DNA from: Geosiphon pyriformis uo1 | Lineage: Eukaryota; Fungi; Glomeromycota | Length of the DNA: 64,000 nt | Assembly: GCA_016748015.1 (NCBI GenBank) | Contig: JAAOMT010000128.1 | Location: forward strand, 317,538 to 381,537 | Reading direction: 5' to 3' | In this document: piece after piece, positions 1 through 64,000 of the stretch | Position numbering within the stretch: position 1 is the stretch's first letter | Layout: every line of letters starts with the position of its first letter | The notes under the pieces: model-generated | The model's input: the letters and a program-made list of their open reading frames with translations, nothing else | Databases searched by the model: none | Told to the model about the DNA's origin: nothing | Made by a program: the position numbers and the translations under genes

Positions 1-424
1 AAGTGAGTTGATTTTAAGGACTATTAAGTGTTGGGTTAGTTTGCTTAATAATTTTACTGTCAACAGTGTGATAATTTGCTCTCTACAGGAGGTTGAATTA
101 TCAAAACATTTATATATATTCTTGGCCAAGAGTTTTGTTTTGAAGATTTGGATGACTAATATGTTTATCTGCTAAATAATGATTCTGACAGTAAGTCTTT
201 GGTCATTGGTTTAGTCCAAAGCTTCACTAAGAGTCATAGATCTTTTATGTGACTGCTGACTACCAAGTTAAGAGTGCATTATAAGAAACATAGTTTTTTG
301 CCACATAATAAATTTGTGATACTGGTGGTACCTGATTTGGTTTTCTTGTAGTCTTCTGGTAAAATCTTTAATTTTGGTGTAATATTAAGTATTCACATAT
401 GTTTTAATTTACATTATTATCTGC

Positions 425-1300
425 TGTTATGGTTTAAGAATTTAGCAAAAAGAATCATAAAAATAATACAAACTATTCAATCATAATATAGCACAGTAAT
501 AATCTTAGAAAAGTAATGATTAACATAGTAGCAAACACTATCTTGCAATAGTAGCAAGCACCAGTTCATAATAGCAGTTAACACCAACTGGTGATAGCAG
601 CAAACACCAGATTGAAATATCAAAAAGAAAGTATTACAATGTGTTTTCTCGTAGAACTACAAACATGTATATATACAGTAGTTTTAATATTGGGAAAGAA
701 TCAATCAAGTAATAAAAATCATAACTTATTAAGCAATAGATCCAATTTTATCCAACAAACTCCACTTTAAATCATATTTTCAAATTAAATATTCCAAGAA
801 ACCTTTAAATCAAAAAAAAATGAAAAAGAATATTTAAAACTGAATTATCACAACCCAAAGTATTAAGAAACTTACTTGTATTATTTATTGAATAAAACTA
901 TCATTCATCAACTGAATCTCTTGGAAGAATAATCCTTGATCAAGATTATTCACGTTATTACTAATTGATAAAAGCTTTATTGTAAGAATTAGAAAAAGTG
1001 CTAAAGACCATTAACATTTTGTGTTTCTAGATTAGAGAAACACATCAGGCAATTGCAAGGATAGTTTCAGAAAAGATCTCAGACAGTGGGTAGATTTCAG
1101 TTCAGCCTTTGAGAAGGAGTACATAAACATACACAACAATCAAGAATTGAAGAATAACTTACATTACAACATTAAAAAGAAAGCCTTCAGTATAACAGTG
1201 ACATTATCACACAAATAGAATTGAGAAACTCATGAAAGACTGATTGCAATTAAAACGAGATATCAGCAATTAAATATAACAAGAAAACCATTCCATAACA
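425..1300 (+). repeat. Element A 5' LTR (876 bp)
   Basis: Near-identical to 9178-10054. TATATATA at about 668; short ATAGCAGCAAACACCA-type repeats at about 525-610. Confidence 0.97.
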
Positions 1301-1302
1301 TT

Positions 1303-1318
1303 TGGTGAACCCTACGAG
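1303..1318 (+). promoter_or_regulatory. Primer-binding site of A (TGGTGAACCCTACGAG), possibly tRNA-Trp
   Basis: Begins with TGG 2 nt after the LTR. The complement ...CTCGTAGGGTTCACCA resembles eukaryotic tRNA-Trp 3' ends; tRNA identity is recalled, not searched. Confidence 0.75.
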
Positions 1319-1382
1319 AAAAGAAAATCAAAAAGGAAATAATAATTAGCAATAATTCATTGCTAAAAAGGAAGAGACAAAA

Positions 1383-4300
1383 GTGGTGACAAAAACCTCT
1401 AATCTTACTGTTCTTGAATTCTGCCATGCTATTTACACACAAAATCAAAGTGATCTTGGATTACCAGAAGAGTGTTGTCCAGCAGAATCTGCCCTCACTT
1501 ATTATATCAACGCCAGAATAAATTATCATATAAGAAAGGAAGAAAAACCACATGATGCAAAACTTGGATTGTATAGAGAATTATCACAATACACTACAAA
1601 AGAAGTAGCAGTAATAGCCGCAACTATTGTCAAAATTCATCGAGAAATTGAGCAATATGCCAACAAAAATTTTCTAATATCCACAGGAAACACTAGGGAA
1701 CACGCCAACAAAACCAAAGAAAATTTAGAAACTAATCAGGAAAGTAACCAGCAAAAACTAGGAACACCAGCTTAAACACCAAAGAAAACTGTCACTCAAT
1801 CAATAAAAAAACAACGTATTTATTTACTAGAAGATAAATCATACCATTTTTTACCAGAAAATAAGATACAAATTCTATTAGGAGCTGCATCATCATCAAC
1901 ATCAACTCCACAAATGCCAAAAACTCCTAGTTATACTGATAAAATTAAACAACGTAACTGGGGAGACATACCAATTACAGAAGGATATTCATCACTATTC
2001 CAAAACTCTTTTTTTCAGCCAAAATTTAGAATGGGGTTTGAAAACCGTGAAGAAAAGTCTAAATTGGAATCCAAAAAAGAGACCAGCAAAAAAACAATCA
2101 CAAGACCAGTCACTAGAACAAGCAGCCAGTCCAGAAACCAAGAAACTTGTGATCAAGAAGAAGAACTGAATATAAGGGAAGCCACCTTTAGGAACACTTA
2201 AGGAAATATCATCCCACCTCTTCTTAGACCAATAAGCCCACCAGCAGAAAATGGCAACGAAATGACCACATCATACATTACAAGACTAACAGATTTCTCA
2301 GGAGAAAAAAAAAAACCGGACGTGCACACATAGCTCAGAGAAGCACAAAAAGCCATCCAGGCAAATAACTAGAACAACCAAAGAGCAATTCAAACATTAC
2401 CTTTCTTCCTGAAAGGCACAGCCAACTCGTGGTATCAAAGCCTGGAAACAAAACCCACAAGCTTCACCAAATTTAAAAATGCACTCCTGGAGTATTTTAG
2501 CGACCCAAATGCCATAATCCAACTACAGAACAAATTCAATACTATCAAGCAAAATAGCAGTGAAACTGTCACCCAATACCTTGCTCGATTTAATTGAATT
2601 CGTTGTCAGATTGAAGCAATTGAACAAAAATATTACACTGATCCTCAGGTTTTAAATCAGTTTATTAGAGAATTAAAAAGCAGCATTTTAGGAAGAGTAC
2701 ACCCTGTCCACCCTAATTCCTTACCAGAAACCATTATGCTTGCCAGAGCCCTTGAATCGGCTGAGAAAAAAGCTAACCATAGTCAAATGGTTAACATGGT
2801 AATAGAGGAAAATAAGACAGAAACATTAGAGAAAAGAGTAACGCAATTAGGGGAGGAACTCTCTAAGAAAATAGAAAGTTACCTCATCCCAGATCCGAGA
2901 AGAAATACATACCAACCACCCCAAAAACGCAGCCAGGAAGTCAGCGACAGTTGAAATAATTGCTCGTCATGCCAGGAATTCAGAACAAAAATGCATGCCT
3001 GCCATTTTTGCAAATGCATAGGACATTTGATTAGTCAATGTCGAACACGAATGATGCAGAAAGCACGTGAAAATAATTACTACATGCCACCCCAAATGCC
3101 CAGAAACTAGTACATGCCAATACCACGCCAATATCCCACCACATATCAAAATCAAGGAGCTTATCAGCAACAGTCCATGATAGCCAACCCAAATTGGCAT
3201 CCCAAGGCCTGAAATCAGCCTATGTGGAACCAGAATGTGTTGGTCCAGAGGAATCCAAACCACGCCAAAACCAATCAGCAAACCAATCCAAACTACCAAA
3301 ATTATCAACAAACTTATCTTAATATACCAGAAAATCTGATTATCAGAAATAATGATGGTAGAAACATAAACAGAACCAAGAATTCCTCCAACAAATTAAG
3401 CCAAACAATACCACCAGCAGTTGCCACCAAAGATAGCAGCCTCGCAGCTATTTTTTTTTTTGAATTAAAAGAAAACAAGGCTATGTTCAATGGAGCAGCA
3501 TTGGACAAAAAGTGCCCAATCACTGCTATGTATACGAAAGCCACTGTAAACAATACTCCAATCAAATTTATTTTAGACAGCGGATCCGCTGGAAGCATCG
3601 TAATGCTTCAACTAGTAAACCAACTGGGTTTCAAAGTTGATCATGCCACGACATCCCAAATCATAACAGCTGATGGAAGTACAAAGCTGCCTCATGGCAA
3701 AATCGACTCATTTCCTTTCGAAATTAACAGCATAGTAATACCTACAAAAGTATTAGTAATGGATGCTACACAATATCAAGCATTAGTAGAGAATGACTGG
3801 CTAACAAAAGCCAATGCCACCTTAGACTGGACCACCCAAGAGCTTCTAATCAATTATAATTGCCACCAGGCCAAAATTCCAGCCACCTGTGGCCACTTCC
3901 AAAAACCCAGCACCAACCAAAGACCTACCTTCGAATTTAAGGAAAATCCAACACTACCAGCCATTGAAACCTATCAGCTCTCTTGAGTTGATAACCAAAA
4001 AACAAGACTACCAGTCATACCAATGTGGACCAGCGAAGAAAGATCCGAATGGAACCAGGTAAGTTTATGAAAAAACCACCAGCAATACAGACCAAAACTA
4101 GAATGCTCAGTTTGTAAGAAGAAACTCTCGTCTATGACTGCGTGCAGCACACTAAATAAAGACCCAAGAAACCCCACCCACTACTATTGTAACCATTGTA
4201 ACAATGAAAAATACGGTTACCCAGAAAGACACGAAAAATAGAATGAGGAACTGTGCCTCACTTGTGGAGAACCGTTACCAAAAGGATGTGACTGGAACAA

Positions 4301-7085
4301 CATACCAGACAGAGGAGGAATGTGTGACACAACTTGCCAATACACAATCCTTATCTGTGACTGGGTAAAAGGAGGAATGCCATTCGAAGCAGCATTCAAC
4401 AGAGTGTTAAAAAGACTATAGCACTACCCACATGACGAGGACGAGTTGTACAACACCGCACAAGCCAAAGTAAGAGAAGGAACCGCCAAAGAAATACGAT
4501 GTTGAAAAGAGTCAGCTAAAGTAGCCAACAAAGTCGCCAGTTACAACATGTTCGACCCAGTAGACGAATTTCAGAACTACTACCAACAACTATGCCCCAC
4601 TTGACAAGAGCAAGAACAATACCTCGCCCAAATCAACACTTACTTCTGCAAAAACTGTCTTATCCCATGCCAAAATCAGTGTTGTGAAGAGTGTCAAGAC
4701 GAAAGGGGCTTAGAAAGAAAAATGGAAATTGAGAATCAGCAGTCTCAAAATCAATCAATAAATCAACAAGACTCATCTGACAGTCACAAGTCAGAAAAAT
4801 TTGTAGCTTATACCGACCTAGAACAGATGACTGACATCCGATATTTTGACAACGGGCACTTAGGAATAATACCCAAAAGAGCCTATCTAACCGATGCTGG
4901 ATTCGATCTACGTTATCTAGAAGACCAATCCACAATGTTACCATCCAAGAGCATCATCAAAATTGACCTAAAAACAGTAGTTGAAATTCCGCTAGGAATA
5001 ATGGTTCAAATAGCATCATGATCAAGCCTTGCAAAAAAAAGAATAAGCATTCAAGGAGGAGTAATTGATTCTGGATACACTGGAAATTTGCTACAAAACA
5101 ATTCAGAAAAGCCTTATACCATTGAATCTAAGGAAAAAATTGCACAAGCAATTTTCCTACCATTGGTAAAAATTGGGAAATTTGTGCCAGTAGAAAATCA
5201 TGAGGAATTGTCACAAACAACGAGAGAAACTTTTGGTTTCGGATTGACAGGAAAAGGAATTGAAGCGAATTTCGCTAAAACAATAGAGGAAAAAGGCAAA
5301 GTAATTAAAAATGAACAGCCCATTATGCTCCTACCATATGAAAAATCAGAAATAAGAATAAAAAGGACAATTAAAGAAAAAGACCTAATATTTGAGCCCT
5401 ACCCAGAAATCTGCCAACAGTTTCTTATAAGACTTACTAACTTTTTTATTCCAGCTGATAAAGCTCAATGGATAAAAATTTCTATTGCAAACACCACAGA
5501 AGAACCCGTCTATATTCCGGAAGATACCATCATTGGATACCTTGAAATGGAGCTAGAAAACATGTCAACACTACAAGAAATTCTAAATTTCTCAGAAATT
5601 GCCCTCTACTGTGAACTCACTTCAATAAATTGGCAACAACTGTTAGAATGCTATCAATTTACGCCAGAAGAATTGGCCAAATTAAACATTGGAACAATGG
5701 ATCCTGACCAACAGTAACAATTAAAAGCATTAATTTTAAAATACTCTGATATATTTTCATGAAATGGCAAATTTGGAAGAACCAACTTGGTTCAACACCA
5801 AATTCCCACTGGAGACATCAGATCTAAAAAACAATGCGCTTACTGTATCCCACCAATGGAGCATAATTTTATCAGAGAAGAAGTCCAAAGCATGTTGGAA
5901 AAAAGAATAATACAACCATCAATGAGCCCATGGTCCTCACCAGTTGTTTTAGTAAGGAAAAAGAACAGAAAAATTAGATTTTGTGTTGACTATCACAAAC
6001 TAAACAGCAAAACAACCAAAGACTCATACCCAATACCATTAATTGATGAAATCTTCGACATTTTTGGAGAAGCAAAATGGTTTTCTACACTGGACTTGAC
6101 CAGTGGGTACTGGCAAGTGGAAATGGACCCAAAGGACAGACATAAAACAGCATTCACAACACAAAATGGCAATTATGAGTTCAATGTAATGCCATTTGGA
6201 TTAACAAACACTCCCACAACATTTCAAAGACTAATGGATGTAATTTACTCCAGAATCCTGTGGCAATCCATTGTTGTCTACTTGGATGATACAAATGTTT
6301 TCTCGTCAAAATTCATGGATCATTTCCAATATTTACAACAAGTTTTTGAGAAATTGAGACATGCTGGACTTAAACTAAATCTAGAAAAATGTTTTTTTGG
6401 GAAAAATGAGCTAGCATTTTTAGGACACATAGTTGGAAAAGATGGAATAAAACCAGATCCATCAAAAATAGACAAAGTGAAAAATTTTCCAGTACCTTGA
6501 AATGTTTCAGAAGTTAGAAGCTTTTTAGGACTTGCATCTTACTACCGCCACTTTGTAGAAAACTTTTCAAACATCGCCAAATCTCTTAATTATCTATTAT
6601 CCAAAAATGTGAAGTTTGAATGGACTGAAGCACAACAAAAAGCTTTTGAGTACCTTAGACGAAAGCTCATTGAATCACCAATAATGATCTATCCAAATTT
6701 CAACAAGAAATTCATTTTGGCCACAGATGTCTCTGAAACTGGACTTGGAGCCATTCTGTCACAAAAAGATAATAATAAAAGAGAATGTGTAATTGCTTAT
6801 GCCAGCAGAAGTCTCAGTACGATAGAACAAAACTACGCAGCACATAAACTTGAATGCTTAGCAGTAGTCTGGAGTTGTGTTCACTTTGACACATATTTAT
6901 AGTACCAACCCTTTGAGATTATGACAGATTATAGAGGTCTGGTCTGGTTAAATAACAAGAAAGCACTAAAAGAAAAATACGTCAGATGGTCACAAATATT
7001 AGCACCATACAATTATATTATCAAATACAAAGAAGGTACCAAAAATGCTAATGCTAACTGTTTGTCAAGAATAAGACACACATAA
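1383..7085 (+). pseudogene. gag-pol: A ORF1 polyprotein: N-domain, capsid, CCHC, protease, Cys-rich region, dUTPase, dUTPase-like domain, RT, RNase H; many nonsense codons
   Basis: Fragments 1383, 1914, 2736, 3222, 4722, 5088, 5787 and 6609 all lie in one frame. Motifs: CHFCKCIGHLISQC, LDSGS, AGFDL/GVIDSGYTG/KIAQAIF, RFCVDY, MPFGL, YLDD, TDVS, ECLAVVW. The true start codon is uncertain. Confidence 0.93.
4860..5255 (+). pseudogene. dut: dUTPase domain in element A
   Basis: Motifs DAGFDL, IAS*SSLA (likely CGA>TGA), GVIDSGYTG, KIAQ and RETFGFGLTG match dUTPase motifs I-V. Confidence 0.93.
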
Positions 7086-7114
7086 AAATCACCAACCCAC
7101 CCGCCACAACAACA

Positions 7115-8411
7115 ATGAACAACCACCTTTATAAAAACCTTAGCCAATACTTGGAAACACTACAAATAGATGAAGAAATGCCAGTAAAAAAGCTAATTAA
7201 GCTCCAAAAATTAGCAAAACCCTATTTCATCCAAAATCACATACTTTATTACCGGAATCAACAAAATCCAGATAATCCATTAAGAGTTATAACCACGGAT
7301 GAAAAAGAAACTATCTTATTTAACATGCACTCAGATATTCATTCAGGCCACTTTGGAAAAACAGCAACCATCCAACGTGCAACTAGCTGTTACTATTGGC
7401 CAAAAATAAGTTCAGATATAATCCAATACATAAGAAATTGTGACCCATGCCAACAAAGAAAAGGAGCAAAAACAACGGAATTATTAAGACCAATAAAAGT
7501 TAGACAGCCATTTGACAGAATCAGAATTGATTTAGTTGGACCCTTACCAATAACAACAAGAAACAACTGTTATATTGCAGTAGCTATGAACTATCTCACC
7601 AAATGGCCAGAAGCTAGAGCTATTAAAACAGCTGATGCTATTTCCATAGCTCAATTCGTACATGAAGACTTAATTTGCTGACATGGATATTCACAAGAAT
7701 TGCTATCAGATTAAGGCACACACTTTGTAAACAGCACCTTAAAAGAACTTAGCCAAAAATTTGGAATCAAATGACTACTGTCATCACCATACCACCCTCA
7801 AACAAATGGATTAGTTGAAAGATTTAATCACACATTATGCAAATCACTGGCGAAAATTAGTAACAAACATGAAAAAGAATAGGATTTGTTCATACCAGCA
7901 GTACTACTAGTATATAGAACAGTAAAACAAGATACTACACAATTCACACCATTTGAACTAGTTTATGGAAGAAAAGCCACATTACCAGTTGAACTTACTA
8001 TCCCAACTTATCCAAGTAACACTATCACGGAAGCAACATTCCAGGAAACACTACTTAGAAGAACATACGAATTAATAAGAACTTTAGAAAACAAAAGAAA
8101 AAAAGCAGCACAAAATATTGAACAATCACAAGAACAACAAAAAGTGAGACATGATAACCAGTTACCAAATAATATAATTAGCTACAAAATTGGAGANNNN
8201 NNNNNNNNNNNNNNNNGCATACAAGCTAAGACTAGATGATAAAATATTAAGAAAAGCAGCACATGGTAACCGGCTGAAATTTTATTACAGTAAACCAGTA
8301 ATAACAACAAAAACACCCAGAATTGGAACACAATTACCTTTAATTCTACCAGAACAAATTCCACGAGATTTAGAACCAATAGTTTTAATTGAACATTATT
8401 CAAAAAGATAA
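7115..8411 (+). pseudogene. int: A integrase, separate ORF with its own ATG; contains an assembly gap
   Basis: HHCC (H-x6-H...CDPC), IDLVGP, YHPQTNGLVERFN, TPFELVYGR. Different frame from RNase H, which stops at 7083-7085. Confidence 0.92.
8197..8216. other. Assembly gap (20 N) in the integrase C-terminal domain
   Basis: Run of N. Comparison with the integrases of B and C suggests about 100 nt (the KWDGPF segment) are missing. Confidence 0.95.
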
Positions 8412-8495
8412 TTAATCTTAGATCACAGCAAAAATGATTTAACAACCATAAAAACGCATGCAAAAGATTCCAAAATAGCAGTCAAAATTAAAACA

Positions 8496-9164
8496 ATGAT
8501 ACTTATTCCAGAAAACATCAACAATATAACTCAACAATTAGTTGAAAGCTTACAACAATTAAAATCCGATCTGGAAATCACAGTTAATAGCTCCAAGATA
8601 ACATACATAAAAAGAACAATAGAAAATCCAAAAACAAGAAAAGAACATAATTTTGAACCATATAATATTGCCAAATATAACAACAAATTTATCAGCAAAG
8701 TTATTGAAAAATTAGAGATAGCATTGGGCAATACATTAATAATGGAAGAAATAGAAATAAGTGAATTAACACCAGACACATTTAGCAACTTGAAAACAAA
8801 ATTTCCAATTAATTACTATTATTATCAACTAGGAAAGCACTTAAACATACAAACATTATACTTAAAAGACTTAACTAGAGTGTTTAACAAAACAACTATC
8901 CAACTATTAGAACCTTTTATTGGAAAAACCAACACTACATTTTATTCAAAAACAGTTTACAGAATTTTCAAAGCATTTGAAAACTGTCACAAATTATTGT
9001 TGGACCCAACCATAAACATAATAACAACCAACAGTATTAGATGACTTACCAATTCGCAATTTCAAGAATTACAACAACAAATTAATAACACAGTATTGAA
9101 TCACTATAGTAACTTAAAATTTAATGAAGAAATTAACTTCGATTTCGACGGAGCTCAATCTTGA
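8496..9164 (+). pseudogene. A ORF3, unknown protein of about 222 aa (one internal TGA at 9042)
   Basis: Homologous to the ORFs at the same position in B, C, E and H. Ends FDFDGAQS* overlapping the PPT. Confidence 0.85.
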
Positions 9165-9177
9165 AAGGAGAGGATAA
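9163..9177 (+). promoter_or_regulatory. Polypurine tract of A
   Basis: GAAAGGAGAGGATAA immediately before the 3' LTR. Confidence 0.9.
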
Positions 9178-10054
9178 TGTTACAGTTTAAGAATTTAGCA
9201 AAAAGAATCATAAAAATAATACAAACTATTCAATCATAATATAGCACAGTAATAATCTTAGAAAAGTAATGATTAACATAGTAGCAAACACTATCTTGCA
9301 ATAGTAGCAAGCACCAGTTCATAATAGCAGTTAACACCAACTGGTGATAGCAGCAAACACCAGATTGAAATATCAAAAAGAAAGTATTACAATGTGTTTT
9401 CTCGTAGAACTACAAACATGTATATATACAGTAGTTTTAATATTGGGAAAAAAAACAATCAAGTAATAAAAATCATAACTTATCAAGCAATAGATCCAAT
9501 TTTATCCAACAAACTCCACTTTAAATCATATTTTCAAATTAAATATTCCAAGAAACCTTTAAATCAAAAAAAAATGAAAAAGAATATTTAAAACTGAATT
9601 ATTATAACTCAAAGTATTAAGAAACTTACTTGTATTATTTATTGAATGAAACTATCATTCATCAACTGAATCTCTTGGAAGAATAATCCTTGATCAAGAT
9701 TATTCACGTTATTACTAATTGATAAAAGCTTTATTGTAAGAATTAGAAAAAGTGCTAAAGACCATTAACATTTTGTGTTTCTAGATTAGAGAAACATATT
9801 AGGCAATTGCAAGAATAGCCTCAGAGAAGACCCCAAACAGTGGGTAGATTTCAGTTCAGCCTTTGAGAAGGAGTACATAAACACACACAACAATCAGGAA
9901 TTGAAGAATAACTTACATCGCAACATTAAAAAGAAAGCCTTTAGTATAACAGTGACATTATCACACAAATAGAATTGAGGAACTCACGAAAGACTAATTG
10001 CAATTAAAACGAGATATCAGCAATTAAATATAACAAGAAAACCATTCCATAACA
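9178..10054 (+). repeat. Element A 3' LTR
   Basis: Direct repeat of 425-1300, followed by TSD CTGC. Confidence 0.97.
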
Positions 10055-11156
10055 CTGCCCAGCACAAATTTTGGTTTTTTAAGTGATTTTTTAATAGTTA
10101 ATAGTTTAAGTGTCTAGTATTGTCTTAATTGGTTCAAATAGCTAATTATGTGTAGAAAATGCATAAGTCATGCTTAATATAAGATTTTGTATATTGCTAT
10201 AGTTTAGATAATGATTGGGCTATATTTATTAAATACTTAATAAAAAAAAATTTATTTGTTTAAATCTAAATATTTAATTTATTATTTGTTTGTTTTTTAA
10301 GATTAAAAAATTTATATTACTAAAAAAATTTAACAAATTTTTAAAAAAATTAGATGATTAAAAAACAAATAATAATAATTATAATACTTAAATTTTAAAT
10401 TAATTTATTGTAAAATTAAAAAACATATTTATTAAAAAAATTAATTTAAATTATGATAAAGTTTTTTTTATTTTTGTAAAAAATTTTTTATGATTTTTTT
10501 TATGAAAAATAAAAAACAAAAGAGCTTATATAATATAAATTAATATAATATTTATTATTAAAACTAAAAAAGTTAAAAGTTATACCAATTTATTATTTTT
10601 TTTTATAATTAATGTTTTTGTTAATAATATAATTTAAGTAGAAAACAGCTAAGTTATCATATAATATATTTTAGATATAGTGAATAAATTTTTTAAAATT
10701 AATAATATTTTGATTAATAATAATAAAACTATAATTATCTTTATTAATTGTTAAATAAAAATACTATATTTATTTATTAATAATTTATTAATTTTAATCA
10801 CAAAAAAAAAGAAATTTCATAAATATTTAAATATATATTTTTTGTTTTTTGGTCTATCAAAATCTAGTTTGGCTAAAACTTATTTAAATATTAAGTTTTT
10901 ATAAATATAATATTAAAAAAAACTATTATAAATAAGTAATTTTTGTATTTAATATTAGCTATATTATAGAATATAATTTAATTTTATTTCTAAAAACATA
11001 TATTATAAGTAAAATATTTAAATCAAAAAGAGATTAAAAAAAAATTTGGCTTGTCAAAAAACTTTTTAAATAAGATAATCTATTATTTTTTATTATATAA
11101 ATTAAAGATATTTAAACAGATATAAGCTAAAAATAAGATAACTTTAATAATTATAT

Positions 11157-11790
11157 TGTTATGAGTTAAAATAACAAGTTAACAGATAGCAAAAAAAACA
11201 GAATTATAGAATAATAAAAATAATTAAAGAAAAAATTACAATAAAAGAGTAAATTAAATATGTAAAATTCAATATATATAATTAGTCTAATAAAAATTAC
11301 AGTTATAAATCTTTTTTGGGAATCTAAAAATAGAGAAATAGTCTGTAATTATTAATAAAATAATATTGTTGCTATTATTTTATATCTCAATTTAGCAATT
11401 CTTAGAATCAATAACAAGTATTATTGTGTTTTTTAATCTTTTTTTATTTAATAAATTACAAGAATAAGCAATTGTTTTTTATGTTAATTTTAATAATACA
11501 AATAAAATAAAAAAGATAAAATATGTAAATACCAATAAGTAATTTTTTATTCTAAGATAATTAAATACTTAAAAGTAAAAAAAAATATAAAAAAAAGTAA
11601 TTAATAGTGGATTTTATTTTGTTACTTTGATTATATTATTATTTTAATTATATTTTTTTACAGTTAAAGAATTTATTGCTTATATAATTATTAAAAATAG
11701 TCAATAATTAGATTAGTAATTAGGTCAATAATCAAATTAATAGTTAAATCAATAATTAGGTTAATAATTAGATTATTAATTAGATTATTA
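11157..11790 (-). repeat. Degenerate family-F LTR (left part) split by the LINE; remainder at about 39045-39097
   Basis: TGTTATGAGTTAAAATAACAAG matches the LTR start at 51356. The 12-mer GGTCAATGATCA-type array resumes at 39045 (ACTATCTAAG...GAGTTTCAAC). Confidence 0.75.
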
Positions 11791-11921
11791 TTTTTTTATT
11801 AACATTTAACGAGTGAAGTCCAAACACTGCCTAGTGCAATACATCATACAAATGATCTAAACTAGGTGTGAATCATGCATTATCTACATGTGACCAGCCA
11901 TTTGGACCAATCAGGACAACA

Positions 11922-14900
11922 CTAAGCACCTATATAAACAGAGATCTTACTCTCTATACCTGAAAAAACAAACAAGACTTACGGAACCTGAAACCAACAC
12001 CAATCGCCTTAGCAACACCCAGCAGCCAGGTTATACCAGATGACAGCCTTAAAGAAAGCCCAGAAATTGGGACAGGAGCAGACTTATTGCACAGAATAGG
12101 CCCATTTTTTTCCATGAATGCATGGTGCTTGGCATGAACCAACCAAATGTCTTCCCAAAAAGCCAAGCTGAACTCACGCACAAAGACCACAATGTTCTGA
12201 CTTGCTATCCTGGAATCCTTGAAGACAGAAACAGACTTACGAAACCAATTCTTGAAAACAAAACCCTTGTACAGAGCAGTACTAACTGAAACATTAAACA
12301 CACAAGTGGACAACAGCTGTGAGACACCTGAGGAAGAATGAGCCAGACCAGAGTGCACATTCCAAACTGCCACATAAGCATCCAACAACTGAGCATGACC
12401 ATCAGCATCAAATGGATAAGAAAAAACATGGTCTGAGACCTCGACATCCCCACAGAACAAACACATCACACTAGGGTAATGCTTATCATAAAGCCACTTA
12501 TACATGGTAACAGGGAGCCGATGGTGCAATGTTTTTATAAAGTAAGTCCGGAAACTAGCCGTCTACTTGCTAGTGAAGCCAGCAGCCATGTGAAAATTCA
12601 GATGCCAAACCAGCGATGACCTAAACCAATCAATATTTGTATGCAGACTACCTGCCACCACCCCAGTACCACAACTGATTTTCTAATGCACACAATGAAC
12701 AGACCAAAAAACATCTCAAACAAAATGCCTAGAATTACCAAAAATGGTTTCACCACCACCCCTAAGATAGCGTTTGTTAACAGAATAAGACAGATGCCAA
12801 CCAAAGAGAGCTGCAGTTCTGGCCAACTTATCAGCCCATTCATTGTCTGAAACCCTTGAGTGTTTTTTGATCTTACACCAATTAACTCTTAAATTCTTAT
12901 GACAAATAATATTCACAATATGATGGTGTTCAATCCAACACTGATTTCTAAAATCCAGACAAACCAATTTTATCTTCAACTTGCAAGCATCCAAAGCAGT
13001 CTGACTGTTCGAGAACAAGTCAATTGAGTGAGAAAAAGGGATGCATTTGAGCGCCAGAGCAATGGTCTTCAGTTCCATCAAGATAGAAAACATCAAACCA
13101 GATACTCCTACACCCAAACCCATACCAATGTTCTCAAAGAAAACAGCAGCTCCAGCTTTCATATCGACTGTCCCTAAATCACTTAGAGATCTATCTATAT
13201 AAATGGAAAGATAACCAACATTGGAATCAAACAAACTGGCACCAATGATGCCAAACTCATGAGACCAAAGAACATCCAAAGAGGCACAACCAGCCAAAAG
13301 TGTGGAACAGACAGGAAGAGAAGACACACCATCAAGAAAATGAATGGACAGCTCAAACCAAGCAGGAACCAGACCATGTGGGTCCAACCGCTTCCATCAT
13401 TTGAAAGTCTTCCATTCGAAAACAGCCCCATTTTAGTCTTGCAGCTGATCCACAAAAGCAATCCCATAATGCCAAAATGAAAAGACACTTTTGACATAAT
13501 TTGATTTACCAAGAACAAAAGACATAGAGGTTCCACTCTGCTGACAAAAAGCACTAACCAGAGAGCCACCCAATAACAAATCACACCCAGAGAAAATATG
13601 CATCATACCTGCCAGAAAATTATTAAGAGGATTGATTTTTACACGGACCGGACACTGCAAAGAATGTAGTGGATGCCAGCAGAGGACCTACAGATCATGC
13701 AACCGGTAAGAAAATAGACACCCCAAAATCCCAACAGAGTTTGCGAAAGAAACGACCAAAGCCAATTTACTCTCAGCCTGAACCTGTTCAAAAGTCTTCA
13801 AACCATACAGAGAGGGATGATGAATCGCATTATTGGGGAAATCATGCAGCAAACCAGACTTAGATCTTAAGCTCCTATGAATCAAAGTGTCTCACTTTCT
13901 ATAAGCACTAATAAGAATGTAACTGAACTGTGTTCTATATCCAATAATAGGAAAGAGGACTGCCGAAACCAAATATGAAAACTGCTTATCAAACACTGCC
14001 TTTTTTAGTATCAAATTAGAAAAGAACTGGACATCAAAATGTGCCTTAGCCAAGCTAGACTTTGAAAGACTCTCAGTTGACAAATAGATCTCCAAATAGC
14101 AATGCAATTCCTCCTTCTTGGCAATAAAAATAGGTAACCCGCTAATTAACAAAAAGAAAGCCATACCATCACAATTGATGGGGATAGCAACAGTCTTATC
14201 ATTATTAATTGAGATGTCATTGATATCAAAAAATTCACTAGCAATATTGAGAATGTGCTATGTAGCACTTCGACTGCTGCCAAACCATATAGTATCATCA
14301 ACAAAGACACCCACTGCGAAAAATGAAGATACACCAGCCCAAGACTCAGTATGACCACATCCGGAAATAAAATGAGAATTCAATCTGTAACCACACCCAT
14401 CTGACTGCCTCTTAACTTCACACAAAAGAGGATCATAAAAGATGCACCAAAGGAGTGGTGAGAACACCTTCCTTTGGTCCAAGTCATTATGCACTTTATA
14501 CTCATCTGTCAAACCAAAATTTGTCATAACCCTGTTGACGCAACCACCATGGATGCTGCCAAAAAACCTAATGAACCTGCTGCACATGTTTATCCTAACC
14601 AAACTGTTCTGAAGGTGTTTCCATCCAACAGAATCATAAGCTTTCCACATGTCCTGCAATACCAACCAGAGCTCACGATTCTTCTTCAAAGCATCCTTAA
14701 TAACTGAACCAATGGCAAAAATGGGAGACTGTGTCATCGTGCCCTTCAAAACCAAAAAATTGTCCCCACGCAGAACATCAAAAGTACTACAAGCCAATGA
14801 GATTCTATCTGAAAGAATCTTGGAGAGAATCTGGTGGGCAGTCTCAATCAAGGCAATAGGTCAAGTGTTTGTAAGAACTCCTTCTCACTCATATGGCTTA

Positions 14901-15428
14901 AGAATCATTGAAACCCAAGCTTCCTTTCAAGCACTAGGCACTGACTCACGAATCAAACAAAAATTTAAAAGCACCAAAAGCATATCCAAAATTGATTTGT
15001 TACAGTGTTTCCAGAGCTTGTTCGAAATCCCAGAGAGACCAGCAGCCTTGCCTTCAGGCAGACCAGAAACCACACTGAACAACTCATTGAAACCAATGGA
15101 ACACATTACACCAGAAAACGCACTATCGAAAACATACTTCAAAGACTTGTATTGGTGAAACCAATTATCAGAGATATTAGGCACCACCTTGTGCTTCCTG
15201 GTCTAGCCTTCCATGATTCCATCCACCCTAGCTTTGACTAAGCTGGGCTTCAAAATCAACTCGTTACTTACAACTAGATGATCTAGTACCACTTTGCAAA
15301 AGGGACGCTCCAAAACACTCCTGATAGTACGACCCTTGTCTGATTCAAAACTCTCTATTCTTCTATCAATAGCTGCCCTGATACGGGATTCCTCATTACA
15401 TCTGGATTCCAGCAACTTAGCAGAGTGG
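11922..15428 (-). pseudogene. LINE ORF2, C-terminal part: RT, RNase H, C-terminal Cys/His motif
   Basis: LQDMWKAYDSVGW, VFSPLLW, FVDDTIW; RNase H remnants IYIDRSL...ELKTI...SNSQ...KKHSRVSDNEWAD; HHRLPV...CLFCGDVEVSDHVF. Confidence 0.92.
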
Positions 15429-16523
15429 TGTTACTTGAATAGAAAAACCAATCCAAAGTTATGAAGAAACATAACCAAAACGTGACATAAAACAGAATAA
15501 CGCGCAATAACATTGAATAATGCGTTATAATGTTGGATAACGTGTTATAACGCAGAATAATACAGAATAGTGTGCAATAATGTAGGAAAATGTGTTATAA
15601 TGCAGGATAACACAGAATAACATGTAATAACATCAGATAATGTGTTATAACATAGGATAACTAGCAATAACGTAGAAAAACAAAGCAATAACAGAAACAA
15701 CAAAGCAATAGCTAGCAATAGTGAGACAATTGAAAGCAATCCTGTAAAACCAAAAGAATGTATAAAAGCAAGTAGTTATAGAAGTGAGAAAAAACAGAGG
15801 GAGAAGAAAAAATAGATACAAACCTCTAGACAAGAAATTAAAATATTTATACCCTTTCATCCTTTATTATCTTCCTTATTTCATCTTCTAAAATAAACCA
15901 ATTATTAAAAGAAATCAGAATCACAAATTCATGTTCTCAAACTTTGTGAAATTTATGTGAATTAACCCTTGTCTCATACCTCTGTTCTAGAACAGATGCT
16001 CTTAGCATAACTGCCTCGAACCTATTAATGATTTGGACCAATCACTCTTGATCACGGCAATTAATGATACTAATTTATTTTTTCTCTCTTTTCTTTTTTT
16101 TTTTTTTCTTTTTTTTTTTTTTCTGTCTTATTTTTTGTGGAGCGGCAACATAGTAAAATCAACTGTCTGGAAATAGACTTTGTGATAGCCTGGTAAAAAA
16201 GGGAAGCTCCCCCTAAGTTTTGGATATTAACATTATCTTGTTAGCTTACCAGAAGGGTGAAAAGACAATGCCAGACTCTAACGACTGCGCTCGTTAGTTC
16301 GGAAAAGAAAGCTCACATTTACAAAAAAATGTTGCAATCAATGAAAAACAAACTCTGTGCCTTATAACCAAAGAACTCAACGGATAAAATTTACATCCAG
16401 AAATAGACCTTCAAAGACTGATAATCAAGACTAAGCCAACAGAATTACACGGAAGACATATCATCAATAATTGAGAGCACTAAACATTACCATTTTTTAT
16501 ACTCACCAAGTTTACCCATAACA
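15429..16523 (+). repeat. Element B 5' LTR (about 1095 bp) with a ~10-bp ATAAC-based tandem array at about 15480-15690
   Basis: TGTTAC...TAACA; matches 34766-35861; TATAAA at about 15760. Confidence 0.96.
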
Positions 16524-16525
16524 TT

Positions 16526-16543
16526 TGGTGCTTTCTGTGAGGT
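16526..16543 (+). promoter_or_regulatory. PBS of B (TGGTGCTTTCTGTGAGGT), elongator Met- or Ile(UAU)-type tRNA
   Basis: Begins with TGG; differs by 1 nt from the PBS of C. The complement CCTCAC...AGCACCA fits Met-e or Ile-UAU tRNA ends (recalled, ambiguous). Confidence 0.75.
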
Positions 16544-16869
16544 TATGAATCCACAGAGACAGAGCACCTCCAAAAATACATAAAAGTGGCAACTATTGGA
16601 ACAATAAAAAAGGACCACTTTTCGTATGAAAAAGCACTATTTCAATACTTTCGAAAAAACCTAGGAATACCAGCAGGAACTGCTTATGCAAAAAGTAATT
16701 TTTGTAACTGTATCAATGCAAAAATTGACTGCTTGTTAGGCCGCACAACTAATACAGGAAAACTTGGAGAACAAATCCATCAAAGCTTACTAGAGTACTC
16801 AATAGCCACGACTACCTGAACAATCGCTGAAACTCTGCGCATAATCGATACAGACATTAAATATTATGT

Positions 16870-17752
16870 TGTTACAGGTGATTATTTCTGCTGTTGAATT
16901 AAATAACAAACCCGTAACTTGGTGCTCAAAAGCTATTTCTGTTGAGGCTATTCTGCAGGTGCTGTATCTGAAGGTTTTAATGGATCTGAAGGTTTTGGTT
17001 AAGTCTTTTGTATAATAGACAGAAATTTAATAATGTCGATAATAGAGATATTTTCCAAGAGTTTTCCCAATTTCTTTTTCAGCATGGTGGCCAGATTTAG
17101 TCTGGCAGTTGTGCCTTTCTAGTAAGCTATCCGATAATATATAAAAATCCTACCCGTATTTCTGGATCTTTTACCAGACTATTCTTGATGTCAATAACTC
17201 AGCACTTAATCATTTATCAATTAGTATATAACAACAAATCAAAATAAAATAAAGAAAAAGAAATAAAAGAAAATAAAGAAAGCAAAGAAATAAGCCAAGA
17301 TGATTTGCAGATTAGTATCCCATCAATAGCCGTGATCAAGAGCTATTGTTCCAGTGTGGTCAAATATCAATTACTATCAACATAAAGGGTTGATAGTGGG
17401 AAGTGGATGGAGATATAAAATAATTATTTATTAGATGATTGCATTTTTAGGCTAAGGATTTTGTGGTATCGATTCTGTCTTTTCTGTTTCTAATACTACT
17501 GCTATATATACATAATTGGAATTCCTCAATTCCTTGATTCTTCACAATAGGAATCCTGGAATTTCTGGAATTCTGCGATTCCTTTGAGAGGAATCCTGGA
17601 ATTCTGGAATCCTGCAATTCCTCATTGGGAATCCTGAAATTCTTGGAATCCTGCAATTCCTGAGAGGAATCCTGGAATTCCATATTTATTACGCTTACTT
17701 CTGATTGGCTAATAACTATGCTAATATATTTCCTATATTTCTATGAGTAATA
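16870..17752 (-). repeat. Element C 3' LTR with GGAATCCT/GGAATTCC tandem array (about 17515-17680)
   Basis: Direct repeat of 26167-27049. Confidence 0.96.
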
Positions 17753-17765
17753 TTATTCCCTCCTT

Positions 17766-18395
17766 TTAATATTGAGCTCCATCAAAATCTAACTCATGTA
17801 ATTCCCCCTCTTGAAGTATTTCCTGGATTTTGTTTTCGAGAATTACTTGTGTTATTTGGGTCTGTAATTCTTCAAATTGAGCATTGATGATTTTTCCCAA
17901 TTGATTACTGGTAACCCTATCCATTGCTTTATTGAGCAATATTTCTGGTTTATCTTGAAATGCTGTGTGTATTTGATATATGGCTCGGGCTTGTGTGGAT
18001 AAGTTGTTCTTTCCCACAAAATGTTCTAATTGTTGTAGTATTCTTTTGTCAAATAATCACTTTGTTTTATCTGTATATAGATTCTGGATATTTATGTGTT
18101 GTCCCAAGTAAAAATAACAATAGTTTCGTGAAAATTGTTATATCCACCAATTCCAAGTTTCTTTAGTCAACTCTTGATATAGTAACTTTTTTGTCGATTC
18201 TTTTATTGCTAATTTTACTTTTGCTATAATTTTGTCCACAGTATTTTCAGTTTTCTTCTGTATTCTGAGTTGCAATGTCTTTCTAGTATCTTGATATCAA
18301 ATGGTTTGTTGATTGATTGTAATCTCTATTTCCTGGTGTTGGATTAATTAAAAGAGTTGTTGTGCTAGTAAGTGAATGTTGTCTGTAATTTCCAT
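17766..18395 (-). pseudogene. C ORF3 (about 209 aa, in-frame stops only)
   Basis: MEITDNIHLLAQQLF...YFYLGQHINIQNLY...FVGKNNL...QFEELQ...DFDGAQY* aligns with A ORF3. Confidence 0.85.
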
Positions 18396-18449
18396 TTTTC
18401 TGATATTTTCTGTCACATCTATCATGTCTTTATATATTCTTTTGATGGA

Positions 18450-19832
18450 TCAATTTAACATATTATTGTTGATAGTAATGATTGGTTCCAGATCTCGTGA
18501 AATCTCATCTGGTTGGACTAGTATTCTTTGTACTCCTAATTGTGGAATATTACTGGTAGATGATAGTGTAATATTGTAATATGGTTTTAGTTGATCTCCA
18601 TGTGCTGCTTTGGTTAAAATTTTGTTATCCAATCTTAATTTGTAAGCTCCATTTTCTAGAATTTCTTCTATGTAAAATGGTCCATCCCATTTGGGGTCAA
18701 ATTTTCCACTCCATTGTTTTTCTGCTTTGGTACGATGTAGTAATACTTTGTCTCCGATCTTGAATTCAACTGGTTTGTCTGATAGTTGACTATCGTGTCT
18801 TTCTTTTTGTGTTTCTTGTGACTTTTGGATATTATCAGCTGCTCTTCTTTGTTTGTTTTCCAATGTTTTCATTAAGTCATATGTTCTTTTCAGCAATGTT
18901 TCTTGAAAATTTTCCTCTGTTATTGGTTCAGCTGGATATGTATTAATTTCTCTCTCTACTAGTAATATTGCTATTCTTTCATATACTAATTCAAATAGTG
19001 TTGCTTGTGTAGTATCTTGTTTCATTGTCTGATAAGCAAATAGTACTGATGGTATGAACAAATCCCAATTGTTCTGGTTTTCTTGGCTGAGCTTGGCTAT
19101 TGCTTCACACAATGTTCTGTTGAATCTTTCTACTAATCCATTGGTTTGTGGATGGTATGGTGATGATAGTGGTCTCTTAATTCCGAATCTTTGGCTCAAT
19201 TCTGTTAATGTTCTGTTCACAAAATGAGTTCCTTGGTCTGATAATAATTCTTTTGGACATCCATGTCAACAAATCAAATCCTGATGAATGAATTCGGCAA
19301 TGGATTCTGCATCTGCTCTTTGAATTGCTTTCGCCTCTGGCCATTTAGTGAGATAGTCCATTACTACTGCTATGTATTTGTTTACTCTGCTGGTGATTAT
19401 TAATGGTCCCACTAAATCAATTCCCATACAGTCAAATGGTTGTCCCACTTTGATTGGTCTTAATGATTCACTGGGTCTTGTTCCTTCTCTTCACTGACAA
19501 GCATCACAATTTTGAACATATTGAATGATGTCTGGGTACATTGATGGCCAATAGTATCTTTTTCTAGTCCTTTCCATGGTTGCTTCTTTGTGAAAATGTC
19601 CTGCTGTTGGATTTGAATGCATATTGAATAATATTGTCTCTTTTTCTGGCTCCATAATTACTCTGGTTGGTTAATCTAGATCCCTTCTATTTTTTCGATA
19701 AAGTATATTTTGGTAAGTGATAAAATATTTTGATTGTTGTTTGATACTTCTTCATTCTGTATGAAATAAATTCTCCTTGAACTGTTGAGTGTTTAGATAA
19801 TGTTGCAATTGTTAATATTTTTGTATGTTCAT
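18450..19832 (-). pseudogene. int: C integrase, downstream of the RNase H stop
   Basis: HHCC, GIDLVGP, YHPQTNGLVERFN, KWDGPF, RDLEPII. ATG at 19832; RNase H TAA at 19896-19898. Confidence 0.92.
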
Positions 19833-19895
19833 CTTTTGTTGTATTTTTCCATTGGTATTGTTCTAGTTTTATTATATTTTTGGGTTGAAATGTTC

Positions 19896-22800
19896 TTAGA
19901 TTTGTCTTATTCGCGATAAACCATCAGCATTTTCGTTGTTTTTTTCCTTTTTGTAATGTATAGTATAATTGTATGGTGTGAGTGCCCTTTTCTATCTTGA
20001 CTGTCTTCTATCTCCAAATTCTTGTTTTTGAAGTGATATTAATCCCTTGTGATCTGTGTATACTTCAAACTTCTGGCTCAAGTATTCTTTCCATTTCATG
20101 ACGGCCCAGTATATTGCTAAGTGTTCTTGTTCCGGTGTTCTATAGTTCTTTTCAGCTGGTGTTAAACCTCTGCTGGCATATGCTACTGGATGTTCTCTGC
20201 CGTTCAGTTTTCTCTAAGATAATACTGCTCCCAATGCTTGGCTGGATGCATCAGTGGTGATAATGAATGGTTTGCTGTAATCTGGATAGATCAGTATTAG
20301 AGCTTGGATGAGCTTTTTCCTCAGAATATCAAAAGCTTTTTGTTGACTTTCTGTCCATTCATATTTCACATTTTTGTTTTGTAGTTGATTAAGTGGCTGC
20401 GCTATCTTGGATAAAATGACAATAGTAGCTGGCAAATTCCAAGAATGATTTCAGTTCTGTTATATTGGTCGGCACTGAAAAGTTCTTTACTATCTCTATT
20501 TTCTCTGGATCTGTTTTGATGCCGTCTTTGCTGACTATGTGTCCCAAGAATTTGAGTTCCGTTTTGCCAAAGAAGCATTTTATTGCATTTAACTTTAGTC
20601 CTGCTCTTCTTAGTCTTTTGAACACTTGTTGAAGATAATGAAAATGATCATCAAACGTCTTTGAGAATACATTAGTGTCATCCAAATATACAACTACTGA
20701 TTTCCACAATAAGCCAGTATAAACGATTTCCATTAGCTGTTAGAAAGTTACTGGGGCATTGGTTAAGCCGAATGGCATCACTTCAAATTCGAAATTCTCT
20801 TCTCTAGTAGTAAATGCTGTCTTTTCTTTGTCAGCTAAATTCATGGCTACTTGCCAGTAACCACTGTCCAAATCTAATGTAAAGAATCATTTGTTCCCAC
20901 CAAACGCATCAAATAATTCCTGTATTTGTGGAGTTAGATAACTGTCTCCATGAGTTACACCATTGAGTTTCCTGTAGTCTACACAAAACCGGATTTTTCC
21001 ATTTTTCTTATAGACGAGTACTACTGGTGACAACTATGGGCTCATTGATAATTGAATTAGCCCGTTGTCAAGCATTCTGTTTATCTCTTGACGAATAATC
21101 TCGTGGCTGGCTGGTGGCACTCTGTATGCTCTTTGTTTGATTGGCATTGCATCTCCAGTTTTGATCTGATACTGAATGATGTCAGTTCAGCCAAATTCAT
21201 TTTCACTGGCAAAGATGTCATTAAAATTGTTGAGTAACATCTTGAGCTGCATACATTGGAGTGGATCTAAGTTTCCCATGTTCATTTGTTCCAATTGTTC
21301 TGATTGGAGCAAATTACATTCGTCTTGTCCATAGATTGTCTGTGATGTGATGTCAACATATTCACAAAGTTGTAAAAAGTCTGGAATGGAGTTTGGTGGT
21401 TGGTCTTCTATTTCTGTGGTTAGATATCTGATGGTGGTTCCTTCTGGTATGTTGATGACATTACCAGTGTTGTTGTAGATGGAAATTTTTATGCTGCTAT
21501 AGCTTTTGGCTAGTATGTGGAGATTGATCAACCCAATCTCTCCTGATTCACAAAGGGTTGCTTCTGCTTCAAAAATCTGTTCTTGCTCCTTTTTCTTTTT
21601 TTTTATTGCTAACATGTACTGGCTATATGGTGGAATGGAAATAGCTTGACCAGTTGAGATAATTTCTCCTTGGCCAACAATTTCTTCTTCTGCCATGTTA
21701 ACTGGTACATCTATTCTACCTGTGGATCCGAATCCTTGTATTCCTCTCACCATTATTTCTAATTCCTCCCTCTTTCTCACTGATACTAACTGAGCTATTC
21801 TAACCAGAGGCAGGAATATTGCCTGTGCTATCTTTTCATTGGGCTTTATTACATAGGCCTTTTCTGAGTCATTTTGTAGCATAGTGATAATATTTCCTAC
21901 ATATTTTGTATCAATTATTCCTCTTCTTATATTAATCTCTCTTTTCGCTAAACTACTCCTAGATGCTAATTGAACTATTGTTGTTGCCGAAATTTCTAAT
22001 GCTATTTTCAGATTAATGCAAGTGTGTGAATGCGGTTCTAATTTGATGGCATTTTTTTTCTGGATATCTCAGATCAAACTCTGCATTAGTATCATGCACA
22101 TGTTCTGGTATAATACCTTCCCCATTGTTACTATACTATTTCAACTCTTGTTCCTTGGAGAGATCTGATAGTGCAATGTATTGTTCATAGTTTACATCAG
22201 GTTTTGAATCTGAGTCTGAATCATTTTTGTCGTCATTGCCAATTTAAACAGAGCTTAAACCGTTGTTATTGTCATTATTGTCGGAATTTGAATTGTGATT
22301 GATCGGCGATTCTGATTCTGATGCGCAGCTGCTGATTGGTTTTTCTTCTTCAGGGATTGAGTAAATCATGCGTGGTGGTGGATTGTAAATGAGGTCACAC
22401 TTATTACAATACTGGACATCACAGGGAATTAGGCAGTGTTGACATAGTCGAGCATTTAACTGCTCTAACCGTTGTTTTTGTTCTTCCCTTGTGGATGCTA
22501 ATTCTTGGTAGTGTTCGTAGAATTGTTCTGGATCCAGGAGGTTTATGATGAGTTCTGCATCCCAGTCAAGCTCTAAAGGTTCTGGGGGGTTGTCTTTAAT
22601 CGTTTTTATTTCTTCTGGCATTGCCTCTTCGATTTTGGCAAGTGCTATTCACCAAATTTCATCATCGTCATGTAGACAACTGTCCAGTTACTGCACGGCT
22701 CTTCTCCAGGCTGTTTTTATTGGGGTTCTTTTCCTTACCCAGTCGCTTATTAGAATTGTGTATTAACACGATACGTCACATGTTCCTCTATATCCTGGAA

Positions 22801-25800
22801 TGTTGTTCCACATCCCTTCATCTAGCAGGGTCTCCCCACAAGCGAAACAAGGTTGGTTATCCCATTTTCCTTGCCTTTTTGGTCGTCCAAAGCGTTCGAA
22901 TAAATATGGACGACAGTAAAATTTTGTTGCGGTGTGGTATTCTTCATTGTCGCCACAGCATGTGCCCATTGACGACAATTTCTTACCACAATCGCCACAT
23001 ATAAACTTAGGTCAACGATAGGTAGATTGTTGTGGTATAGTGTGGGTGTTATAAGCGGTGGTGGTTTGGGTGGTCTCTTTTTCTTTTTCTTTTTCTTTAT
23101 TTTCTTTGTCTTTTTCCTATTCCCAGCTTGACGTTGGTTTGCTTTCGTTGTTGTCGGTCCATGTCAGATCATCGGTTTCCCAGGTAAGTTCTTCCTTTTG
23201 TTTCCCTTTTTCCTTGTTGTTGTCATCCCAGGAGAGTATTGGCGGCAGCTCGTTGTGCTCTTCATCAGCCCACGATACTTGGTAGGCTTCCCAGATAAGC
23301 TTTTCTTTCTCCTTCTCCAGTTTGATCAATAGTTTCTCTCTTGGAGACATTTTGAAGTGGCCACATGTGGCCAAAACACATATGTGTTGGTCCTGATACA
23401 TTAGCTGGAGTTCCTGGGTGTTCCAGTCTAATGTTGCATTGACTTTGGATAGCCAGTCATTACCAACGAGAGCTTAGTATTGAGTGGCTTCTATTACTAG
23501 AACTTTAATGGGAGTCACGATGCCATTGACTTCCAAAGGAAACTCGTCGATTTCACTAATTGGAGTTTTGGTTGCTCCATTGGCTGTGATGATTCTGGTG
23601 CTGGCAGTTCAATTAACTTGGCGATCTAATTGATCCATAAGTTGTCATGTAATTATACTGCCAGCTGATCCACTATCTAGGATGAGTTTGATGGGGTAAC
23701 CATCAACTCTGGCATCCGTGTACATTGCTGTTATGGGTTTCTCTTTGAGAGCGGCTCCACTGAATAATGGTATTGGTGTGTTTTCTTCAAGTTCGAAAGG
23801 AAAAATGGCTGCTAGGAATTTGTTGCTAGAGATGGTTGCCGGTGGAATTGTGTTGGTAGGTACGTGCTGATTGAATTCTGTGTTGTTGGATGTGGCATTT
23901 TCTGGGGTAACTAGGAGACTTAAATAATATTGGGAATTTGGGTTTTGGACATGACTGGTATCTAGATTCTGGGTGCGTGGTCTTAATAGTGGGTCTAACA
24001 AACGGGGAATCGGTTGGTGAACAACCATCGCCGATTTCCAGTTTTGAGTGACTTTGGATCGGGGGTTGCCTGATGTCATTTGAGCTGGGTTCTGGGGCAG
24101 TGTTTGAATTGGTTGGGGTTGATAGATGATTTGTGGCTGTGGTTAATATATTACTTGTGGCTGCGGCTGATAAATCGGAGGTTGATATACTGACAGTTGA
24201 TAGATTGGTTGCTGCATCATTGGCAGGTAATTATTCTAATATTGGTCTTGACTTTGATTTGGATAATGATTCGGAGTTTGAAACTGGCAATTGGGGTTTC
24301 GATATTGATTTCCCAATTATTGGTTATTTAAACGCTGGTGACAGTCAATTTGGATATGTCCTTGATTACCACAATAGTGGCAAATACACGTTTCCTGTTG
24401 CCACTGTTGATTGGTTAATGAAGATGGACGCGGTTGATTTTGGCCATAATTAGGATGTCCTTGATTATTGCGTTGTTGTGAAGACTGATAAATGGTGTGA
24501 TTGTCAGCTAAGTATTCTTCCAATCTCTTATTAATTGATTCACTGAACTTCTCCAATTTGGAATCCAATTCAGATAATCCATTCATTACTAGATTAATGG
24601 CTTGGGCATGGTTAGCCTCTGACTCAGCGGATTCAAAATCTCTGGCGCATGTGACTGCATCTTGAAGCGTGCCAGGATGCAATGGACGTATATGTTGCAA
24701 GATGCTGCTGCATAGGCCACGGATAAACTGGTTGAGTATCTGTGGTGCTGTGAAATAGTCGTCGTTAATTGCTTGAATTTGGTGCAAGTTTCAATGGAAG
24801 TGTCCCAGGTAAGTGGTGACTGCTTCAGTTTTTTCTTGTTTCATGGTGGTGAATGTATTGACTAAGCGATTGATACTATTGTTGTTGCTGAAGTATCTTA
24901 GGAATTCCACTTTGAAGGCATTGAAATCTTGTGGTTTATTAACCAAACTCTAATACCATGAATTGGTGGTATCCTTGAAAAAGTAGGGAATGGCTTGTAT
25001 TGCTTAAGTATTATTCTATCTGTTGGCTGCGATGGCCTTTTCTACATCATTCAGCCATATTTGAGCGTCATCCTCTTCACCAGTAAAGTTGTCAAGTTTT
25101 GTGATTGGTGTATAGGCCATTGGATCTAAGTTAGGTAGTTGTGGTGGCTGTTGAAGTGGTTGTTGTTGTTCTGGCTGTTGGGATGGTAGCTGAAGTGGCT
25201 GCTGTATGGGTTTGGCTATGGGATTAATTGGTGGTTGATCAATGACGATTACTGGAGATAAGTTTTGCTGATTAATTAATTCGGGTTTTTGATTTCTTTG
25301 ATTTGGTGGTGTTTGAATATTCGGAGTTTTGATTTCCAGATTTTCTAACTGTTGCTGAGTTTAAAGGTTCAGAGTTTCAATTTCTGGGTTTTCAGAGATC
25401 GGGTGTAGGTAAGTGAATTCTTGATCCTCTGATTCTTCTTCCTCCTTTTCTGATTCTGCTGCTTTTCATGGATCAGAAATTCCAAAATCTGGTGGAGGTG
25501 GTGGTAATCGAAGTCCTGATGGGGTTGATGATCGCAAATTAAATCCCTCAAAGTATTTGCCATATGGTCTTAACAATTCTGTTTTCTTTTGTCTACTTTG
25601 GAATGAGAATCATCCAAATACTGATGTTACAGTTGATGAAAACGCATCAGTTGATGATATGTTGATGGCACTTCCAGGTGTATAGTGGTAGGATAGGTTG
25701 CTTGGGAATTCAACTCTGTTTTTCTTCTAAGCAGGTGGCTGTATTTTTCGGGGTGTTACTGCTAGTGTTTGTAATTTTCTCTTGTCTTTACTAGCGTATG

Positions 25801-26104
25801 TAATTGGATATCTTTGTTGAGTGTAGTGTTCAATTTCTTTGTTGATCTCAGTGATGATGGATGCAAAATTATGGTTTGTTAGTAGGTTGGTGTTTTGAAT
25901 TAATTCTTTATATAAAGTTTCTCTTGCTAATTCAGTATTCATTGGTGTTCCTAATAAAGAGGAAATCTTTTCGTTAACGTAGAAATTAAAGGCTGATTCG
26001 GTGGATATATGATTGTGGTTTAATCCCAAGTATTGACAATAGTGTTGAAATAAGGATTTTGCAAATTTTAAATGGTTTGCTCCTATGTTTTCTGATTCTG
26101 CCAC
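19896..26104 (-). pseudogene. gag-pol: C ORF1 polyprotein (gag, PR, Cys-rich, dUTPase, RT, RH)
   Basis: CHYCGNQGHIQIDC, LDSGSAGS, CQHCLIPCDVQYCNKC, KIAQAIF/RGIQGFGSTG, YLDD, TDAS. Confidence 0.92.
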
Positions 26105-26146
26105 TTTTGGTTTGGTGTTGTCAGTGCTGGTTTTCTGTAGGATTAT

Positions 26147-26164
26147 ACCTCACAGAGAGCACCA
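26147..26164 (-). promoter_or_regulatory. PBS of C (TGGTGCTCTCTGTGAGGT)
   Basis: 18-nt motif beginning TGG, 2 nt from the 5' LTR. Confidence 0.85.
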
Positions 26165-26166
26165 AA

Positions 26167-27049
26167 TGTTACAGGTGATTATTTCTGCTGTTGAATTAAA
26201 TAACAAACCCGTAACTTGGTGCTCAAAAGCTACTTCCATTGAAGCTGTTCTGCAGGTATTGTATCTGAAGATTTTGATGGATCTGAAGGTTTTGGTTGAG
26301 TTTTTTGTATAATGGACAGAGATTCAATAGTGTCAATAGTAGAGATATTTTCCAAGAGTTTTCCCAATTTCTTTTTCAGCATAGTGGCCAGATTTAGTTT
26401 GGCAGTCGTGCCCTTCTGGTAAGCTATCCAATAATATATAAAAATTCTATCTGTATTTCTGGGTCTTTTACCAGGCTATCTTTGACGTCAATAATTCAGT
26501 GCTTAATCGTTTATTAATTAGTATATAACAACAAATCAAAATAAAATAAAAAAAAATAAATAAAAAAAAATAAAGAAAGCAAAGAAATAAGCCAAGACAA
26601 TTTGCAGATTAGTATCCTGTCAATAGCCATGATCAAGAGCTATTGTTCTAGCATGGTCAAGTATCAATTACTATCAACATGAAGGGTTGATAGTGAGAAG
26701 TGGATGGAGATATAAAATAATTATTTATTGAATGATTGCGTTTCTAGGCTAAGGATTCTGTGGTATCGATTCTGTCTTTTTTGTTTCTAACACTACTGCT
26801 ATATATACATAATTGGGATTCCTCAATTCCTCAATTCTTTACGATAAGAATTCTGGAATTCCTGGAATCCTGTGATTCCTTTGAGAGGAATCCTGAAATT
26901 CTGGAATCCTGCAATTCCTTATTGGGAATTCTGAAATTCCTGGAATCTTGCAATTCCTGAGAGGAATCCTAGAATTTCACATTTACTATGCTTACTTCTG
27001 ATTGGCTAATAATTATGCTAATATATTTTCTATATTTCTATAAGTAACA
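26167..27049 (-). repeat. Element C 5' LTR
   Basis: TG...CA ends. CCAAT (about 27001-27005) and TATATATA (about 26800) on the minus strand. Confidence 0.96.
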
Positions 27050-30000
27050 ACATAGCACAACGATTCCCTCAAGTACAACAACCAGTGGAATCCGACCCTG
27101 AGGAATATGAAAACAAATCTAACAACCCTGTAACTACCCAAGCCAAGTCCACAGTCAACAAGAAACCAAGGGTTCTCTCCCCAACAACTCCATCATATCA
27201 TCAGACACCCCAAAGTAGAATTGTATTCAACTTACCCCTGAAAACCCAGTTGGAAATACCATGAACTCCTGGAAATTCACACCCTTGGAATCAACACAGT
27301 TGGACCAAATCATTAGGAGAATATGGATCGCTGTTTGGAAATCTTACCCCAGCAGCCAGTCAAACAGAAGAAAACCCATCAACTTGGGAACAGCCACCAG
27401 CACAAAACCTAGCAGAATCAGCATCTCTCCTGACGGAAAAAACAGCTATCTTACAACCTATTGGTTCAAGTGACAAAGGAAAGCAACCAGCATTAGCACC
27501 CAGAGAACACTCGAATATGGACACCAATCTCTTTAAACATAACCAGTAACACTCCACCCATTAACCAGATCATGACTTACTGGGATATTGCTAAATTGGA
27601 AAAATTCTCTGGTAAAGAAGATAACACATATTCTTGGATTGCGGATGCCGAAAAAGCAATTACCACTAATGGTTGGAATGATAACTGCACAGTTCAGACA
27701 CTGCTGTTCTTTCTAACTGGAACTGTTGATTCGTAGTACCAAAGCCTGGCAGAGAAGCCTATCTTCTTTACCGAGTTTAAACTGGCATTTCTACAATACT
27801 TCTGTGACCCCAATACGTTAATCTGATTGCAGAATCAATTCAGCATAATTAAACAAAAAGATCATAAAGCAGTAACTACTTATCTCAAACAATTCAATCA
27901 AATCCTGCGTCAAATATTAGCTATCGAAAAGGACTACTACACCACGGTGCAAGTTGTTAATCAATTTATTAAAGGATTGCAGAGTAGTATTCTAAGATCC
28001 ATAAGACCTCATCATCTGACCAGTTTACAAGACGCCATCACTTTCGCTCGCGATTTTGAGTCTGCAGAACAAAAAGCAAACCATACCCAAGCCATTAATT
28101 TAGCCATTAACAGAACCTCTGACATCGATGTAAAGATAATCCAATTGAGTGAGAAACTAACTCAGAAAATTGAGAGATTCTTAGCCGGAACTACAGGAAC
28201 TTACCAACCACTCCAATAGAGAGAAAATAACAACAACAGCAGATACCCACAGCAACAAAACCATTAGCAACAGCAACAACCTTAGAAATCTGATCCCCAC
28301 AACTGCTACTACTGCCAGAAACCTAGACACATCGCCCATGACTGCAAAAGGAAGATCATAGACCAAAATCAAGGAAACCCATACCAGCAATCCAGATATC
28401 AGCAAAACATGGTACCCCAATATTCTATACCTCAGAATTAACTGCCCCTATATGCACAACAAATCCCGTACACTTAACCACTGCCCCAGAATTATTATCA
28501 ACCACCACCAATGACACAAGCAATCTCTCACTATTAAACTTCCCCTTACAGCCCATCCAGACCTCGAACTATAGACTATAATCAGGGATAGAGGAATCTC
28601 AACAACAATCAGGTACAAACCAACAGTGGACTATCTCAATCAATCCCTCGCGGTCCTGCCCAATCTCAACTAACACCAACTGGATACTCGAATCAAGCTT
28701 CCTATCTCGGTCTTATGGAAGACCAGGGTTTTGATAAATCTACACCTGTAGAAGAAGGGATATAGAATGAATCTCCCAACCTTCTAAGCAAACAAAAAGC
28801 AATATCCCACCAGTCACTATTACCGAAGACACCACCCTAGCTGCCATATTTTTTTTTGACATTGATAATTTGAACACACATAGCCTTTTTAGTAAAGCAG
28901 CCATCAATCAGGATAAACCAATAACGGCCCTATACACCAATGCCAGAGTCGGAGGAATAGACATTAAATTAATCCTGAATAGCAGATCAGCCAGTAGCAT
29001 AATCACGAAGCAGCTCATGGACCAACTAGGTCACTAAGTAGACTGTGCTGCTACCACCCAGATCATTACAGTAGATGGGAACACAAAAACCCTGATAGGA
29101 GAAATTGACAACTTCTCCTTCGAGATTAATGGAATCCAAATCCCTACCAAAGTACTTGTCATGGAAGCTACTCAATATCAAGCTCTAGTAAGAAACAACT
29201 GGTTGTCAAAAGCCAATGCTACTCTCAACTGGAACACCCAAGAACTTCAACTCACGTTCAATGGACAGCATGCCCGAGTTCCAGCTATGTGTAGACACTT
29301 TAAAAACCAACGTACCGAGGAACCCCTTATTGAATTCGAAGACATATCAATGCCACCAACCATCGAGATCTATTAGATTTCATGGGTGGATGATTATCAA
29401 ACTGAACTACCCCCACCACCAATCTGGGAAGAAAAAAGAAAAGGCAGAGCTGAAGAAGAACCCTAATTGTCATTACTAGAATACGTAACCTTGGACCAAA
29501 GAAACTTATTTTACCAACTCCTAAGACTAATATGTGTTGATTGTGGGAAAAAACTATCTACTATGAGTGCATGTATTAGGGACAACAAAGAATGGTCCAC
29601 TGCCACCAAATATTATTGCAGGCCTTGTTTACTGGAAAAATTTGGATGACCAAAATGACAAGGCAAGTGGGACCACATGCCGTGCCTCACATGTGGCAAA
29701 ATCCTGCCAAATGAAGGACTCTGGAATGATGTGTCTGGCAGAGAAGAAACATACGATGAGACTTGTCAATACACCATATTAATCAATGATTGGGTATGAA
29801 AGGAAACCCCCATCGAAGACGCTTGGAAATAAGCACTCAACAGGCTAGACGGTTATCCACACAATGACCACAAAATCTGGAGAATGGCAAACACCAAGGC
29901 TGAAGGCACCACAACCAAAGAAATACGAAAAATTAAGGACAACTCTTGGATGCTTAAATATACTAGACCCGACTACCCCGAGGATGATTTCTTTACAGAT

Positions 30001-32566
30001 GACCCAGACACATTTCAGAACCAATATCAGGAATTGGCCCTGACCTGCGAGAAACAGGAGCAAAGATTGGCTGATTTGAATACCAAACTATGCAATTACT
30101 GTTTGATCCCCTGTCACTTCCAGTACTGTGATGAATGTGATCTCATGTTCAATCCACTTCCAAGAATACTGTTTCCAATCACCGAACTACCTGAACCCAA
30201 AGAAGAAGTATTGATTACCAAAGACATGTTATTTCAAGATCCAACTGAGAATACTGAAACAGAACAGTATCTCGCGTATCCCGATCTCTCCAAAGAACTA
30301 GAGCTAAAATGGTACAGTAACAACGAGGAAGGAATCTGCCCCAAAAGAGCACATGACACCAATGCTGGTTTCGACCTATGATACTCCAGACAATTACCCA
30401 TCATTATAGCCCCACATTCCCTCATAAAAATAGATCTTAAGATAGTGTTAGAAATTCCTGTTAGTACAATGGTACAAGTTGCCTCTTAATCTAGTCTAGC
30501 CAAGAAAAGAATCGACATAAAAGGAGGAATCATCGATGCCAGTTACACAGGAAACATCATCGTAATGCTACAGAACAATTTGGACAGACCCTACAAAATA
30601 GAATCACAAGAAAAGATTGTCCAAGCTATCTTCCTACCCCTAGTCAAAATACCCCAATTAACCCCAGTAACAACCTGAGAAGAGTTAAGTCTTACTGCCC
30701 GAGGAATCAACGGGTTTGGATCAAGTGAAAGAGAAAACGTACCAGTTAATTTCATGGAGGAAGACAGTGATCAGGTAGAATTTATCCATGCTGACACCAT
30801 TATCTCCATTCCCCCATACTGACAATACATCCTCAAGGTAAATTGAAAAATCCAAGATCAAGCCTTATTATTCGAAGCCAGTCCCGAAATCTGTTCCCTA
30901 GCCAATGTTGCTAATCTATACCTACCAGCCAAAGTCCATAAACATTTCAAAATCCCCATCCACAACTCGACAGAAGATGTTATTGAAATCTCCGAAGAGA
31001 CCCTCGTCAGTTCCATATCCGCAGATAATCAGAATTCTGAAAAACTCCAGTCCATTCCAGATTTCACACAATTATTCTTATTCTGTGACATTACCTCACA
31101 AGTATAGAATTTGCCAAAAGAAAGTTACTTGTTCACACCAGAAGAGATCAATAAATTGAATTTAGGAAATTTAAGTACCCTGCAACAAATACAATTCAAA
31201 GTCTTTCTGAATCAGTATGCCAATGTCTTTGCCAGTGAAAATGAGTTCAGACACACTAACATTATGAAGCATCAGATTGATACAGGAGACGCTCGACCAA
31301 TTAAGCAATGAGCTTACCATGTACTCCCATCTGGCGATAACCTAATTAAGCAAGAAGTGCAATGGATGTTTGATAATGGCTTAATCAAAGAATTGTTAAG
31401 CCCTTGGTCCTCACCAGTAGTCTTGGTCACCAAAAAAAACGGAAAAGTGCAATTCTGCATAGATTATTGAAAACTAAATAGCGTTATGCAAGGAGATAGT
31501 TATCCCACTCCCTTCATCCAGGAAATTCTGGACAATCTAGGGAAAAAGAAATGGTTCTCATTATTAGATTTAGCAAGTGGTTACTGGCAAGTTGAAATAG
31601 ACCTCAAAGACAAAGAAAAAACAGCATTTATCACTCGAGACAGAAACTTCAAGTTTAACGTAATGTCTTTTGGACTTTGTAATGCTTCTGTCACGTTTCA
31701 ATGCCTGATGGATGTAGTATACAAAGAAATTCTTTGGAAATCAGTAGTAGTCTACCTAGATGACACAAATGTGTTCTCCAAAACATTCGAAGACTATCTG
31801 CTCCATCTGCAACAAGTTTTCGAATGTCTTTGTAGTACTGGATTGAAACTCAATCTCAAGAAGTGCTTCTTTGGAAAAACCGAGTTAAAATTTCTAGGAC
31901 ATGTAATCGGCAAAGACGGAGTTAAATCTGATCCAGATAAAGTACAAAAAGTCAAGGATTTTCCAGCCCCAATCAACCTCAGAGAATTACGAGGATTTCT
32001 AGGATTAGCAGGATATTATTGTCAATTTGTCAAAGATTTCTTGAACATCGCAAAACCACTCCATCAATTGTTGTCCAAATACATACTATACTTGTGGAAA
32101 GAAGATCAACAAAGAGCATTTGACTATCTCAAGCAGTGATTGATCATATCCCCAATTCTGATTTACCCAGATTTCACTAAACAGTTCATTGTCGCTATGG
32201 ATGCCTCGAAAAATGCTCTAAGAGCAGTCTTATCACAGATAGGACTGGACAATAGAGAACACCCAGTTGCCTATGCTAGTCACAGCACTAGCCCAGCAGA
32301 AAAGAATTACAGCACAACAGATCTGGAATGTCTCGCCATTTATTGGGCCATACAGACTTGGAAACATTATCTCAGTCAACTATTTGACCTATATACCAAC
32401 CACAAAGAACTTATTTGGTTACTTAACAATCCACAACTAGAAGGAAAATATGCAAGATGGAGTACTTATCTGCAACAATTCCCACTCAAAGTCCATTACA
32501 AGGAAGGATCCAAAAACACCAATGCCAACAGTTTGTCAAGAATGTCACAAACCTAATTCCAGACCC

Positions 32567-33934
32567 ATGGACACACTTACTTATCAACGACTACATCAGT
32601 ACCTATCGACACTACATTTCAAGGAGATATTATCTCAACAAAAACAGAGTACCATATGAAAACAAGCCCGAAATTATTTTATTCAAGACAACCAACTATA
32701 TTAACGAGAACGCCGAAACCACCCCAACCCACAACAACTAATCACGGACAGTGAAAGAAAAACTATACTATATAGTGTGCACTCAGATCCGACTGCAGAA
32801 CACTTTAACAAAGACACTACTCTCGAAAGAACACTAAACTTATACTATTGGCCAACGATGCACAAAGACATTTTCAAATACATGCTCAATTGTGATGCAT
32901 GCCAGTAAAGAGGAGGAGCAAGATCAACAGAACCACTTTGACCCATTCCAGTTGGAAATCCATTTGATAGAATTGGGATCAATTTGGTTGGACCTCTTTC
33001 AATTACATCCCAAGAAAATTACTATATTGCTGTAGCTGTAGACTATCTTACAAAATGGCCAAAAGCCAGAGCAATCCAAGTGGCTGACGCCAAAACAGTC
33101 GCCAAATTTGTGCATCAAGACCTAATTTGCCGACATGGATGTCTGAAAGAATTATTATCTGATCAGGAAACATATTTCATTAATAATACACTGACAAAAC
33201 TAAGCCAATGGTTTGGAATAAAGAGACTCTTATCATCACCATACCACCCACAAATGAATGGACTGGTAGAACGATTTAACAGAACACTGTGCAAAGCACT
33301 AGCAAAAATAAGTCATGAAAACAGACAAGAATGGAACTTATTCATACCTTCTGTACTCTTTGCATACCGAACATTGAAACAAAATACGACTCAGTTCACA
33401 CCATTCAAACTAGTCTATAGAAGAAAAGCTATGTTACCAATTGAACAAGTGATACCATCATACCCAACAGAAACAATCAATGAAAAGAATTTTGAGGCTA
33501 CCTTATACCAAAGAACGTACTAGCTAATGGAAATGTTGGAAAACAATCGAAAAACAGCAGCTGGCAATATTAGTCACGCTCAAGAACGACAAAAAGAAAG
33601 ACATGATAAACACCTATCAGAACAACCAATGGAATTCAAAATTGGAGACCAAGTACTGTTACATTGTACAAAAACTAAGAAACAGTGGAGTGAAAAGTTC
33701 GACCGAAAGTGGGACAGTCCATTCCACATACACGAAGTGTTAGGAAATGGAGCTTACAAATTACGATTGGAAGACAGGATTTTAAAGAAAGTAGTGCATA
33801 GAAATTGGTTAAAAATTTATCATGTAAAACAGGAATCATCATCATCAGTACCTCAACTAGGAACACAAATTTCATTAATTAGACCAGAAGATATACCACA
33901 AGATCTGGAACCAATCATTGTCATCAAAACATAG
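32567..33934 (+). pseudogene. int: B integrase, separate ORF 10 nt after the RNase H stop (+1 frame)
   Basis: MDTLTYQRLHQYL..., H-x6-H...CDAC, YHPQMNGLVERFN, KWDSPF, QDLEPII. Confidence 0.92.
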
Positions 33935-34014
33935 ACAATGGGCAGCAAATTAAATTGGGAAATTCAAATATATATAGCATCCGAAAAGCAGCAAGAAATA
34001 ATAGAAATTTTAAC

Positions 34015-34751
34015 ATGGATCTTTCAGATCAAATTTTAAAATTATCTAAACAATTATTTAAAACAATTCAAAAATTGACATCTCAAATAGAAATAACAAT
34101 TGATAAAAAAGAGATACAGTACAAAGATAAGAGCAGGAGAGGGAAGGATGAGAGTTCAATTAGAACTAAACATTCCTTCCCCTACCCATCACCCAAAAGG
34201 CAATGTGGGAGAAAAAATTGCCTTTGGCGGAGGGGGGGGAAAAAGAAGGAGGCAAAGAACGAGAAAAAGGTTACAAAAGAAGATACTTGGTCCCCGAGCT
34301 TGAAGAAATAAAAAAAGCTTTAGCTCGTGGGACCAAACTCCCTGAAACAAGGGAGTGGACACCTGACAATGCCCAGGAATGGAAAGAAAGACTTCCTCCA
34401 GCTTATTGGTTCTACAAAATTGGAGAACAGCTTGACTTGAAAACACTATATGAAGACTTCAGCCAGAAAATGTTCAACAAAGAAGCAATACAACAAGTAG
34501 AAAAATTCATAGAAAAAAACAACCTGACCCTACATTACAAAGCAGCATACTGACTATACGCTGCCTTCTAACATTGCCCAAACGTACTACTGAATGGATC
34601 TATGAAAACCATAATGGTTAACAGCATAGGACGAATAACCAATCAACAGTTTGAAGACCTACAAAAGGCAATACTAAAGGCAACAATCGAACATTACACA
34701 AACGAAGCCACGATAACAAATACATATGGTTTCGCAGAAGCTCAATTTTAA
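34015..34751 (+). pseudogene. B ORF3 (frameshifted, probably near the G-run at about 34232)
   Basis: MDLSDQILKLSKQL...YWFYKIGEQL...FNKEAIQQVEKFIEKNNL...QFEDLQ...GFAEAQF*. Confidence 0.85.
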
Positions 34752-34765
34752 AAAGAGAGGGATAA

Positions 34766-35861
34766 TGTTACCCAAGTAAAAAAACTGATCCAAAGTTATG
34801 AAGAAATGTAACCAAAACATGACATAACACAGAATAACGCGCAATAACATTGGATAATACATTATAATGTTGGATAACATGTTATAACGCAGAATAACAC
34901 AGAATAGCACGCAATAACATAGGATAACGTGTTATAATGCAGGATAACACAGAATAATATGTAATAACATCAGATAACGTGTTATAACATAGGATAACTA
35001 GTGATAACGTAGAAAAACGAAGCAATAACAGAAACAACAAAGCAATAGCTAGTAATAGCGAAACAATTGAAAGCAATTCTGTAAAACCAAAAGAATGTAT
35101 AAAAGCAAGTAGTTATAGAAGTGAGAAAAGACAGAGGGAGAAGAAAAAATAGATACAAACCTCTAGACCAGAAATTAAAATATTCATACCCCTTCATCTT
35201 TTATTATCTTCCCTATTTCATCTCCTAAAATAAACCAATTATTAAATGAAATTAGAATCATGAATTCATGTTCTCGAACTTTGTGAAATTTACGTGAATT
35301 AACCCTTGTTTCGTATCTCCGTTCTAGAACAGATGCTCTTAGCATAACTGCCTTGAACCTATTAATAATTTGAACCAATTGCTCTTGATCACGGCAATTG
35401 ATGATACTAATTTATCTTTTCTCTCTTTTCTTTTCTTTTCTTTTCTTTTTCTTTCTTTTTCTGTCTTATTTTTTGTGAAGCGGCAACATAGTAAAATCGA
35501 CTGTCTGGAAATAGACTTCGTGATAGCCTGGTAAAAGAGGGAAGCTTCCCCTAAGTTTTGGATATTAACATTATCTTGTTAGCTTACCAAAAGGGTGAAA
35601 AGACAATGCCAGACCCTAATGACTGCATTCATTAGTTTGGAGAAGAAAGCTCACATTTATGAAAAAATGTTGCAATCGACAAAAGACAAACTCTGTGCCT
35701 TATAACCAAAGAATTCAATGGGTAAAATTTACATCCAGAAATAGACCTTTAGAGACTAATAATCAAGACTAAGCCAACAGAATTACATGGAAGATGCATC
35801 ATCAATAATTGAGAGCACCAAACATTACCATTTCCCATATCTACCAAGTTTATCCGTAACA
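34766..35861 (+). repeat. Element B 3' LTR
   Basis: Direct repeat of 15429-16523, followed by TSD GTGG. Confidence 0.96.
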
Positions 35862-35865
35862 GTGG

Positions 35866-37046
35866 TAAGACTTCCTCACCTTAGCCAGAGCCGAGCGAAT
35901 TATGTTAAAATTGGAACCTGACAGAAACAAAGACTTTATCACCAAAGCACTATTGACATCAAGCCTCTCTCATGTATTCAACAACGATACAAATTTTACA
36001 CTAGACAACAAATGAGATGCCTTAACCAGCTTGAACACAAGCAACTCAAGCTTGTGAAACCTAAAAGAACCCTTGGTAAAAACCTCATTATAACCCTTAA
36101 ACCATTTCTTTTTGAATGTTCCAACTGCTGAGAAAATCATTATTTTGCACACAATGTCCCATATAGCATCCAAATCTGAAGATTCTACAGAGGCAGTGAA
36201 ATCACTTGAGCACATTATGCCATTGGCCAACATAGCATCCTTAAAATTGTTCTACCCTTTCTCGCCAGCATCTCCGAAATTGAACTTCCAACAATCTTTA
36301 TTAGTCTGCTTGCACATCGAGTTCAGCTAAGAGTCAAGCAAGCCACCCAAACTCACAGAAACAGAAACAGCCTTATGATCAGTATCAAAAAAGTTCTTGA
36401 CACCAGTCACATCACGATCCACCACAGCATTGATTAAGTTTGAAGAGATGAACATATAGTCAATAGTCTTAACAACACCATGAGAGTTACCCCATGTTGG
36501 CATCTTAGCAAGCACACTTCCACTCAAGGCATTAACCAGATCCAGGTCAAAGCATTTTTTGAAACTGGTACTCTTATGAACACTATCCTTATTGAAGTTG
36601 CCACCTAAGACCACAAAAGATGATTTATTTACCACCATAGCAATCAAAGAATTGATGTCATCAGCCTGTGAGAATTGGACACACGAAGAGGCACCAGCAT
36701 AGAGACCCAAAACAGAAACCAAAAGTTTATTCTTGAAGAGGAGTCTGATGGAGAGAAGCCGACCGGGCACCTCAGAAACCTTGCAAATGTGTTTAGCCAA
36801 AGAATTGTTCATGACAATTGCCACACCAGAACCAAGACAACCAGAATCCAAACCAGAAGTGAACACCCAAACACCATCAAACTTGCCAGCAATCCATGAT
36901 CTAATCTTATCTTTAAGCTTAGATTCTGTGAAAATTGAAACCAAATTACTCATATCAAAGTGCCAGCGAACAACATCCACCTGTTTAGCAGAGTTATTCA
37001 AGCCCCGAACATTACAAGTAGCAAACTTTCAAACCAACTGACTTAT
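35866..37046 (-). pseudogene. LINE ORF2, N-terminal part: APE endonuclease and linker
   Basis: ATCNVRGLN, FTESKL, GSGVAI, LGGNFN (GDFN), TIDYMF, DTDHKAV. Confidence 0.92.
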
Positions 37047-38902
37047 TGAGAAAAAGGGAGAGCTGATGAACCTGAACCAGAACACAAAAGATCTAACCTA
37101 GCCAAAACAGAACTAACAGAAGCCTCCAGAGCTGACATCTTAGACTCCAAACCACCCACCTTGGTAGTTAGAACCTTTGAACTACTCGAATTGAAGCCAG
37201 CATCTATATCAACACTTGGAGAATAGGAATTGGACAATGCCAACTCACCATTTAGAGCCATGTCAGAATCCAAAACAGGGGCCAAAGGCACAGAGCCAAC
37301 CAAAAAAGGGGTACCAGAAGATGGAACCATGGGCACCAATTCAACAAAACTCAATTTCCTCAAAATACCAAACACTTGGTCAGCCAACAACTCGAGAAAG
37401 CATTCCAAAGACACCAAGCGAGCATTCAAAGAAGAATCGGCAAATGTAGAAAAGGGAGGACTACTGCCCAAATCTGAGGTCGTATAGAGAAAGAAACCAA
37501 CACCAAGACCAGAACCAGAAGGAGAGCCACCAGAAGGGGAAGCAAGAGAGACTACCTGGGCCCATGATTTGCCACCAAAGGCAGCAGGGCGAGATATAAG
37601 AACATTTTTCTTTGTATATAACTTAGCCAACTGGAGACAATCCACACTAGGAGCACGTCTTTTATTAAAATTATTCAAGAGATCAGAAGACAACATATCT
37701 GACGCATTGTACTCCAGAGCCAAATGACTAAGACGCCCACATTTTCCACACCGAACCAAATCCAACCTAGTCCAAGAAAGACAAACACCACCAAAAACAG
37801 GCTCAGTGAGAAAAGCAGAATTCAGATTATTTTCGGATTCGAAGCCAACCACAGCACAATGAACTCTATTGCCAGTGTCCAATAAATGATTAATGATACA
37901 AGTTCTGCCACTAGTTTTATCCAGAAGATTATTAAGATCATGTGCAGTTGTTCTCACTGGCAACATAAACAGAAGCGCTCTAAAATAATCCCTAGAGGCC
38001 CAGATATCATGATTTCTCATGGTTTTTGCCACATGCACAGAATTTTTCCCAATTAAGAAGGACCATTTCAAAGCCAATTGCTCTGCCTATCCCAATTTGG
38101 CGAATTCTACCACAGCCTTCTGTTACATTCCAATCAGCTGAATTTTAATTAATTTAATTTTCCCAAATTCAGATGCTGCGGCAATGATCATTTCCTTTGG
38201 TGTATTCATGAGAATTTCTTTGATGACTACAGCCTGATCTGAGCGAATTCCTTGTTTCTTAAGATCACTGTTTACTACAATGTTATTTTTTCCGGCCAAT
38301 GACACAGCCTTTTCCATGCTTTCTGATGAAGTAAATGATGATCGGATGATCCCTTCAAATTTTGAGGAAGTAGTGGTCCCCCCAAAACCATTGATTTTTG
38401 AAAAAAGTTTTCTGATCAACTGGGTCTTTGATGTAGCCGAATTTTCTTTCACAGCTGAGAGATTAATATTCAGAGCAAAAGACTTCTTGACAGCCACTTC
38501 CACAGAAGTTTTAATTATCTTAGGATTGACCCAAATTCTATTCAAAGGAATTTTCTTCTTGAGTGGGACCGGAAGGGGCTTTACTTTTTCATCCATTTCA
38601 AAGTTGGGAGAACTAATAGGAGAACCAAAATTTGCACCAGTATTAACTCTTTTAGCCTTGGGGGTGTTAACAGCCAAATCCAAAAGGGAGCCATCAAAAC
38701 TACCAGATATACTAACATTTTTATCATCACCAGATAGACTATCCGCATCAGAAAATGAACCAGTACCAGAACCAGATTTCAGAGATATATCTTTCTCATC
38801 ACCAGAGTGTTTAACATTGCCAAAAAGTTCCTTCTTTTTCTGAGAGAAAGAACCACCAGCAGAACCATGAAAGACACCCTTGGGCATTTTTTTTTTAGAC
38901 AT
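37043..38902 (-). pseudogene. LINE ORF1 (RRM-like region plus zinc knuckle)
   Basis: Two in-frame segments. SEFGKI...WSFLIGK; RCGKCGRLSHLALEY (CCHC with a C>Y change); C-terminal heptad-like region. Confidence 0.85.
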
Positions 38903-39758
38903 GTTGCCACCCAAAGCAGCCTCCAAGTCCACAATAAAAGGGTTATTAGACAAAGAAATGGTGATAAAGTATTAACAAGAAAAAATAAAAACTTCTTTTT
39001 TCAGAAAAGTACTCGTTGGGGTTTTTTGGACGTAAGAAAGAAAGAGATTATTAATTAGGTTAATAATCACTATCTAAGATTGAGTTTCAACAAAATTAAA
39101 TTATTTATGAGATATTCTATTTAAAAAGTTTTATTTAACTTAAAACTAATTAGTTTAATAAAGTTTTTTATAAATAAAGTATATAGTACTTAAAGAAAAA
39201 TAAGTTTTGTGTTTAAGAAACCAAATTTTTATATAAAATTTTTGGCTTTTTTAGTAATAGTTAAAACTTTTAGAATATTTAGTTATATAATACTTAGAAT
39301 TTTTACTTATATCTTAGAAATTGTTTTTTATAAGCTTTATATCTTCTATAATTTTATTAAGTTAACTGTAAAGCTTTAATTGTTTTCTATATAACAAATT
39401 TTTGTCTATAAACAAGATTTTTTTAATTATTTTTCTAAGTATATTAAAAAATAATAGTATGTTTGCTATTATGTTTTCAAATATTTATTTATTTATTTTA
39501 CTACCAATTTTTTTTTTCTAATTGTGGTTTTTTTTGGTTTAATAACAGTATATATTCTACTGTTATTAATTATAATAGTCTGTTTTTCAATGATTAGAAT
39601 AGCATTTAGATAATTTTTGATTTAATATTCATGAAGAATATAAAAAATATAAAAAATATTTTGATCTAAAAAATAATTTTTTATGTTAATTGAAAATACT
39701 TCTGTTTTAAAAATAATATATTTATTTATATCTGATTTTTGTTAATTATTTGGATTGA

Positions 39759-40323
39759 TATTACTTGATAGAAATTAACAAAAATTAAAAATATTATTAT
39801 TATAATATATTAACTAATTATTAAATAAAATCAAAAAACATGATATGTACAAATGTGTCCAATTTAATATAATTATAAACAAGTAAGCCAAAAAACACTT
39901 ACAGTTAAACAGAAGATCCAGTAGCTTAATAATTATTTATTAATTAGTTAAAATAAACATAATTATATATAACTCGAAATATATATATATATATAATAAC
40001 TTTCTAATTAGAAAAAAAAAACAGAGAGAAAATAATAAAGAACAAAAAGAAGTTAATTTAACAAAATAAACAAAAAAAAAGATGAAAAATTGGATTATAA
40101 TTCCAAAAAAAACTAAAAAATATGCTCTTTAAACTTTGTATTATAATATTTACTAATATTAAGATTAATGGAATTGAAAACCTTTTTTTTTTATAATTCA
40201 GTCTCTTATTAATGACCAAAAAAACCATTATTTTTTTTTTTGTTATTGTTTTTTTATTAATAAAAACAATAATAAAAACATCTAAGATACTAATAAAAGC
40301 ATAAATAAAATCCAAGTTTAACA
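39759..40323 (+). repeat. Degenerate family-K LTR-like repeat (3' boundary uncertain)
   Basis: TATTAC start. About 380 bp homologous, in inverted orientation, to 52101-52525, which ends ...GGATAACA. Confidence 0.55.
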
Positions 40324-40399
40324 AGATTAAAAATATATTAAAAGAATATTAACTATATGAAATTATCTAAAAATTATTTATAATAATACTTTGACCAAA

Positions 40400-43300
40400 A
40401 TTAACAGTTAATTTAAAAATCCAAAATAAACTTTTTATATTTTTAAAAAATAATCTCTAATCAAAATTATTTTATAAATACTAATTTTGTTTATTAATCA
40501 GATAACTTTTTTATGATTTGTAATAATATTAAATAAGTTATATAGTAAATATTATCTGAAATATTTTATGGTCTATATGATTACAAAACATTCTATTTTA
40601 TAAGCTATGTAGTTCTTTTCAGTTATGTTTAGATTTTTGCTAACATATATAACTATGTGTTTTTTTTTTTATTTTGTTGTAATAATACAGCATCTAGACC
40701 TGTTTTAAAGACATCAATTGTAAGTACAAATTTCTTGGTAAAATTGAAGTATACTAAAATGAAAGTTTTAGTAAATCTTTATTTCAGGTAATTAAATACT
40801 TATTCTTGTTTTTTACTTTATTTTTGTTTTATATTTTTAATTAATAATTAATTTAATGATTAAATCACTGTTAAGAAGTCTTTGACAAATCTTCAATAAT
40901 ATAAGGCAAGTTCTAAAAATTCTTGAAGTTTAGTTAGATTCTAAAGGTAAAAAAAATTTTAACTTTCTTAATTTTTGTAGAATCAGATTTTATTTCATTT
41001 TTTCCAATAATGTGTTTTAAGAAAATAAGTTGTGATTTTCTGAAAAAACATTTTTCAGAGATAAGTTTTAGTCTAGCAGTCTGAAGTTTTTCAAAAACTT
41101 ATTATAAATGTTTAAAATGCTCCTTAAATATTGGTAAAAATACATTCATGTTATTTAAGTAGATTATTATGAATTTTCACAAAATTTTGAAATAAACAAT
41201 ATTTATTAGCTATTAAAATATTATGAGAGTATTGCTTAATTTAAATGACATTACATTAAATTTATAATTGCTATTTTGAATTGTAAAAATAGTTTTTTTT
41301 CAATTATTGAAATCCATAACTATTTGCTAATATCAGTAAAATTTAAGATTAAGAACTATTTAGATTTTCTTAAAGTATTCAAGATTTTATTAATTTGTAA
41401 TAAAAAATAAACATTTTTTTTGGTAATATTATTGAGTTTTTTATAGTTGATACAGAATTGGATTTTTCTATTTTTTTTCATATTAGAATAACAGATAAAA
41501 ACTATAAATTCATAAAGAATTATATAAGTCTATTTTCTAATATTCAATTAACTTTTTCTTTTATAAAATTATGTTTAGATAATAATACTTAGTAAACATA
41601 TTGCTTAATGAGTAATGTATCTTCTGTATAAAATTTGGTAATAAACCAAGTTGATTTAACCAAACTTATTTTTTATGACAAAAATATTTGAATATTTTAA
41701 ATAAGTGTTTTTAATTGTTTTTGTTGTAAAAAGTCTAGTAATTCAAAATTAAGCTTAATTAATTTTTTATTGGTTATTTAGTAGTATTTAAGAATTGGTT
41801 TCAATAGAATTGGTTCAGTTTTACAATATAATACTAACTAAAAAAAGTCAAAGATTTTTTGAAGTTTATATTGATTAGTAATATCTGTACTTAGATATCT
41901 TAAGACTATATTTTCAGATAAATATATAGTTTTTTTAGATAAATTGTAAATAAGTATTTTTATTTACAGATAGTTATAGTGTGATATATATAAATTAATA
42001 ATACCAATTAGAAATTGTTCACAAAAAAAGTGTGTAGCTTAAATAAAAAATCTTTTTTTGTTGCTTTTTTATATGTGTTATATAAGTACATTTCAAATAG
42101 TAGAATTGTAATTATTTTATTAATTTGAATTATTTCTAAGTTTTTTCATGTTGTTTCTATATAGTCAATGGATAGTGTAACTATTTTTATAAAATCAAAA
42201 TTTTGAGTTCTGTATTTGGTCTTTTTTAGCTTTTTTTGGATTTTAATAATGATTAATTTAATAATTCAGAGTAAAAATAAGAAAATTGCTTGTATAATTC
42301 TTTTTTTTGGTTTAATTACATATAATCAGTCTGATTTATTATGTAATAGTACTTTAAAATTTTCCATGTATTCAAAATCCATAATTTTTTTTTGATGTTA
42401 ATTTTTTTTTTGGTTAAACTAGATTAAAAAACTATGTGTACTATAACTTTAGTTGATATTTTGAATGTTATTTTTAGATTAATTATAATAACAATAAATA
42501 ATTTCAAAATTAGTGTTTAGTTTTTGGAATATTAAAGATCAAATCTAATATTAGTTAAATGTATCTGCTTTAGAAAAATTCTTTGGTTGTTATTAATAAA
42601 CCATTTAATGTTAAATTTTTGTTAAAAATTAATAAAGATATAAATTGTCTAATAGCATTTCTAATATTTGTAAAGTTTTATTTTGTGTTTTATAGTCTGA
42701 ATAATTTCCAGATTAAACTGTTTTTTCAGATAGTTTAAACTGGATTTAACAGTTAAAATATTATTGTAATTAACAAAAAATTAAATAGTTCTTATACAGA
42801 TAAGTATTTATTTATATAAGATATTATTTTTGCTTTTTTCATATTAGACAAAATTCTTGTAAAAAGTTTAAAGAGTTGTACCTAGCAACTTTTTTGATAA
42901 CTTCTAATAATACTTTCTAATTTCAAATATTTTTAGTTATTTTATCTTATATACTTGCTTTAATTATATTATATAGTTGTTTGGTATTATGTAAGTAATA
43001 ATATATGTAATTTAAAACTTTATTATAAGCAGCATTAAAAAAAAATTTTTTCTTATCTAGTTGGTAATAAGAACAGTATATTAACAAATAAAATCACATA
43101 TGGCTTTACTGAATTATATATTAATTTAGCTGTATTTATTAGGTAAGATTTTTTTACATGTAATATAAAAAGTTTTGTCTTATTTTTCTGATTGTTTTGA
43201 ATATTTGTATGTTTTTTTTGTAATATCAGTTACAATAATAGTGGGTAGTCTATTGGTTATTTTTATATAGAACAATATAAATTGTTATAAAAAATAGTTT

Positions 43301-43417
43301 TTTTTGGCAAACTAAATATTGTAATCTTGATTAATAACTTTAGTAATATTGGAAGCAAAAAAAATAAAACAATATAAAGTTGGAAGTTTTATTAGTTTAT
43401 ATAGAAACAGATAATAG
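40400..43417 (-). mobile_element. Element D: heavily decayed Gypsy internal region (PR, dUTPase, RT, RNase H)
   Basis: Remnants: LKLISEKCFFRKSQLIFLKHIIGK (about 41000-41080), ILVYFNFTKKFVLTIDV (about 40710-40760), GFDL-like at about 42540, IF.PL region at about 42280. Confidence 0.7.
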
Positions 43418-44089
43418 TGTTATAGTTGAAACCTATACTTTTTATTAATTATTACATATATTAATCACTGATGTCATATAATCAGCCATTCTATTTTTAG
43501 ATAGTGATCATTGACCTGATCATTGACCTAGTTGTTGGCTTGATCATTGACCACTTTTAATAGCTATATAAGTGATGAATCTCTTAGCTATAGAAAAGCA
43601 TGTAAGAATCAAAAAATATAAATAAATAAATAAAATAACAACTTCCATTTCAATCATTCTCTTATTGCTAAATTCCTTTTTTCTATCTTTAAGTATCTGA
43701 ACATTTTAGGATAAAAAATTACTTGTTGGCATTTACCTACCCTTTTTCTTGAAATGTGTAATTGCAGTATTTAAAAATTATTGAATAAAACATAACTAAA
43801 AAATACATCTGATACCTGATATTGAATTTTAAGAGTGCTGATGTAAGGCATAAAATTATACCAGTGTGTGATTATTTGTTGACAGTATGGACTATCTCTT
43901 TATCTTCAGATTCTCTGGTTATTTTTTGAAAAGTATAACAACTGAGATATTTTATGAAACTGATCTTGCACATTGAATTCATACTTATTTAATTTACTCC
44001 TTGAAATTAAATTTCCTTTGATTTTTTTCATCACCTTACAATTCTGTTCTCCTTTGTTATCTGTTAACTTGTTATTCTAATCTGTAACA
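43418..44089 (+). repeat. Solo LTR, family F
   Basis: TGTTATAG...TGTAACA; reverse complement of 51356-52100. Flanks ATAG / ATAA fit a 4-bp TSD with one G>A change. TGATCATTGACC repeats. Confidence 0.88.
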
Positions 44090-44317
44090 ATAATTTTTTA
44101 TAGTTGTTTTTGTTTTATGTAACCTAATATATTTTGATGGTTTTTGTTTTTAACATTTCTTTAAATTTGAATTAAAGTAAATTGTTTATGTAGGAATTTT
44201 TTTTAAAATATTTACACATAGCAGATACTTATATATATTGTCTTTAATATGTTAGTTATAACTCTTAAGTTTATTAATTCAAAATGGTATTTGTTTTTCT
44301 TAACCAATTATTTCTGA

Positions 44318-45072
44318 TATTACTCATAAAAAAAGAATACCAAAAAAAAACAAAAAAAACAAATTATAAAATAGACCAATAAAAAAATAATACTCAATAA
44401 ATAAGTATATTTTTAGAAAATTATAATACATTTTTAGAAATATGTATATTTTCAAAAAATGAACATATTTCCAGTAAATCACAATATATTTTCAGAAATA
44501 AGCATATTTTTAGAAAATAATATAGAAAAAAAATAAAAATATATGAGATTTTATATAATACAAATTATATATATATAATGAAAATATTAGAAGCAAAAAA
44601 AATAGAACAGTAACAGAAAACAGAAATTAAAAATAAGTAATTATCCAATATTTATTTTTTCAAAAAATAGTTTTTTATAACTTAAAATGGAATTATACTT
44701 ATATTAATAAAAATTTCTATTATTATCCAAATACATATTATTATTGTTTAATTAAGAAATATTAATTACTTTTATACTATTAACAATTCATGTTAATAAA
44801 ATTTAATATTTAACTATATTGAATCAATAGTTCTTGATTATAATTATTAATAGGATATTAAATTTTTATTTTTTTTTATTTTTTTTATTTTTGCTTTCTT
44901 TGTTGTTTACTAATTAATTAAGAGATTAAGTATTAAATAATTAATATTAAGAATAGTCTAGTAAAAAACTTATAAAACAAGAATAAAAAAACTTAAAGAT
45001 AGCTTACCAAAAAAACACAACTGTTAAAATAAACTGGTCACTATATTGAAAACAAAAATTGGAAAAAACTAT
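44318..45072 (+). repeat. Decayed C-related LTR (G), truncated by element E
   Basis: TATTACTCATA start. Matches C LTR motifs (CAATAGTTCTTGATT..., TAGCTTACCAA...AACTGGTCAC...GGAAAAAACT). Confidence 0.7.
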
Positions 45073-48000
45073 TGTTATAGGTGAATATTTAAGATGTTGG
45101 TACAAATAATAAACTTATAATTTGGTACTCAATAGCTAATTATGTTAGTAATATTTGAAAATTTTAGTAATCTAAAGATATTGGTTGAGTTTTTTATATA
45201 ATAAACAGAAATTCAATAATTGTTTTAGTACCCTTTCAGAAACTTATTCTGTAAATTTTTTTCTCAACTTGATAGCTGGTTTCTCTTAATAAGCTATTCT
45301 TAATTTCAGAGTTTCTATCTTTTTTTCTGGATTTTTTAGCAGTATTTCTTAATGTTAATAACTCTGCATATTAATTTTTTAATCAATTAGTAAACAACAA
45401 TAAAAATAAAAAAAATAAAAAAAAATAAAAAAATTAGTATTCTATTAATAGCCATAATTAAGAGTTATTGGTTCAATAGAGTTAAGTGTTGGATTCTATC
45501 AATATGAAGTGTTAATAGAGTGGAAATATTTTAACATTCTTTAATTAAATGACAATAATATAGATTCAAGTAATAATAAATATTTTATTGATATGTAATT
45601 TATTTCTGTTTCAAGTTATAGAAAACTATTTTTTAAAGGAAAAGATATTAGATAATTTAATTAATTATTGGTATCTATTTTGAAATCAATTTTTAATTGA
45701 ATTTTTTTTTTCTGCTTTTAATACTCTTATTATATATACATAATTAATATTATACAAGATTTCTTGAATTTCTTTAATTTTTTTAGTCAGGAATTCTAAA
45801 ATTTCTTTTTTTTACTATACCTATTTTTAATTGGCCAATTTATATCCTTATAAAATCCTTAAATTTTTTTGAGTAACATTATTTCCTTTTTTTTAATATT
45901 GAGCTCTATCAAAATCTTCTGAATTTTCTAATTCTTCTTCTTGAATTAACTCTTTAACTTTTTTTCAAGAATTACTTAAAAATTTTAATTTGTAATTTTT
46001 CAAATTAGGCATTAGTAATTCTTCTTAATTGATTAATAGTTACTATGTTCATTGTTGAATGAAGTAGTATTTCTGATCAGTCTTGAAATTCTGCTTGTAA
46101 CCAGTATATAACTTATGTTTGTGTAGATAAGTTGTTTTTTTTCACAAATTGTTTGAATTGGTGTAATATTGTTATATTAAACAATTATTTTGTTTTGTTA
46201 GTATATAAATTCTAAATATTAAGGTTTTGTCTCAAGTGGTAATAGCAAAAGTTTTTTAAAAATTGTTGTGTTCATTATTTTCAGTTTTTTTCTGTTAATT
46301 TTTTATATAGTATTGTTGTTTTTGATGTTTCTACTAATAATTTTACTTTTATTAATATAATATTTACTATATTTTTCAATTTTTTGTATATTTTGTATTG
46401 GTTTTTTGGCTTTTTTTTTCTATTTTTGTATTAAATAATTTGTTAATTGATTATAATTTCTATGTTTTGTTGTTGGTATTTAGATATTATTAGTAATTTT
46501 CATTTTTTTGTTTGCTTTTATCACATATATTAGTTCTTTATATATCTTTTTATTATATCTATTTTGACATGTTTGTGTTAATAATTATGATTGGTTCTAG
46601 ATTTCATAGAATTTTATCTGATTAGACTAATATTTATTGTACTTCCAGTTGTAAAATATTACTAATAAATGATAATGTTATATTGTAATATGGTTTTAAT
46701 TAATCTTCATATATTGTTTTAACTAAGATTTTGTTGTCTTATCTTAGTTTATAAGTTCTATTTTCTAGAATTTCTTCAATGTAAAATAGTTTGTTCCATT
46801 TGGAATCAAATTTTTTACTTCATTGTTTTTCTGCTTTGGTATAATACAAGAGTATTTTGTCTTCAATCCTAAATTCAACTGGTTTATCTGGTAATTGGTT
46901 ATTATGTTATTCTTTTTGTTTTTTTTGTAACTTTTGAATATTTTCAACTGTTTTTTGTTTTTTGTTTTCTAATGTTTTCATTAAGTCATATGTTTTTTTT
47001 AACAATGTTCTTTAAAAGTTGGTTTCTGTTATTGGTTTTATTAGATATGTATTAATATCTATCTCAACTATAATATTGATGTTTTATCATAAACAAGTTC
47101 AAATAGTATTACTTGTATAATATCTTGCTTTATTGTTTAATAAGCAAATAATACTAATAATATAAACAAATTTTATTCATTTTGGTTTTCTTAGTTGATC
47201 TTGGCTATTGTTTTATACAATGTTTTATTGAACTTTTTGACTAAGCCATTTGTTTATAGATGGTATGATGATGATAATAGTCTCTTGATTCCAAATTTTT
47301 AACTTAATTCTGTTAATGTTCTGTTTACAAAGTGAGTTTTTTGGTTTAATAATAATTTTTTTGTATATTCATGTCAACAAATTAAGTTTTGGTATATGAA
47401 TTTGGCTTCAGATTTTGTATCTGCTTTTTGAATTGCTTTTACTTTTGGTCATTTTGTAAAATAATCTATGGTTATTGCTATGTAATAATTGCTTTTACTT
47501 ATTATTATTAACAGTTTGACTAAGTTAATTCTAATTCAATCAAATAATTGTCCTACTTTAATTGGTTTTAGTGGTTTATTGGGTCTTGTTTTTTTTTTTT
47601 GACAAATATTATAATTTTGAACATATTAGATAATGTCTGAATACATAGATAGCCAATAGTATCTTTTTTTGGTTCTTTTCATAATTGCTTCTTTATAAAA
47701 ATATCCAGTTGTTGAATCTGAATATATGTTGAATAATATTGTTTTTTTTTTGGTTCTAATTACTCTAAGTAACTAATCTGAATATTTTCTGTTTTTCTGG
47801 TATAATATATTTTGATAAGTGATAAAATATTTTGCTTGTTGTTTTATGTTGTTTTGTTTTTTTTGAGATAAATTTTCCTTAAATTATTGAATATTAATAT
47901 AATATTAGAGTTGTTGATATTTTTGTGTGTTTATTTTTTATGTTATTTTTGAGTTAAAATGTTCTTAAATTTGTTTTATTTGCAACAAACCATTGGCATT

Positions 48001-50800
48001 TTTATTTTTTTTCTCTTTTTATAATATACTGTATAATTGAATAGTAATAGTTTTATTTTCCATCTTGCATAGTAATTATCTTCAAATTCTTGTTTCTGAA
48101 TTAATGTTAATCTTTTGTGATCAATATACATATCAAACTTTTGGCTCAAGTATTTTTTTTATTTAATAACAGTCCAATAAATAGCTAAGTGTTCTAATAC
48201 TAAGGTTTTATAGTTTTTTTTAACTGGACTTAAACTTTAACTAACATATGCCACTAGATGTTCTTGCTTATTTGTTTCTTTTTGTAACAATACAGCTCTC
48301 AATGTCTAATTAGATGCATCAGTAATAATGATAAATAGTTTGTTGTAATCTGAATAGATTAGTACTAAAGCTTAAATAAGCTTTTTTTTTAAGATGTCAA
48401 AAGTTTTTTGTTGGGTTTTGGTCTATTTATATTTTACATTTTTTGCTTAAAACTGGTGCAGTGATTGTGCTAGTTTGGAAAAATTCTGGATAAAGTGGCA
48501 ATAGTATTCTGTAAATTCCAAAAATGCTCTTAATTCTGTTAAGTTGGTTGATACTAAAAAGTTTTTGACTATCTTGATTTTATCTGGATCTATTTTGATG
48601 CCATTTTTGTTTACAAAATGTTTTAAAAACTTGAATTTTATTTTTCCAAAAAAACACTTGGTAGCATTCAACTTTAATTTAGCTTTTTTTAGTCTTTTAA
48701 ACACTTGTTGTAAATAGTAAAAATGGTCATCAAATGTTTTGGAAAACACATTGGTATTATTTAAGTAAACTATTACTGATTTTTATAGTAATTTAGTGTA
48801 GACAATTTCCATAAGCCATTGAAAGGTGGCTGAAGCATTGGTTAAATCAAATAACATAATATTAAATTCAAAGTTTTTTTCTCTAATTATGAATACTGTT
48901 TTCTCTTTGTTGGCTGAATTTATGGCTATTTGCTAGTAACTATTGTTTAATTCTAGTGTTGAAAACCATTTTTTTCTTCCAAAAGCATTAAATAATTCTT
49001 GGATCTGTGAAGTTGGATAATTATTTCTATGAATAATACTGTTAAGCTTTTTATAATCTACAAAAAAGTGAATTTTTTTATTTTTCTTACAGACAAGTAT
49101 TACTAATAATGATTATAGATTCATTGATAATTGAATTAACTTATTGTCTAACATTCTGTTAATTTTCTGTTGGATGATTTTATGGCTAGCTGGTAGTACT
49201 CAATATGCTTTTTGTTTAATTAATATTGTATTTCTAGTTTTAATCTAATGTTGGATGATGTTAGTTCTTCCAAATTTATTTTTATTGGCAAAGATATCAG
49301 TAAAGTTATTAAGTAGTATTTTAAGTTGTATTTGTTAAAATGGATTTAAGTTTCCCAAGTTTATTTGTTCTAATTGTTCTGATTAAAGCAAATAACATTT
49401 TTTTTGTCTGTATATTGTTTATGATGTAATATTTACATATTTACAAAGTTGTGAAAAATCTGAAATAGTATTTAGTGATTAGTTTTCAACTTTAGTGCTC
49501 AAGTATTTGATGATAGTTTTATTTGGTATTTTAATTAGATTTCTAGTTATATTGTATATTAAAATTTTGATGTATTTGTTGTTTTTGACTAATATATAAA
49601 GATTGGTAATAACAATTTTTCTTGATGTATAAATGTTTGTTTCTGTTTCAAAAATTTGGGGTTAGTCTTTTACTTTTTTTTTTATAACTACTATATATTG
49701 GTTATATAATAGAATAGAAATTGATTGATTGATAGAAATAATTTCTTTTGTATTAACTGTTTCTTTTTCTATTATATTAATTAATATATTTATTTTATTT
49801 ATTGATTTGAATCTATTAATTTCTTTTATTGTAATCCTTAATTCTTTCTTTGTTCCTATTAAAACTAACTGAGCTATTTTAACTAAAGATAAAAATATTG
49901 TTTGTGCTATTTTTTTATTTGGTTTAATAATATATTTTTTTTCTAAGTTATTTTGTAGTATTGCAATAATATTTTTTACATATTCTGTATCAATTATTTC
50001 TTTTCTAATATTAATCTTTTTTTTTATTAAGTTAAATTTAATACTAGTTAAACTATTGTTATTGCTAAAATTTCCAGTATTATTTTTAGATCTATACTAG
50101 TGCATAAATGTGATTTCAATTTGATGACAGTTTTCTCTAAATATTTAAGATTAAATTTTGTATTAGTATTATGTATATGTTCTGATATAATATCTTTTTC
50201 ATTATTATTGAACCATTTTAGTTTCTGCTCTATTGATAAATTTGAAAGCATAATATATTGTTCAGAGTTGTGATTGGAATTTGAATTGTTTTTATTGTTG
50301 CCATAGTAAATAAAGTTGGAATCATTGTTGTCATTATCATTAAAATCTGAATTGTAATTGAATTTTAATTCCAATTTTGCTGCACACTTGCTAATTGGTT
50401 TTTTTTATAGAAATCAAATAGATTATATGTGATAGTAAATTATAGATGAAATTACAATTATTATAGTATTCAAAATCACTAAAAATTAAGCAATATTTGT
50501 ATAGTCTCATGTTTAGTTGTTCCAGTTTTTGCTCTTGTTTTTTACAAGTTGGTGTTAGGTTTTAGTAGTGCTCATAGAATTGTTTAAAATTGTTCATAAT
50601 ATTATTATTGAAATTGAAAATTAGAACAAATTCAGATTTAGAAAGTATTAGTGAGTTATTTTTAATTTTTAGTATTTTATTGATTAAAATGCCTTCAGCT
50701 TTAGCACTCACTATTCTCCAAATCTTATGTTTATTATATAGATAATCTTTCAATCATCTCAGTACTTATTTTCAGATGACATTAATTGGAGTTTTTTTTT
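45073..50800 (-). mobile_element. Element E: decayed C-like Gypsy element (3' LTR 45073-45878, ORF3, IN, RH, RT, dUTPase, part of Cys-rich region), 5'-truncated
   Basis: Collinear with C 16870-22730. FSKTFDDHFYYLQQVF; DFDRAQY*; TAA after RNase H at 47965-47967. Confidence 0.9.
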
Positions 50801-52100
50801 GTAATTGGATCTTGTGCATCTCTTCTGAATAATAGTAATAGGGTATTGTTTCTTTACTCTAAAGCAGTTTGTATGTCTTAGAAAGTGACCAAAATGTTTT
50901 GTTGTATAGGGTCATTAATTATTGGTTTAAAAGTAACTGTTTGTGTGAAATGTTCTGATTTACTTGAAAAAAGATTAAAAACAGAAGCAATTTGATAGCT
51001 TTCTTTTTTTGTTTTAAAGAGTGTTTTAGCTAGTTAATAAGCAGCAATCAAAATGTGAATTTGGTAATTTAAGTATTCAGAATCAAAGAGCTGTTGTTCA
51101 AAGATTGTAAAATATAAAAGCTGATTGATGTTGTTGTTTCTTTCTTCAAAGTTGTCTTCAAAATAAGCTTGATCAAAGTAATAGATTGTATAAGCTGTGT
51201 AAGTTTCAGCTGAATACTCATTCAAGATCCAGTTCTAAAAGTCTTGGAATTGTCTGCTGAATTGTTTTTCTGATTGTTGTGGCAAGTATAAATAATTACC
51301 CATACAATAAAAAACAAAGTGGATTTTGACAACCTCACAAGAAGCACTATTTTTATGTTACAAGTTGAAGTAACAAGCTAATAAATAGCAAAAGAGAACA
51401 GGATTGTAAGTTGATAAAAGGAATTAAAGAAAATTTAACTTTAAACAGTGAATTGAATAAGTATAGATTCAATATATAAGATCAGTTTCATAAAATATCT
51501 TAGTTATTATACTTTTCAAAAGATAACTGGAGAATCTGAAAGTAGAGGAATAGTTTATACTGTCAACAAATAATTACACAATGATATAATTTTATGTCTT
51601 ATATTAGTATTCTTAAAATTCAATATTAAGTATCAAATATATTTTTTAGTCATGTTTTATTTAATAATCTTTAAATGCTACAATTACACATTTTAGGAAA
51701 AAGATAGAAAATAACCAATAAGTAATCTTTTATTCTAAGATGTTTGGATACTTAAAGGTAAAGAAAAAAAAATTTTGTAATAAAAGAAGAATTAAGATGA
51801 AAATTGTTATTTTATTATTTTATTTTTTTGGTTTTTGACATGTTTTTCTACAGTTAAGAAATTTTTTGCTTATATAGCTATCAAAAGTAGTCAGATTAAT
51901 AACTAGGTTAATAATTAATTTAATGATTAGGTCAATAATCAGGTCATTAATTAAATCAATGATTAGGTCAATAATCAGATCAACAGTCAGGTCATTAATC
52001 AGATCAATAATTACTATCTAAAAATAGAATGGCTAAATATATGATATTAGTAACTAATACATGTGATAATTAATAAAAAGTATGAGTTTCAACTATAATA
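50800..52100 (-). mobile_element. Element F fragment: 5' LTR (51356-52100), PBS remnant (about 51332-51349) and gag N-terminus
   Basis: CCTCACAAGAAGCACTA is a PBS-like complement next to TGTTACA. ORF 51034-51225 continues to LFRRDAQDPI, a capsid-start-like motif. Confidence 0.75.
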
Positions 52101-52525
52101 TTATAATATAAAGCTTAAAAGACATATTTTTTAGTTTTTCTTGAAATTATAATTTAATTTTTTTATTTTTTTTGTTTAATTAATTTTTTTTGTTCTTTAT
52201 TATTTTCTTTCTGTTTTTTTTTCTAATTAAAAAACTATTATATATATATATATTTTGAGTTATATATGATTATACTTATTTTAATTAATTAATAAGTAAT
52301 TATTAAGTTATTGGGTCTTTTGTTTAACTATAAGTGCTTTTTAATTTACTTGTTTATAATTGTGTTAAATTAGATGTATTTGTGTATATTTTATATACTA
52401 TTATATATATATTATATTTTTTAATTTTATTTGTTAATTTATATTATTTATATTATTATTTAATAAATAATTAATATATTATAATATTATTATTTTTGAT
52501 TTTTATTAATTTTTATTGGATAACA
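52101..52525 (-). repeat. Family-K LTR fragment interrupted by element F
   Basis: Inverted homologue of about 39759-40146; TGTTAT terminus at 52525. Confidence 0.6.
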
Positions 52526-52529
52526 CTAG

Positions 52530-53129
52530 TATTTAAGTTAATCTGCTAAAAAACATCTCGAAATTTTGAATTTTTTAAGCAGATATATTGTTTTTATTTT
52601 TATTAATAATATAATTTATTGTTTTTAGTATTATAAATAACTTAATTTACATAATTTTATGAAAAAATATGGTTTTTAATAATTAATATATTAAAACTGT
52701 ATTAATATTTAAAAAAGTCAAATTAGCTTAATTATTTGTAGTCTTATTAGTTTGATATTTAGTAAAAAATCATAAAAAAAAGTTTAATTGTATTTTTTTA
52801 AGTACAAAATAGCTATAAAAAAAAAATTTAATTAAAAATTTTTTGTTTATTCTATATAATTTACATAATTCAGCTGTATATTTATTTAATAATATGATTT
52901 ATTAATAAAATTTTGGTTATTAGTTTTGGTTTACATAATTTTTGTATATTTTTTTTGATTTAAAATGTAGTATTAATATTTTTATAAATATATAATATAG
53001 TTTTGATTAACTTAAATAGTTAATTACATGTAGCAAATATATAAGTTGTATTTAATTGTAAATTTTTAGTTTGTTTATATATCTTAAATAATAATTAGAC
53101 TATATTTATTAAATATTTAATAAAAAAAA
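52530..53129 (+). mobile_element. Decayed LINE 3' fragment with the shared tail and A-tail
   Basis: AATTACATGTAGCAAAT...ATTTATTAAATATTTAATAAAAAAAA matches the tail at 10140-10250. The 5' boundary is approximate. Confidence 0.55.
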
Positions 53130-55777
53130 TATTAAACAAAAAATAAAAACTTGTTTTTTTATATATATAAATTAAATATTGGTTATTAAATATTAAAATA
53201 AATTTTTTTAAACAACTTATAAACTTTTATTAAATATAAAATTATATAATACATAATTATATTGTTTATATTTAATATACAAAAAAAATATTATACTAGT
53301 TTAATATAAATTTACATTTTTGAAAATAAAAATTAAATAAATAACAGTTTTTTTAATAAATTTAAAACATATCAAAGTACAATATATATACAAAAAAATA
53401 TAAAAGTATTAAATACTTAATATAATATATAAAAAAAACTATATATTATAATACTATTATCAATTTAAGTCATAATTTTTTTATAATTACTTATAATTAT
53501 AATTTACAAATCAACAAAAATTATGTCTTAATAAAACATAACTATTAAATATTAATGTTTTTTTATAATATATATATAGAAGTTATATGAGCTAAAAAAA
53601 TTTCCAAAAAATAAATAGATCAATCACAAATTATTGACAAATATATATATAAACAATTCAAATATTTAATAATAAAAAATAAAAAAATTCACTACTAAAC
53701 TTTTTTTTAAATATAATTAAATTTTATTAAAGATATCAACAAATTTATTTTTATACAACTTATTTAAAATAGATTAGTTTAAGAAAAACTTTATTAGTAT
53801 ATTCTTTATTTTAAGTTATTAATTTCCAAATTAAATAAAAAAAATGTTAAAAATAGGCTTGTAATTATGAAAATTAGACAATAAAAGATTTTAAACAAGT
53901 TGTATAGTCAAATAAATATATATATACATAATTTAAAACTAGCAAAATTTGGACATATATGATATAAATCTTCTGAAAAATTTCATAAAAATTGTATTGT
54001 AATCATAATTAAAAAAGCTTTGGTTGTATGTTTTGGAAATATTTTTTATAAGTTGGTTTAGATCTTTTAATTTTTTTAATTAGTCATATTAGTAAAGTTA
54101 TATACTATAAAATCTTGGCTAATTATGCAATTTTTATAGTAAAACTTTATATAAAAAAACTAAAAAAAAGTTTTTTTTTAAAAAAACAATACACCAATTC
54201 ACATATTAAAAGTTGTGTATTCTTTTTTTATCTTTTCAAATATTAAATTACTTTTTTGGCCAGCACAAAATTCTGATATTATTTTAATAAAAAATTTTTG
54301 GTTATATATTAAAATTAAAATTTGTTAATATAATTTACAACTCTTAAATATTATACAATTAAAACAGTGAGTTAAAAAAAAATATAATATAATATCTGTA
54401 AATTACTATTATAATTTGATTAAATTTATGTTATGTCAAGTTTAAGCTATTCTTAAAGCAAATAAAAATCAAGCAAAATATTAATATGTATTTTAATATA
54501 ATAATAATAAATTAATAATTTATAAGTTAATTATTTTATATAACATATTATAAAAATATTTAATATTTTTTATATCTTTTTGTACATACATATAACTAAA
54601 TTGCAATAATATAAGTTTTTTTATAATATAAAAACAAAAAATTTAAGAAATTGTAAATAGTAGTATCTATTAAAAAATATAAAAAAAAATATAATACTAA
54701 TTTTTAAAATTCTATATTTACTTATAGTATTAATTTTGATAATATATACAAAGTTTTTTTTATAAAACTTAATTATTTAAAAACAACTAAACTAGTAATT
54801 TTAATAATTTTAAAGAAATTTTTATTTTTTTAAAACTATTTACTTAATAAAATTTTTTTTTAATATATTTGAATTTTTTATTTAAGTTTTTTCTAAAACA
54901 ATAATAAAATTAATATTTAAAATAAAAAATTTAATTTGATTAAATTTTTTTTTTAACTAAAATTATAAATTACAAAATAAATATAATAAACTTAAAAAAC
55001 AAAAAATTAAGTATTTTTTTGTTACTTATTTTATTAAAAAACAATTTTTTTAATAGTTTTTTCAAATTATAATATCTAGTTTATATATTTTATAAAATAG
55101 TTTTATCTATATATTTGCTTTTATTTAAATTATTTAAATCAACAAAACTAATTTTTTTAACTATTATGGTTTTTATATTTTTAATATTAAAATACTAGTA
55201 ATACTACTTTTTTTTATTTTCTACTTTTCTATTTTAAAATTAATATATAAGTTTTTTATTATTTTTATGTAAATTTATGACCAAAAGATTTATTAATGAG
55301 TTTATAAATTTTAATCTAATTGTAATAAGTTTTTTGATTTTTTGATTTAAATTTTTCTTAGTATAAACATATATATTCTACTTTTTTTTAATATCAAAAC
55401 AATTTTTTACATTAGTTTTTTTAATATTCAATTAAAAAGCCAATTAGTTTTCACAAAAAAATTTATATTAAAAAAATAATAAAGTAAAAAGATAAGAAAC
55501 AAAAGAAATAAACTATTTTTTTAAATATTCTTTATTTTTATTATAGATAAAAAATCTATAAAAACATTTTAAAATTAAAAATTAAATTAAAATATTACAT
55601 AAAACCAAAAATTATATAAAAAAACTATTTATATAATATATTAAATAAATTAAAAATTTGTTAAAATTAATTAAATATTTAGAATTTTTAATATAAATAA
55701 AACTAATTAAAAATAATAATTATAATATAACAGTTTAATTTGTATTTTAAAATTAGTTTAACAAATAAAAAAAACCA

Positions 55778-57860
55778 TTTTTTTTTTAATATTTAATGAG
55801 TATGATCTAATTACTATCTAAAAGTTAAAAACAAACCAAGTATTTTAATACTAAATATAATTTACATATTTTTTACATATAACTAATTACTTAAATTAGT
55901 TTAAGCTATATTATGTTAATATCTTAGAAAAAACTTATTCAAAAAAAATATTTTCTAAATAATCTTAAACAATATAGCACTATTACTAACTAATCTAATC
56001 AGCTACTTGGCTGTTTTTAAAACATTAAATTTAATACTAATAGATTTATGTTCTCATAGTAATATTAAATTAGAAAACATATTATTATTAATAACAAACA
56101 AACTTATATAAGGGCCAGATATATTAATGTTTTTATAATTATATTTAGTTTTTAATACAATTATCTTCTACTTTAATTTATTAACTGCTTTGCTAAAAAT
56201 ACCAATATTTATTAAAACTGCAGAAATATTAACTAATTTATCAGTAAAAAAGACAGAACCAACTAGAAGACTAAAAATTAAAAAAAATACAGAAACAGTA
56301 ACTTAACATAAGACTTAATATCAATAAAACAAAACACAAAAGCTTTGAGATTTTTGGAAGAAAAAATGAAAAAATCTTATAATCAACAGCCAAATAGTCT
56401 AAGCCTTAATATTTAAAGCAATATTAATATTTAGAAGTTTTTTATTAAATACAATACTTTTTTAAAGTACTAGTTTTAATAATAACAGCATCTAAATTAC
56501 TCTATAAGCCAAATATAACTAGAACAAACTAGAAATAATGACCAAAATTAAGTAAACAAAGAATGAAACAAATTTGATTATCAACTTAAGAAATCATATT
56601 ACTGATTTTATAAATAATATAACCAAAAAAAAGATTAACCAATTTGGTCTTAAACTTATCATAAAACAGAATAGTTTTATTTTAAATTACAAAAAAATCC
56701 TAATATTATCTTTGTTTAATAAAATTGATTAATAATTTAAAACAGATATAATAACATTCAAAGTTTTAAAATAAGTTATTACATATTATTAAATATCAGC
56801 TGGTTTTAAAACAACATAAAAAATTTTACCAAATACATTAAGAGCTATTTTAATATTGGCAGCAAATACACTTAAAAATATATTATACAACACAATGATA
56901 ACAAAAAAGAGATCAAACTCAGAAATTACCAAAAACTTGGCAATTTTAAGAGTAGTTAAACAAACAGAGCTTGTAAATTCAACCAAAAATGCAGTTTTCA
57001 AAGATTTCTGTAAAACAATTCTATGCAAAAAAGCTTTATATTGTCTTTTAATATTAATTTTGCATTTAAAAAACCATATACAAACTGAAAAACAGTCTTA
57101 ATATAAGCCAATTTAATCTTGAAAATAATACTAAACATTAAAGTAAAAGTTATTTATTTAATAAATTTTTAACAATTAATAATAGTTTTTTAAGCATTAT
57201 CAATAACATTATCAAAAATTAGTAAAAAAATTAATTCAGTTTTTATTTGATCAGTCTAGTTTCTAAAAACAAATAATCCAATAAGAAATTGTTGTTTTGT
57301 TTTTAAAACTAGTAATAATCTATTAAAAAAAATCACATTTAGCAATATAGCCAGTGGTTGATTTTGGTTTATCTTAGATAATATGCTAGATAATATAATA
57401 AAAATTTTATCTAGAATCATAAAAAGATTCAGTATAACAATAACAGAAGTAAGTAACTGCTCTTACTTTTTGATTATATTTAAAGAAGTAGTACTAATGG
57501 TATTAAATATAGCAATAATAGTTAAAAAGACTAATTTATTAATTAATCTATTATTAAAAATTTTTGGGTTCTTAATAGAAGTAAAAACAACATTAAAACT
57601 AACTTAAATATGTCTTTTTAAGAAAACTTTGACTGATAAAAAACCAGTTAAAGATAAAAAAAATGCTTCAATAACCACTAAAAACAGCTTTTTATTATTA
57701 CTAACTAAAAAAAGGCTTCTAAAATATTTTGTTTGGCTGTTTCTACAATAAAAAAACTTTTTTGGTTAAAACTTTGTAAAATACCAAAAAAAAATACCAA
57801 TTACAGCTTTTTTACTCTTTGTTCTAAACATAGTTATAAATAAAAGAAACAAAAAGTTTC
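55778..57860 (-). mobile_element. ORF1-only non-autonomous LINE derivative (HAL1-like), decayed
   Basis: ATG at 57831 (MFRTKSKKAV). RRM-like IALNVFGKIFYVVLKP is homologous to LINE ORF1. After about 1.9 kb comes the LINE-type 3' tail and poly(A), leaving no room for APE/RT. Confidence 0.65.
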
Positions 57861-58213
57861 TAATTTTAACTTAAACTGTTAATTTATAAATATATAGATT
57901 AAAATTATTATATAATATGTTTTTAATTATTAAAAATATATATTTTAATATATAATATTTTAATTATAAAAACATATAATTTTTAAATTATATATTACAT
58001 AAAAAATTAATATTAAATATATAAATTAATTAATAAAAATATTTTAAATTTTTAATTAATTAAAATAATATTAATTTTATATTTATAATATTAAAAAAAC
58101 TAACTTATAAAAATCAAAATCAAAATATTTTAATCAAAGTTTTATTTTTAAAAAAGTTAAATAACTGATAAAAAAATTATAAAATTAATAAAATTTTTTT
58201 AATTAAAAATAAG

Positions 58214-59640
58214 TTTTTATTATTATTATTTAATAAATGCAGTCCAGTTACTATCTAGTATATAAAATTAAACCAAGTAACTCTAACTAAATACAACTCA
58301 TATACTTGCTACATATAATTAGTCACTCAAACTAATCAAGACAATACTATGTATTTATACATACAACTAATTTATTATTAATACCAAAAAAAAGACATAA
58401 TAAATATCTATCAAAACTAATTATTATTAACTCAATAATACTTAGCATATAAATTATCTCATCAGACAAATTTATGCATAAATTACTATTTACTTTAAAC
58501 ATTACTTTATTGTTGCCAACCAATCTAATTTTCTCTGCCTTAAATCTAAACTTGGTCTTAACAGACTATATATTTCAATAATAAGAATTAACTAACTGGC
58601 AAAAAAAATCAATCAAAGCAAAAACTATCACTTTTTTATTATTATATATTAACAAAGCATTTTGATCCAATTTTTTATAATAAAATTTTTGTTGAATATT
58701 ATGTATATTTCAATATTAAAAAAGCAAAAGAGAAAAGACTATATTACAAAAAATGACTTAAAAGACATATTATTAGTTGTGAATAACCAAAACTTAATAT
58801 AACTTATAATTAATTTCTTTTGCTAATCTGCATTATTTGAATATGTAAATAAATAATCTAAAAACTCCATGTTTTTACAAAGTAAACAAAAAACATCCAA
58901 ATATAATTTGTTATATAATTTCTTATGAATTACAATCAGAAGTCTCCTATAAATAGCTTTTATCATGTAAGTCCTAAGACCAGCCATAATTCTATTAATA
59001 ATATTTGCAAATATATAAAAATCAAGATGCAAAACCAAAACTATTTAAATTCAATCAATATTACAAACAAGAGAACTAATAACAACACTAGTGCCAGAAT
59101 CTGTTTTCTAATATATACTAGCAATTGTTCTATAAATGTCCTAAATAAAGTAATAAGTATTATCAGAAACAGCCAAGCCATCAGCAACCAAATATTTTTC
59201 CATTATTCCAACAGGAAATAACTAAGAAAAACAGGTGGCAATTCTAGCCAATTTATTAGCATGCTTATTATCAAAAATGTCTGAATGTTCTTTAATTTTT
59301 GACCAAATTATCTTCAAATTCTTATTCATTATTAAATTAGTAATATAACACTTTTCTATTTAGTACTAATTGTAAAAGTCTGGTTTAGCTAAACCAAGTT
59401 CTAAAATGCAAGCATTGATAGCCACTTGACTGTTAAAATACAAAATCACAGTACTAAATAATAATACATATTTCAAAGCCAAAGCAACAGTCTGTAATTC
59501 AGTTATTATAAAAAAAACCATGTTAGAAATATCAACATTAATGCTCTTATCCACATTTAAAAAATACAAAGCCACTCCTTTTGTTATTTCTGTCAAGTCC
59601 AAATTTCTTAGTAAGCTATTAGTGTACACCTCAAAAGCAT
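58214..59640 (-). mobile_element. Decayed LINE 3' part (RNase H, C-terminal CxxC-H motif, tail), cut by element H
   Basis: EVYTNSLL...TELQTVALAL...NSQVAI; RRLLIV...CLLCKNMEFLDYLF; tail motif at 58230-58350. Confidence 0.8.
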
Positions 59641-60029
59641 TGTTACAGGTAAACTGGGTAGGATATGATGATAACATTTGGTGCTCTATTTTTAGGTCTT
59701 TTAAGGTTGTTTGCTCTTTCCACAGTATCAGTGTTATTAGTCTCTGAAAGTTTATTCCTGGATGTGAGTTTACCCACTGAGTTCTTTGGTTATAAGGCAC
59801 AGAGTTTGTCTTTCATTGATTGCAACATTTTCTATAAATATGAGCTTTCTTCTCTGTGCTAACAAGCACAGTCATTAAGATCCAGCATTGTTTTTTTGCT
59901 TTTCTAGTAAGCTACCAAAATAACGTTAATATCCAAAACTTAAAGGGAGCTTCTCTCTTTTACCAGGCTATTACAAAGTTTATTCCAAAACAGTTAATTT
60001 TTCTATGTTGTCACTTCAAACAAAAAAAG

Positions 60030-60060
<31 letters not shown>

Positions 60061-62845
60061 AAAAAAAAGAATTAGTTCTCATCAATTGCTATAATCAAGA
60101 ATAATTGGTCCAATTTGTTAAAAGTTTGAAGCATTTATACTAATGGCATCTGTTCTAGAACAAAGATAAGAAATACTGATTTTAATTTCAATTAAAATTC
60201 ATAAGATTCGAGAACATGAATTGGTAAATTGGATTTTTTTGTTTTTAATAATTATTGTATTTTAGACTATGGATATATGATAAGTATAATACAAAGTAAA
60301 ATTGATTGCTAACTAACTGTTTTTTCAGCTTTTACAACTACTTGCTTTTATATATTCTTTTGGTTTTATAGGATTGCTTTTAATTGTTTTACTATTGCTA
60401 GCTATTGTTTTGTTATTGTTAACTATTGCTCACATTTGTCCTATGTTACCTTGAATTGTACTACGTTTTTTTTGTCACGTTTTTTTGTCACATTTTCTCA
60501 TAGCTTTTTGGTTTTTTCTACTTAGGTAACATTATCCCTTCCTTTTAAAATTGAGCTCCTGCAAAATCATCTATTTTAGCCAAGTTTGTGTTTTCTGTAA
60601 AAAACTTAAATGTTGCCCTTAGTATTGCTTTTTGTAGAACTTCAAATTGGGTGTTTGTTATCTATTCTATGTTGTTAACTGTGATATTTTCAGAGTTTTG
60701 TCTAGTAGTACTGTTAAACAGTATTTAAATGCTGAATATAGTCAGTATGTTGCTTTGTAGTATAGGTTTAAGTTGTTTCTTCCCACAAATTCTTCTACTT
60801 GTCTACAGGCTTTTTTGTTGATTGTTTAATGATTGAGATCTTTATATGGGCTATTTAATTCTAATTGTAACCCAATTTTAAATAGCCAATAGACAAGTAG
60901 AAGTTTCTTTTTTCATTTCTTTGTATTTTCAGGTGTCTATTCTCTTATTACTGACTCTGGTGTTTGCCTGTTCAGACTCTTCCTTATTTCCTCAATCCTT
61001 ATCCAACACAGTTCTATTTTTGTTACCTTCACCTTCTCCTTAACTCTGTTGAGTCCTATCCATATCATATCCCTTTTTCTTTTTTTTTTGTAGGAAGAAG
61101 TTTGCTTGTAAGAATAGGACAGCTTAGTTCTAATTGAACTTTTGTCCACCTCTTTCTTGCTCCTATTTCTGTATTATATCTCTTTTTTATCAATTGTAAT
61201 TTCTATTTGAGTGGAAGATTGTTGAATTGCATCAAACAGTTGTTTTGAAAGTTGTAGAATTTGATCTGAAAGATCCATGTTGAAAAGGTTCTATTGTTTT
61301 TTTATTGTTTTCTGGGTAATATATATACTTAAATTTCCCAATTTTAATTTGCTATGTGTTGTCTATGTTTTAATGACAATGATTGGTTTTAGATCTCGTG
61401 GTATATCTTCTGGTCTGATTAATGAAATTTGTGTTCTTAGTTGAGGTACTGATGACAATGACTGTTGTTTTGCATGATAAATTTTTAATTGATTCCCATG
61501 AGCTACTTTTTTTAAAATTCTGTCTTCTAATTGTAATTTGTAAGCTCTATTTCCTAAAGCTTTGTGTATGTGGAATAGGCCATTTTACTTTGGGTCAAAC
61601 TTTCTGCTTTATTGTTTCTTTGCTTTTGTATGATGTAATAGTACTTGGTCTCTAATCTTAAATTTCATTGGTTGTTTGGATAGGTGATTGTTATGTCTTT
61701 TTTTTTGTTATTCTTGAGCATTACTAATATTGTCAGCTGCTGTTTTATGATTGTTTTCTAATATTTCTATTAGTTGGTACATTTTTTGGCATAAGATAAC
61801 TTCAAAATTTTTTTCGTTAATAATTTCTGTTAAGTAGAATGCTATTTTTTGTTCAATAGGTAGTGTTGCTTTTTTTCTATAGACTAATTCAAATGGTGTA
61901 AACTGTGTCATATTTTGCTTTAATGTTTGATATGCAAAGAGTACAGAAGGTATAAATAAGTTCCATTCTTGTTCATTTTCATAACTTATTTTTGCTAATG
62001 CTTCATATAATGTTCTGTTAAACTATTCTACCAGTTCATTTGTTTGTGAGTGATATGGTGACAATAAAAGTCATTTTATACCAAATCATTAACACAATTC
62101 AGTTAATATAGTATTGACAAAATGCATTCCTTGGTCTGATAACAATTTTTTTGGGCATTCATGTCTGCATATTAGATTTTGGTGTATGAATTTGGCTACT
62201 GTTTTGGCATTAGCTACTTAGATTGCTCTGGCTTCTGGCCATTTTGTAAGGTAGTCTATGGCTACTGTAATGTAATAATTTCCTTTGAATGTAATCGGGA
62301 GAGAACCAACCAAATTTATTCCAATTCTATCAAATGGATTTCTAACTGAAATAGATTGAAGTGGTTCTATTATTCTGGCTTCTCCTTTTTACTGACATGA
62401 GTCACAATTGAGAACATACTCAAAGATATCCTTATACATCATAGGCCAATAGTATAGATTTGTTGTTCTTTTCAGAGTTATGTTTTTGTTGAAGTGTTTT
62501 GCAATTGGGTTGAAATGCATACTATATAATATAGTTTCTTTTTTACTGTCCTTAATCAATTGTTGTGGGGTGGTGTGGTTTTGTCATTCTTGACAATAGA
62601 ATTAGTCATTTTGAATAAAGTAATTTCGTGTTTGTTTCCATATGGTATTTTGTTTCTGTTGAGATAAAATCTTCTTAAAATGTAGTGTTGATAGGTACTG
62701 ATGTAATTACTAATAAGTAAGTGTATTCATGGATTCAAAATTAGATTTGTGGTATCCTCAACAAACTGTTAGCATTGGTGTTCTTGAATCTTTTTTTGTA
62801 ATGAACTTTGAGTGGGAATTGTTGCAAATAAGTATTCCATCTCAC
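59641..62845 (-). mobile_element. Element H: B-like Gypsy element (3' LTR 59641-60531, PPT, ORF3 about 60545-61278, IN about 61362-62730, end of RNase H)
   Basis: Collinear with B from 32450 onward; DDFAGAQF*; TAA at 62741-62743 then ATG at 62730. Confidence 0.9.
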
Positions 62846-63011
62846 TATTACTTGAGTAGAAAAACCAATTCAAAGTTATGAAGAAATGTGACCAAAACGT
62901 GACATAACATAGAATAGCATGCAATAACATTGGATAATGTGTTATAACGTAGGATAACATGTTATAACACAGGATAACACAGAATAGCATACAATAACAT
63001 TGAATAAACAC
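62846..63011 (+). repeat. Start of a B-family LTR inserted in H and interrupted by element J
   Basis: TATTACTTGAGTAGAAAAACCAATTCAAAG and the ATAAC array match 15429 onward. Confidence 0.88.
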
Positions 63012-64000
63012 TATTACCAGATGAAATTAGAGATATTGTTTAGCATAAAATTATTTTTATAAATCTTATCATTAATTAGCATATATTATCATTTCAAATT
63101 ATCACTTATTATATTAGCAAAATGTCTAAAATTATCATTTAATTAATAACCCAATTTGTACATAACACAAATGTAACCTAAGTATGATGATCAATCATGC
63201 AATACCCCAAAATATGTAACATTCAAAAGTTTGCCGAAATTTATAGAAATTTGCCGAAATAATTGATAATTCACCAAAATATCTAATAGTTTACAGAAAT
63301 AACTTGTAGTTTGCCGAAATGTATCTTTAGTTCAGCAAAATTGTAGAAAAAAGCAAAGTTCAAGTTCATAGAATAGTGTTATGACAAGTTGTATAAAAGA
63401 AGAGCTTCTTTCTTCGAGAAAATATATCTTACTTTAGATTTATTACTTAGAACCATTCCTACACACACAAAAAGAAATAAATATCAAATAATTCGAAAAA
63501 CCAAATTCTTTAATTATTGCACTTGGAAAATCCCCAAAACCCAACTAATGTTTTGAAATTGATTAGCTACCAATTTCAGTAAACTGTTAGTGACTCCAGG
63601 CCTGAATAGAAAACGTTTTCTTTGATAAAATTCTATTTCTTTTACATTTTTTTTATTTTTTTATTATAATCATTAAGGTAACCTACAGACAAGATTCCTG
63701 TAGAAAAGTTGACTTTCACAGCAAAGTAACTACACATTTTTAGTGAGCTTCTAGATGAGCAATTTCTGGGAAAGAGTTGATGTTTACTACAACATAACTA
63801 CACAAAGCAACTGGCATGGAATTGGCCATTCCATTTATAAGCCCAGCAGTTCAAATTATAAGAAATAATTTGAAGATAAATTTAGTTACTGAAGGTTCAA
63901 CCACATTCAGAAAACGTGAATTCATAGCAAACAGGCATCAACAACATTTAGGAAAAGAGACCAAAAACCTCTGGTAATATTTAGTGCTCTCCCATGGAAA
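63012..64000 (+). mobile_element. Element J: 5' LTR (63012-63979) and PBS remnant of another LTR family, running off the window
   Basis: Inverted termini TATTACCAG / CTGGTAATA; TTGCCGAAAT repeats; TT-TAGTGCTCTCCC is PBS-like after a TGG>TAG change. Confidence 0.75.

Follow-up and report, generated by a model that had tools for sequence, protein, structure and literature searches.

A conserved RNA hairpin with a palindromic loop in the LTRs of three Ty3/gypsy families of Geosiphon pyriformis, a candidate kissing-loop element

A 25-nt hairpin with an 8-bp stem and a 9-nt loop built around TGATCA is present in the long terminal repeats (LTRs) of three families of Ty3/gypsy retrotransposons (A, B and C) in the stretch of 64,000 nucleotides analysed here (the window). 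By its stem changes and its unchanged loop the hairpin is a real, conserved RNA element, and its function is assigned from sequence. With some reserve, and at somewhat less than even confidence, we take it to be a loop-to-loop kissing signal of the anticodon type that would serve RNA dimerisation or packaging.

Host elements and hairpin copies

The window is a nest of decayed retroelements in which Pfam domains (protease, dUTPase, RT, RNase H and integrase) occur in Ty3/gypsy order, together with a LINE. Elements A, B and C are delimited by LTR pairs, primer sites, polypurine tracts and 4-bp target duplications, and E, G and H are remnants. The order protease-RT-RNase H-integrase, LTRs with TG..CA ends, a primer-binding site, a polypurine tract and a target duplication all agree with Ty3/gypsy elements; the dUTPase is an addition.

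425..10054, plus strand: element A, Ty3/gypsy (protease, dUTPase, RT, RNase H, integrase), decayed, with a 4-bp target duplication
425..1300, plus strand: 5' LTR of A, 97% identical to the 3' LTR (9178-10054)
1303..1320, plus strand: primer-binding site of A, unlike that of B and C
15429..35861, plus strand: element B, LTRs 15429-16523 and 34766-35861 (91% identical), inserted in the LINE and split by C
16870..27049, minus strand: element C, LTRs 26167-27049 and 16870-17752 (91% identical), nested in ORF1 of B
11850-15428 and 35862-39000, minus strand: LINE (endonuclease, RT, RNase H), split by B, itself split by C

The three elements share 59-61% pairwise identity in the integrase and 58-62% in RT-RNase H. 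Their best named protein matches are Geosiphon pyriformis proteins (identities of 71-77% among the top four integrase hits; 120 of the 120 listed ORF1 hits), a genome reported to consist of LTR elements to about 41% (41.2%) (PMC11952901). An extra ORF lies between the integrase and the 3' LTR at 8412-9044 and 33883-34750 of the window and also at 2450-3100 of the relative L022; that of A (8412-9044) had no match in Pfam. Another repeat family, made of 12-bp tandem units rich in TGATCA-like words, occupies 11664-11814, 43490-43560 and 51871-52033.

Nine copies or remnants of the hairpin are considered here:

927..951, plus strand: hairpin, family A, 5' LTR; stem 927-934/944-951, loop 935-943, palindrome 937-942
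9681..9705, plus strand: hairpin, family A, 3' LTR; followed by TACTAAT at 9713-9719
16039..16063, plus strand: decayed hairpin of the B 5' LTR; 5 of 8 pairs left, intact loop
35376..35400, plus strand: hairpin, family B, 3' LTR; intact, closing pair U-G
17324..17348, minus strand: hairpin, family C, 3' LTR; intact
26621..26645, minus strand: hairpin, family C, 5' LTR; last loop base T
44825..44849, plus strand: decayed hairpin, LTR G (C-like); 7 of 8 pairs
45446..45470, minus strand: decayed hairpin, LTR of element E (C-like); 6 of 8 pairs
60083..60107, minus strand: decayed hairpin, LTR of element H (B-like); 7 of 8 pairs

An earlier reading made from the sequence only (the sequence-only reading) had placed the hairpin in six copies of A, B and C, and indeed, every arm and loop was found there; the remnants that it mentioned in G, E and H were also located, with 6 to 7 of 8 pairs each. 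The loop of families A, B and C reads CUUGAUCA-N and is followed downstream by UACUAAU, and in A it contains an 8-nt palindrome. All loop changes in the G, E and H remnants are C>T or G>A. The final loop T of the C copy at 26621-26645 is likely decay as well, because the site is a CpG position with T in 44% of the B-family depth.

In the window, CTTGATCA is found 12 times where 2.79 copies would be expected, a count that none of 100 shuffles reached. There are 5 complete 8-bp hairpins that hold TGATCA in the 2+6+1 register, compared with a mean of 0.05 in 60 shuffles, the 5 representing only three independent families. For the A LTR alone, an analytic, post hoc estimate gives 3e-6 expected occurrences of the same loop with a full stem, and 5e-9 (likewise post hoc) if TACTAAT is to follow.

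Stem, loop and LTR sequence in and beyond the window

In the stems of A, B and C, four of the eight pairs are changed on both sides, with one wobble. The covariation score was 0.375 compared with 0.216 ± 0.047 in the controls, with 0 of 500 shuffles as high and all slid controls lower; only three independent lineages support the covariation. This control ignores relatedness and does not, therefore, yield a P value. In the B and C stems, the U-G pair that closes them can form on the sense strand only. Thus, the claim that the stem bases differ while pairing is kept holds, and the compensatory changes together with the sense-strand G-U pair argue for a conserved RNA structure. The hexamer had been described as constant, and it is in fact invariant in three of three families; as it never varies, it has no covariation of its own. 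By chance, a palindrome is expected in about 2% of cases in the fixed register and in 9% in any register.

The LTRs had been called otherwise dissimilar. This is correct for A, whose alignment with B and C was not significant (55 vs 62 and 52 vs 64), but not for B and C, whose LTRs align from 5 nt 5' of the hairpin onwards with a score of 149 against a shuffled maximum of 45. Identity between the B and C LTRs is 61.5%, and the hairpin, with 23 of 25 positions identical, is their most conserved 25-nt window (0.92 vs 0.615, in an alignment anchored on the hairpin). An anchor-free test for 20-mers shared among the LTRs did not beat shuffles.

Variation within families was read from contigs; the best DNA run, X1, possibly stems from the same sample as the window, so these variants describe sister copies and are not independent support. 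The A hairpin (1539 contigs) has two variants at a frequency of at least 5%, both C>T. In the B hairpin (837 contigs; variants up to 35395, which takes in little of the 3' arm), changes of the deamination type were found, among them C35395T at 25%, plus T35380C at 8%. T35380C with C35395T hints at U-G and C-G variants of the pair involved, its partner column lying outside the positions covered. In context, the predicted pairing of the hairpin is 0.92 for the 3' copy of B and 0.82 for the 3' copy of C; it does not exceed 0.5 for the 5' copy of C in a long context, and the A hairpin competes with another predicted fold (pair probability of 0.2-0.5).

Beyond the window, the best 80 of 450 metagenomic relatives (40-56% identity) were examined. 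Their TGATCA sites had a stem of at least 6 bp in the 2+6+1 register in 0 of 108 cases. A covariance model of the hairpin returned nothing below an E value of 3.4 in these 80 loci and, with filters off, nothing below 1.2 in 22 of them. In the 22 relatives with a primer-defined LTR end, TACTAAT was absent from the last 700 nt of the LTRs (0 of 22), and hairpins with a palindromic loop were not enriched in the LTR ends (2 vs 0-7 in shuffles), with a filter that skips AU-rich stems such as that of A. The nearest relative, L022, ends about 60 nt past its TATA box and is therefore uninformative on the hairpin. Because none was found in the more distant relatives, the hairpin is clade-restricted as far as seen. 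Only weak loci (0, 4 and 1) came out of protein scans of IMG/VR. Pattern matches in IMG/VR (0 of 16 with 8 pairs, 7 at best) and a single one in GTDB, a bacterium with only partly paired arms, were treated as chance. Rfam 15 covariance models produced four matches in the window, all with E values of 2.6 or worse and none at a hairpin; tRNA-like and ribozyme readings were rejected, as neither ARAGORN nor Rfam gave a match.

A conserved 7-bp hairpin with a variable loop spans the 3' end of the LTR in L025 (9549-9569), L041, L050, L056, L058, L073 and L088, and L052, L072 and L081 have different terminal hairpins. The 7-bp hairpin resembles the retroviral U5-IR stem.

Place in the leader and start of ORF1

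The motifs around the hairpin and the putative start of ORF1 are as follows:

665..675, plus strand: TATA-like box of A, 262 nt 5' of the hairpin, aligning with the boxes of B and C
711..716, plus strand: AATAAA, present in both A LTRs, putative poly(A) signal
35229..35234, plus strand: AATAAA of B, 147 nt 5' of the hairpin; TATA-like box at 35098-35105
17427..17432, minus strand: AATAAA of C, 84 nt 5' of the hairpin; TATA-like box at 17503-17513
959..965, plus strand: TACTAAT, branch-site-like, after the A hairpin
35405..35475, plus strand: TACTAAT (35405-35411) and pyrimidine tract of B
17311..17317, minus strand: TACTAAT downstream of the C hairpin, with a second copy past the U-rich tract (17220-17226)
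1383..1385, plus strand: GTG in an AAA-GTG-G context, putative ORF1 start of A
16586..16588, plus strand: GTG, putative ORF1 start of B, +63 from the LTR end
26102..26104, minus strand: GTG, putative ORF1 start of C, +63 from the LTR end

The hairpin is 165-278 nt 3' of the TATA-like box and 84-216 nt 3' of AATAAA, which is present in both copies of each LTR. From the TATA-like box to the LTR end, A, B and C measure 633-763 nt, compared to at most 414 nt in 21 of the 22 relatives with a primer-defined end, some of which are near-duplicates. As judged from these motif positions, the hairpin is therefore probably part of an expanded U5, two to three times as long as in the relatives, and would be present once in the RNA, in the 5' leader. 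It would thus lie within the transcript, in agreement with the RNA signal proposed by the sequence-only reading, which had put the hairpin downstream of the TATA-like box.

What that reading had missed is TACTAAT, which follows the stem after 4-7 nt in all three families and is present or decayed in nine of nine LTRs of the window. A long U-rich tract, likewise missed, is found downstream of the hairpin in B, C, E, G and H but not in A. C and E have a second TACTAAT; since that of C matches the single copy of A over 14 nt, A may have lost the tract by a deletion between repeats. An ORF inside the LTR was ruled out by stops common to the copies.

Several other features of the long leaders were observed. 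In B and C, a U5 sequence is complementary to the element's own primer-binding site (16473-16484 with 16524-16535; 26216-26224 with 26157-26165, minus strand), with a predicted pairing of 0.89-0.97, traces in E and H and none in A, and a second complement is located just 3' of the primer site. Further family-specific hairpins occur in both LTR copies (1021-1043, 26670-26694, 35557-35591 and 16278-16297). B and C also have the blocks CTGGTAAAA and TAGCTTACC in common (35522-35590 and 26416-26474), which are partly complementary to each other; on the antisense strand, TAGCTTACC is a strong splice donor by sequence.

ORF1 is homologous in A, B and C (E values of 1e-15, 2e-10 and 3e-4), and across 120 annotated relatives its first 100 codons contain no column with an in-frame AUG. 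The single Met of ORF1 in the window is Val in 107 of 119 relatives. AAA-GTG-G, a strong context, is found where homology begins in all three elements, and the position is Val in 112 of 117 relatives; therefore, ORF1 probably starts at a GUG and not at an AUG. The GTG of B is preceded, at a distance of 2 nt, by the stop of an upstream ORF in another frame. Of the 22 relatives, 9 have an AUG 23-84 nt past the LTR and 2 a later ORF; the other 11 gave no ORF, mostly as little sequence follows. Many gene models contain a 24-nt GT..AG "intron" over the primer site and a stop codon (26143-26170, minus strand), which is likely a prediction artefact, and P0153, annotated as an Argonaute-domain model that includes ORF1 of family C, is probably a chimeric prediction. 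Since ORF1 would begin almost at the primer site, signals of the leader would have to sit in the LTR.

Possible functions and comparison with known systems

The hairpin likely folds in the 5' leader of the genomic RNA of the three families, where loop-to-loop pairing of two RNAs, for dimerisation and packaging, is the role that we prefer. Its loop opens with C-U-U-G, a YUNR motif; if the chain made a U-turn past base 2, precisely the six bases UGAUCA would be stacked and presented. A pair of these loops would then kiss via 6 bp (8 bp in A), and nucleocapsid would turn the kissing pair into an extended duplex, so that the element would act like a retroviral dimerisation initiation site (DIS) but with a loop of the anticodon type and not of the HIV type; UACUAAU and the U-tract downstream would be a separate, neighbouring signal. 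Indeed, CUUG is at the 5' side of the loop in six of six copies of A, B and C. YUNR is a reported signature that promotes first kissing contacts (PMC4872101, PMC3664830), and palindromic loops are described as drivers of retroviral dimerisation (PMC5874298). Kissing is preferred since the YUNR start and a turn that presents the palindrome account for loop size, register, 5' flank and palindrome, and since a role in a leader that has moved into U5 would agree with it. What speaks against it is that no palindrome-to-palindrome change is seen and that UACUAAU and the U-tract are left unaccounted for. A caveat is the shortness of YUNR, and what is known of it comes mainly from antisense RNAs of bacteria. 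Moreover, the UGAUCA kissing duplex is weak, with -5.0 kcal/mol (rank 37 of 64 palindromes) compared to -10.9 and -7.9 kcal/mol for the HIV hexamers. Strong kissers obtained by selection are reported to have at least four G-C pairs (about 76% G-C) (PMC4872101).

The shared palindrome had also been proposed to allow co-packaging and recombination between families. The loops are predicted to kiss across families with -6.4 to -6.7 kcal/mol. Extended duplexes are predicted at -23.8 to -24.6 kcal/mol for homodimers and -14.3 to -16.1 kcal/mol for heterodimers and would thus favour the own family by about 8-10 kcal/mol. Trees of RT (support of 99) and integrase (60), calculated for A, B, C, E, H and 8 of the 80 metagenomic loci (H without an RT row), both place B together with C, which is also the grouping of the LTRs and primer sites. 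Because of this agreement, recombination between families is not supported; none is visible.

A strong rival, although rather unlikely in itself, is that the hairpin binds U2 snRNP. The loop sequence CUUGAUC would pair with U2 snRNA 25-31, the later partners of U6 in helix Ia, while GAUACUAAU downstream would pair with the adjacent branch-recognition stretch 33-40 and the U-tract would bind U2AF. The leader would thereby capture or stall U2 so as to regulate splicing, keep down poly(A) addition in the 5' LTR, or direct export. Such binding would account for the fixed 5' CU, TACTAAT and the U-tract, and a 7-nt match beside the branch helix has a chance of roughly 1e-3 before other RNAs are allowed for. 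We take the base at U2 position 26 to pair with the loop as well. Loop bases 1-5 and GAUACUA both pair with human U2 27-51, as implied by a published antisense oligonucleotide (PMC4028248), so that the branch sequence is complementary to U2, and a helix Ia role is documented for G25 and 25-28 (PMC13019295); these U2 bases are reported to pair with U6 (bioRxiv 2025.03.12.642709). However, colinear pairing would require the opposite order of the two motifs, so that a pseudoknot-like geometry would be needed, loop base 8 is unexplained, A has no long U-tract, and the pairing was read against human U2, which may differ from that of the host. Inspection of the LTR alignments across families revealed neither a conserved donor nor a conserved acceptor, the AG and upstream donor of a U2-type 3' splice site. 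The idea is post hoc and no precedent was found in the literature; in addition, a chance 7-mer 3' of the B primer site resembles what we take to be a U6 box, which counts against it.

In a combined version, which we consider quite unlikely, the loop would mimic the U6 strand of helix Ia and UACUAAU would be a decoy branch site, the two covering 15 of 16 consecutive U2 bases. Since the loop is also a palindrome, the RNA would switch between U2 binding in the nucleus and kissing in the cytoplasm, with ORF1 translated from the conserved GUG.

It is likewise doubtful that the hairpin is a protein-binding site without RNA-RNA pairing, either a packaging signal for Gag or a translation element for the long leader and the AUG-less ORF1, in which case the palindrome would be incidental. 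UACUAAU would presumably be a second protein site of the SF1/BBP type. Protein sites usually combine a constant loop with a covarying stem, as is the case here, and ORF1 is homologous across A, B and C and lacks an in-frame AUG column in the 120 annotated relatives. Furthermore, the long leader and the AUG-less ORF1 occur together, and both are absent in the nine relatives with an AUG 23-84 nt past the LTR. However, the palindrome (chance of 0.02-0.09) and the U2 match would both have to be accidents, and the hairpin is 400-520 nt 5' of the GUG.

A 3'-end processing signal, with cleavage at or just past the hairpin, the U-tract as downstream element and the hairpin in R at both RNA ends, is very unlikely. 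It would fit the U-rich tract immediately 3' in B, C, E, G and H, but AATAAA is 84-216 nt upstream, the spacing from TATA to AATAAA is as in the relatives, and A has no tract. A site in double-stranded DNA, be it TGATCA in an inverted repeat for a dimeric factor or a cruciform, is highly improbable: TGATCA is a palindrome of DNA within an LTR and the 25-mer of A is one base short of a perfect palindrome, but the arms vary and still pair, the stems of B and C are closed by T-G, in all three families the axis of symmetry of the hexamer is shifted by half a base from that of the arms, and the distance from the TATA-like box is 165-278 nt. That the hairpin has no function and reflects shared ancestry and chance is scarcely credible: only three independent lineages are represented, A is unalignable with B and C elsewhere and variation within families is nearly all deamination decay, but loop, pairing and TACTAAT were kept while the flanks became unalignable (5e-9 expected), and none of the 16 chance pattern matches had 8 pairs.

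RNA dimerisation and the choice of RNA for packaging are unsettled in Ty3/gypsy elements, and the 25-nt hairpin is a directly testable candidate outside yeast, within a narrow clade of three lineages known from sequence. If kissing is correct, it would be a dimer signal of a retroelement based on an anticodon-type U-turn; if U2 binding is correct, it would be a spliceosome decoy of a kind that was not found described. In the openly accessible literature covered, neither the motif nor a U2-binding LTR element nor a GUG-initiated retrotransposon gag was found described.

UACUAAU matches the strict yeast branch consensus UACUAAC in 6 of 7 positions (PMC13019295), and as at a spliceosomal branch site a pyrimidine tract follows in B, C, E, G and H. 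In contrast to a branch site, no conserved YAG or donor is nearby, and the preceding hairpin loop is complementary to the neighbouring U2 segment. With the YUNR loops of bacterial antisense RNAs the hairpin has the Y-U-N-R loop start in common, but those loops meet a separate, complementary RNA, whereas the bases presented by the putative U-turn in Geosiphon are self-complementary and belong to a eukaryotic retroelement. The RNA of LTR retrotransposons is reported to be dimeric, palindromes (PAL) are proposed to link Ty1 dimers, and an early model of Ty3 dimerisation, a bridge of primer tRNA, is faced with contrary data; the sections of this source available to us describe no LTR hairpin with covarying stem and palindromic loop for Ty1 or Ty3 (PMC4974528).

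The HIV-1 DIS shares with the hairpin the 9-nt loop, the 6-nt palindrome in the 2+6+1 layout noted by the sequence-only reading, a location in the leader (only probable for the Geosiphon hairpin) and a possible extended duplex. The DIS belongs to Psi, outside the LTR; it is GC-rich, its centre is G-C and purines flank it, whereas the Geosiphon hairpin has an A-U centre, four A-U pairs out of six and CU as 5' flank and is inside the LTR. UGAUCA does not follow the HIV-1 rule of two central G-C pairs and at most one A-U pair, nor are there unpaired flanking purines on both sides, as the 5' flank is CU in all families and the 3' flank is A in A and C in B and C. In HIV-1, replication is reported to be poor in mutants whose palindrome has two or more A-U pairs, and the flanking purines are reported to matter (PMC5874298). 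Beyond loop size, the proposed likeness to the HIV-1 DIS is thus unsupported, because the GC-rich centre and the flanking purines are absent. The element may work like a DIS without being of the HIV-1 type.

Follow-up and report, generated by a model that had tools for sequence, protein, structure and literature searches.

The window – the whole 64,000-nucleotide stretch of the Geosiphon pyriformis uo1 genome analysed here (contig JAAOMT010000128.1) – carries a full Ty3/Gypsy LTR element, A, and further copies of such elements, B to E, all of which are dead (Table 1). The LTRs of A differ by 26 mismatches in 877 and are bordered on both outer sides by CTGC, a target-site duplication; the Gag-Pol frame is interrupted by stop codons only. 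The Pfam order used for assignment to Ty3/Gypsy was Ty3_capsid, Asp_protease_2, RVT_1, RT_RNaseH, Integrase_H2C2 and rve, and Ty3 Gag-Pol is the top PDB sequence match (E 2e-38) of P0184, an unbroken 1064-residue record with the insert described below. According to Pfam, a dUTPase separates protease and reverse transcriptase in A; this is the layout of the LTR element PosPlaTy3-5 of Postia placenta, to which the likeness is one of layout and whose description, in the part available, does not mention a zinc-finger insert (PMC2864245). Downstream of the integrase, searches of B and C detected no chromodomain and gave instead an SH3_Tf2-1-like match, below the Pfam cut-off; in the decayed copies A, B and C no Chromo match was obtained with Pfam at E up to 0.1. 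A second dUTPase in the 170 aa downstream of the dUTPase was considered and rejected (hhalign 0.69%). LTR elements are reported to make up 41.2% of the G. pyriformis genome (PMC11952901).

Table 1. Features of element A and of the related copies in the window.
Feature	Position	Strand	Remarks
Element A, full Ty3/Gypsy LTR element	425-10054		
5' LTR of A	425..1300	+	97% identity to 9178-10054; TG...CA ends
Gag-PR-insert-dUTPase-RT-RNase H frame of A	1776..7079	+	Pfam domains, single frame
Aspartic protease of A	3519..3899	+	Pfam Asp_protease_2 E 5e-9; RVP_2
Candidate upstream protease cleavage motif (putative)	3966..3983	+	E-[TA]-[YF]
Finger 1, CxxC-x24-CxxC, predicted treble clef	4104..4199	+	
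Finger 2, CxxC-x19-CxxxC, TRASH-like spacing, low-confidence model	4254..4337	+	
Helical bundle (predicted), then acidic segment and long helix	4338..4646	+	first helices pLDDT 85-92
Finger 3, CxxC-x8-CxxC	4647..4694	+	
Candidate cleavage motif between insert and dUTPase (putative)	4794..4811	+	hexamer rank 8 of 1763 in A
dUTPase of A	4866..5252	+	Pfam dUTPase E 3e-17
3' LTR of A	9178..10054	+	pairs with 5' LTR 425-1300
Insert in C	22397..22999	-	39% identity to A, E 1e-41 (tblastn)
Insert in B	29533..30138	+	43% identity to A, E 2e-40 (tblastn)
Element E, fifth copy, very decayed: remnants of whole insert (all three fingers)	42722..43327	-	E 2.6e-16; second search E 3e-14
Element D: helical part and finger 3 remnant	50427..50804	-	107 bits, E 2.5e-34

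In A, B and C alike, an insert lies within the Gag-Pol frame, with the protease upstream and the dUTPase downstream. The three cysteine clusters and the helical segment DWV.KG.P...YPHD reported in a preliminary description are present in frame in all three elements, while several of its details required revision. Instead of an insert of about 250 aa, we find a core of about 197 aa from the first cysteine (4104 in A) to the last (4692-4694), set in a protease-to-dUTPase spacer that is longer and variable in length. The first module ends in YCxxC, and its middle cysteine is not conserved in all lineages; in the third, CxxC-x8-CxxC is fixed but the LIPC cysteine is not, and the His of YPHD is likewise not conserved throughout. 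Element D, thought to lack the insert, in fact keeps its helical part and finger 3: it is a 5'-truncated element that retains the last half of the insert, with no gag, protease or fingers 1 and 2 found upstream of the remnant, and so provides no test of insert absence.

The insert is a coding domain with a record of selection. It holds 19 cysteines in 200 residues, as compared to 41 in the whole 1768-residue frame, and 12 of its 14 Cys columns are invariant in A, B and C, a share that the non-Cys columns do not approach (49 of the 133 that can be compared; Fisher p = 0.0009). The three inserts remain 41-55% identical (Gag 45%, enzymes 57-67%) despite synonymous sites that are saturated (pS 0.73-0.85, pN 0.25-0.38), which demonstrates past purifying selection. 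The cysteine conservation extends well beyond these copies: in 401 aligned pieces from 289 proteins of seven lineages, 32-56% identical to one another, twelve cysteines are fixed as CxxC-x24-CxxC, CxxC-x19-CxxxC and CxxC-x8-CxxC, with 1754 of 1905 letters in the core columns being C and 114 being Y. Where a cysteine has been lost in the window, which happened twice, TGT/TGC has become TAT/TAC. The KK of finger 1 is invariant as well, and an extra cysteine inside this finger is replaced by W or T in two of the lineages. The insert has also descended together with its neighbours: its pairwise identities correlate with those of the protease (83 proteins) and of the dUTPase (82) at a Spearman coefficient of 0.79, a value reached in 0 of 500 permutations. 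Nearest-lineage calls agree with those of the dUTPase in 71 of 76 cases; for the protease the figure, 42 of 78, is uninformative because two lineages have no reference row.

One intact relative was found outside the window, and P0059, like P0184, is unbroken for the insert. No homologue outside these elements appeared among the matches listed, the relatives being drawn from the best 150 of 384, best 120 of 203 and best 120 of 159 matches, beyond which distant homologues may lie. Pattern searches of metagenome_contigs and viral_contigs gave 232 and 126 matches, respectively, with 0 confirmed relatives in either. Contigs of DNA run X1, 3966 in number, reach into each of 30 bins spanning 3500-5300, with transitions at 196 of 201 difference places; X1 may be the source sample, and this coverage is thus not independent evidence. 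No RNA data set was listed as containing the insert. The insert is missing from P0386, a related element with PR, dUTPase and RT and a short CxCxxC cluster in its spacer, hence not all kin need it. This absence, together with the lack of outside homologues among the matches listed, is what one would expect of a captured or degenerate passenger with no function for the element; such an origin is scarcely credible, being largely refuted by the selection pattern, as frame, length and the 12 cysteines were kept across saturated synonymous sites, across seven lineages and in the unbroken P0184.

As the preliminary description held, the domain lies outside canonical Gypsy Pol, and no well-described family matches it above cut-off in Pfam, PDB or the Atlas. 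For the A, B and C inserts Pfam returned only DUF3885 (E 0.98), and nothing in the insert passed the cut-off in five intact records or in 75 members (25 of 60 families listed for the latter). The best PDB match by sequence had E 0.87, a further PDB search being dominated by dUTPases; the best ESM Atlas values, 0.78 and 0.77, are at chance level. With Foldseek, no row reached E 0.001 either in PDB (406 rows, the best of them LIM domains at E 0.11) or in BFVD. The VIA wide fold search peaked at Z 5.3 with generic helical bundles; a family's absence from these fold lists excludes nothing. In the model of the insert (pTM 0.43; finger 2 at pLDDT 57-66), a helical bundle is predicted after finger 2, and for finger 1 the prediction is a treble clef, ZZ-, LIM- or TRASH-like, with no single family standing out. 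Its best superposition is on the ZZ domain 6cw3_E (Z 4.1, rmsd 1.7, 37 residues), tied with unrelated treble clefs; LIM domains reach Z 3.1-3.3, and among the matches tied at Z 3-4, RNA/DNA-binding fingers (ribosomal proteins, PARP-1) are as well represented as those that bind proteins.

ZZ, LIM and TRASH/L24e/zf-FCS domains resemble the insert in the predicted finger 1 fold (Z 3-4) and in the x19 CxxxC spacing of finger 2, but none gives a profile match. TRASH/zf-FCS fingers are spaced CxxC-x19..22-CxxxC, and the proposal that the second module is such a treble clef stands as far as its CxxC-x19-CxxxC spacing goes; the TRASH/zf-FCS profile found no match in A, B, C, the five intact records or the 25 of 60 families listed for the 75 members, and the treble clef is predicted for finger 1, not for finger 2, which is weakly modelled (pLDDT 50-66 across predictions) and which the fold lists hardly cover. 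In LIM domains, the two fingers are joined by a link of two residues and His serves as third ligand; in the insert, fingers 1 and 2 are all-Cys and separated by 18 residues, and Pfam LIM hits 3 of 75 members at best E 0.26. ZZ domains have two interleaved zinc sites, of which the second is absent here, finger 1 having just one, variable, extra Cys. PHD-type domains (PHD, ePHD, ADD) have eight cross-braced ligands; the insert has no His ligand. The zf-HC5HC2H profile scored 17.1 bits in P0059 (cut-off 29.1) and hit 2 of 75 members, PHD rows appeared only at Z 3.2-3.5, and an ADD domain, suggested by the spacing, found no profile or fold row in support. That the fingers are internal duplicates of one another was also rejected (hhalign probability 0.7-2.4%).

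The insert is net acidic, unlike a nucleocapsid. In nearly all of six lineages the acidity extends over finger 2, the post-helix segment and finger 3; basic residues persist in and around finger 1, which would fit nucleic-acid binding. The released protein might accordingly use finger 1 with its basic flanks to bind RNA or LTR DNA of the element itself and regulate export, packaging or transcription, in the manner of Rev or CERV. A product embedded in Pol does not become free until the particle has assembled, which is late for exporting or transcribing that RNA, and most of the domain is acidic, so we regard this role as decidedly unlikely, even though the invariant KK with basic residues on either side and the ribosomal and PARP-1 fingers among the structural neighbours speak for it. 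It also has a precedent, in the part of the source available, in CERV of C. elegans Cer1, a Gypsy accessory protein that belongs to no known family and whose candidate C4 finger is essential; the comparison is by features, and CERV combines one Cys loop with H, M and G domains where the insert has three fingers inside Pol (PMC10309623).

The main rival, itself rather unlikely, holds that the fingers remain joined to the dUTPase, or bind it, and so anchor it in the reverse-transcription complex, the part played by the nucleocapsid in betaretroviral NC-dUTPase. There, too, a zinc module stands directly upstream of the dUTPase in the polyprotein (M-PMV, MMTV; PMC1802613, PMC4531489), and the available account describes an uncleaved, nucleic-acid-binding protein (PMC1802613); a Zn knuckle is likewise reported to adjoin the dUTPase in rotifer Juno elements (PMC5408684). 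The close co-descent of insert and dUTPase and the CxCxxC cluster of P0386 are consistent with a tether. However, the insert consists of C4 fingers and a predicted helical bundle rather than basic CCHC knuckles, its dUTPase-proximal half is strongly acidic, it follows the protease, the Gag of an insert-bearing element has its own knuckle (a weak zf-CCHC match in B), and a cleavage-like motif separates finger 3 from the dUTPase in most lineages.

Similar short motifs on both flanks suggest release by the element's protease. Upstream, 69 of 84 proteins carry E-[TA]-[YF] no more than 45 aa away from where the protease ends. In a post hoc test, a profile built from this upstream motif only was used to rank all hexamers: among 709-1347 positions, the one before the dUTPase comes 1st or 2nd in B, C, P0079 and P0116, four best-ranking lineages that are interrelated (47-56% identical). 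The release proposed earlier thus has indirect support from both ends, the motif being weak in P0185 (rank 5 of 503, score 6.5), P0060 (6 of 619) and P0184 (23 of 1059).

The explanation that we favour, with a probability of roughly 40%, is that the insert is a conserved in-frame Gag-Pol domain acting as a released adaptor that binds host proteins. The Gag-Pol of this dUTPase-bearing Ty3/Gypsy lineage would supply a domain whose twelve cysteines are predicted to bind three zinc ions; the protease likely cuts it out as an accessory protein of 270-370 residues, presumably packaged at Pol stoichiometry; and the freed adaptor, within the particle or attached to the cDNA-integrase complex, would bind proteins of the host. 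Its most plausible effect would be to let that complex reach nucleus or chromatin, or to dampen silencing by methylation or small RNAs. ZZ and LIM fingers bind peptides, and we prefer an adaptor to a nucleic-acid chaperone because finger 2 and the later parts are acidic and finger 1 superposes on ZZ and LIM domains, while the lack of a significant match defining function counts against it. As an accessory protein of a Gypsy element with a candidate C4 finger, CERV is a precedent for this reading too. Small zinc-binding helical accessory proteins of retroviruses act Vif/Vpr-like, and by analogy the insert might recruit a ubiquitin ligase, or degrade or block a restriction or silencing protein. 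The decayed copies D and E have lost CpG (o/e 0.00), and in related fungi transposable elements are reported to be methylated and to give rise to small RNAs (PMC8647823). Such counter-defence is nonetheless highly unlikely: the RING rows in the fold lists are weak (E 0.02 or worse, rmsd above 11), and there is no RING pattern or ligase-box match.

To our knowledge, few of the LTR retrotransposons described so far encode an accessory protein within Pol, and none of the papers listed in searches on this type of element was seen to describe the insert, the Geosiphon genome papers, Repbase/GyDB entries and supplements lying outside the scope of that search. It is conceivable, if unlikely, that fungal Gypsy elements have a slot for accessory genes at the PR-dUTPase site, into which different zinc-finger modules were inserted time and again, and that the protein with the three fingers travels in the particle to read chromatin or counteract silencing and so helped this lineage to occupy much of the Geosiphon genome; it would then be an accessory protein of retroviral style that is encoded inside Pol. 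The narrow range in which the insert has been seen limits its interest, as does the lack of a clue to its function. The domain is directly testable in unbroken natural copies (P0184; P0059 for the insert). The insert explains hundreds of 'hypothetical proteins' in the Geosiphon annotation as transposon fragments and, as an unannotated conserved zinc-finger domain in many Geosiphon Gypsy lineages, is a candidate for how these elements replicate or evade silencing.

Decayed retroelements are piled up across the window; according to PMC11952901, LTR sequences make up 41.2% of the G. pyriformis genome. Element A belongs to the Ty3/Gypsy group, and its integrase lies downstream of the main frame. 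Its dUTPase is located between the protease (PR) and the RT, a layout shared with PosPlaTy3-5 (PMC2864245); neither the class of element nor the place of the dUTPase is new. Three further regions were noted. The conserved stretch between dUTPase and RT was ruled out as a second dUTPase by hhalign. The ORF downstream of the integrase, conserved across five elements (25-37% identity), is a predicted second unexplained accessory gene of this Gypsy lineage. The short pre-gag ORF has a weak PAZ_2 match under the cut-off (E 0.0013, 19.1 vs 23 bits), perhaps by chance.

Features of the window (positions in nucleotides; elements A to E are decayed Ty3/Gypsy copies)
Feature	Position	Strand	Remarks
Element A	425-10054		full LTR element; LTRs differ at 26/877 positions; CTGC at both outer sides
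A, frame	1776-7079		capsid, protease, dUTPase, RT, RNase H; no frameshift, interrupted by stop codons only
A, insert	4104-4694
A, region between dUTPase and RT	5250-5759	+	170 aa; no Pfam match; end weakly similar to foamy-virus PR-RT region
A, integrase tail	8197-8216		20 N in a row
Pre-gag ORF, A and C	1356-1772; 26071-25766	+; -	29% identity, E 6e-8
Post-integrase ORF	8394-9161	+	~250 aa; no Pfam match
Its homologues	18389-17772; 34021-34703; 61272-60551; 46472-45981
Element B	15429-35861		GTGG at both outer sides
B, insert	29533-30138
Element C	16870-27047	-	LTRs 91% identical; inside B, between its 5' LTR and gag
C, insert	22999-22397
D, insert remnant	50804-50427		E 2.5e-34
E, insert remnants	43327-42722		whole insert represented
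E, pre-insert linker	44330-44040		separated from finger 1 by an AT-rich repeat copy
LINE-like (non-LTR) piece	11954-14860	-	RT and RNase H
LINE-like (non-LTR) piece	36327-38971	-	endonuclease match under cut-off
AT-rich repeat family	11157-11802; 43505-44089; 51356-52033		12-bp tandem array
Sixth element fragment	60470-62842	-	integrase and 3' ORF; 75-80% similar to B

As the preliminary description had proposed, A, B and C carry three Cys clusters (fingers 1-3, with a helical part before the third) in frame between protease and dUTPase, within the Gag-Pol frame. This insert is 43% identical between A and B and 39% between A and C (E about 1e-40), and in A it contains 19 Cys in 200 residues, as compared to 41 in 1768 for the whole frame. 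Element D had been thought to lack the insert, which proved wrong: the helical part and finger 3 are kept and, since no gag, protease or fingers 1-2 were found upstream of this remnant, D is truncated. A fifth copy, E, retains remnants of the whole insert.

All 55 proteins matched by the B insert, and all 120 listed (best 120 of 203) for an A/B/C profile, are recorded as hypothetical proteins of Geosiphon pyriformis. When 1.84 billion representatives were scanned in full with an HMM, 384 matched at E up to 0.001; ten of the more divergent ones checked among the best 150 were nine Geosiphon proteins and P0184, an ENA record of 1064 residues with an unbroken PR-insert-dUTPase-RT piece, 12/12 core Cys and 36-41% identity to other lineages. 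Querying with its PR-to-dUTPase part returned, among the best 120 of 159, P0184 itself, 118 Geosiphon proteins and P0386; 89 of the 94 new proteins among the matches listed contain the insert. It is missing from a related unbroken PR-dUTPase-RT record, P0386, whose acidic spacer is shorter and includes a small CxCxxC cluster (residues 150-260; 258 aa between motifs vs 422-533 in insert carriers). No relative was found in the metagenome_contigs and viral_contigs DNA collections. As far as seen among the matches listed (best 150 of 384, 120 of 203 and 120 of 159), the domain is lineage-restricted. Insert distances follow those of protease (83 proteins) and dUTPase (82; Spearman 0.79, 0/500 permutations), the pattern that a single gain followed by common descent would leave.

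Judging from its sequence, the insert was once a working protein domain. While synonymous difference is saturated (pS 0.73, 0.73 and 0.85 for the A/B/C pairs), pN is 0.36, 0.38 and 0.25, with 45, 41 and 55% identity, respectively; in the same comparison Gag is 45% and the enzymes are 57-67% identical. Cys columns are invariant in 12/14 cases vs 49/133 of the other columns that can be compared (p = 0.0009). Each of the two losses is one G-to-A change that yields Tyr. That the insert is a passenger appears very improbable. A wider survey covered 289 database proteins, which gave 401 aligned pieces assigned to seven reference lineages (32-56% identical); since most of the proteins are partial gene models from dead copies in a single genome, the rows are non-independent, which makes the lineage count decisive. 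Twelve columns are Cys in all seven lineages (1754 C, 114 Y and 37 other among 1905), and these columns define the core as CxxC-x24-CxxC, CxxC-x19-CxxxC, helices and CxxC-x8-CxxC. Three positions of the originally described Cys/His pattern vary. In module 1, the middle Cys is replaced by W in 8/8 rows of one lineage and by T in P0184; in module 3, the LIPC Cys is S in 24 and C in 23 rows of the C lineage; the His is E in P0184. We infer that the three four-Cys sites probably bind zinc. Comparison among the fingers as repeats of each other was negative.

The triple-finger domain is a real feature with no match in catalogued families. No Pfam family scored above its cut-off in the insert region (best hints zf-HC5HC2H, 17.1 bits vs 29.1, and LIM, E 0.26), and PDB sequence and Atlas searches remained at chance level. 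AlphaFold2 (75 rows) gave a mean pLDDT of 73.5 and pTM of 0.43, with pLDDT of 70-84 for finger 1, 57-66 for finger 2, 85-92 for the next helices and 56-69 for finger 3. Foldseek against PDB and BFVD found nothing at E up to 0.001, the top PDB rows above that being LIM domains. In an unbiased VIA search with a two-finger model (pLDDT 72.5), finger 1 aligned to 6cw3_E (Ada2/Gcn5; Z 4.1, rmsd 1.7, 37 residues) and, at Z 3-4, to ribosomal chains, Nbr1 and p62 ZZ, LIM and PARP-1 fingers; another fold search gave much the same picture. We take these matches to be treble-clef fingers, and the aligned Ada2 and Nbr1 ranges to be ZZ domains. The helical part matched only generic bundles (best Z 5.3). 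Finger 1 is thus predicted to work like a treble clef, but lacks ZZ and LIM membership features. Of the TRASH/treble-clef reading offered previously for module 2, the TRASH spacing in finger 2 survives, without a TRASH profile match; the treble clef is predicted for finger 1 instead. No description of the domain was seen among the papers listed in literature searches on this element type.

The linkers flanking the insert are acidic and variable in length, yet each retains a short motif. Downstream of the protease it is E-[TA]-[YF] with hydrophobic residues (69/84 proteins), and 9-12 residues upstream of the dUTPase it is of the [YF]-[IL]-A-[LY] type. The similarity of these motifs suggests that the insert is released. 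In a post hoc junction test, a profile built from the upstream motif alone ranked the downstream motif 1st or 2nd in B, C and the lineage proteins P0079 and P0116 and 8th of 1763 in A, but the motif is weak in P0185 (5th of 503), P0060 (6th of 619) and P0184 (23rd of 1059), lending moderate, post hoc support to cutting at both ends. Cleavage of both flanks by the protease would yield a product about 276 residues long in A and as long as about 370 in C.

What would such a product do? By analogy with betaretroviral NC-dUTPase, which remains fused and binds nucleic acid (PMC1802613 and PMC4531489), the insert could instead tether the dUTPase; in rotifer Juno elements, too, a knuckle adjoins the dUTPase (PMC5408684). 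We consider this main rival rather unlikely. An invariant KK is present in finger 1, which like its flanks is neutral to basic; an RNA regulator resembling CERV (PMC10309623) is an analogy we find less likely still. The later helices are acidic, as are fingers 2 and 3, so that most of the insert is unlike nucleocapsid, and for this reason we tentatively favour, with a probability of about 0.4, a freed adaptor. The favoured adaptor would be packaged together with Pol and would bind host proteins on behalf of the cDNA-integrase complex, which may serve nuclear or chromatin access, or the countering of silencing; transposable elements of related fungi are methylated and a source of small RNAs (PMC8647823). 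A counter-defence factor that recruits a ligase seems improbable.

Follow-up and report, generated by a model that had tools for sequence, protein, structure and literature searches.

An LTR retrotransposon lineage with integrase in its own reading frame and under its own start codon after the polyprotein stop

The LTR retrotransposons in the window, the whole 64,000-nucleotide stretch of Geosiphon pyriformis DNA analysed here, belong to a large lineage whose integrase (IN) has its own frame and its own start codon after the polyprotein stop. That the layout is split, that intact relatives conserve it and that it carries a start-codon signature is nearly certain. The window copies are decayed members of a Ty3/gypsy-type lineage, likely one of arbuscular mycorrhizal fungi, and their named relatives come from these fungi. 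Ty3/gypsy elements normally carry IN inside the Pol polyprotein, from which protease frees it. With its own ORF and AUG, the IN described here is likely made on the same RNA by ribosomes that restart past the polyprotein stop, and would then be packaged separately; we give this reading a probability of roughly 0.55.

Element A illustrates the layout on the forward strand. Its 5' LTR (TG...CA; 425..1300), with the 4-bp target duplication CTGC, adjoins a tRNA primer site (TGGT...). Translation and domain content place Gag, protease (PR), dUTPase, reverse transcriptase (RT) and RNase H (RH) in a single frame with scattered decay stops (1302..7085; PR at about 3540-3890, dUTPase 4836-5276, RT-RH 5676-7070), which ends at a TAA (7083..7085). 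A 29-nt spacer without ATG, with A or C at 27 of its 29 bases (7086..7114), leads to a separate IN ORF with HHCC motif and DDE core (7115..8411), whose frame is assumed across a 20-base N gap (8197-8216). An ORF3 homologous to that of relative L003 follows (8496..9164, start approximate), then a purine tract and, just behind it, the 3' LTR (9178..10054), 97% identical to the 5' LTR.

Element B, on the same strand, begins with a 5' LTR (15429..16523), just downstream of which element C is inserted. Its RT-RH region (31168..32556) ends at TAA 32554-32556, and a 10-nt spacer (32557..32566), a separate IN ORF (32567..33934), a frame-broken ORF3 (34015..34755, limits approximate) and the 3' LTR (34766..35861; 4-bp target duplication GTGG) complete it. 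Element C runs on the reverse strand from its 5' LTR (26167..27049) to a TAA (19898-19896) and a 63-nt spacer with three further in-frame stops (together 19833..19898). Beyond lie an IN ORF with HHCC, core and SH3-like domain and without chromodomain (18450..19832), ORF3 (17765..18425, limits approximate) and the 3' LTR (16870..17750). Two older reverse-strand copies are E, of the C family (46682..47967; TAA 47967-47965, 30-nt spacer, IN from ATA 47934), and H, of the B family (61477..62743; TAA 62743-62741, 10-nt spacer, IN from ATG 62730).

The junction is built alike in all five copies. An N-x-N-x-L-S/L-R/Q motif and three codons precede the TAA in each (first base 7083 in A and 32554 in B on the forward strand; 19898 in C, 47967 in E and 62743 in H on the reverse strand). 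Residue 1 of an intact IN homolog aligns at ATG 7115 (A), 32567 (B), 19832 (C) and 62730 (H), and at ATA 47934 in E. The preliminary description had claimed a polyprotein stop at the same position in all five, which is borne out at every junction, and the homolog alignment recovers its spacers of 29 (A), 10 (B), 63 (C), 30 (E) and 10 (H) nt. It had also spoken of five diverged elements. Five copies do carry the split, but they amount to three families (A; B and H; C and E), because B and H are 75% identical over 2.4 kb and C and E 71% over 4.9 kb.

Intact relatives show that the stop and the ATG are ancestral. Among 80 metagenome loci, 34 gave no upstream RH match; in the 46 with RH upstream of IN, a stop precedes IN every time, and an open RH-IN frame occurs in none. 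A stop is present at each of the 44 junctions anchored on the motif, which form 34 clusters at 80% IN identity, and a Met at the window's ATG column starts 98 of the 120 IN homologs listed. A search led by RT, and thus blind to IN, returned 60 long proteins without IN out of 69 (at least 49.5% identity to the RT-RH of A), and 36 of 68 IN-less proteins terminate within -5 to +8 residues of A's stop. The Rhizophagus irregularis annotation holds multi-copy, intact, stand-alone INs of 394-430 aa. These relatives support the tricistronic order Gag-PR-dUTPase-RT-RH, IN, ORF3 that had been proposed, except that dUTPase, present in the window, appears in only a minority of the lineage polyproteins examined. 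No LTR element with a separate IN was found in the literature searched, which did not extend to subscription journals, Repbase reports or supplements; PMC2864245 has an element table and PMC11952901 a TE library that could bear on novelty.

Decay was weighed as the source of the stops. The argument that chance would hardly place a stop at the same codon five times holds, although it had left a strong C>T decay unweighed: LTR pairs differ almost exclusively by C>T/G>A, which makes CAA>TAA the commonest accident. The measured rate of this change per CAA codon (1/37 in A, 2/40 in B, 2/34 in C) gives a joint chance of about 8e-5 for a decay stop in A, B and C. The in-frame spacer of C has stops at 4 of 6 Gln-or-stop codons, whereas the coding DNA on its flanks has 4 in 43 (P about 0.001), and is therefore not a decayed linker. 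That the stops arose by decay (CAA to TAA with indels), or that readthrough or frameshifting bypasses them, is very improbable, despite the C>T hypermutation, the in-frame RH-IN arrangement of C, E and L003, an in-frame UGA-CUA readthrough signal that one subclade of relatives carries elsewhere, and one truly fused relative, P0129. Besides the joint chance and the conserved Met, IN lies in frames 0/1/2 at 10/16/18 of the 44 loci, which upholds the earlier argument that differing frames speak against a single readthrough or frameshift mechanism, and the stops are TAA/TAG/TGA in 28/12/4 of them, without a common 3' context. For the lineage as a whole, decay, readthrough and frameshifting are ruled out by the 46 of 46 stops before IN together with this mixture of frames and stops.

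Phylogeny places the window INs with L003 (TAA, 24 nt, ATG; support 100/99). As for the RT and IN trees that had been called for, the INs of the window and L003 fall inside a 100/100 clade made up of 34 split rows and one fused row. Fused relatives in or beside the clade comprise P0129 and five further long-branch rows. A single origin of the split is not rejected (AU p 0.81 and 0.61) in trees whose outgroups are fused Gypsy-type polyproteins, with named reference clades not included. The split may have arisen once, in a short RH-IN linker, and a stop plus AUG would thereby have replaced a protease cut. Junction geometry shifts quickly along the tree. Stop/start overlaps recur on several branches, and junctions with overlaps can be closely related to ones with long spacers (L047 and L011 share 75% IN identity).

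Splicing, either as an in-frame RH-IN join or from a 5' leader to an acceptor just ahead of the IN AUG, is improbable. It draws on NCBI gene models P0125, P0127 and P0132, which join RT to IN and skip the junction, and on AG depletion in one spacer group (10 seen, 38 expected). However, the joins in these models differ from one another and remove conserved RH and IN residues, much as stop-bridging predictions would, and a conserved AG ahead of the IN AUG was not found. Nor does the stretch from the last RNase H motif to the stop contain a donor-like site in any of 28 short-tail loci (any GT at all in 5 of 28), or in A, C, E and H; in B a GT overlaps the edge of that stretch. An RH-IN splice, which the preliminary description had raised against its own reading, is rejected for want of donors after RNase H.

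The region ahead of IN bears a start-codon signature. Spacers in relatives occur in every frame and measure between -20 and about 550 nt; values of 943 and 1026 nt (L069, L070) are artefacts of broken RH tails, as those of L035, L037 and L054 probably are. The IN AUG has a purine at -3 in 60 of 66 cases and G at +4 in 63 of 66. Spacers of 7-100 nt contain 3 ATGs where 20.8 are expected, with none in 21 of 23, and ATGs thin out from 31/kb in RH to 4/kb in its last 30 nt and 2/kb in the spacers; the single ATG in the spacer of C is out of frame, at +43. GTA is equally depleted (2 seen); start codons are therefore not alone in being scarce. In ten loci the AUG lies at -20 to +2 of the stop, two of them as TAATG. 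Six loci of one subclade have spacers of 190-550 nt that contain 2-11 ATGs and would not be crossed by plain scanning. These long spacers resemble each other in all three frames, and their similarity is thus not evidence that their small ORFs code.

Under the preferred restart reading, post-termination ribosomes would travel along a spacer that is unstructured and poor in AUGs until they reach the first strong AUG, a step given about an even chance and likewise proposed for LINE-1 ORF2. Termination-reinitiation has been proposed for the second ORF of LINE-1, behind a 63-nt spacer, and of SART1, at a stop/start overlap (PMC5972666). Those elements likewise have a second long ORF after a stop; they differ in being non-LTR elements whose downstream ORF encodes RT and needs no capsid uptake. 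Stop/start overlaps, a 37-nt hairpin and ACGGA repeats may act as lineage-specific helpers. Restarting behind a long ORF is described as a very rare event (PMC5972666), and this rarity, the ATG-rich long spacers, an AUG-linked hairpin, the kinship of overlap and long-spacer types, the equal depletion of GTA and the position of the window spacers beyond the range of TURBS reinitiation elements all count against the restart reading.

The loss of ATG sets in 30-60 nt upstream of the stop, which also fits an RNA 5' end there. A subgenomic RNA starting near the end of RNase H, from an internal promoter or through an end protected or cut at the hairpin, would easily bypass the ATG-rich long spacers, and foamy viruses offer a precedent: their Pol has its own transcript (PMC3407527), and they use an internal promoter (PMC12789967). 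Such an RNA nevertheless appears unlikely: no sequence motif shared across junction types was found, synonymous-site constraint is absent from the last 27 RH codons in 48 loci, and an ATG 32 nt upstream of the stop is kept in all five window copies. RNA ends were not seen either, though coverage was nil: two 2026 poly(A) runs from the organism with L023, a quarter of each sampled, gave 2 and 4 reads, 0 of them at the hairpin or the start of IN. Two rhizosphere RNA libraries yielded contigs that cover only pieces of IN and so cannot reveal transcript starts.

The hairpin lies just upstream of the IN AUG in 26 of the 80 relatives and is absent from 52. It covaries, with 99% of cells paired, two-sided changes at 6 pairs and none of 500 shuffles reaching its score. 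Its end is 0-14 nt from the AUG in 23 of 24 measured loci (32 nt in the other) at any distance from the RH stop (62-199 nt in unbroken loci); it is tied to the AUG, not to the stop. This position, the covariation and the fast change of junction geometry speak for a start on full-length RNA that does not depend on termination upstream, by internal ribosome entry or start-codon positioning. The 40S subunit would be recruited by the hairpin or, in loci lacking it, by unstructured leaders rich in A, C and U. We consider such entry rather unlikely, since the hairpin is absent from the window, where a covariance-model search gave nothing convincing (best E 0.098), most relatives lack it, close relatives L071 and L074 have lost it, and the recurrent stop/start overlaps would be needless. 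An Rfam search of 10 hairpin-bearing loci (E up to 5) gave three weak matches, none at the hairpin, and its pattern has 0 exact matches in viral or prokaryote genome contigs.

Outside the polyprotein, IN would have to reach the particle by its own route. Foamy virus Pol is synthesised separately from Gag and taken into particles by way of contact with RNA (PMC3407527), and free IN might likewise enter by binding RNA or Gag-Pol. The likeness is an enzyme made apart from Gag; the difference is that foamy viruses express the whole PR-RT-IN from its own transcript, whereas here only IN is split off. ORF3 (139-250 aa, conserved) is predicted to be compact and all-helical (pLDDT 95). No Pfam family reached cut-off among 23 members, Foldseek matched nothing at E 0.001 in PDB or BFVD, the best VIA Z was 4.8, and Atlas matches were uninformative. 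The ORF3 of A is weakly homologous to a family of 140-150 aa, and that of L003 gives a weak profile match to the 145-aa family (probability 4.5%, E 0.009). No TAV homolog was detected in ORF3. Tentatively, and with the odds against the full picture, a deep fungal LTR clade may have swapped the RH-IN protease cut for translational control. Its polycistronic RNA (Gag-Pol, optional small ORFs, IN, ORF3) would be read by reinitiation or through a new class of 37-nt start-positioning element, free IN would be loaded by its own signal, and ORF3 could be a transactivator or adaptor.

Structurally, the window elements resemble Ty3/gypsy elements (Metaviridae, such as yeast Ty3) in the TG...CA LTRs, target duplication, primer site and purine tract of A, B and C, in the domain order PR-RT-RH-IN, and in RT and IN enzymes nearest those of Gypsy type. 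Among solved structures, the IN profile matches Ty3 Gag-Pol best (7q5b, E 2.8e-49). The window elements differ in an IN outside Pol with its own AUG, an extra ORF3 that is probably not env-like, and 4-bp target duplications. In env-bearing, errantivirus-like elements ORF3 is an envelope glycoprotein. The chromodomain typical of the IN C-terminus in chromoviruses is absent from P0002 and from the domains precomputed for the 120 IN homologs listed. Ginger and Polinton integrases belong to DNA transposons without RT; a stand-alone integrase of that kind is rejected for the window, where IN is flanked by RT-RH and the 3' LTR, and for the 46 loci with RH ahead of IN. As in the window, PosPlaTy3-5 and Phanerochaete and Tuber Gypsy elements carry dUTPase between PR and RT, but the passages on them describe either a single Gag-Pol ORF or two ORFs, for Gag and for Pol, and mention no separate IN (PMC2864245).

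Caulimoviridae, including CaMV, are not known to have LTRs or IN. The caulimovirid resemblance drawn earlier holds for the IN-less PR-RT-RH polyprotein end, but as analogy only, because the window elements keep both. CaMV is also a precedent for distance-tolerant reinitiation: TAV-dependent restarting accepts a few to 700 nt and several long ORFs (PMC5972666). TURBS of caliciviruses and others lie wholly upstream of the stop, with an AUG range of -8 to +6 (PMC11921876). The stop/start overlaps of 7 relatives fall within that range, whereas the window spacers of 10-63 nt (+13 to +66) lie outside it and the hairpin is downstream of the stop. A further mark of TURBS is a motif ahead of the stop that is complementary to 18S helix 26; the RH end shows no synonymous constraint.

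Gag-Pol fusion is the standard account of how retroelements dose and package integrase. A diverse, recently multiplying lineage without this fusion shows that joining integrase to Gag-Pol is dispensable. Stand-alone 'integrase core domain' genes annotated in mycorrhizal genomes belong to these elements, and models that run across the RH-IN stop are probably wrong. The compact hairpin, with its covariation, is a candidate for a new element of translational control. The lineage also provides natural material for asking how eukaryotic ribosomes resume translation behind a very long ORF and by what route integrase gets to cDNA in trans.

The window holds five decayed Ty3/Gypsy-type LTR elements whose polyprotein ends with TAA at the same codon after the last RNase H (RH) motif: A (7083) and B (32554) on the plus strand, and C (19898), E (47967) and H (62743) on the minus strand. 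Residue 1 of an intact integrase (IN) homolog aligns with an ATG in A (7115, plus), B (32567, plus), C (19832, minus) and H (62730, minus), and with ATA in E (47934, minus), so stop positions and homolog alignment agree on the shared stop and aligned start that a preliminary description reported. Its count of five diverged elements stands for junctions but not for independent instances: B and H (75% identity) and C and E (71%) each form one family, with LTR sequence common within each pair, which leaves three independent junctions in three frames. Both LTRs are kept in A, B and C (pair identity 97, 91 and 91%, respectively), and C is nested inside B. Target site duplications of 4 bp flank A (421-424/10055-10058) and B (15425-15428/35862-35865), unlike the flanks of C, which are two transition changes apart. 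The window also contains a strongly decayed sixth RT-RH remnant with no IN following (40492-41726, minus), long stop-free frames of further elements (11954-14860 and 36327-38971, both minus), and 12-bp tandem repeats within AT-rich repeats common to two places (11664-11814 and 51871-52033).

Substitutions between LTR pairs are nearly all C>T/G>A (25/26, 93/97 and 79/80 in A, B and C), in every dinucleotide context with a peak at CG, and old copies in the window reach down to 12-25% GC. Because the pairs diverge almost purely in this way, an accidental change of CAA to TAA needed excluding. With decay rates taken from CAA codons turned TAA in flanking coding frames (1/37 in A, 2/40 in B, 2/34 in C), the joint probability that decay struck one CAA site in all three families is 8e-5, which bears out the earlier argument that random decay is unlikely at one codon. 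The in-frame spacer of C has too many stops (P about 0.001) and is therefore no decayed RH-IN linker; together, these results make a decay origin of the TAA very unlikely.

Intact relatives show that the split RH-IN layout is solid. A protein search with B's IN, restricted to proteins of 232-741 aa, gave 850 matches at E 1e-20; the 120 listed are 392-453 aa long. In 98 of them the first residue is a Met in the column of the window's ATG, in 4 that Met is internal, 17 have their start assigned to a Met further on, and 1 differs in another way. Named organisms among the relatives are Rhizophagus, Cetraspora and Entrophospora, and the host of the window probably belongs with them. A metagenome DNA scan for IN, blind to upstream content, found the RH frame stopping ahead of IN in all 46 loci with an upstream RH match among the best 80 of 573. 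All 44 motif-anchored junctions, representing 34 clusters at 80% IN identity, are split, with TAA, TAG and TGA stops in 28, 12 and 4 cases. An RT-led search of long proteins (120 listed, 17 without one full RT-RH match) concurs, since 60 of the 69 listed at 49.5% identity or more have no IN; a few of the IN-less proteins may be truncated ordinary elements, such as P0312 and P0337, which group with fused proteins. Among related proteins, P0314, which an RT tree joins to window A/B as their sister, and P0326 carry dUTPase after RH, not between protease and RT. An acidic tail of 200-400 residues follows RH in the hairpin-bearing branch described below (L024, L027, L039, L044, L056, L070, L074, L077, and proteins including P0275, P0321 and P0344).

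A search for longer proteins carrying this IN turned up, from 44% identity upwards, five NCBI gene models, counting P0132 (64% cover), and one metagenome ORF. Gene models P0125, P0127 and P0132 omit the RH-IN junction, each at different points, P0131 continues into unrelated sequence, and P0126 could not be anchored; P0129 is truly fused. A bootstrap tree of 40 INs unites 34 split rows and P0129 in one 100/100 clade on a long stem, where the window INs join locus L003 (junction TAA, 24 nt, ATG) at 100/99. A larger quick tree places five more fused rows, on long branches, inside the clade, and a single origin of the split is not rejected by AU tests (p 0.81 for RT, 0.61 for IN). RH-IN linkers are short in the nearest fused rows, so it is likely that the stop and AUG originated at the former protease cut position.

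The 44 junctions fall in frames 0, 1 and 2 in 10, 16 and 18 cases with differing stop contexts, which rules out readthrough or frameshifting across the stop and extends the same reasoning previously applied to the window's frames. IN is made by reinitiation after the polyprotein stop with a probability of about 0.5: ribosomes would terminate there, restart, and use the first AUG for IN. The context of this AUG is strong: 60/66 have a purine at -3 and 63/66 a G at +4. Spacers measure up to 6 nt at 7 junctions, 7-100 nt at 23 and more than 100 nt at 14, where broken RH tails account for some of the cases; stop and AUG overlap or nearly overlap in ten loci, two as TAATG. The 23 mid-length spacers hold 3 ATGs against 20.8 expected, with GTA as rare as ATG, and most fold no better than shuffled versions. 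ATGs thin out from 31/kb to 13, 4 and finally 2/kb towards and beyond the stop. These AUG-poor spacers and the density drop fit restart at the first AUG. Plain scanning is hard to square with one branch in which six loci, closely related to overlap loci, have spacers of 190-550 nt that hold several ATGs. LINE-1 similarly has a proposed restart after termination over a 63-nt spacer, and reinitiation by the CaMV transactivator TAV allows up to 700 nt (PMC5972666), whereas TURBS elements confine the AUG to -8..+6 (PMC11921876), short of the window junctions at +13 to +66.

Internal ribosome entry ahead of IN is an unlikely route, and production from a subgenomic RNA slightly more doubtful still. 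In two poly(A) RNA runs, 2 and 4 reads fell on L023, not one of them close to the IN start; other RNA data are contig fragments only. Splicing is very improbable: an in-frame RH-IN splice, raised earlier as the contrary case, was looked for, and none of the 28 short-tail loci has a donor-like site from the last RH motif to the stop, making fusion by splicing unlikely. Small basic extra ORFs occur between RH and IN in L079 (9483-9995; 170 codons, stop 5 nt ahead of the IN AUG) and in the spacers of L015, L029 and L042. Further upstream, between protease and RT, 9 of 10 informative loci from two related branches (L011:2498-2503, L079:7930-7935, L012, L015, L033, L042, L058, L062, L080) have an in-frame TGA then CTA, which matches the UGA-CUA readthrough signal; the tenth, L073, has TGA-CCA.

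Directly before the IN AUG, 26 of 80 loci carry a 37-nt hairpin (L020:1218-1254, L024:3352-3388, L039:4464-4500 and 23 more), with two weak variants besides. Its pattern, RGTG AAAGC NNAAG YG NNNN CANNGTGA NNNN CRGCY, has compensatory pairs, and it ends 0-14 nt from the AUG (32 nt once). The 25 loci checked form 21 clusters at 80% IN identity. In an alignment of 21 copies, pairing holds in 99% of cells and 6 of 10 pairs are altered on both sides; neither shuffles nor slid controls come near the real alignment, although the shuffle count is no probability because the structure was derived from these same, related sequences. The hairpin has no match in Rfam and no exact match in viral and prokaryote contigs, is absent from the window, and is lost in close relatives. 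Judged from sequence, it is a candidate new cis-element; because it keeps a fixed place relative to the AUG, it may take part in IN initiation or in setting an RNA 5' end. In 13 loci (L001, L002, L004, L005, L007, L009, L010, L013, L014, L016, L017, L022, L048), the 75 nt before the AUG are unstructured; ACGGA is enriched there (10/13 against 0.4 expected, in a group picked by eye), as are GGAC and TTTGAT.

Downstream of IN, the window's ORF3 (8496-9164 in A) is similar to the L003 ORF3, with E 9e-8 from A and 2e-5 from B, and weakly matches a 140-150 aa family following IN in about 20 loci (for example L074:5455-5874). This family is confidently predicted as an all-helical domain (pLDDT 95) and matched none of the known families and folds compared; a role for ORF3 as transactivator or adaptor is speculation. 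By analogy, free IN could be packaged in trans, with a precedent in foamy virus Pol, described as produced apart from Gag and taken up by RNA contact (PMC3407527).

The element works like Ty3/gypsy but lacks one standard feature of the group, since IN is not within Pol. In the paper listings and text passages that a literature search covered, integrase was nowhere described as a separate ORF of an LTR element. Such a layout is surprising in an LTR element, and the mechanism by which IN is expressed is directly testable.

Follow-up and report, generated by a model that had tools for sequence, protein, structure and literature searches.

What is encoded between the integrase gene and the 3' end of the LTR retrotransposons of the fungus Geosiphon pyriformis, and what does it do there? 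The window, the whole 64-kb stretch of DNA that we analysed, is AT-rich and holds five related LTR elements, A–E. Element A (425-10054, plus strand) runs from LTR to LTR; element C (15429-35861, plus strand) contains element B (16870-27047, minus strand), which is nested in it; and D and E are partial copies on the minus strand. LTR sequence makes up 41.2% of the Geosiphon genome, according to the part of PMC11952901 available to us. Long minus-strand ORFs also lie in GC-richer stretches in or beside the elements (11954-14860 and 36327-38971).

Element A shows the organization most clearly, all of it on the plus strand. Its 5' LTR (425..1300) is followed by a TGG-type primer binding site. The gag-pol frame (2199..7085; start not determined) ends at its own stop and matches, by Pfam, a Ty3 capsid, zinc knuckle, protease, dUTPase, reverse transcriptase (RT) and RNase H, the dUTPase-like stretch falling under the Pfam cut-off (E 0.015). 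A stand-alone integrase ORF (7115..8411, with a short N run inside) begins at its own ATG 29 nt past the pol stop. Then come the ORF under study, ORF3 (8496..9164), a polypurine tract (PPT; 9163..9174) that overlaps the ORF3 stop codon, and a 3' LTR (9178..10054; TG...CA). In all five elements pol stops just past RNase H and the integrase lies in a different frame; its own ATG is visible in A, B, C and E. Throughout the lineage (window 7083-7117; metagenomic loci L001-L080) the integrase is a separate ATG-initiated ORF, and its junctions with pol include TAATG and overlaps of 4 and 8 nt. The dUTPase-like domain (4794-5200 in A) sits between protease and RT in A, B, C and D; no dUTPase match was found in the intact metagenomic pol of L068.

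These copies are dead and decaying, as the divergence of their LTR pairs tells us for A, B and C: the pairs are 97, 91 and 91% identical and differ at 26/871, 80/881 and 97/1095 sites, nearly all transitions. A perfect 4-bp target duplication still flanks A and C. ORF3 has decayed with them. In A it runs from ATG to TGA over 222 codons, its only internal stop being a TGA at codon 183; in B (17766..18395, minus strand) 209 codons contain 4 stops; in C (34015..34751, plus strand) 737 nt contain 2 stops and a frameshift near 34200-34240; in E (60545..61278, minus strand) 734 nt contain 6 stops and a frameshift near 60685; and in D (about 45894..46503, minus strand) decay is heavy, with 10 stops in 165 aligned codons plus frameshifts. 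No window copy is therefore open (0/5; 1-10 stops each, frameshifts in C, D and E). Elsewhere in Geosiphon pyriformis an uninterrupted 244-aa protein of the C type exists (P0014).

A sequence-only reading of this DNA had proposed that all five elements carry ORF3 at their 3' end, and tblastn bears this out: B, C, D and E all have a homologue of the A protein, located in the interval from integrase to PPT, and the ORF3 stop codon adjoins the PPT in every copy. The proposed length of 210-245 aa holds as a span and fails as an open frame. A, B and C are, as claimed, diverged and still alignable (34-35% identity), and only the ORF3 frame aligns, scoring 183-295 in five of five pairs, where the runner-up among 36 frame pairs scores 94-137; shuffled controls reach at most 72 (300 shuffles per pair). 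The frame of A has one in-frame stop, whereas the two other sense frames have 22 and 25, comparable figures for A being 1 in 377 codons of RT and 4 in 359 of integrase. The shared motifs fared less evenly. All six that we tested are in A (AF...LL only in loosened form), TxNS[IL] is missing in B and C, and the decayed copies keep 2 of 6 in the main piece of E and 0 of 6 in the aligned piece of D, although loosened forms are present. A short DNA motif ahead of the PPT (window 9150-9177 and other loci) is kept with or without ORF3 and dictates the FDGAQ/AGA peptide end of the protein.

Database queries with ORF3 matched 7, 18 and 5 proteins, every one labelled Geosiphon pyriformis, and one of these is identical to the A protein across 84% of the query. 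All 30 matched rows are Geosiphon gene models, with no host paralogue among them. Many Geosiphon models are chimeric, joining ORF3 to LTR-derived or other transposon sequence (P0002-P0007, P0015, P0035, P0038-P0042).

Runs X2 and X3, for which no library type is recorded, yielded contigs spanning 8665-9419 and 8784-9104 unbroken; strand, start and level cannot be read from them. Elsewhere in family A (window 1408-5631 and 9554-9917) contigs of the same runs leave out segments bounded by GT...AG on the minus strand. Such ends occur at 8 of the 14 skip joints among those listed, and the skips are absent from the DNA run X1. The skipped segments likely reflect a multi-intron antisense transcript over gag, protease, dUTPase and LTR, the larger exons of which contain stops in all frames in the window copy.

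Is ORF3 a gene or a relic? It is almost certainly coding and selected. Across the ten pairs of window copies dN/dS is 0.30-0.60 and below 1 every time, with bootstrap upper bounds of 0.46-0.98; these are counting estimates from protein-guided alignments near saturation, and they include neutral decay after insertion. The pairs C/E (0.31 [0.19-0.46]) and B/D (0.30 [0.16-0.49]) lie at the low end, and the integrases of the window elements give 0.16-0.33 for comparison. The earlier proposal that ORF3 is kept under selection thus stands, and the comparison across families found no value near 1. In DNA-guided alignments third positions show a significant excess of changes in three of the five ORF3 comparisons (p 0.011-0.017); B/D (0.11) and the 5' part of C/E (0.83) fall short of significance, and none of four LTR or spacer controls shows the excess. 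Metagenomic ORF3s, described below, agree: across nine hand-picked sister pairs dN/dS is 0.05-0.19 in the six diverged pairs and 0.27-0.48 in three close pairs with few changes.

Scans with ORF3 itself found nothing beyond Geosiphon, so we scanned with the integrase instead; of 202 metagenomic loci the best 80 (41-51% identity) were retained. Most of the 80 have a stand-alone integrase, and 27 ORFs found 3' of it are mutually alignable. A profile built from 23 of these ORFs, whose loci are also counted among the 80, matches 36/80 loci, always on the same strand and downstream of integrase. ORF3 is present in 18/20 loci with at least 1000 nt of downstream sequence, 23/27 with 800 nt and 34/49 with at least 300 nt; the loci were chosen by integrase, and these counts cannot demonstrate absence of ORF3 elsewhere. 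Searched against 1.84 billion representatives clustered at 50% identity, the profile matched 493 clusters (E<=0.001). Of ten clusters looked up, mostly chosen for length, four bear organism names: Rhizophagus irregularis (a gene model in which integrase and ORF3 are fused), Gigaspora margarita, Glomus cerebriforme and Cetraspora pellucida. We take all four genera to be Glomeromycotina. Median identity is 26% for ORF3 and 57% for integrase. As for the suggested check on whether homologues always sit between integrase and PPT, likely relatives are there in many related elements.

No characterized protein matches this family in Pfam, PHROGs, NCBIfam or PDB sequences or folds, so the check for a confident match to a known accessory or Env protein came back empty. 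Searches of the open-access literature turned up no paper on the lineage or the protein, and the available parts of PMC7928374 and bioRxiv 10.64898/2026.05.21.726589 have no bearing on it. ORF3 likely belongs to a widespread family of small helical proteins, about 140 aa long, that appears to be undescribed.

The metagenomic elements carry further features of their own. Many have a conserved non-coding motif, TGCA..GTGAC..ACAGCC, just 5' of the integrase ATG (L008:4479-4503, L027:2288-2312); it is absent from the window copies and might act as a splice acceptor or promote re-initiation. A long acidic pol tail past RNase H with a conserved CxxxCDxENHHxHxxCxxC (L003, L005, L007, L008, L047, L054, L055, L061, L062), absent from the window elements, likely forms a metal-binding domain. 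Antisense ORFs for charged coiled coils lie between integrase and ORF3 (L046:7089-7358 and L077:2780-3346, both minus strand; also L034, L038, L045, L070, L073 and L074), and are reminiscent of the antisense ORFs present in plant Tat/Ogre elements. An extra 117-aa sense ORF precedes ORF3 with a 1-nt gap in L018:2855-3208 and L013:1671-2024, and L002:2119-2490 has a Cys-rich ORF after integrase instead.

ORF3 is accessory rather than core in this lineage. Four loci (L022, L031, L053 and L059) form one clade with support 1.0 in an integrase tree of window and metagenomic rows only; they lack ORF3, and their stand-alone integrase runs straight into PPT and LTR. Where ORF3 is present, it would be made from the 3' end of the element, through ribosomes that re-initiate past the integrase stop or from a subgenomic RNA. 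Of 33 measurable loci, 8 place the ORF3 ATG between -8 and +5 nt relative to the integrase stop, and 5 have stop-start overlaps of 1, 4 or 8 nt. Most other loci have longer spacers, two of them over 1 kb. Window spacers measure 54-84 nt, three of four with an out-of-frame ATG inside. Tight coupling suits only some members of the family and none of the window copies, which, like the two loci with the longest spacers, would need longer-range re-initiation or a subgenomic RNA.

The family model is confident and all-helical (pLDDT 97.7, no strands); the model of the Geosiphon protein is unusable (pLDDT 42), and structure prediction, one of the checks first suggested, delivered to that extent only. 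Fold searches with the family model found no known nucleic-acid-binding fold. As modelled, the fold matches no solved structure and is possibly new. In 148 family sequences, positions 46, 53, 77, 94 and 109 are basic in 73-90%, positions 61, 88, 96 and 99 are aromatic, positions 11, 68 and 100 are conserved acidic, and no Asp, Glu, His or Cys is invariant. Net charge is positive in 74% of them; in Geosiphon it is +1 for A, -1 for B, and +20 and +21 for the C and E types. The lack of strands in the model, of an invariant catalytic set and of any such Pfam match among the families listed speaks against a GDSL esterase or DEDDy exonuclease. Weak resemblances turned up to uS13, an H2TH protein (E 0.6), and, at rank 36 of the fold search, to a DUF3102 protein (E 1.5, TM 0.26). 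A likeness to DUF3102/ParB-type helix-turn-helix proteins is a lead.

What, then, might ORF3 do? Tentatively, we favour a soluble, non-essential helper that would bind the nucleic acid of its element and shield it from host silencing by small RNAs and methylation. This proposal draws on the conserved Arg and aromatic residues, the lack of an invariant catalytic set, the fast evolution under selection, the dispensability, and silencing of transposable elements by the host. It takes up two examples from the sequence-only reading, a putative silencing suppressor and a putative RNA or chromatin binder. Against it count the almost neutral charge of the A and B proteins and the outcome of the fold searches. 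In Rhizophagus, the available part of bioRxiv 10.1101/2021.03.30.436303 describes small RNAs directed at transposable elements, DNA methylation and expanded Argonautes. A broader conjecture, about which we are doubtful, is that the three-gene gag-pol/integrase/ORF3 lineage would be ancient and Glomeromycotina-wide, with ORF3 as a counter-defence protein of new helical fold whose long Geosiphon form would have helped to drive the LTR expansion (about 41%) in that genome.

ORF3 might instead work by protein contact, antagonizing or recruiting a host protein such as an Argonaute, a methyltransferase or a chromatin factor. A small, soluble, fast-evolving, selected protein that one clade does without suits such a role, as do a charge that varies widely between families and an N-terminal extension that varies in Geosiphon and L032. 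However, no partner or motif has been identified, and the basic residues of the family fit nucleic acid at least as well; we regard host-protein contact as rather unlikely.

The sequence-only reading had offered, as one example, an adaptor that packages the separately made integrase. In this form ORF3 would act inside the particle by protein contact, loading or escorting integrase or binding capsid. It follows a stand-alone integrase in 18/20 loci with enough sequence, the close stop and start in 8/33 loci would couple synthesis of the two proteins, and their identities correlate (Spearman 0.48, n=28), although kinship alone gives such a correlation. The clade of L022, L031, L053 and L059 weakens the idea: its separate integrase is usable without ORF3, which counts against an obligate packaging adaptor. 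ORF3 is, moreover, far less conserved than integrase. An adaptor seems to us unlikely.

The nucleic-acid-binding proposal borrows its residues from the 140-aa family, and the question is whether Geosiphon ORF3 belongs there. We think it probably does, judging by remote profile matches and the shared position. A 148-sequence profile built without Geosiphon ranks window 8817-9119 (plus strand; helices 3-8 of the family model) first in six frames (E 3.6e-4) and the C ORF3 second (8.5e-3), and the 23-sequence profile picks the same two regions. The profile-profile score, 24.5, is above those of all 40 block shuffles (highest 21.5) and of an unrelated alignment (19.5). A 224-aa ORF3 in L032 matches both the Geosiphon group and the family (E about 6e-5); in the tree its integrase lies in the same broad region as the window's, with weak internal support. 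A sense ORF lies between stand-alone integrase and PPT in 5/5 window copies. The match itself is 14-16 bits, covers the C-terminal half only and would not be significant library-wide. B, D and E have no family-profile match alone (E 0.026-0.043 for one sequence) and link to the family through A and C. Of 31 conserved columns A keeps 11 and the other aligned Geosiphon proteins 3-5; the profile does not align the family's N-terminal half (D-L, P-Y and the basic helix 2-3) in Geosiphon, where the N-terminus is longer and different.

These weak matches and the missed N-terminal half would also suit a gene that was captured independently, such as an RGS-like host fragment, and resembles the family in helical pattern only. 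RGS18 is the top PDB sequence match of the Geosiphon profile (E 0.33) and Pfam RGS matches the B ORF3 at E 1.0; RGS is absent from the fold-search rows listed. Yet the position is the same, the motifs are collinear, L032 bridges the two groups, the ORF3 region ranks top in the window, and no host paralogue appears among the 30 matched rows. Separate capture is accordingly quite improbable in our judgement. We give very little weight to the further idea that the helical core resembles a MIT domain and would bind ESCRT-III, helping particles across membranes or into the nuclei of coenocytic hyphae.

ORF3 occupies the position of env, and the claim that it is not Env survives scrutiny of the Geosiphon proteins and of 148 family sequences, in which neither signal peptide nor membrane segment was found. 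The highest 19-residue Kyte-Doolittle mean is 0.44-1.05 (A, B, E and the intact C-family protein), and a mean of at least 1.6 over 19 residues occurs in 0/4 Geosiphon proteins and 2/148 family members. The four Geosiphon proteins have no furin-type site (Rx[KR]R) and 1-3 cysteines each, and the 148-sequence alignment has no conserved Cys column. To judge from hydropathy, ORF3 is neither an Env nor a membrane fusogen: Env is excluded by the lack of signal peptide, transmembrane segment and furin-type site, and a transmembrane sORF2/FAST-like protein by hydropathy. With neither signal peptide nor membrane segment, and under purifying selection, ORF3 is extremely improbable as an Env-like or FAST-like fusogen or as a neutral leftover.

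How do these elements compare with known systems? We class the window elements as a Ty3/Gypsy-like variant from their LTRs, capsid, domain order and separate integrase. They resemble Ty3/Gypsy (Metaviridae) in TG...CA LTRs, primer binding site, PPT, short target duplication, Ty3-type capsid, the order protease-RT-RNase H-integrase (also in the intact relative L068) and an SH3-like integrase tail. In typical described members the integrase is translated as part of Pol. By contrast, the window integrase is its own ORF with its own ATG, followed by a third ORF of no known family.

A dUTPase between protease and RT recalls bdelloid lineages, as far as the available part of PMC5408684 describes them. 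According to the same text, bdelloid rotifer LTR elements carry non-Env ORF3s (GDSL esterase, DEDDy exonuclease, coiled-coil and small transmembrane ORFs), typically made from spliced messages. In both groups an extra ORF specific to the family separates pol from the 3' LTR and has been gained and lost across branches. The bdelloid proteins are recognizable enzymes, coiled coils or membrane proteins, whereas ours is globular and helical in the model, shows neither a Pfam match nor a membrane segment, and in some family members adjoins the upstream stop. Insect MDG1-group elements encode sORF2/FAST-like accessory proteins (available part of bioRxiv 10.1101/2025.03.14.642691); like these, ORF3 is an accessory ORF of a Ty3/Gypsy element, and it shares its position with the env of errantiviruses and retroviruses, but the Geosiphon protein appears soluble, without transmembrane helix, signal peptide or myristoylation-type start.

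Termination-reinitiation cistrons are described for SART1, hypovirus and influenza B BM2, in UAAUG, AUGA and AUGnnUGA forms, in the accessible portion of PMC5972666. The 1-, 4- and 8-nt overlaps in 5/33 loci fit these forms; the 54-84 nt window spacers differ. Plant VANDAL elements encode the anti-silencing factor VANC, and viruses encode silencing suppressors. Our comparison with these concerns only the proposed role, that of a small, fast-evolving, element-encoded helper, and we found no sequence or structure similarity of ORF3 to them.

Non-Env ORF3s are already known in insect, rotifer and plant LTR elements. New here is a large family of 493 clusters, confidently modelled and matched by no known sequence or fold, that is tied to three-gene elements of arbuscular-mycorrhizal-type fungi. 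Through it, dozens of fungal gene models called 'hypothetical' can be read as pieces of transposons. Intact natural copies, together with a natural sister clade that lacks ORF3, make retrotransposon mobility under host silencing testable.
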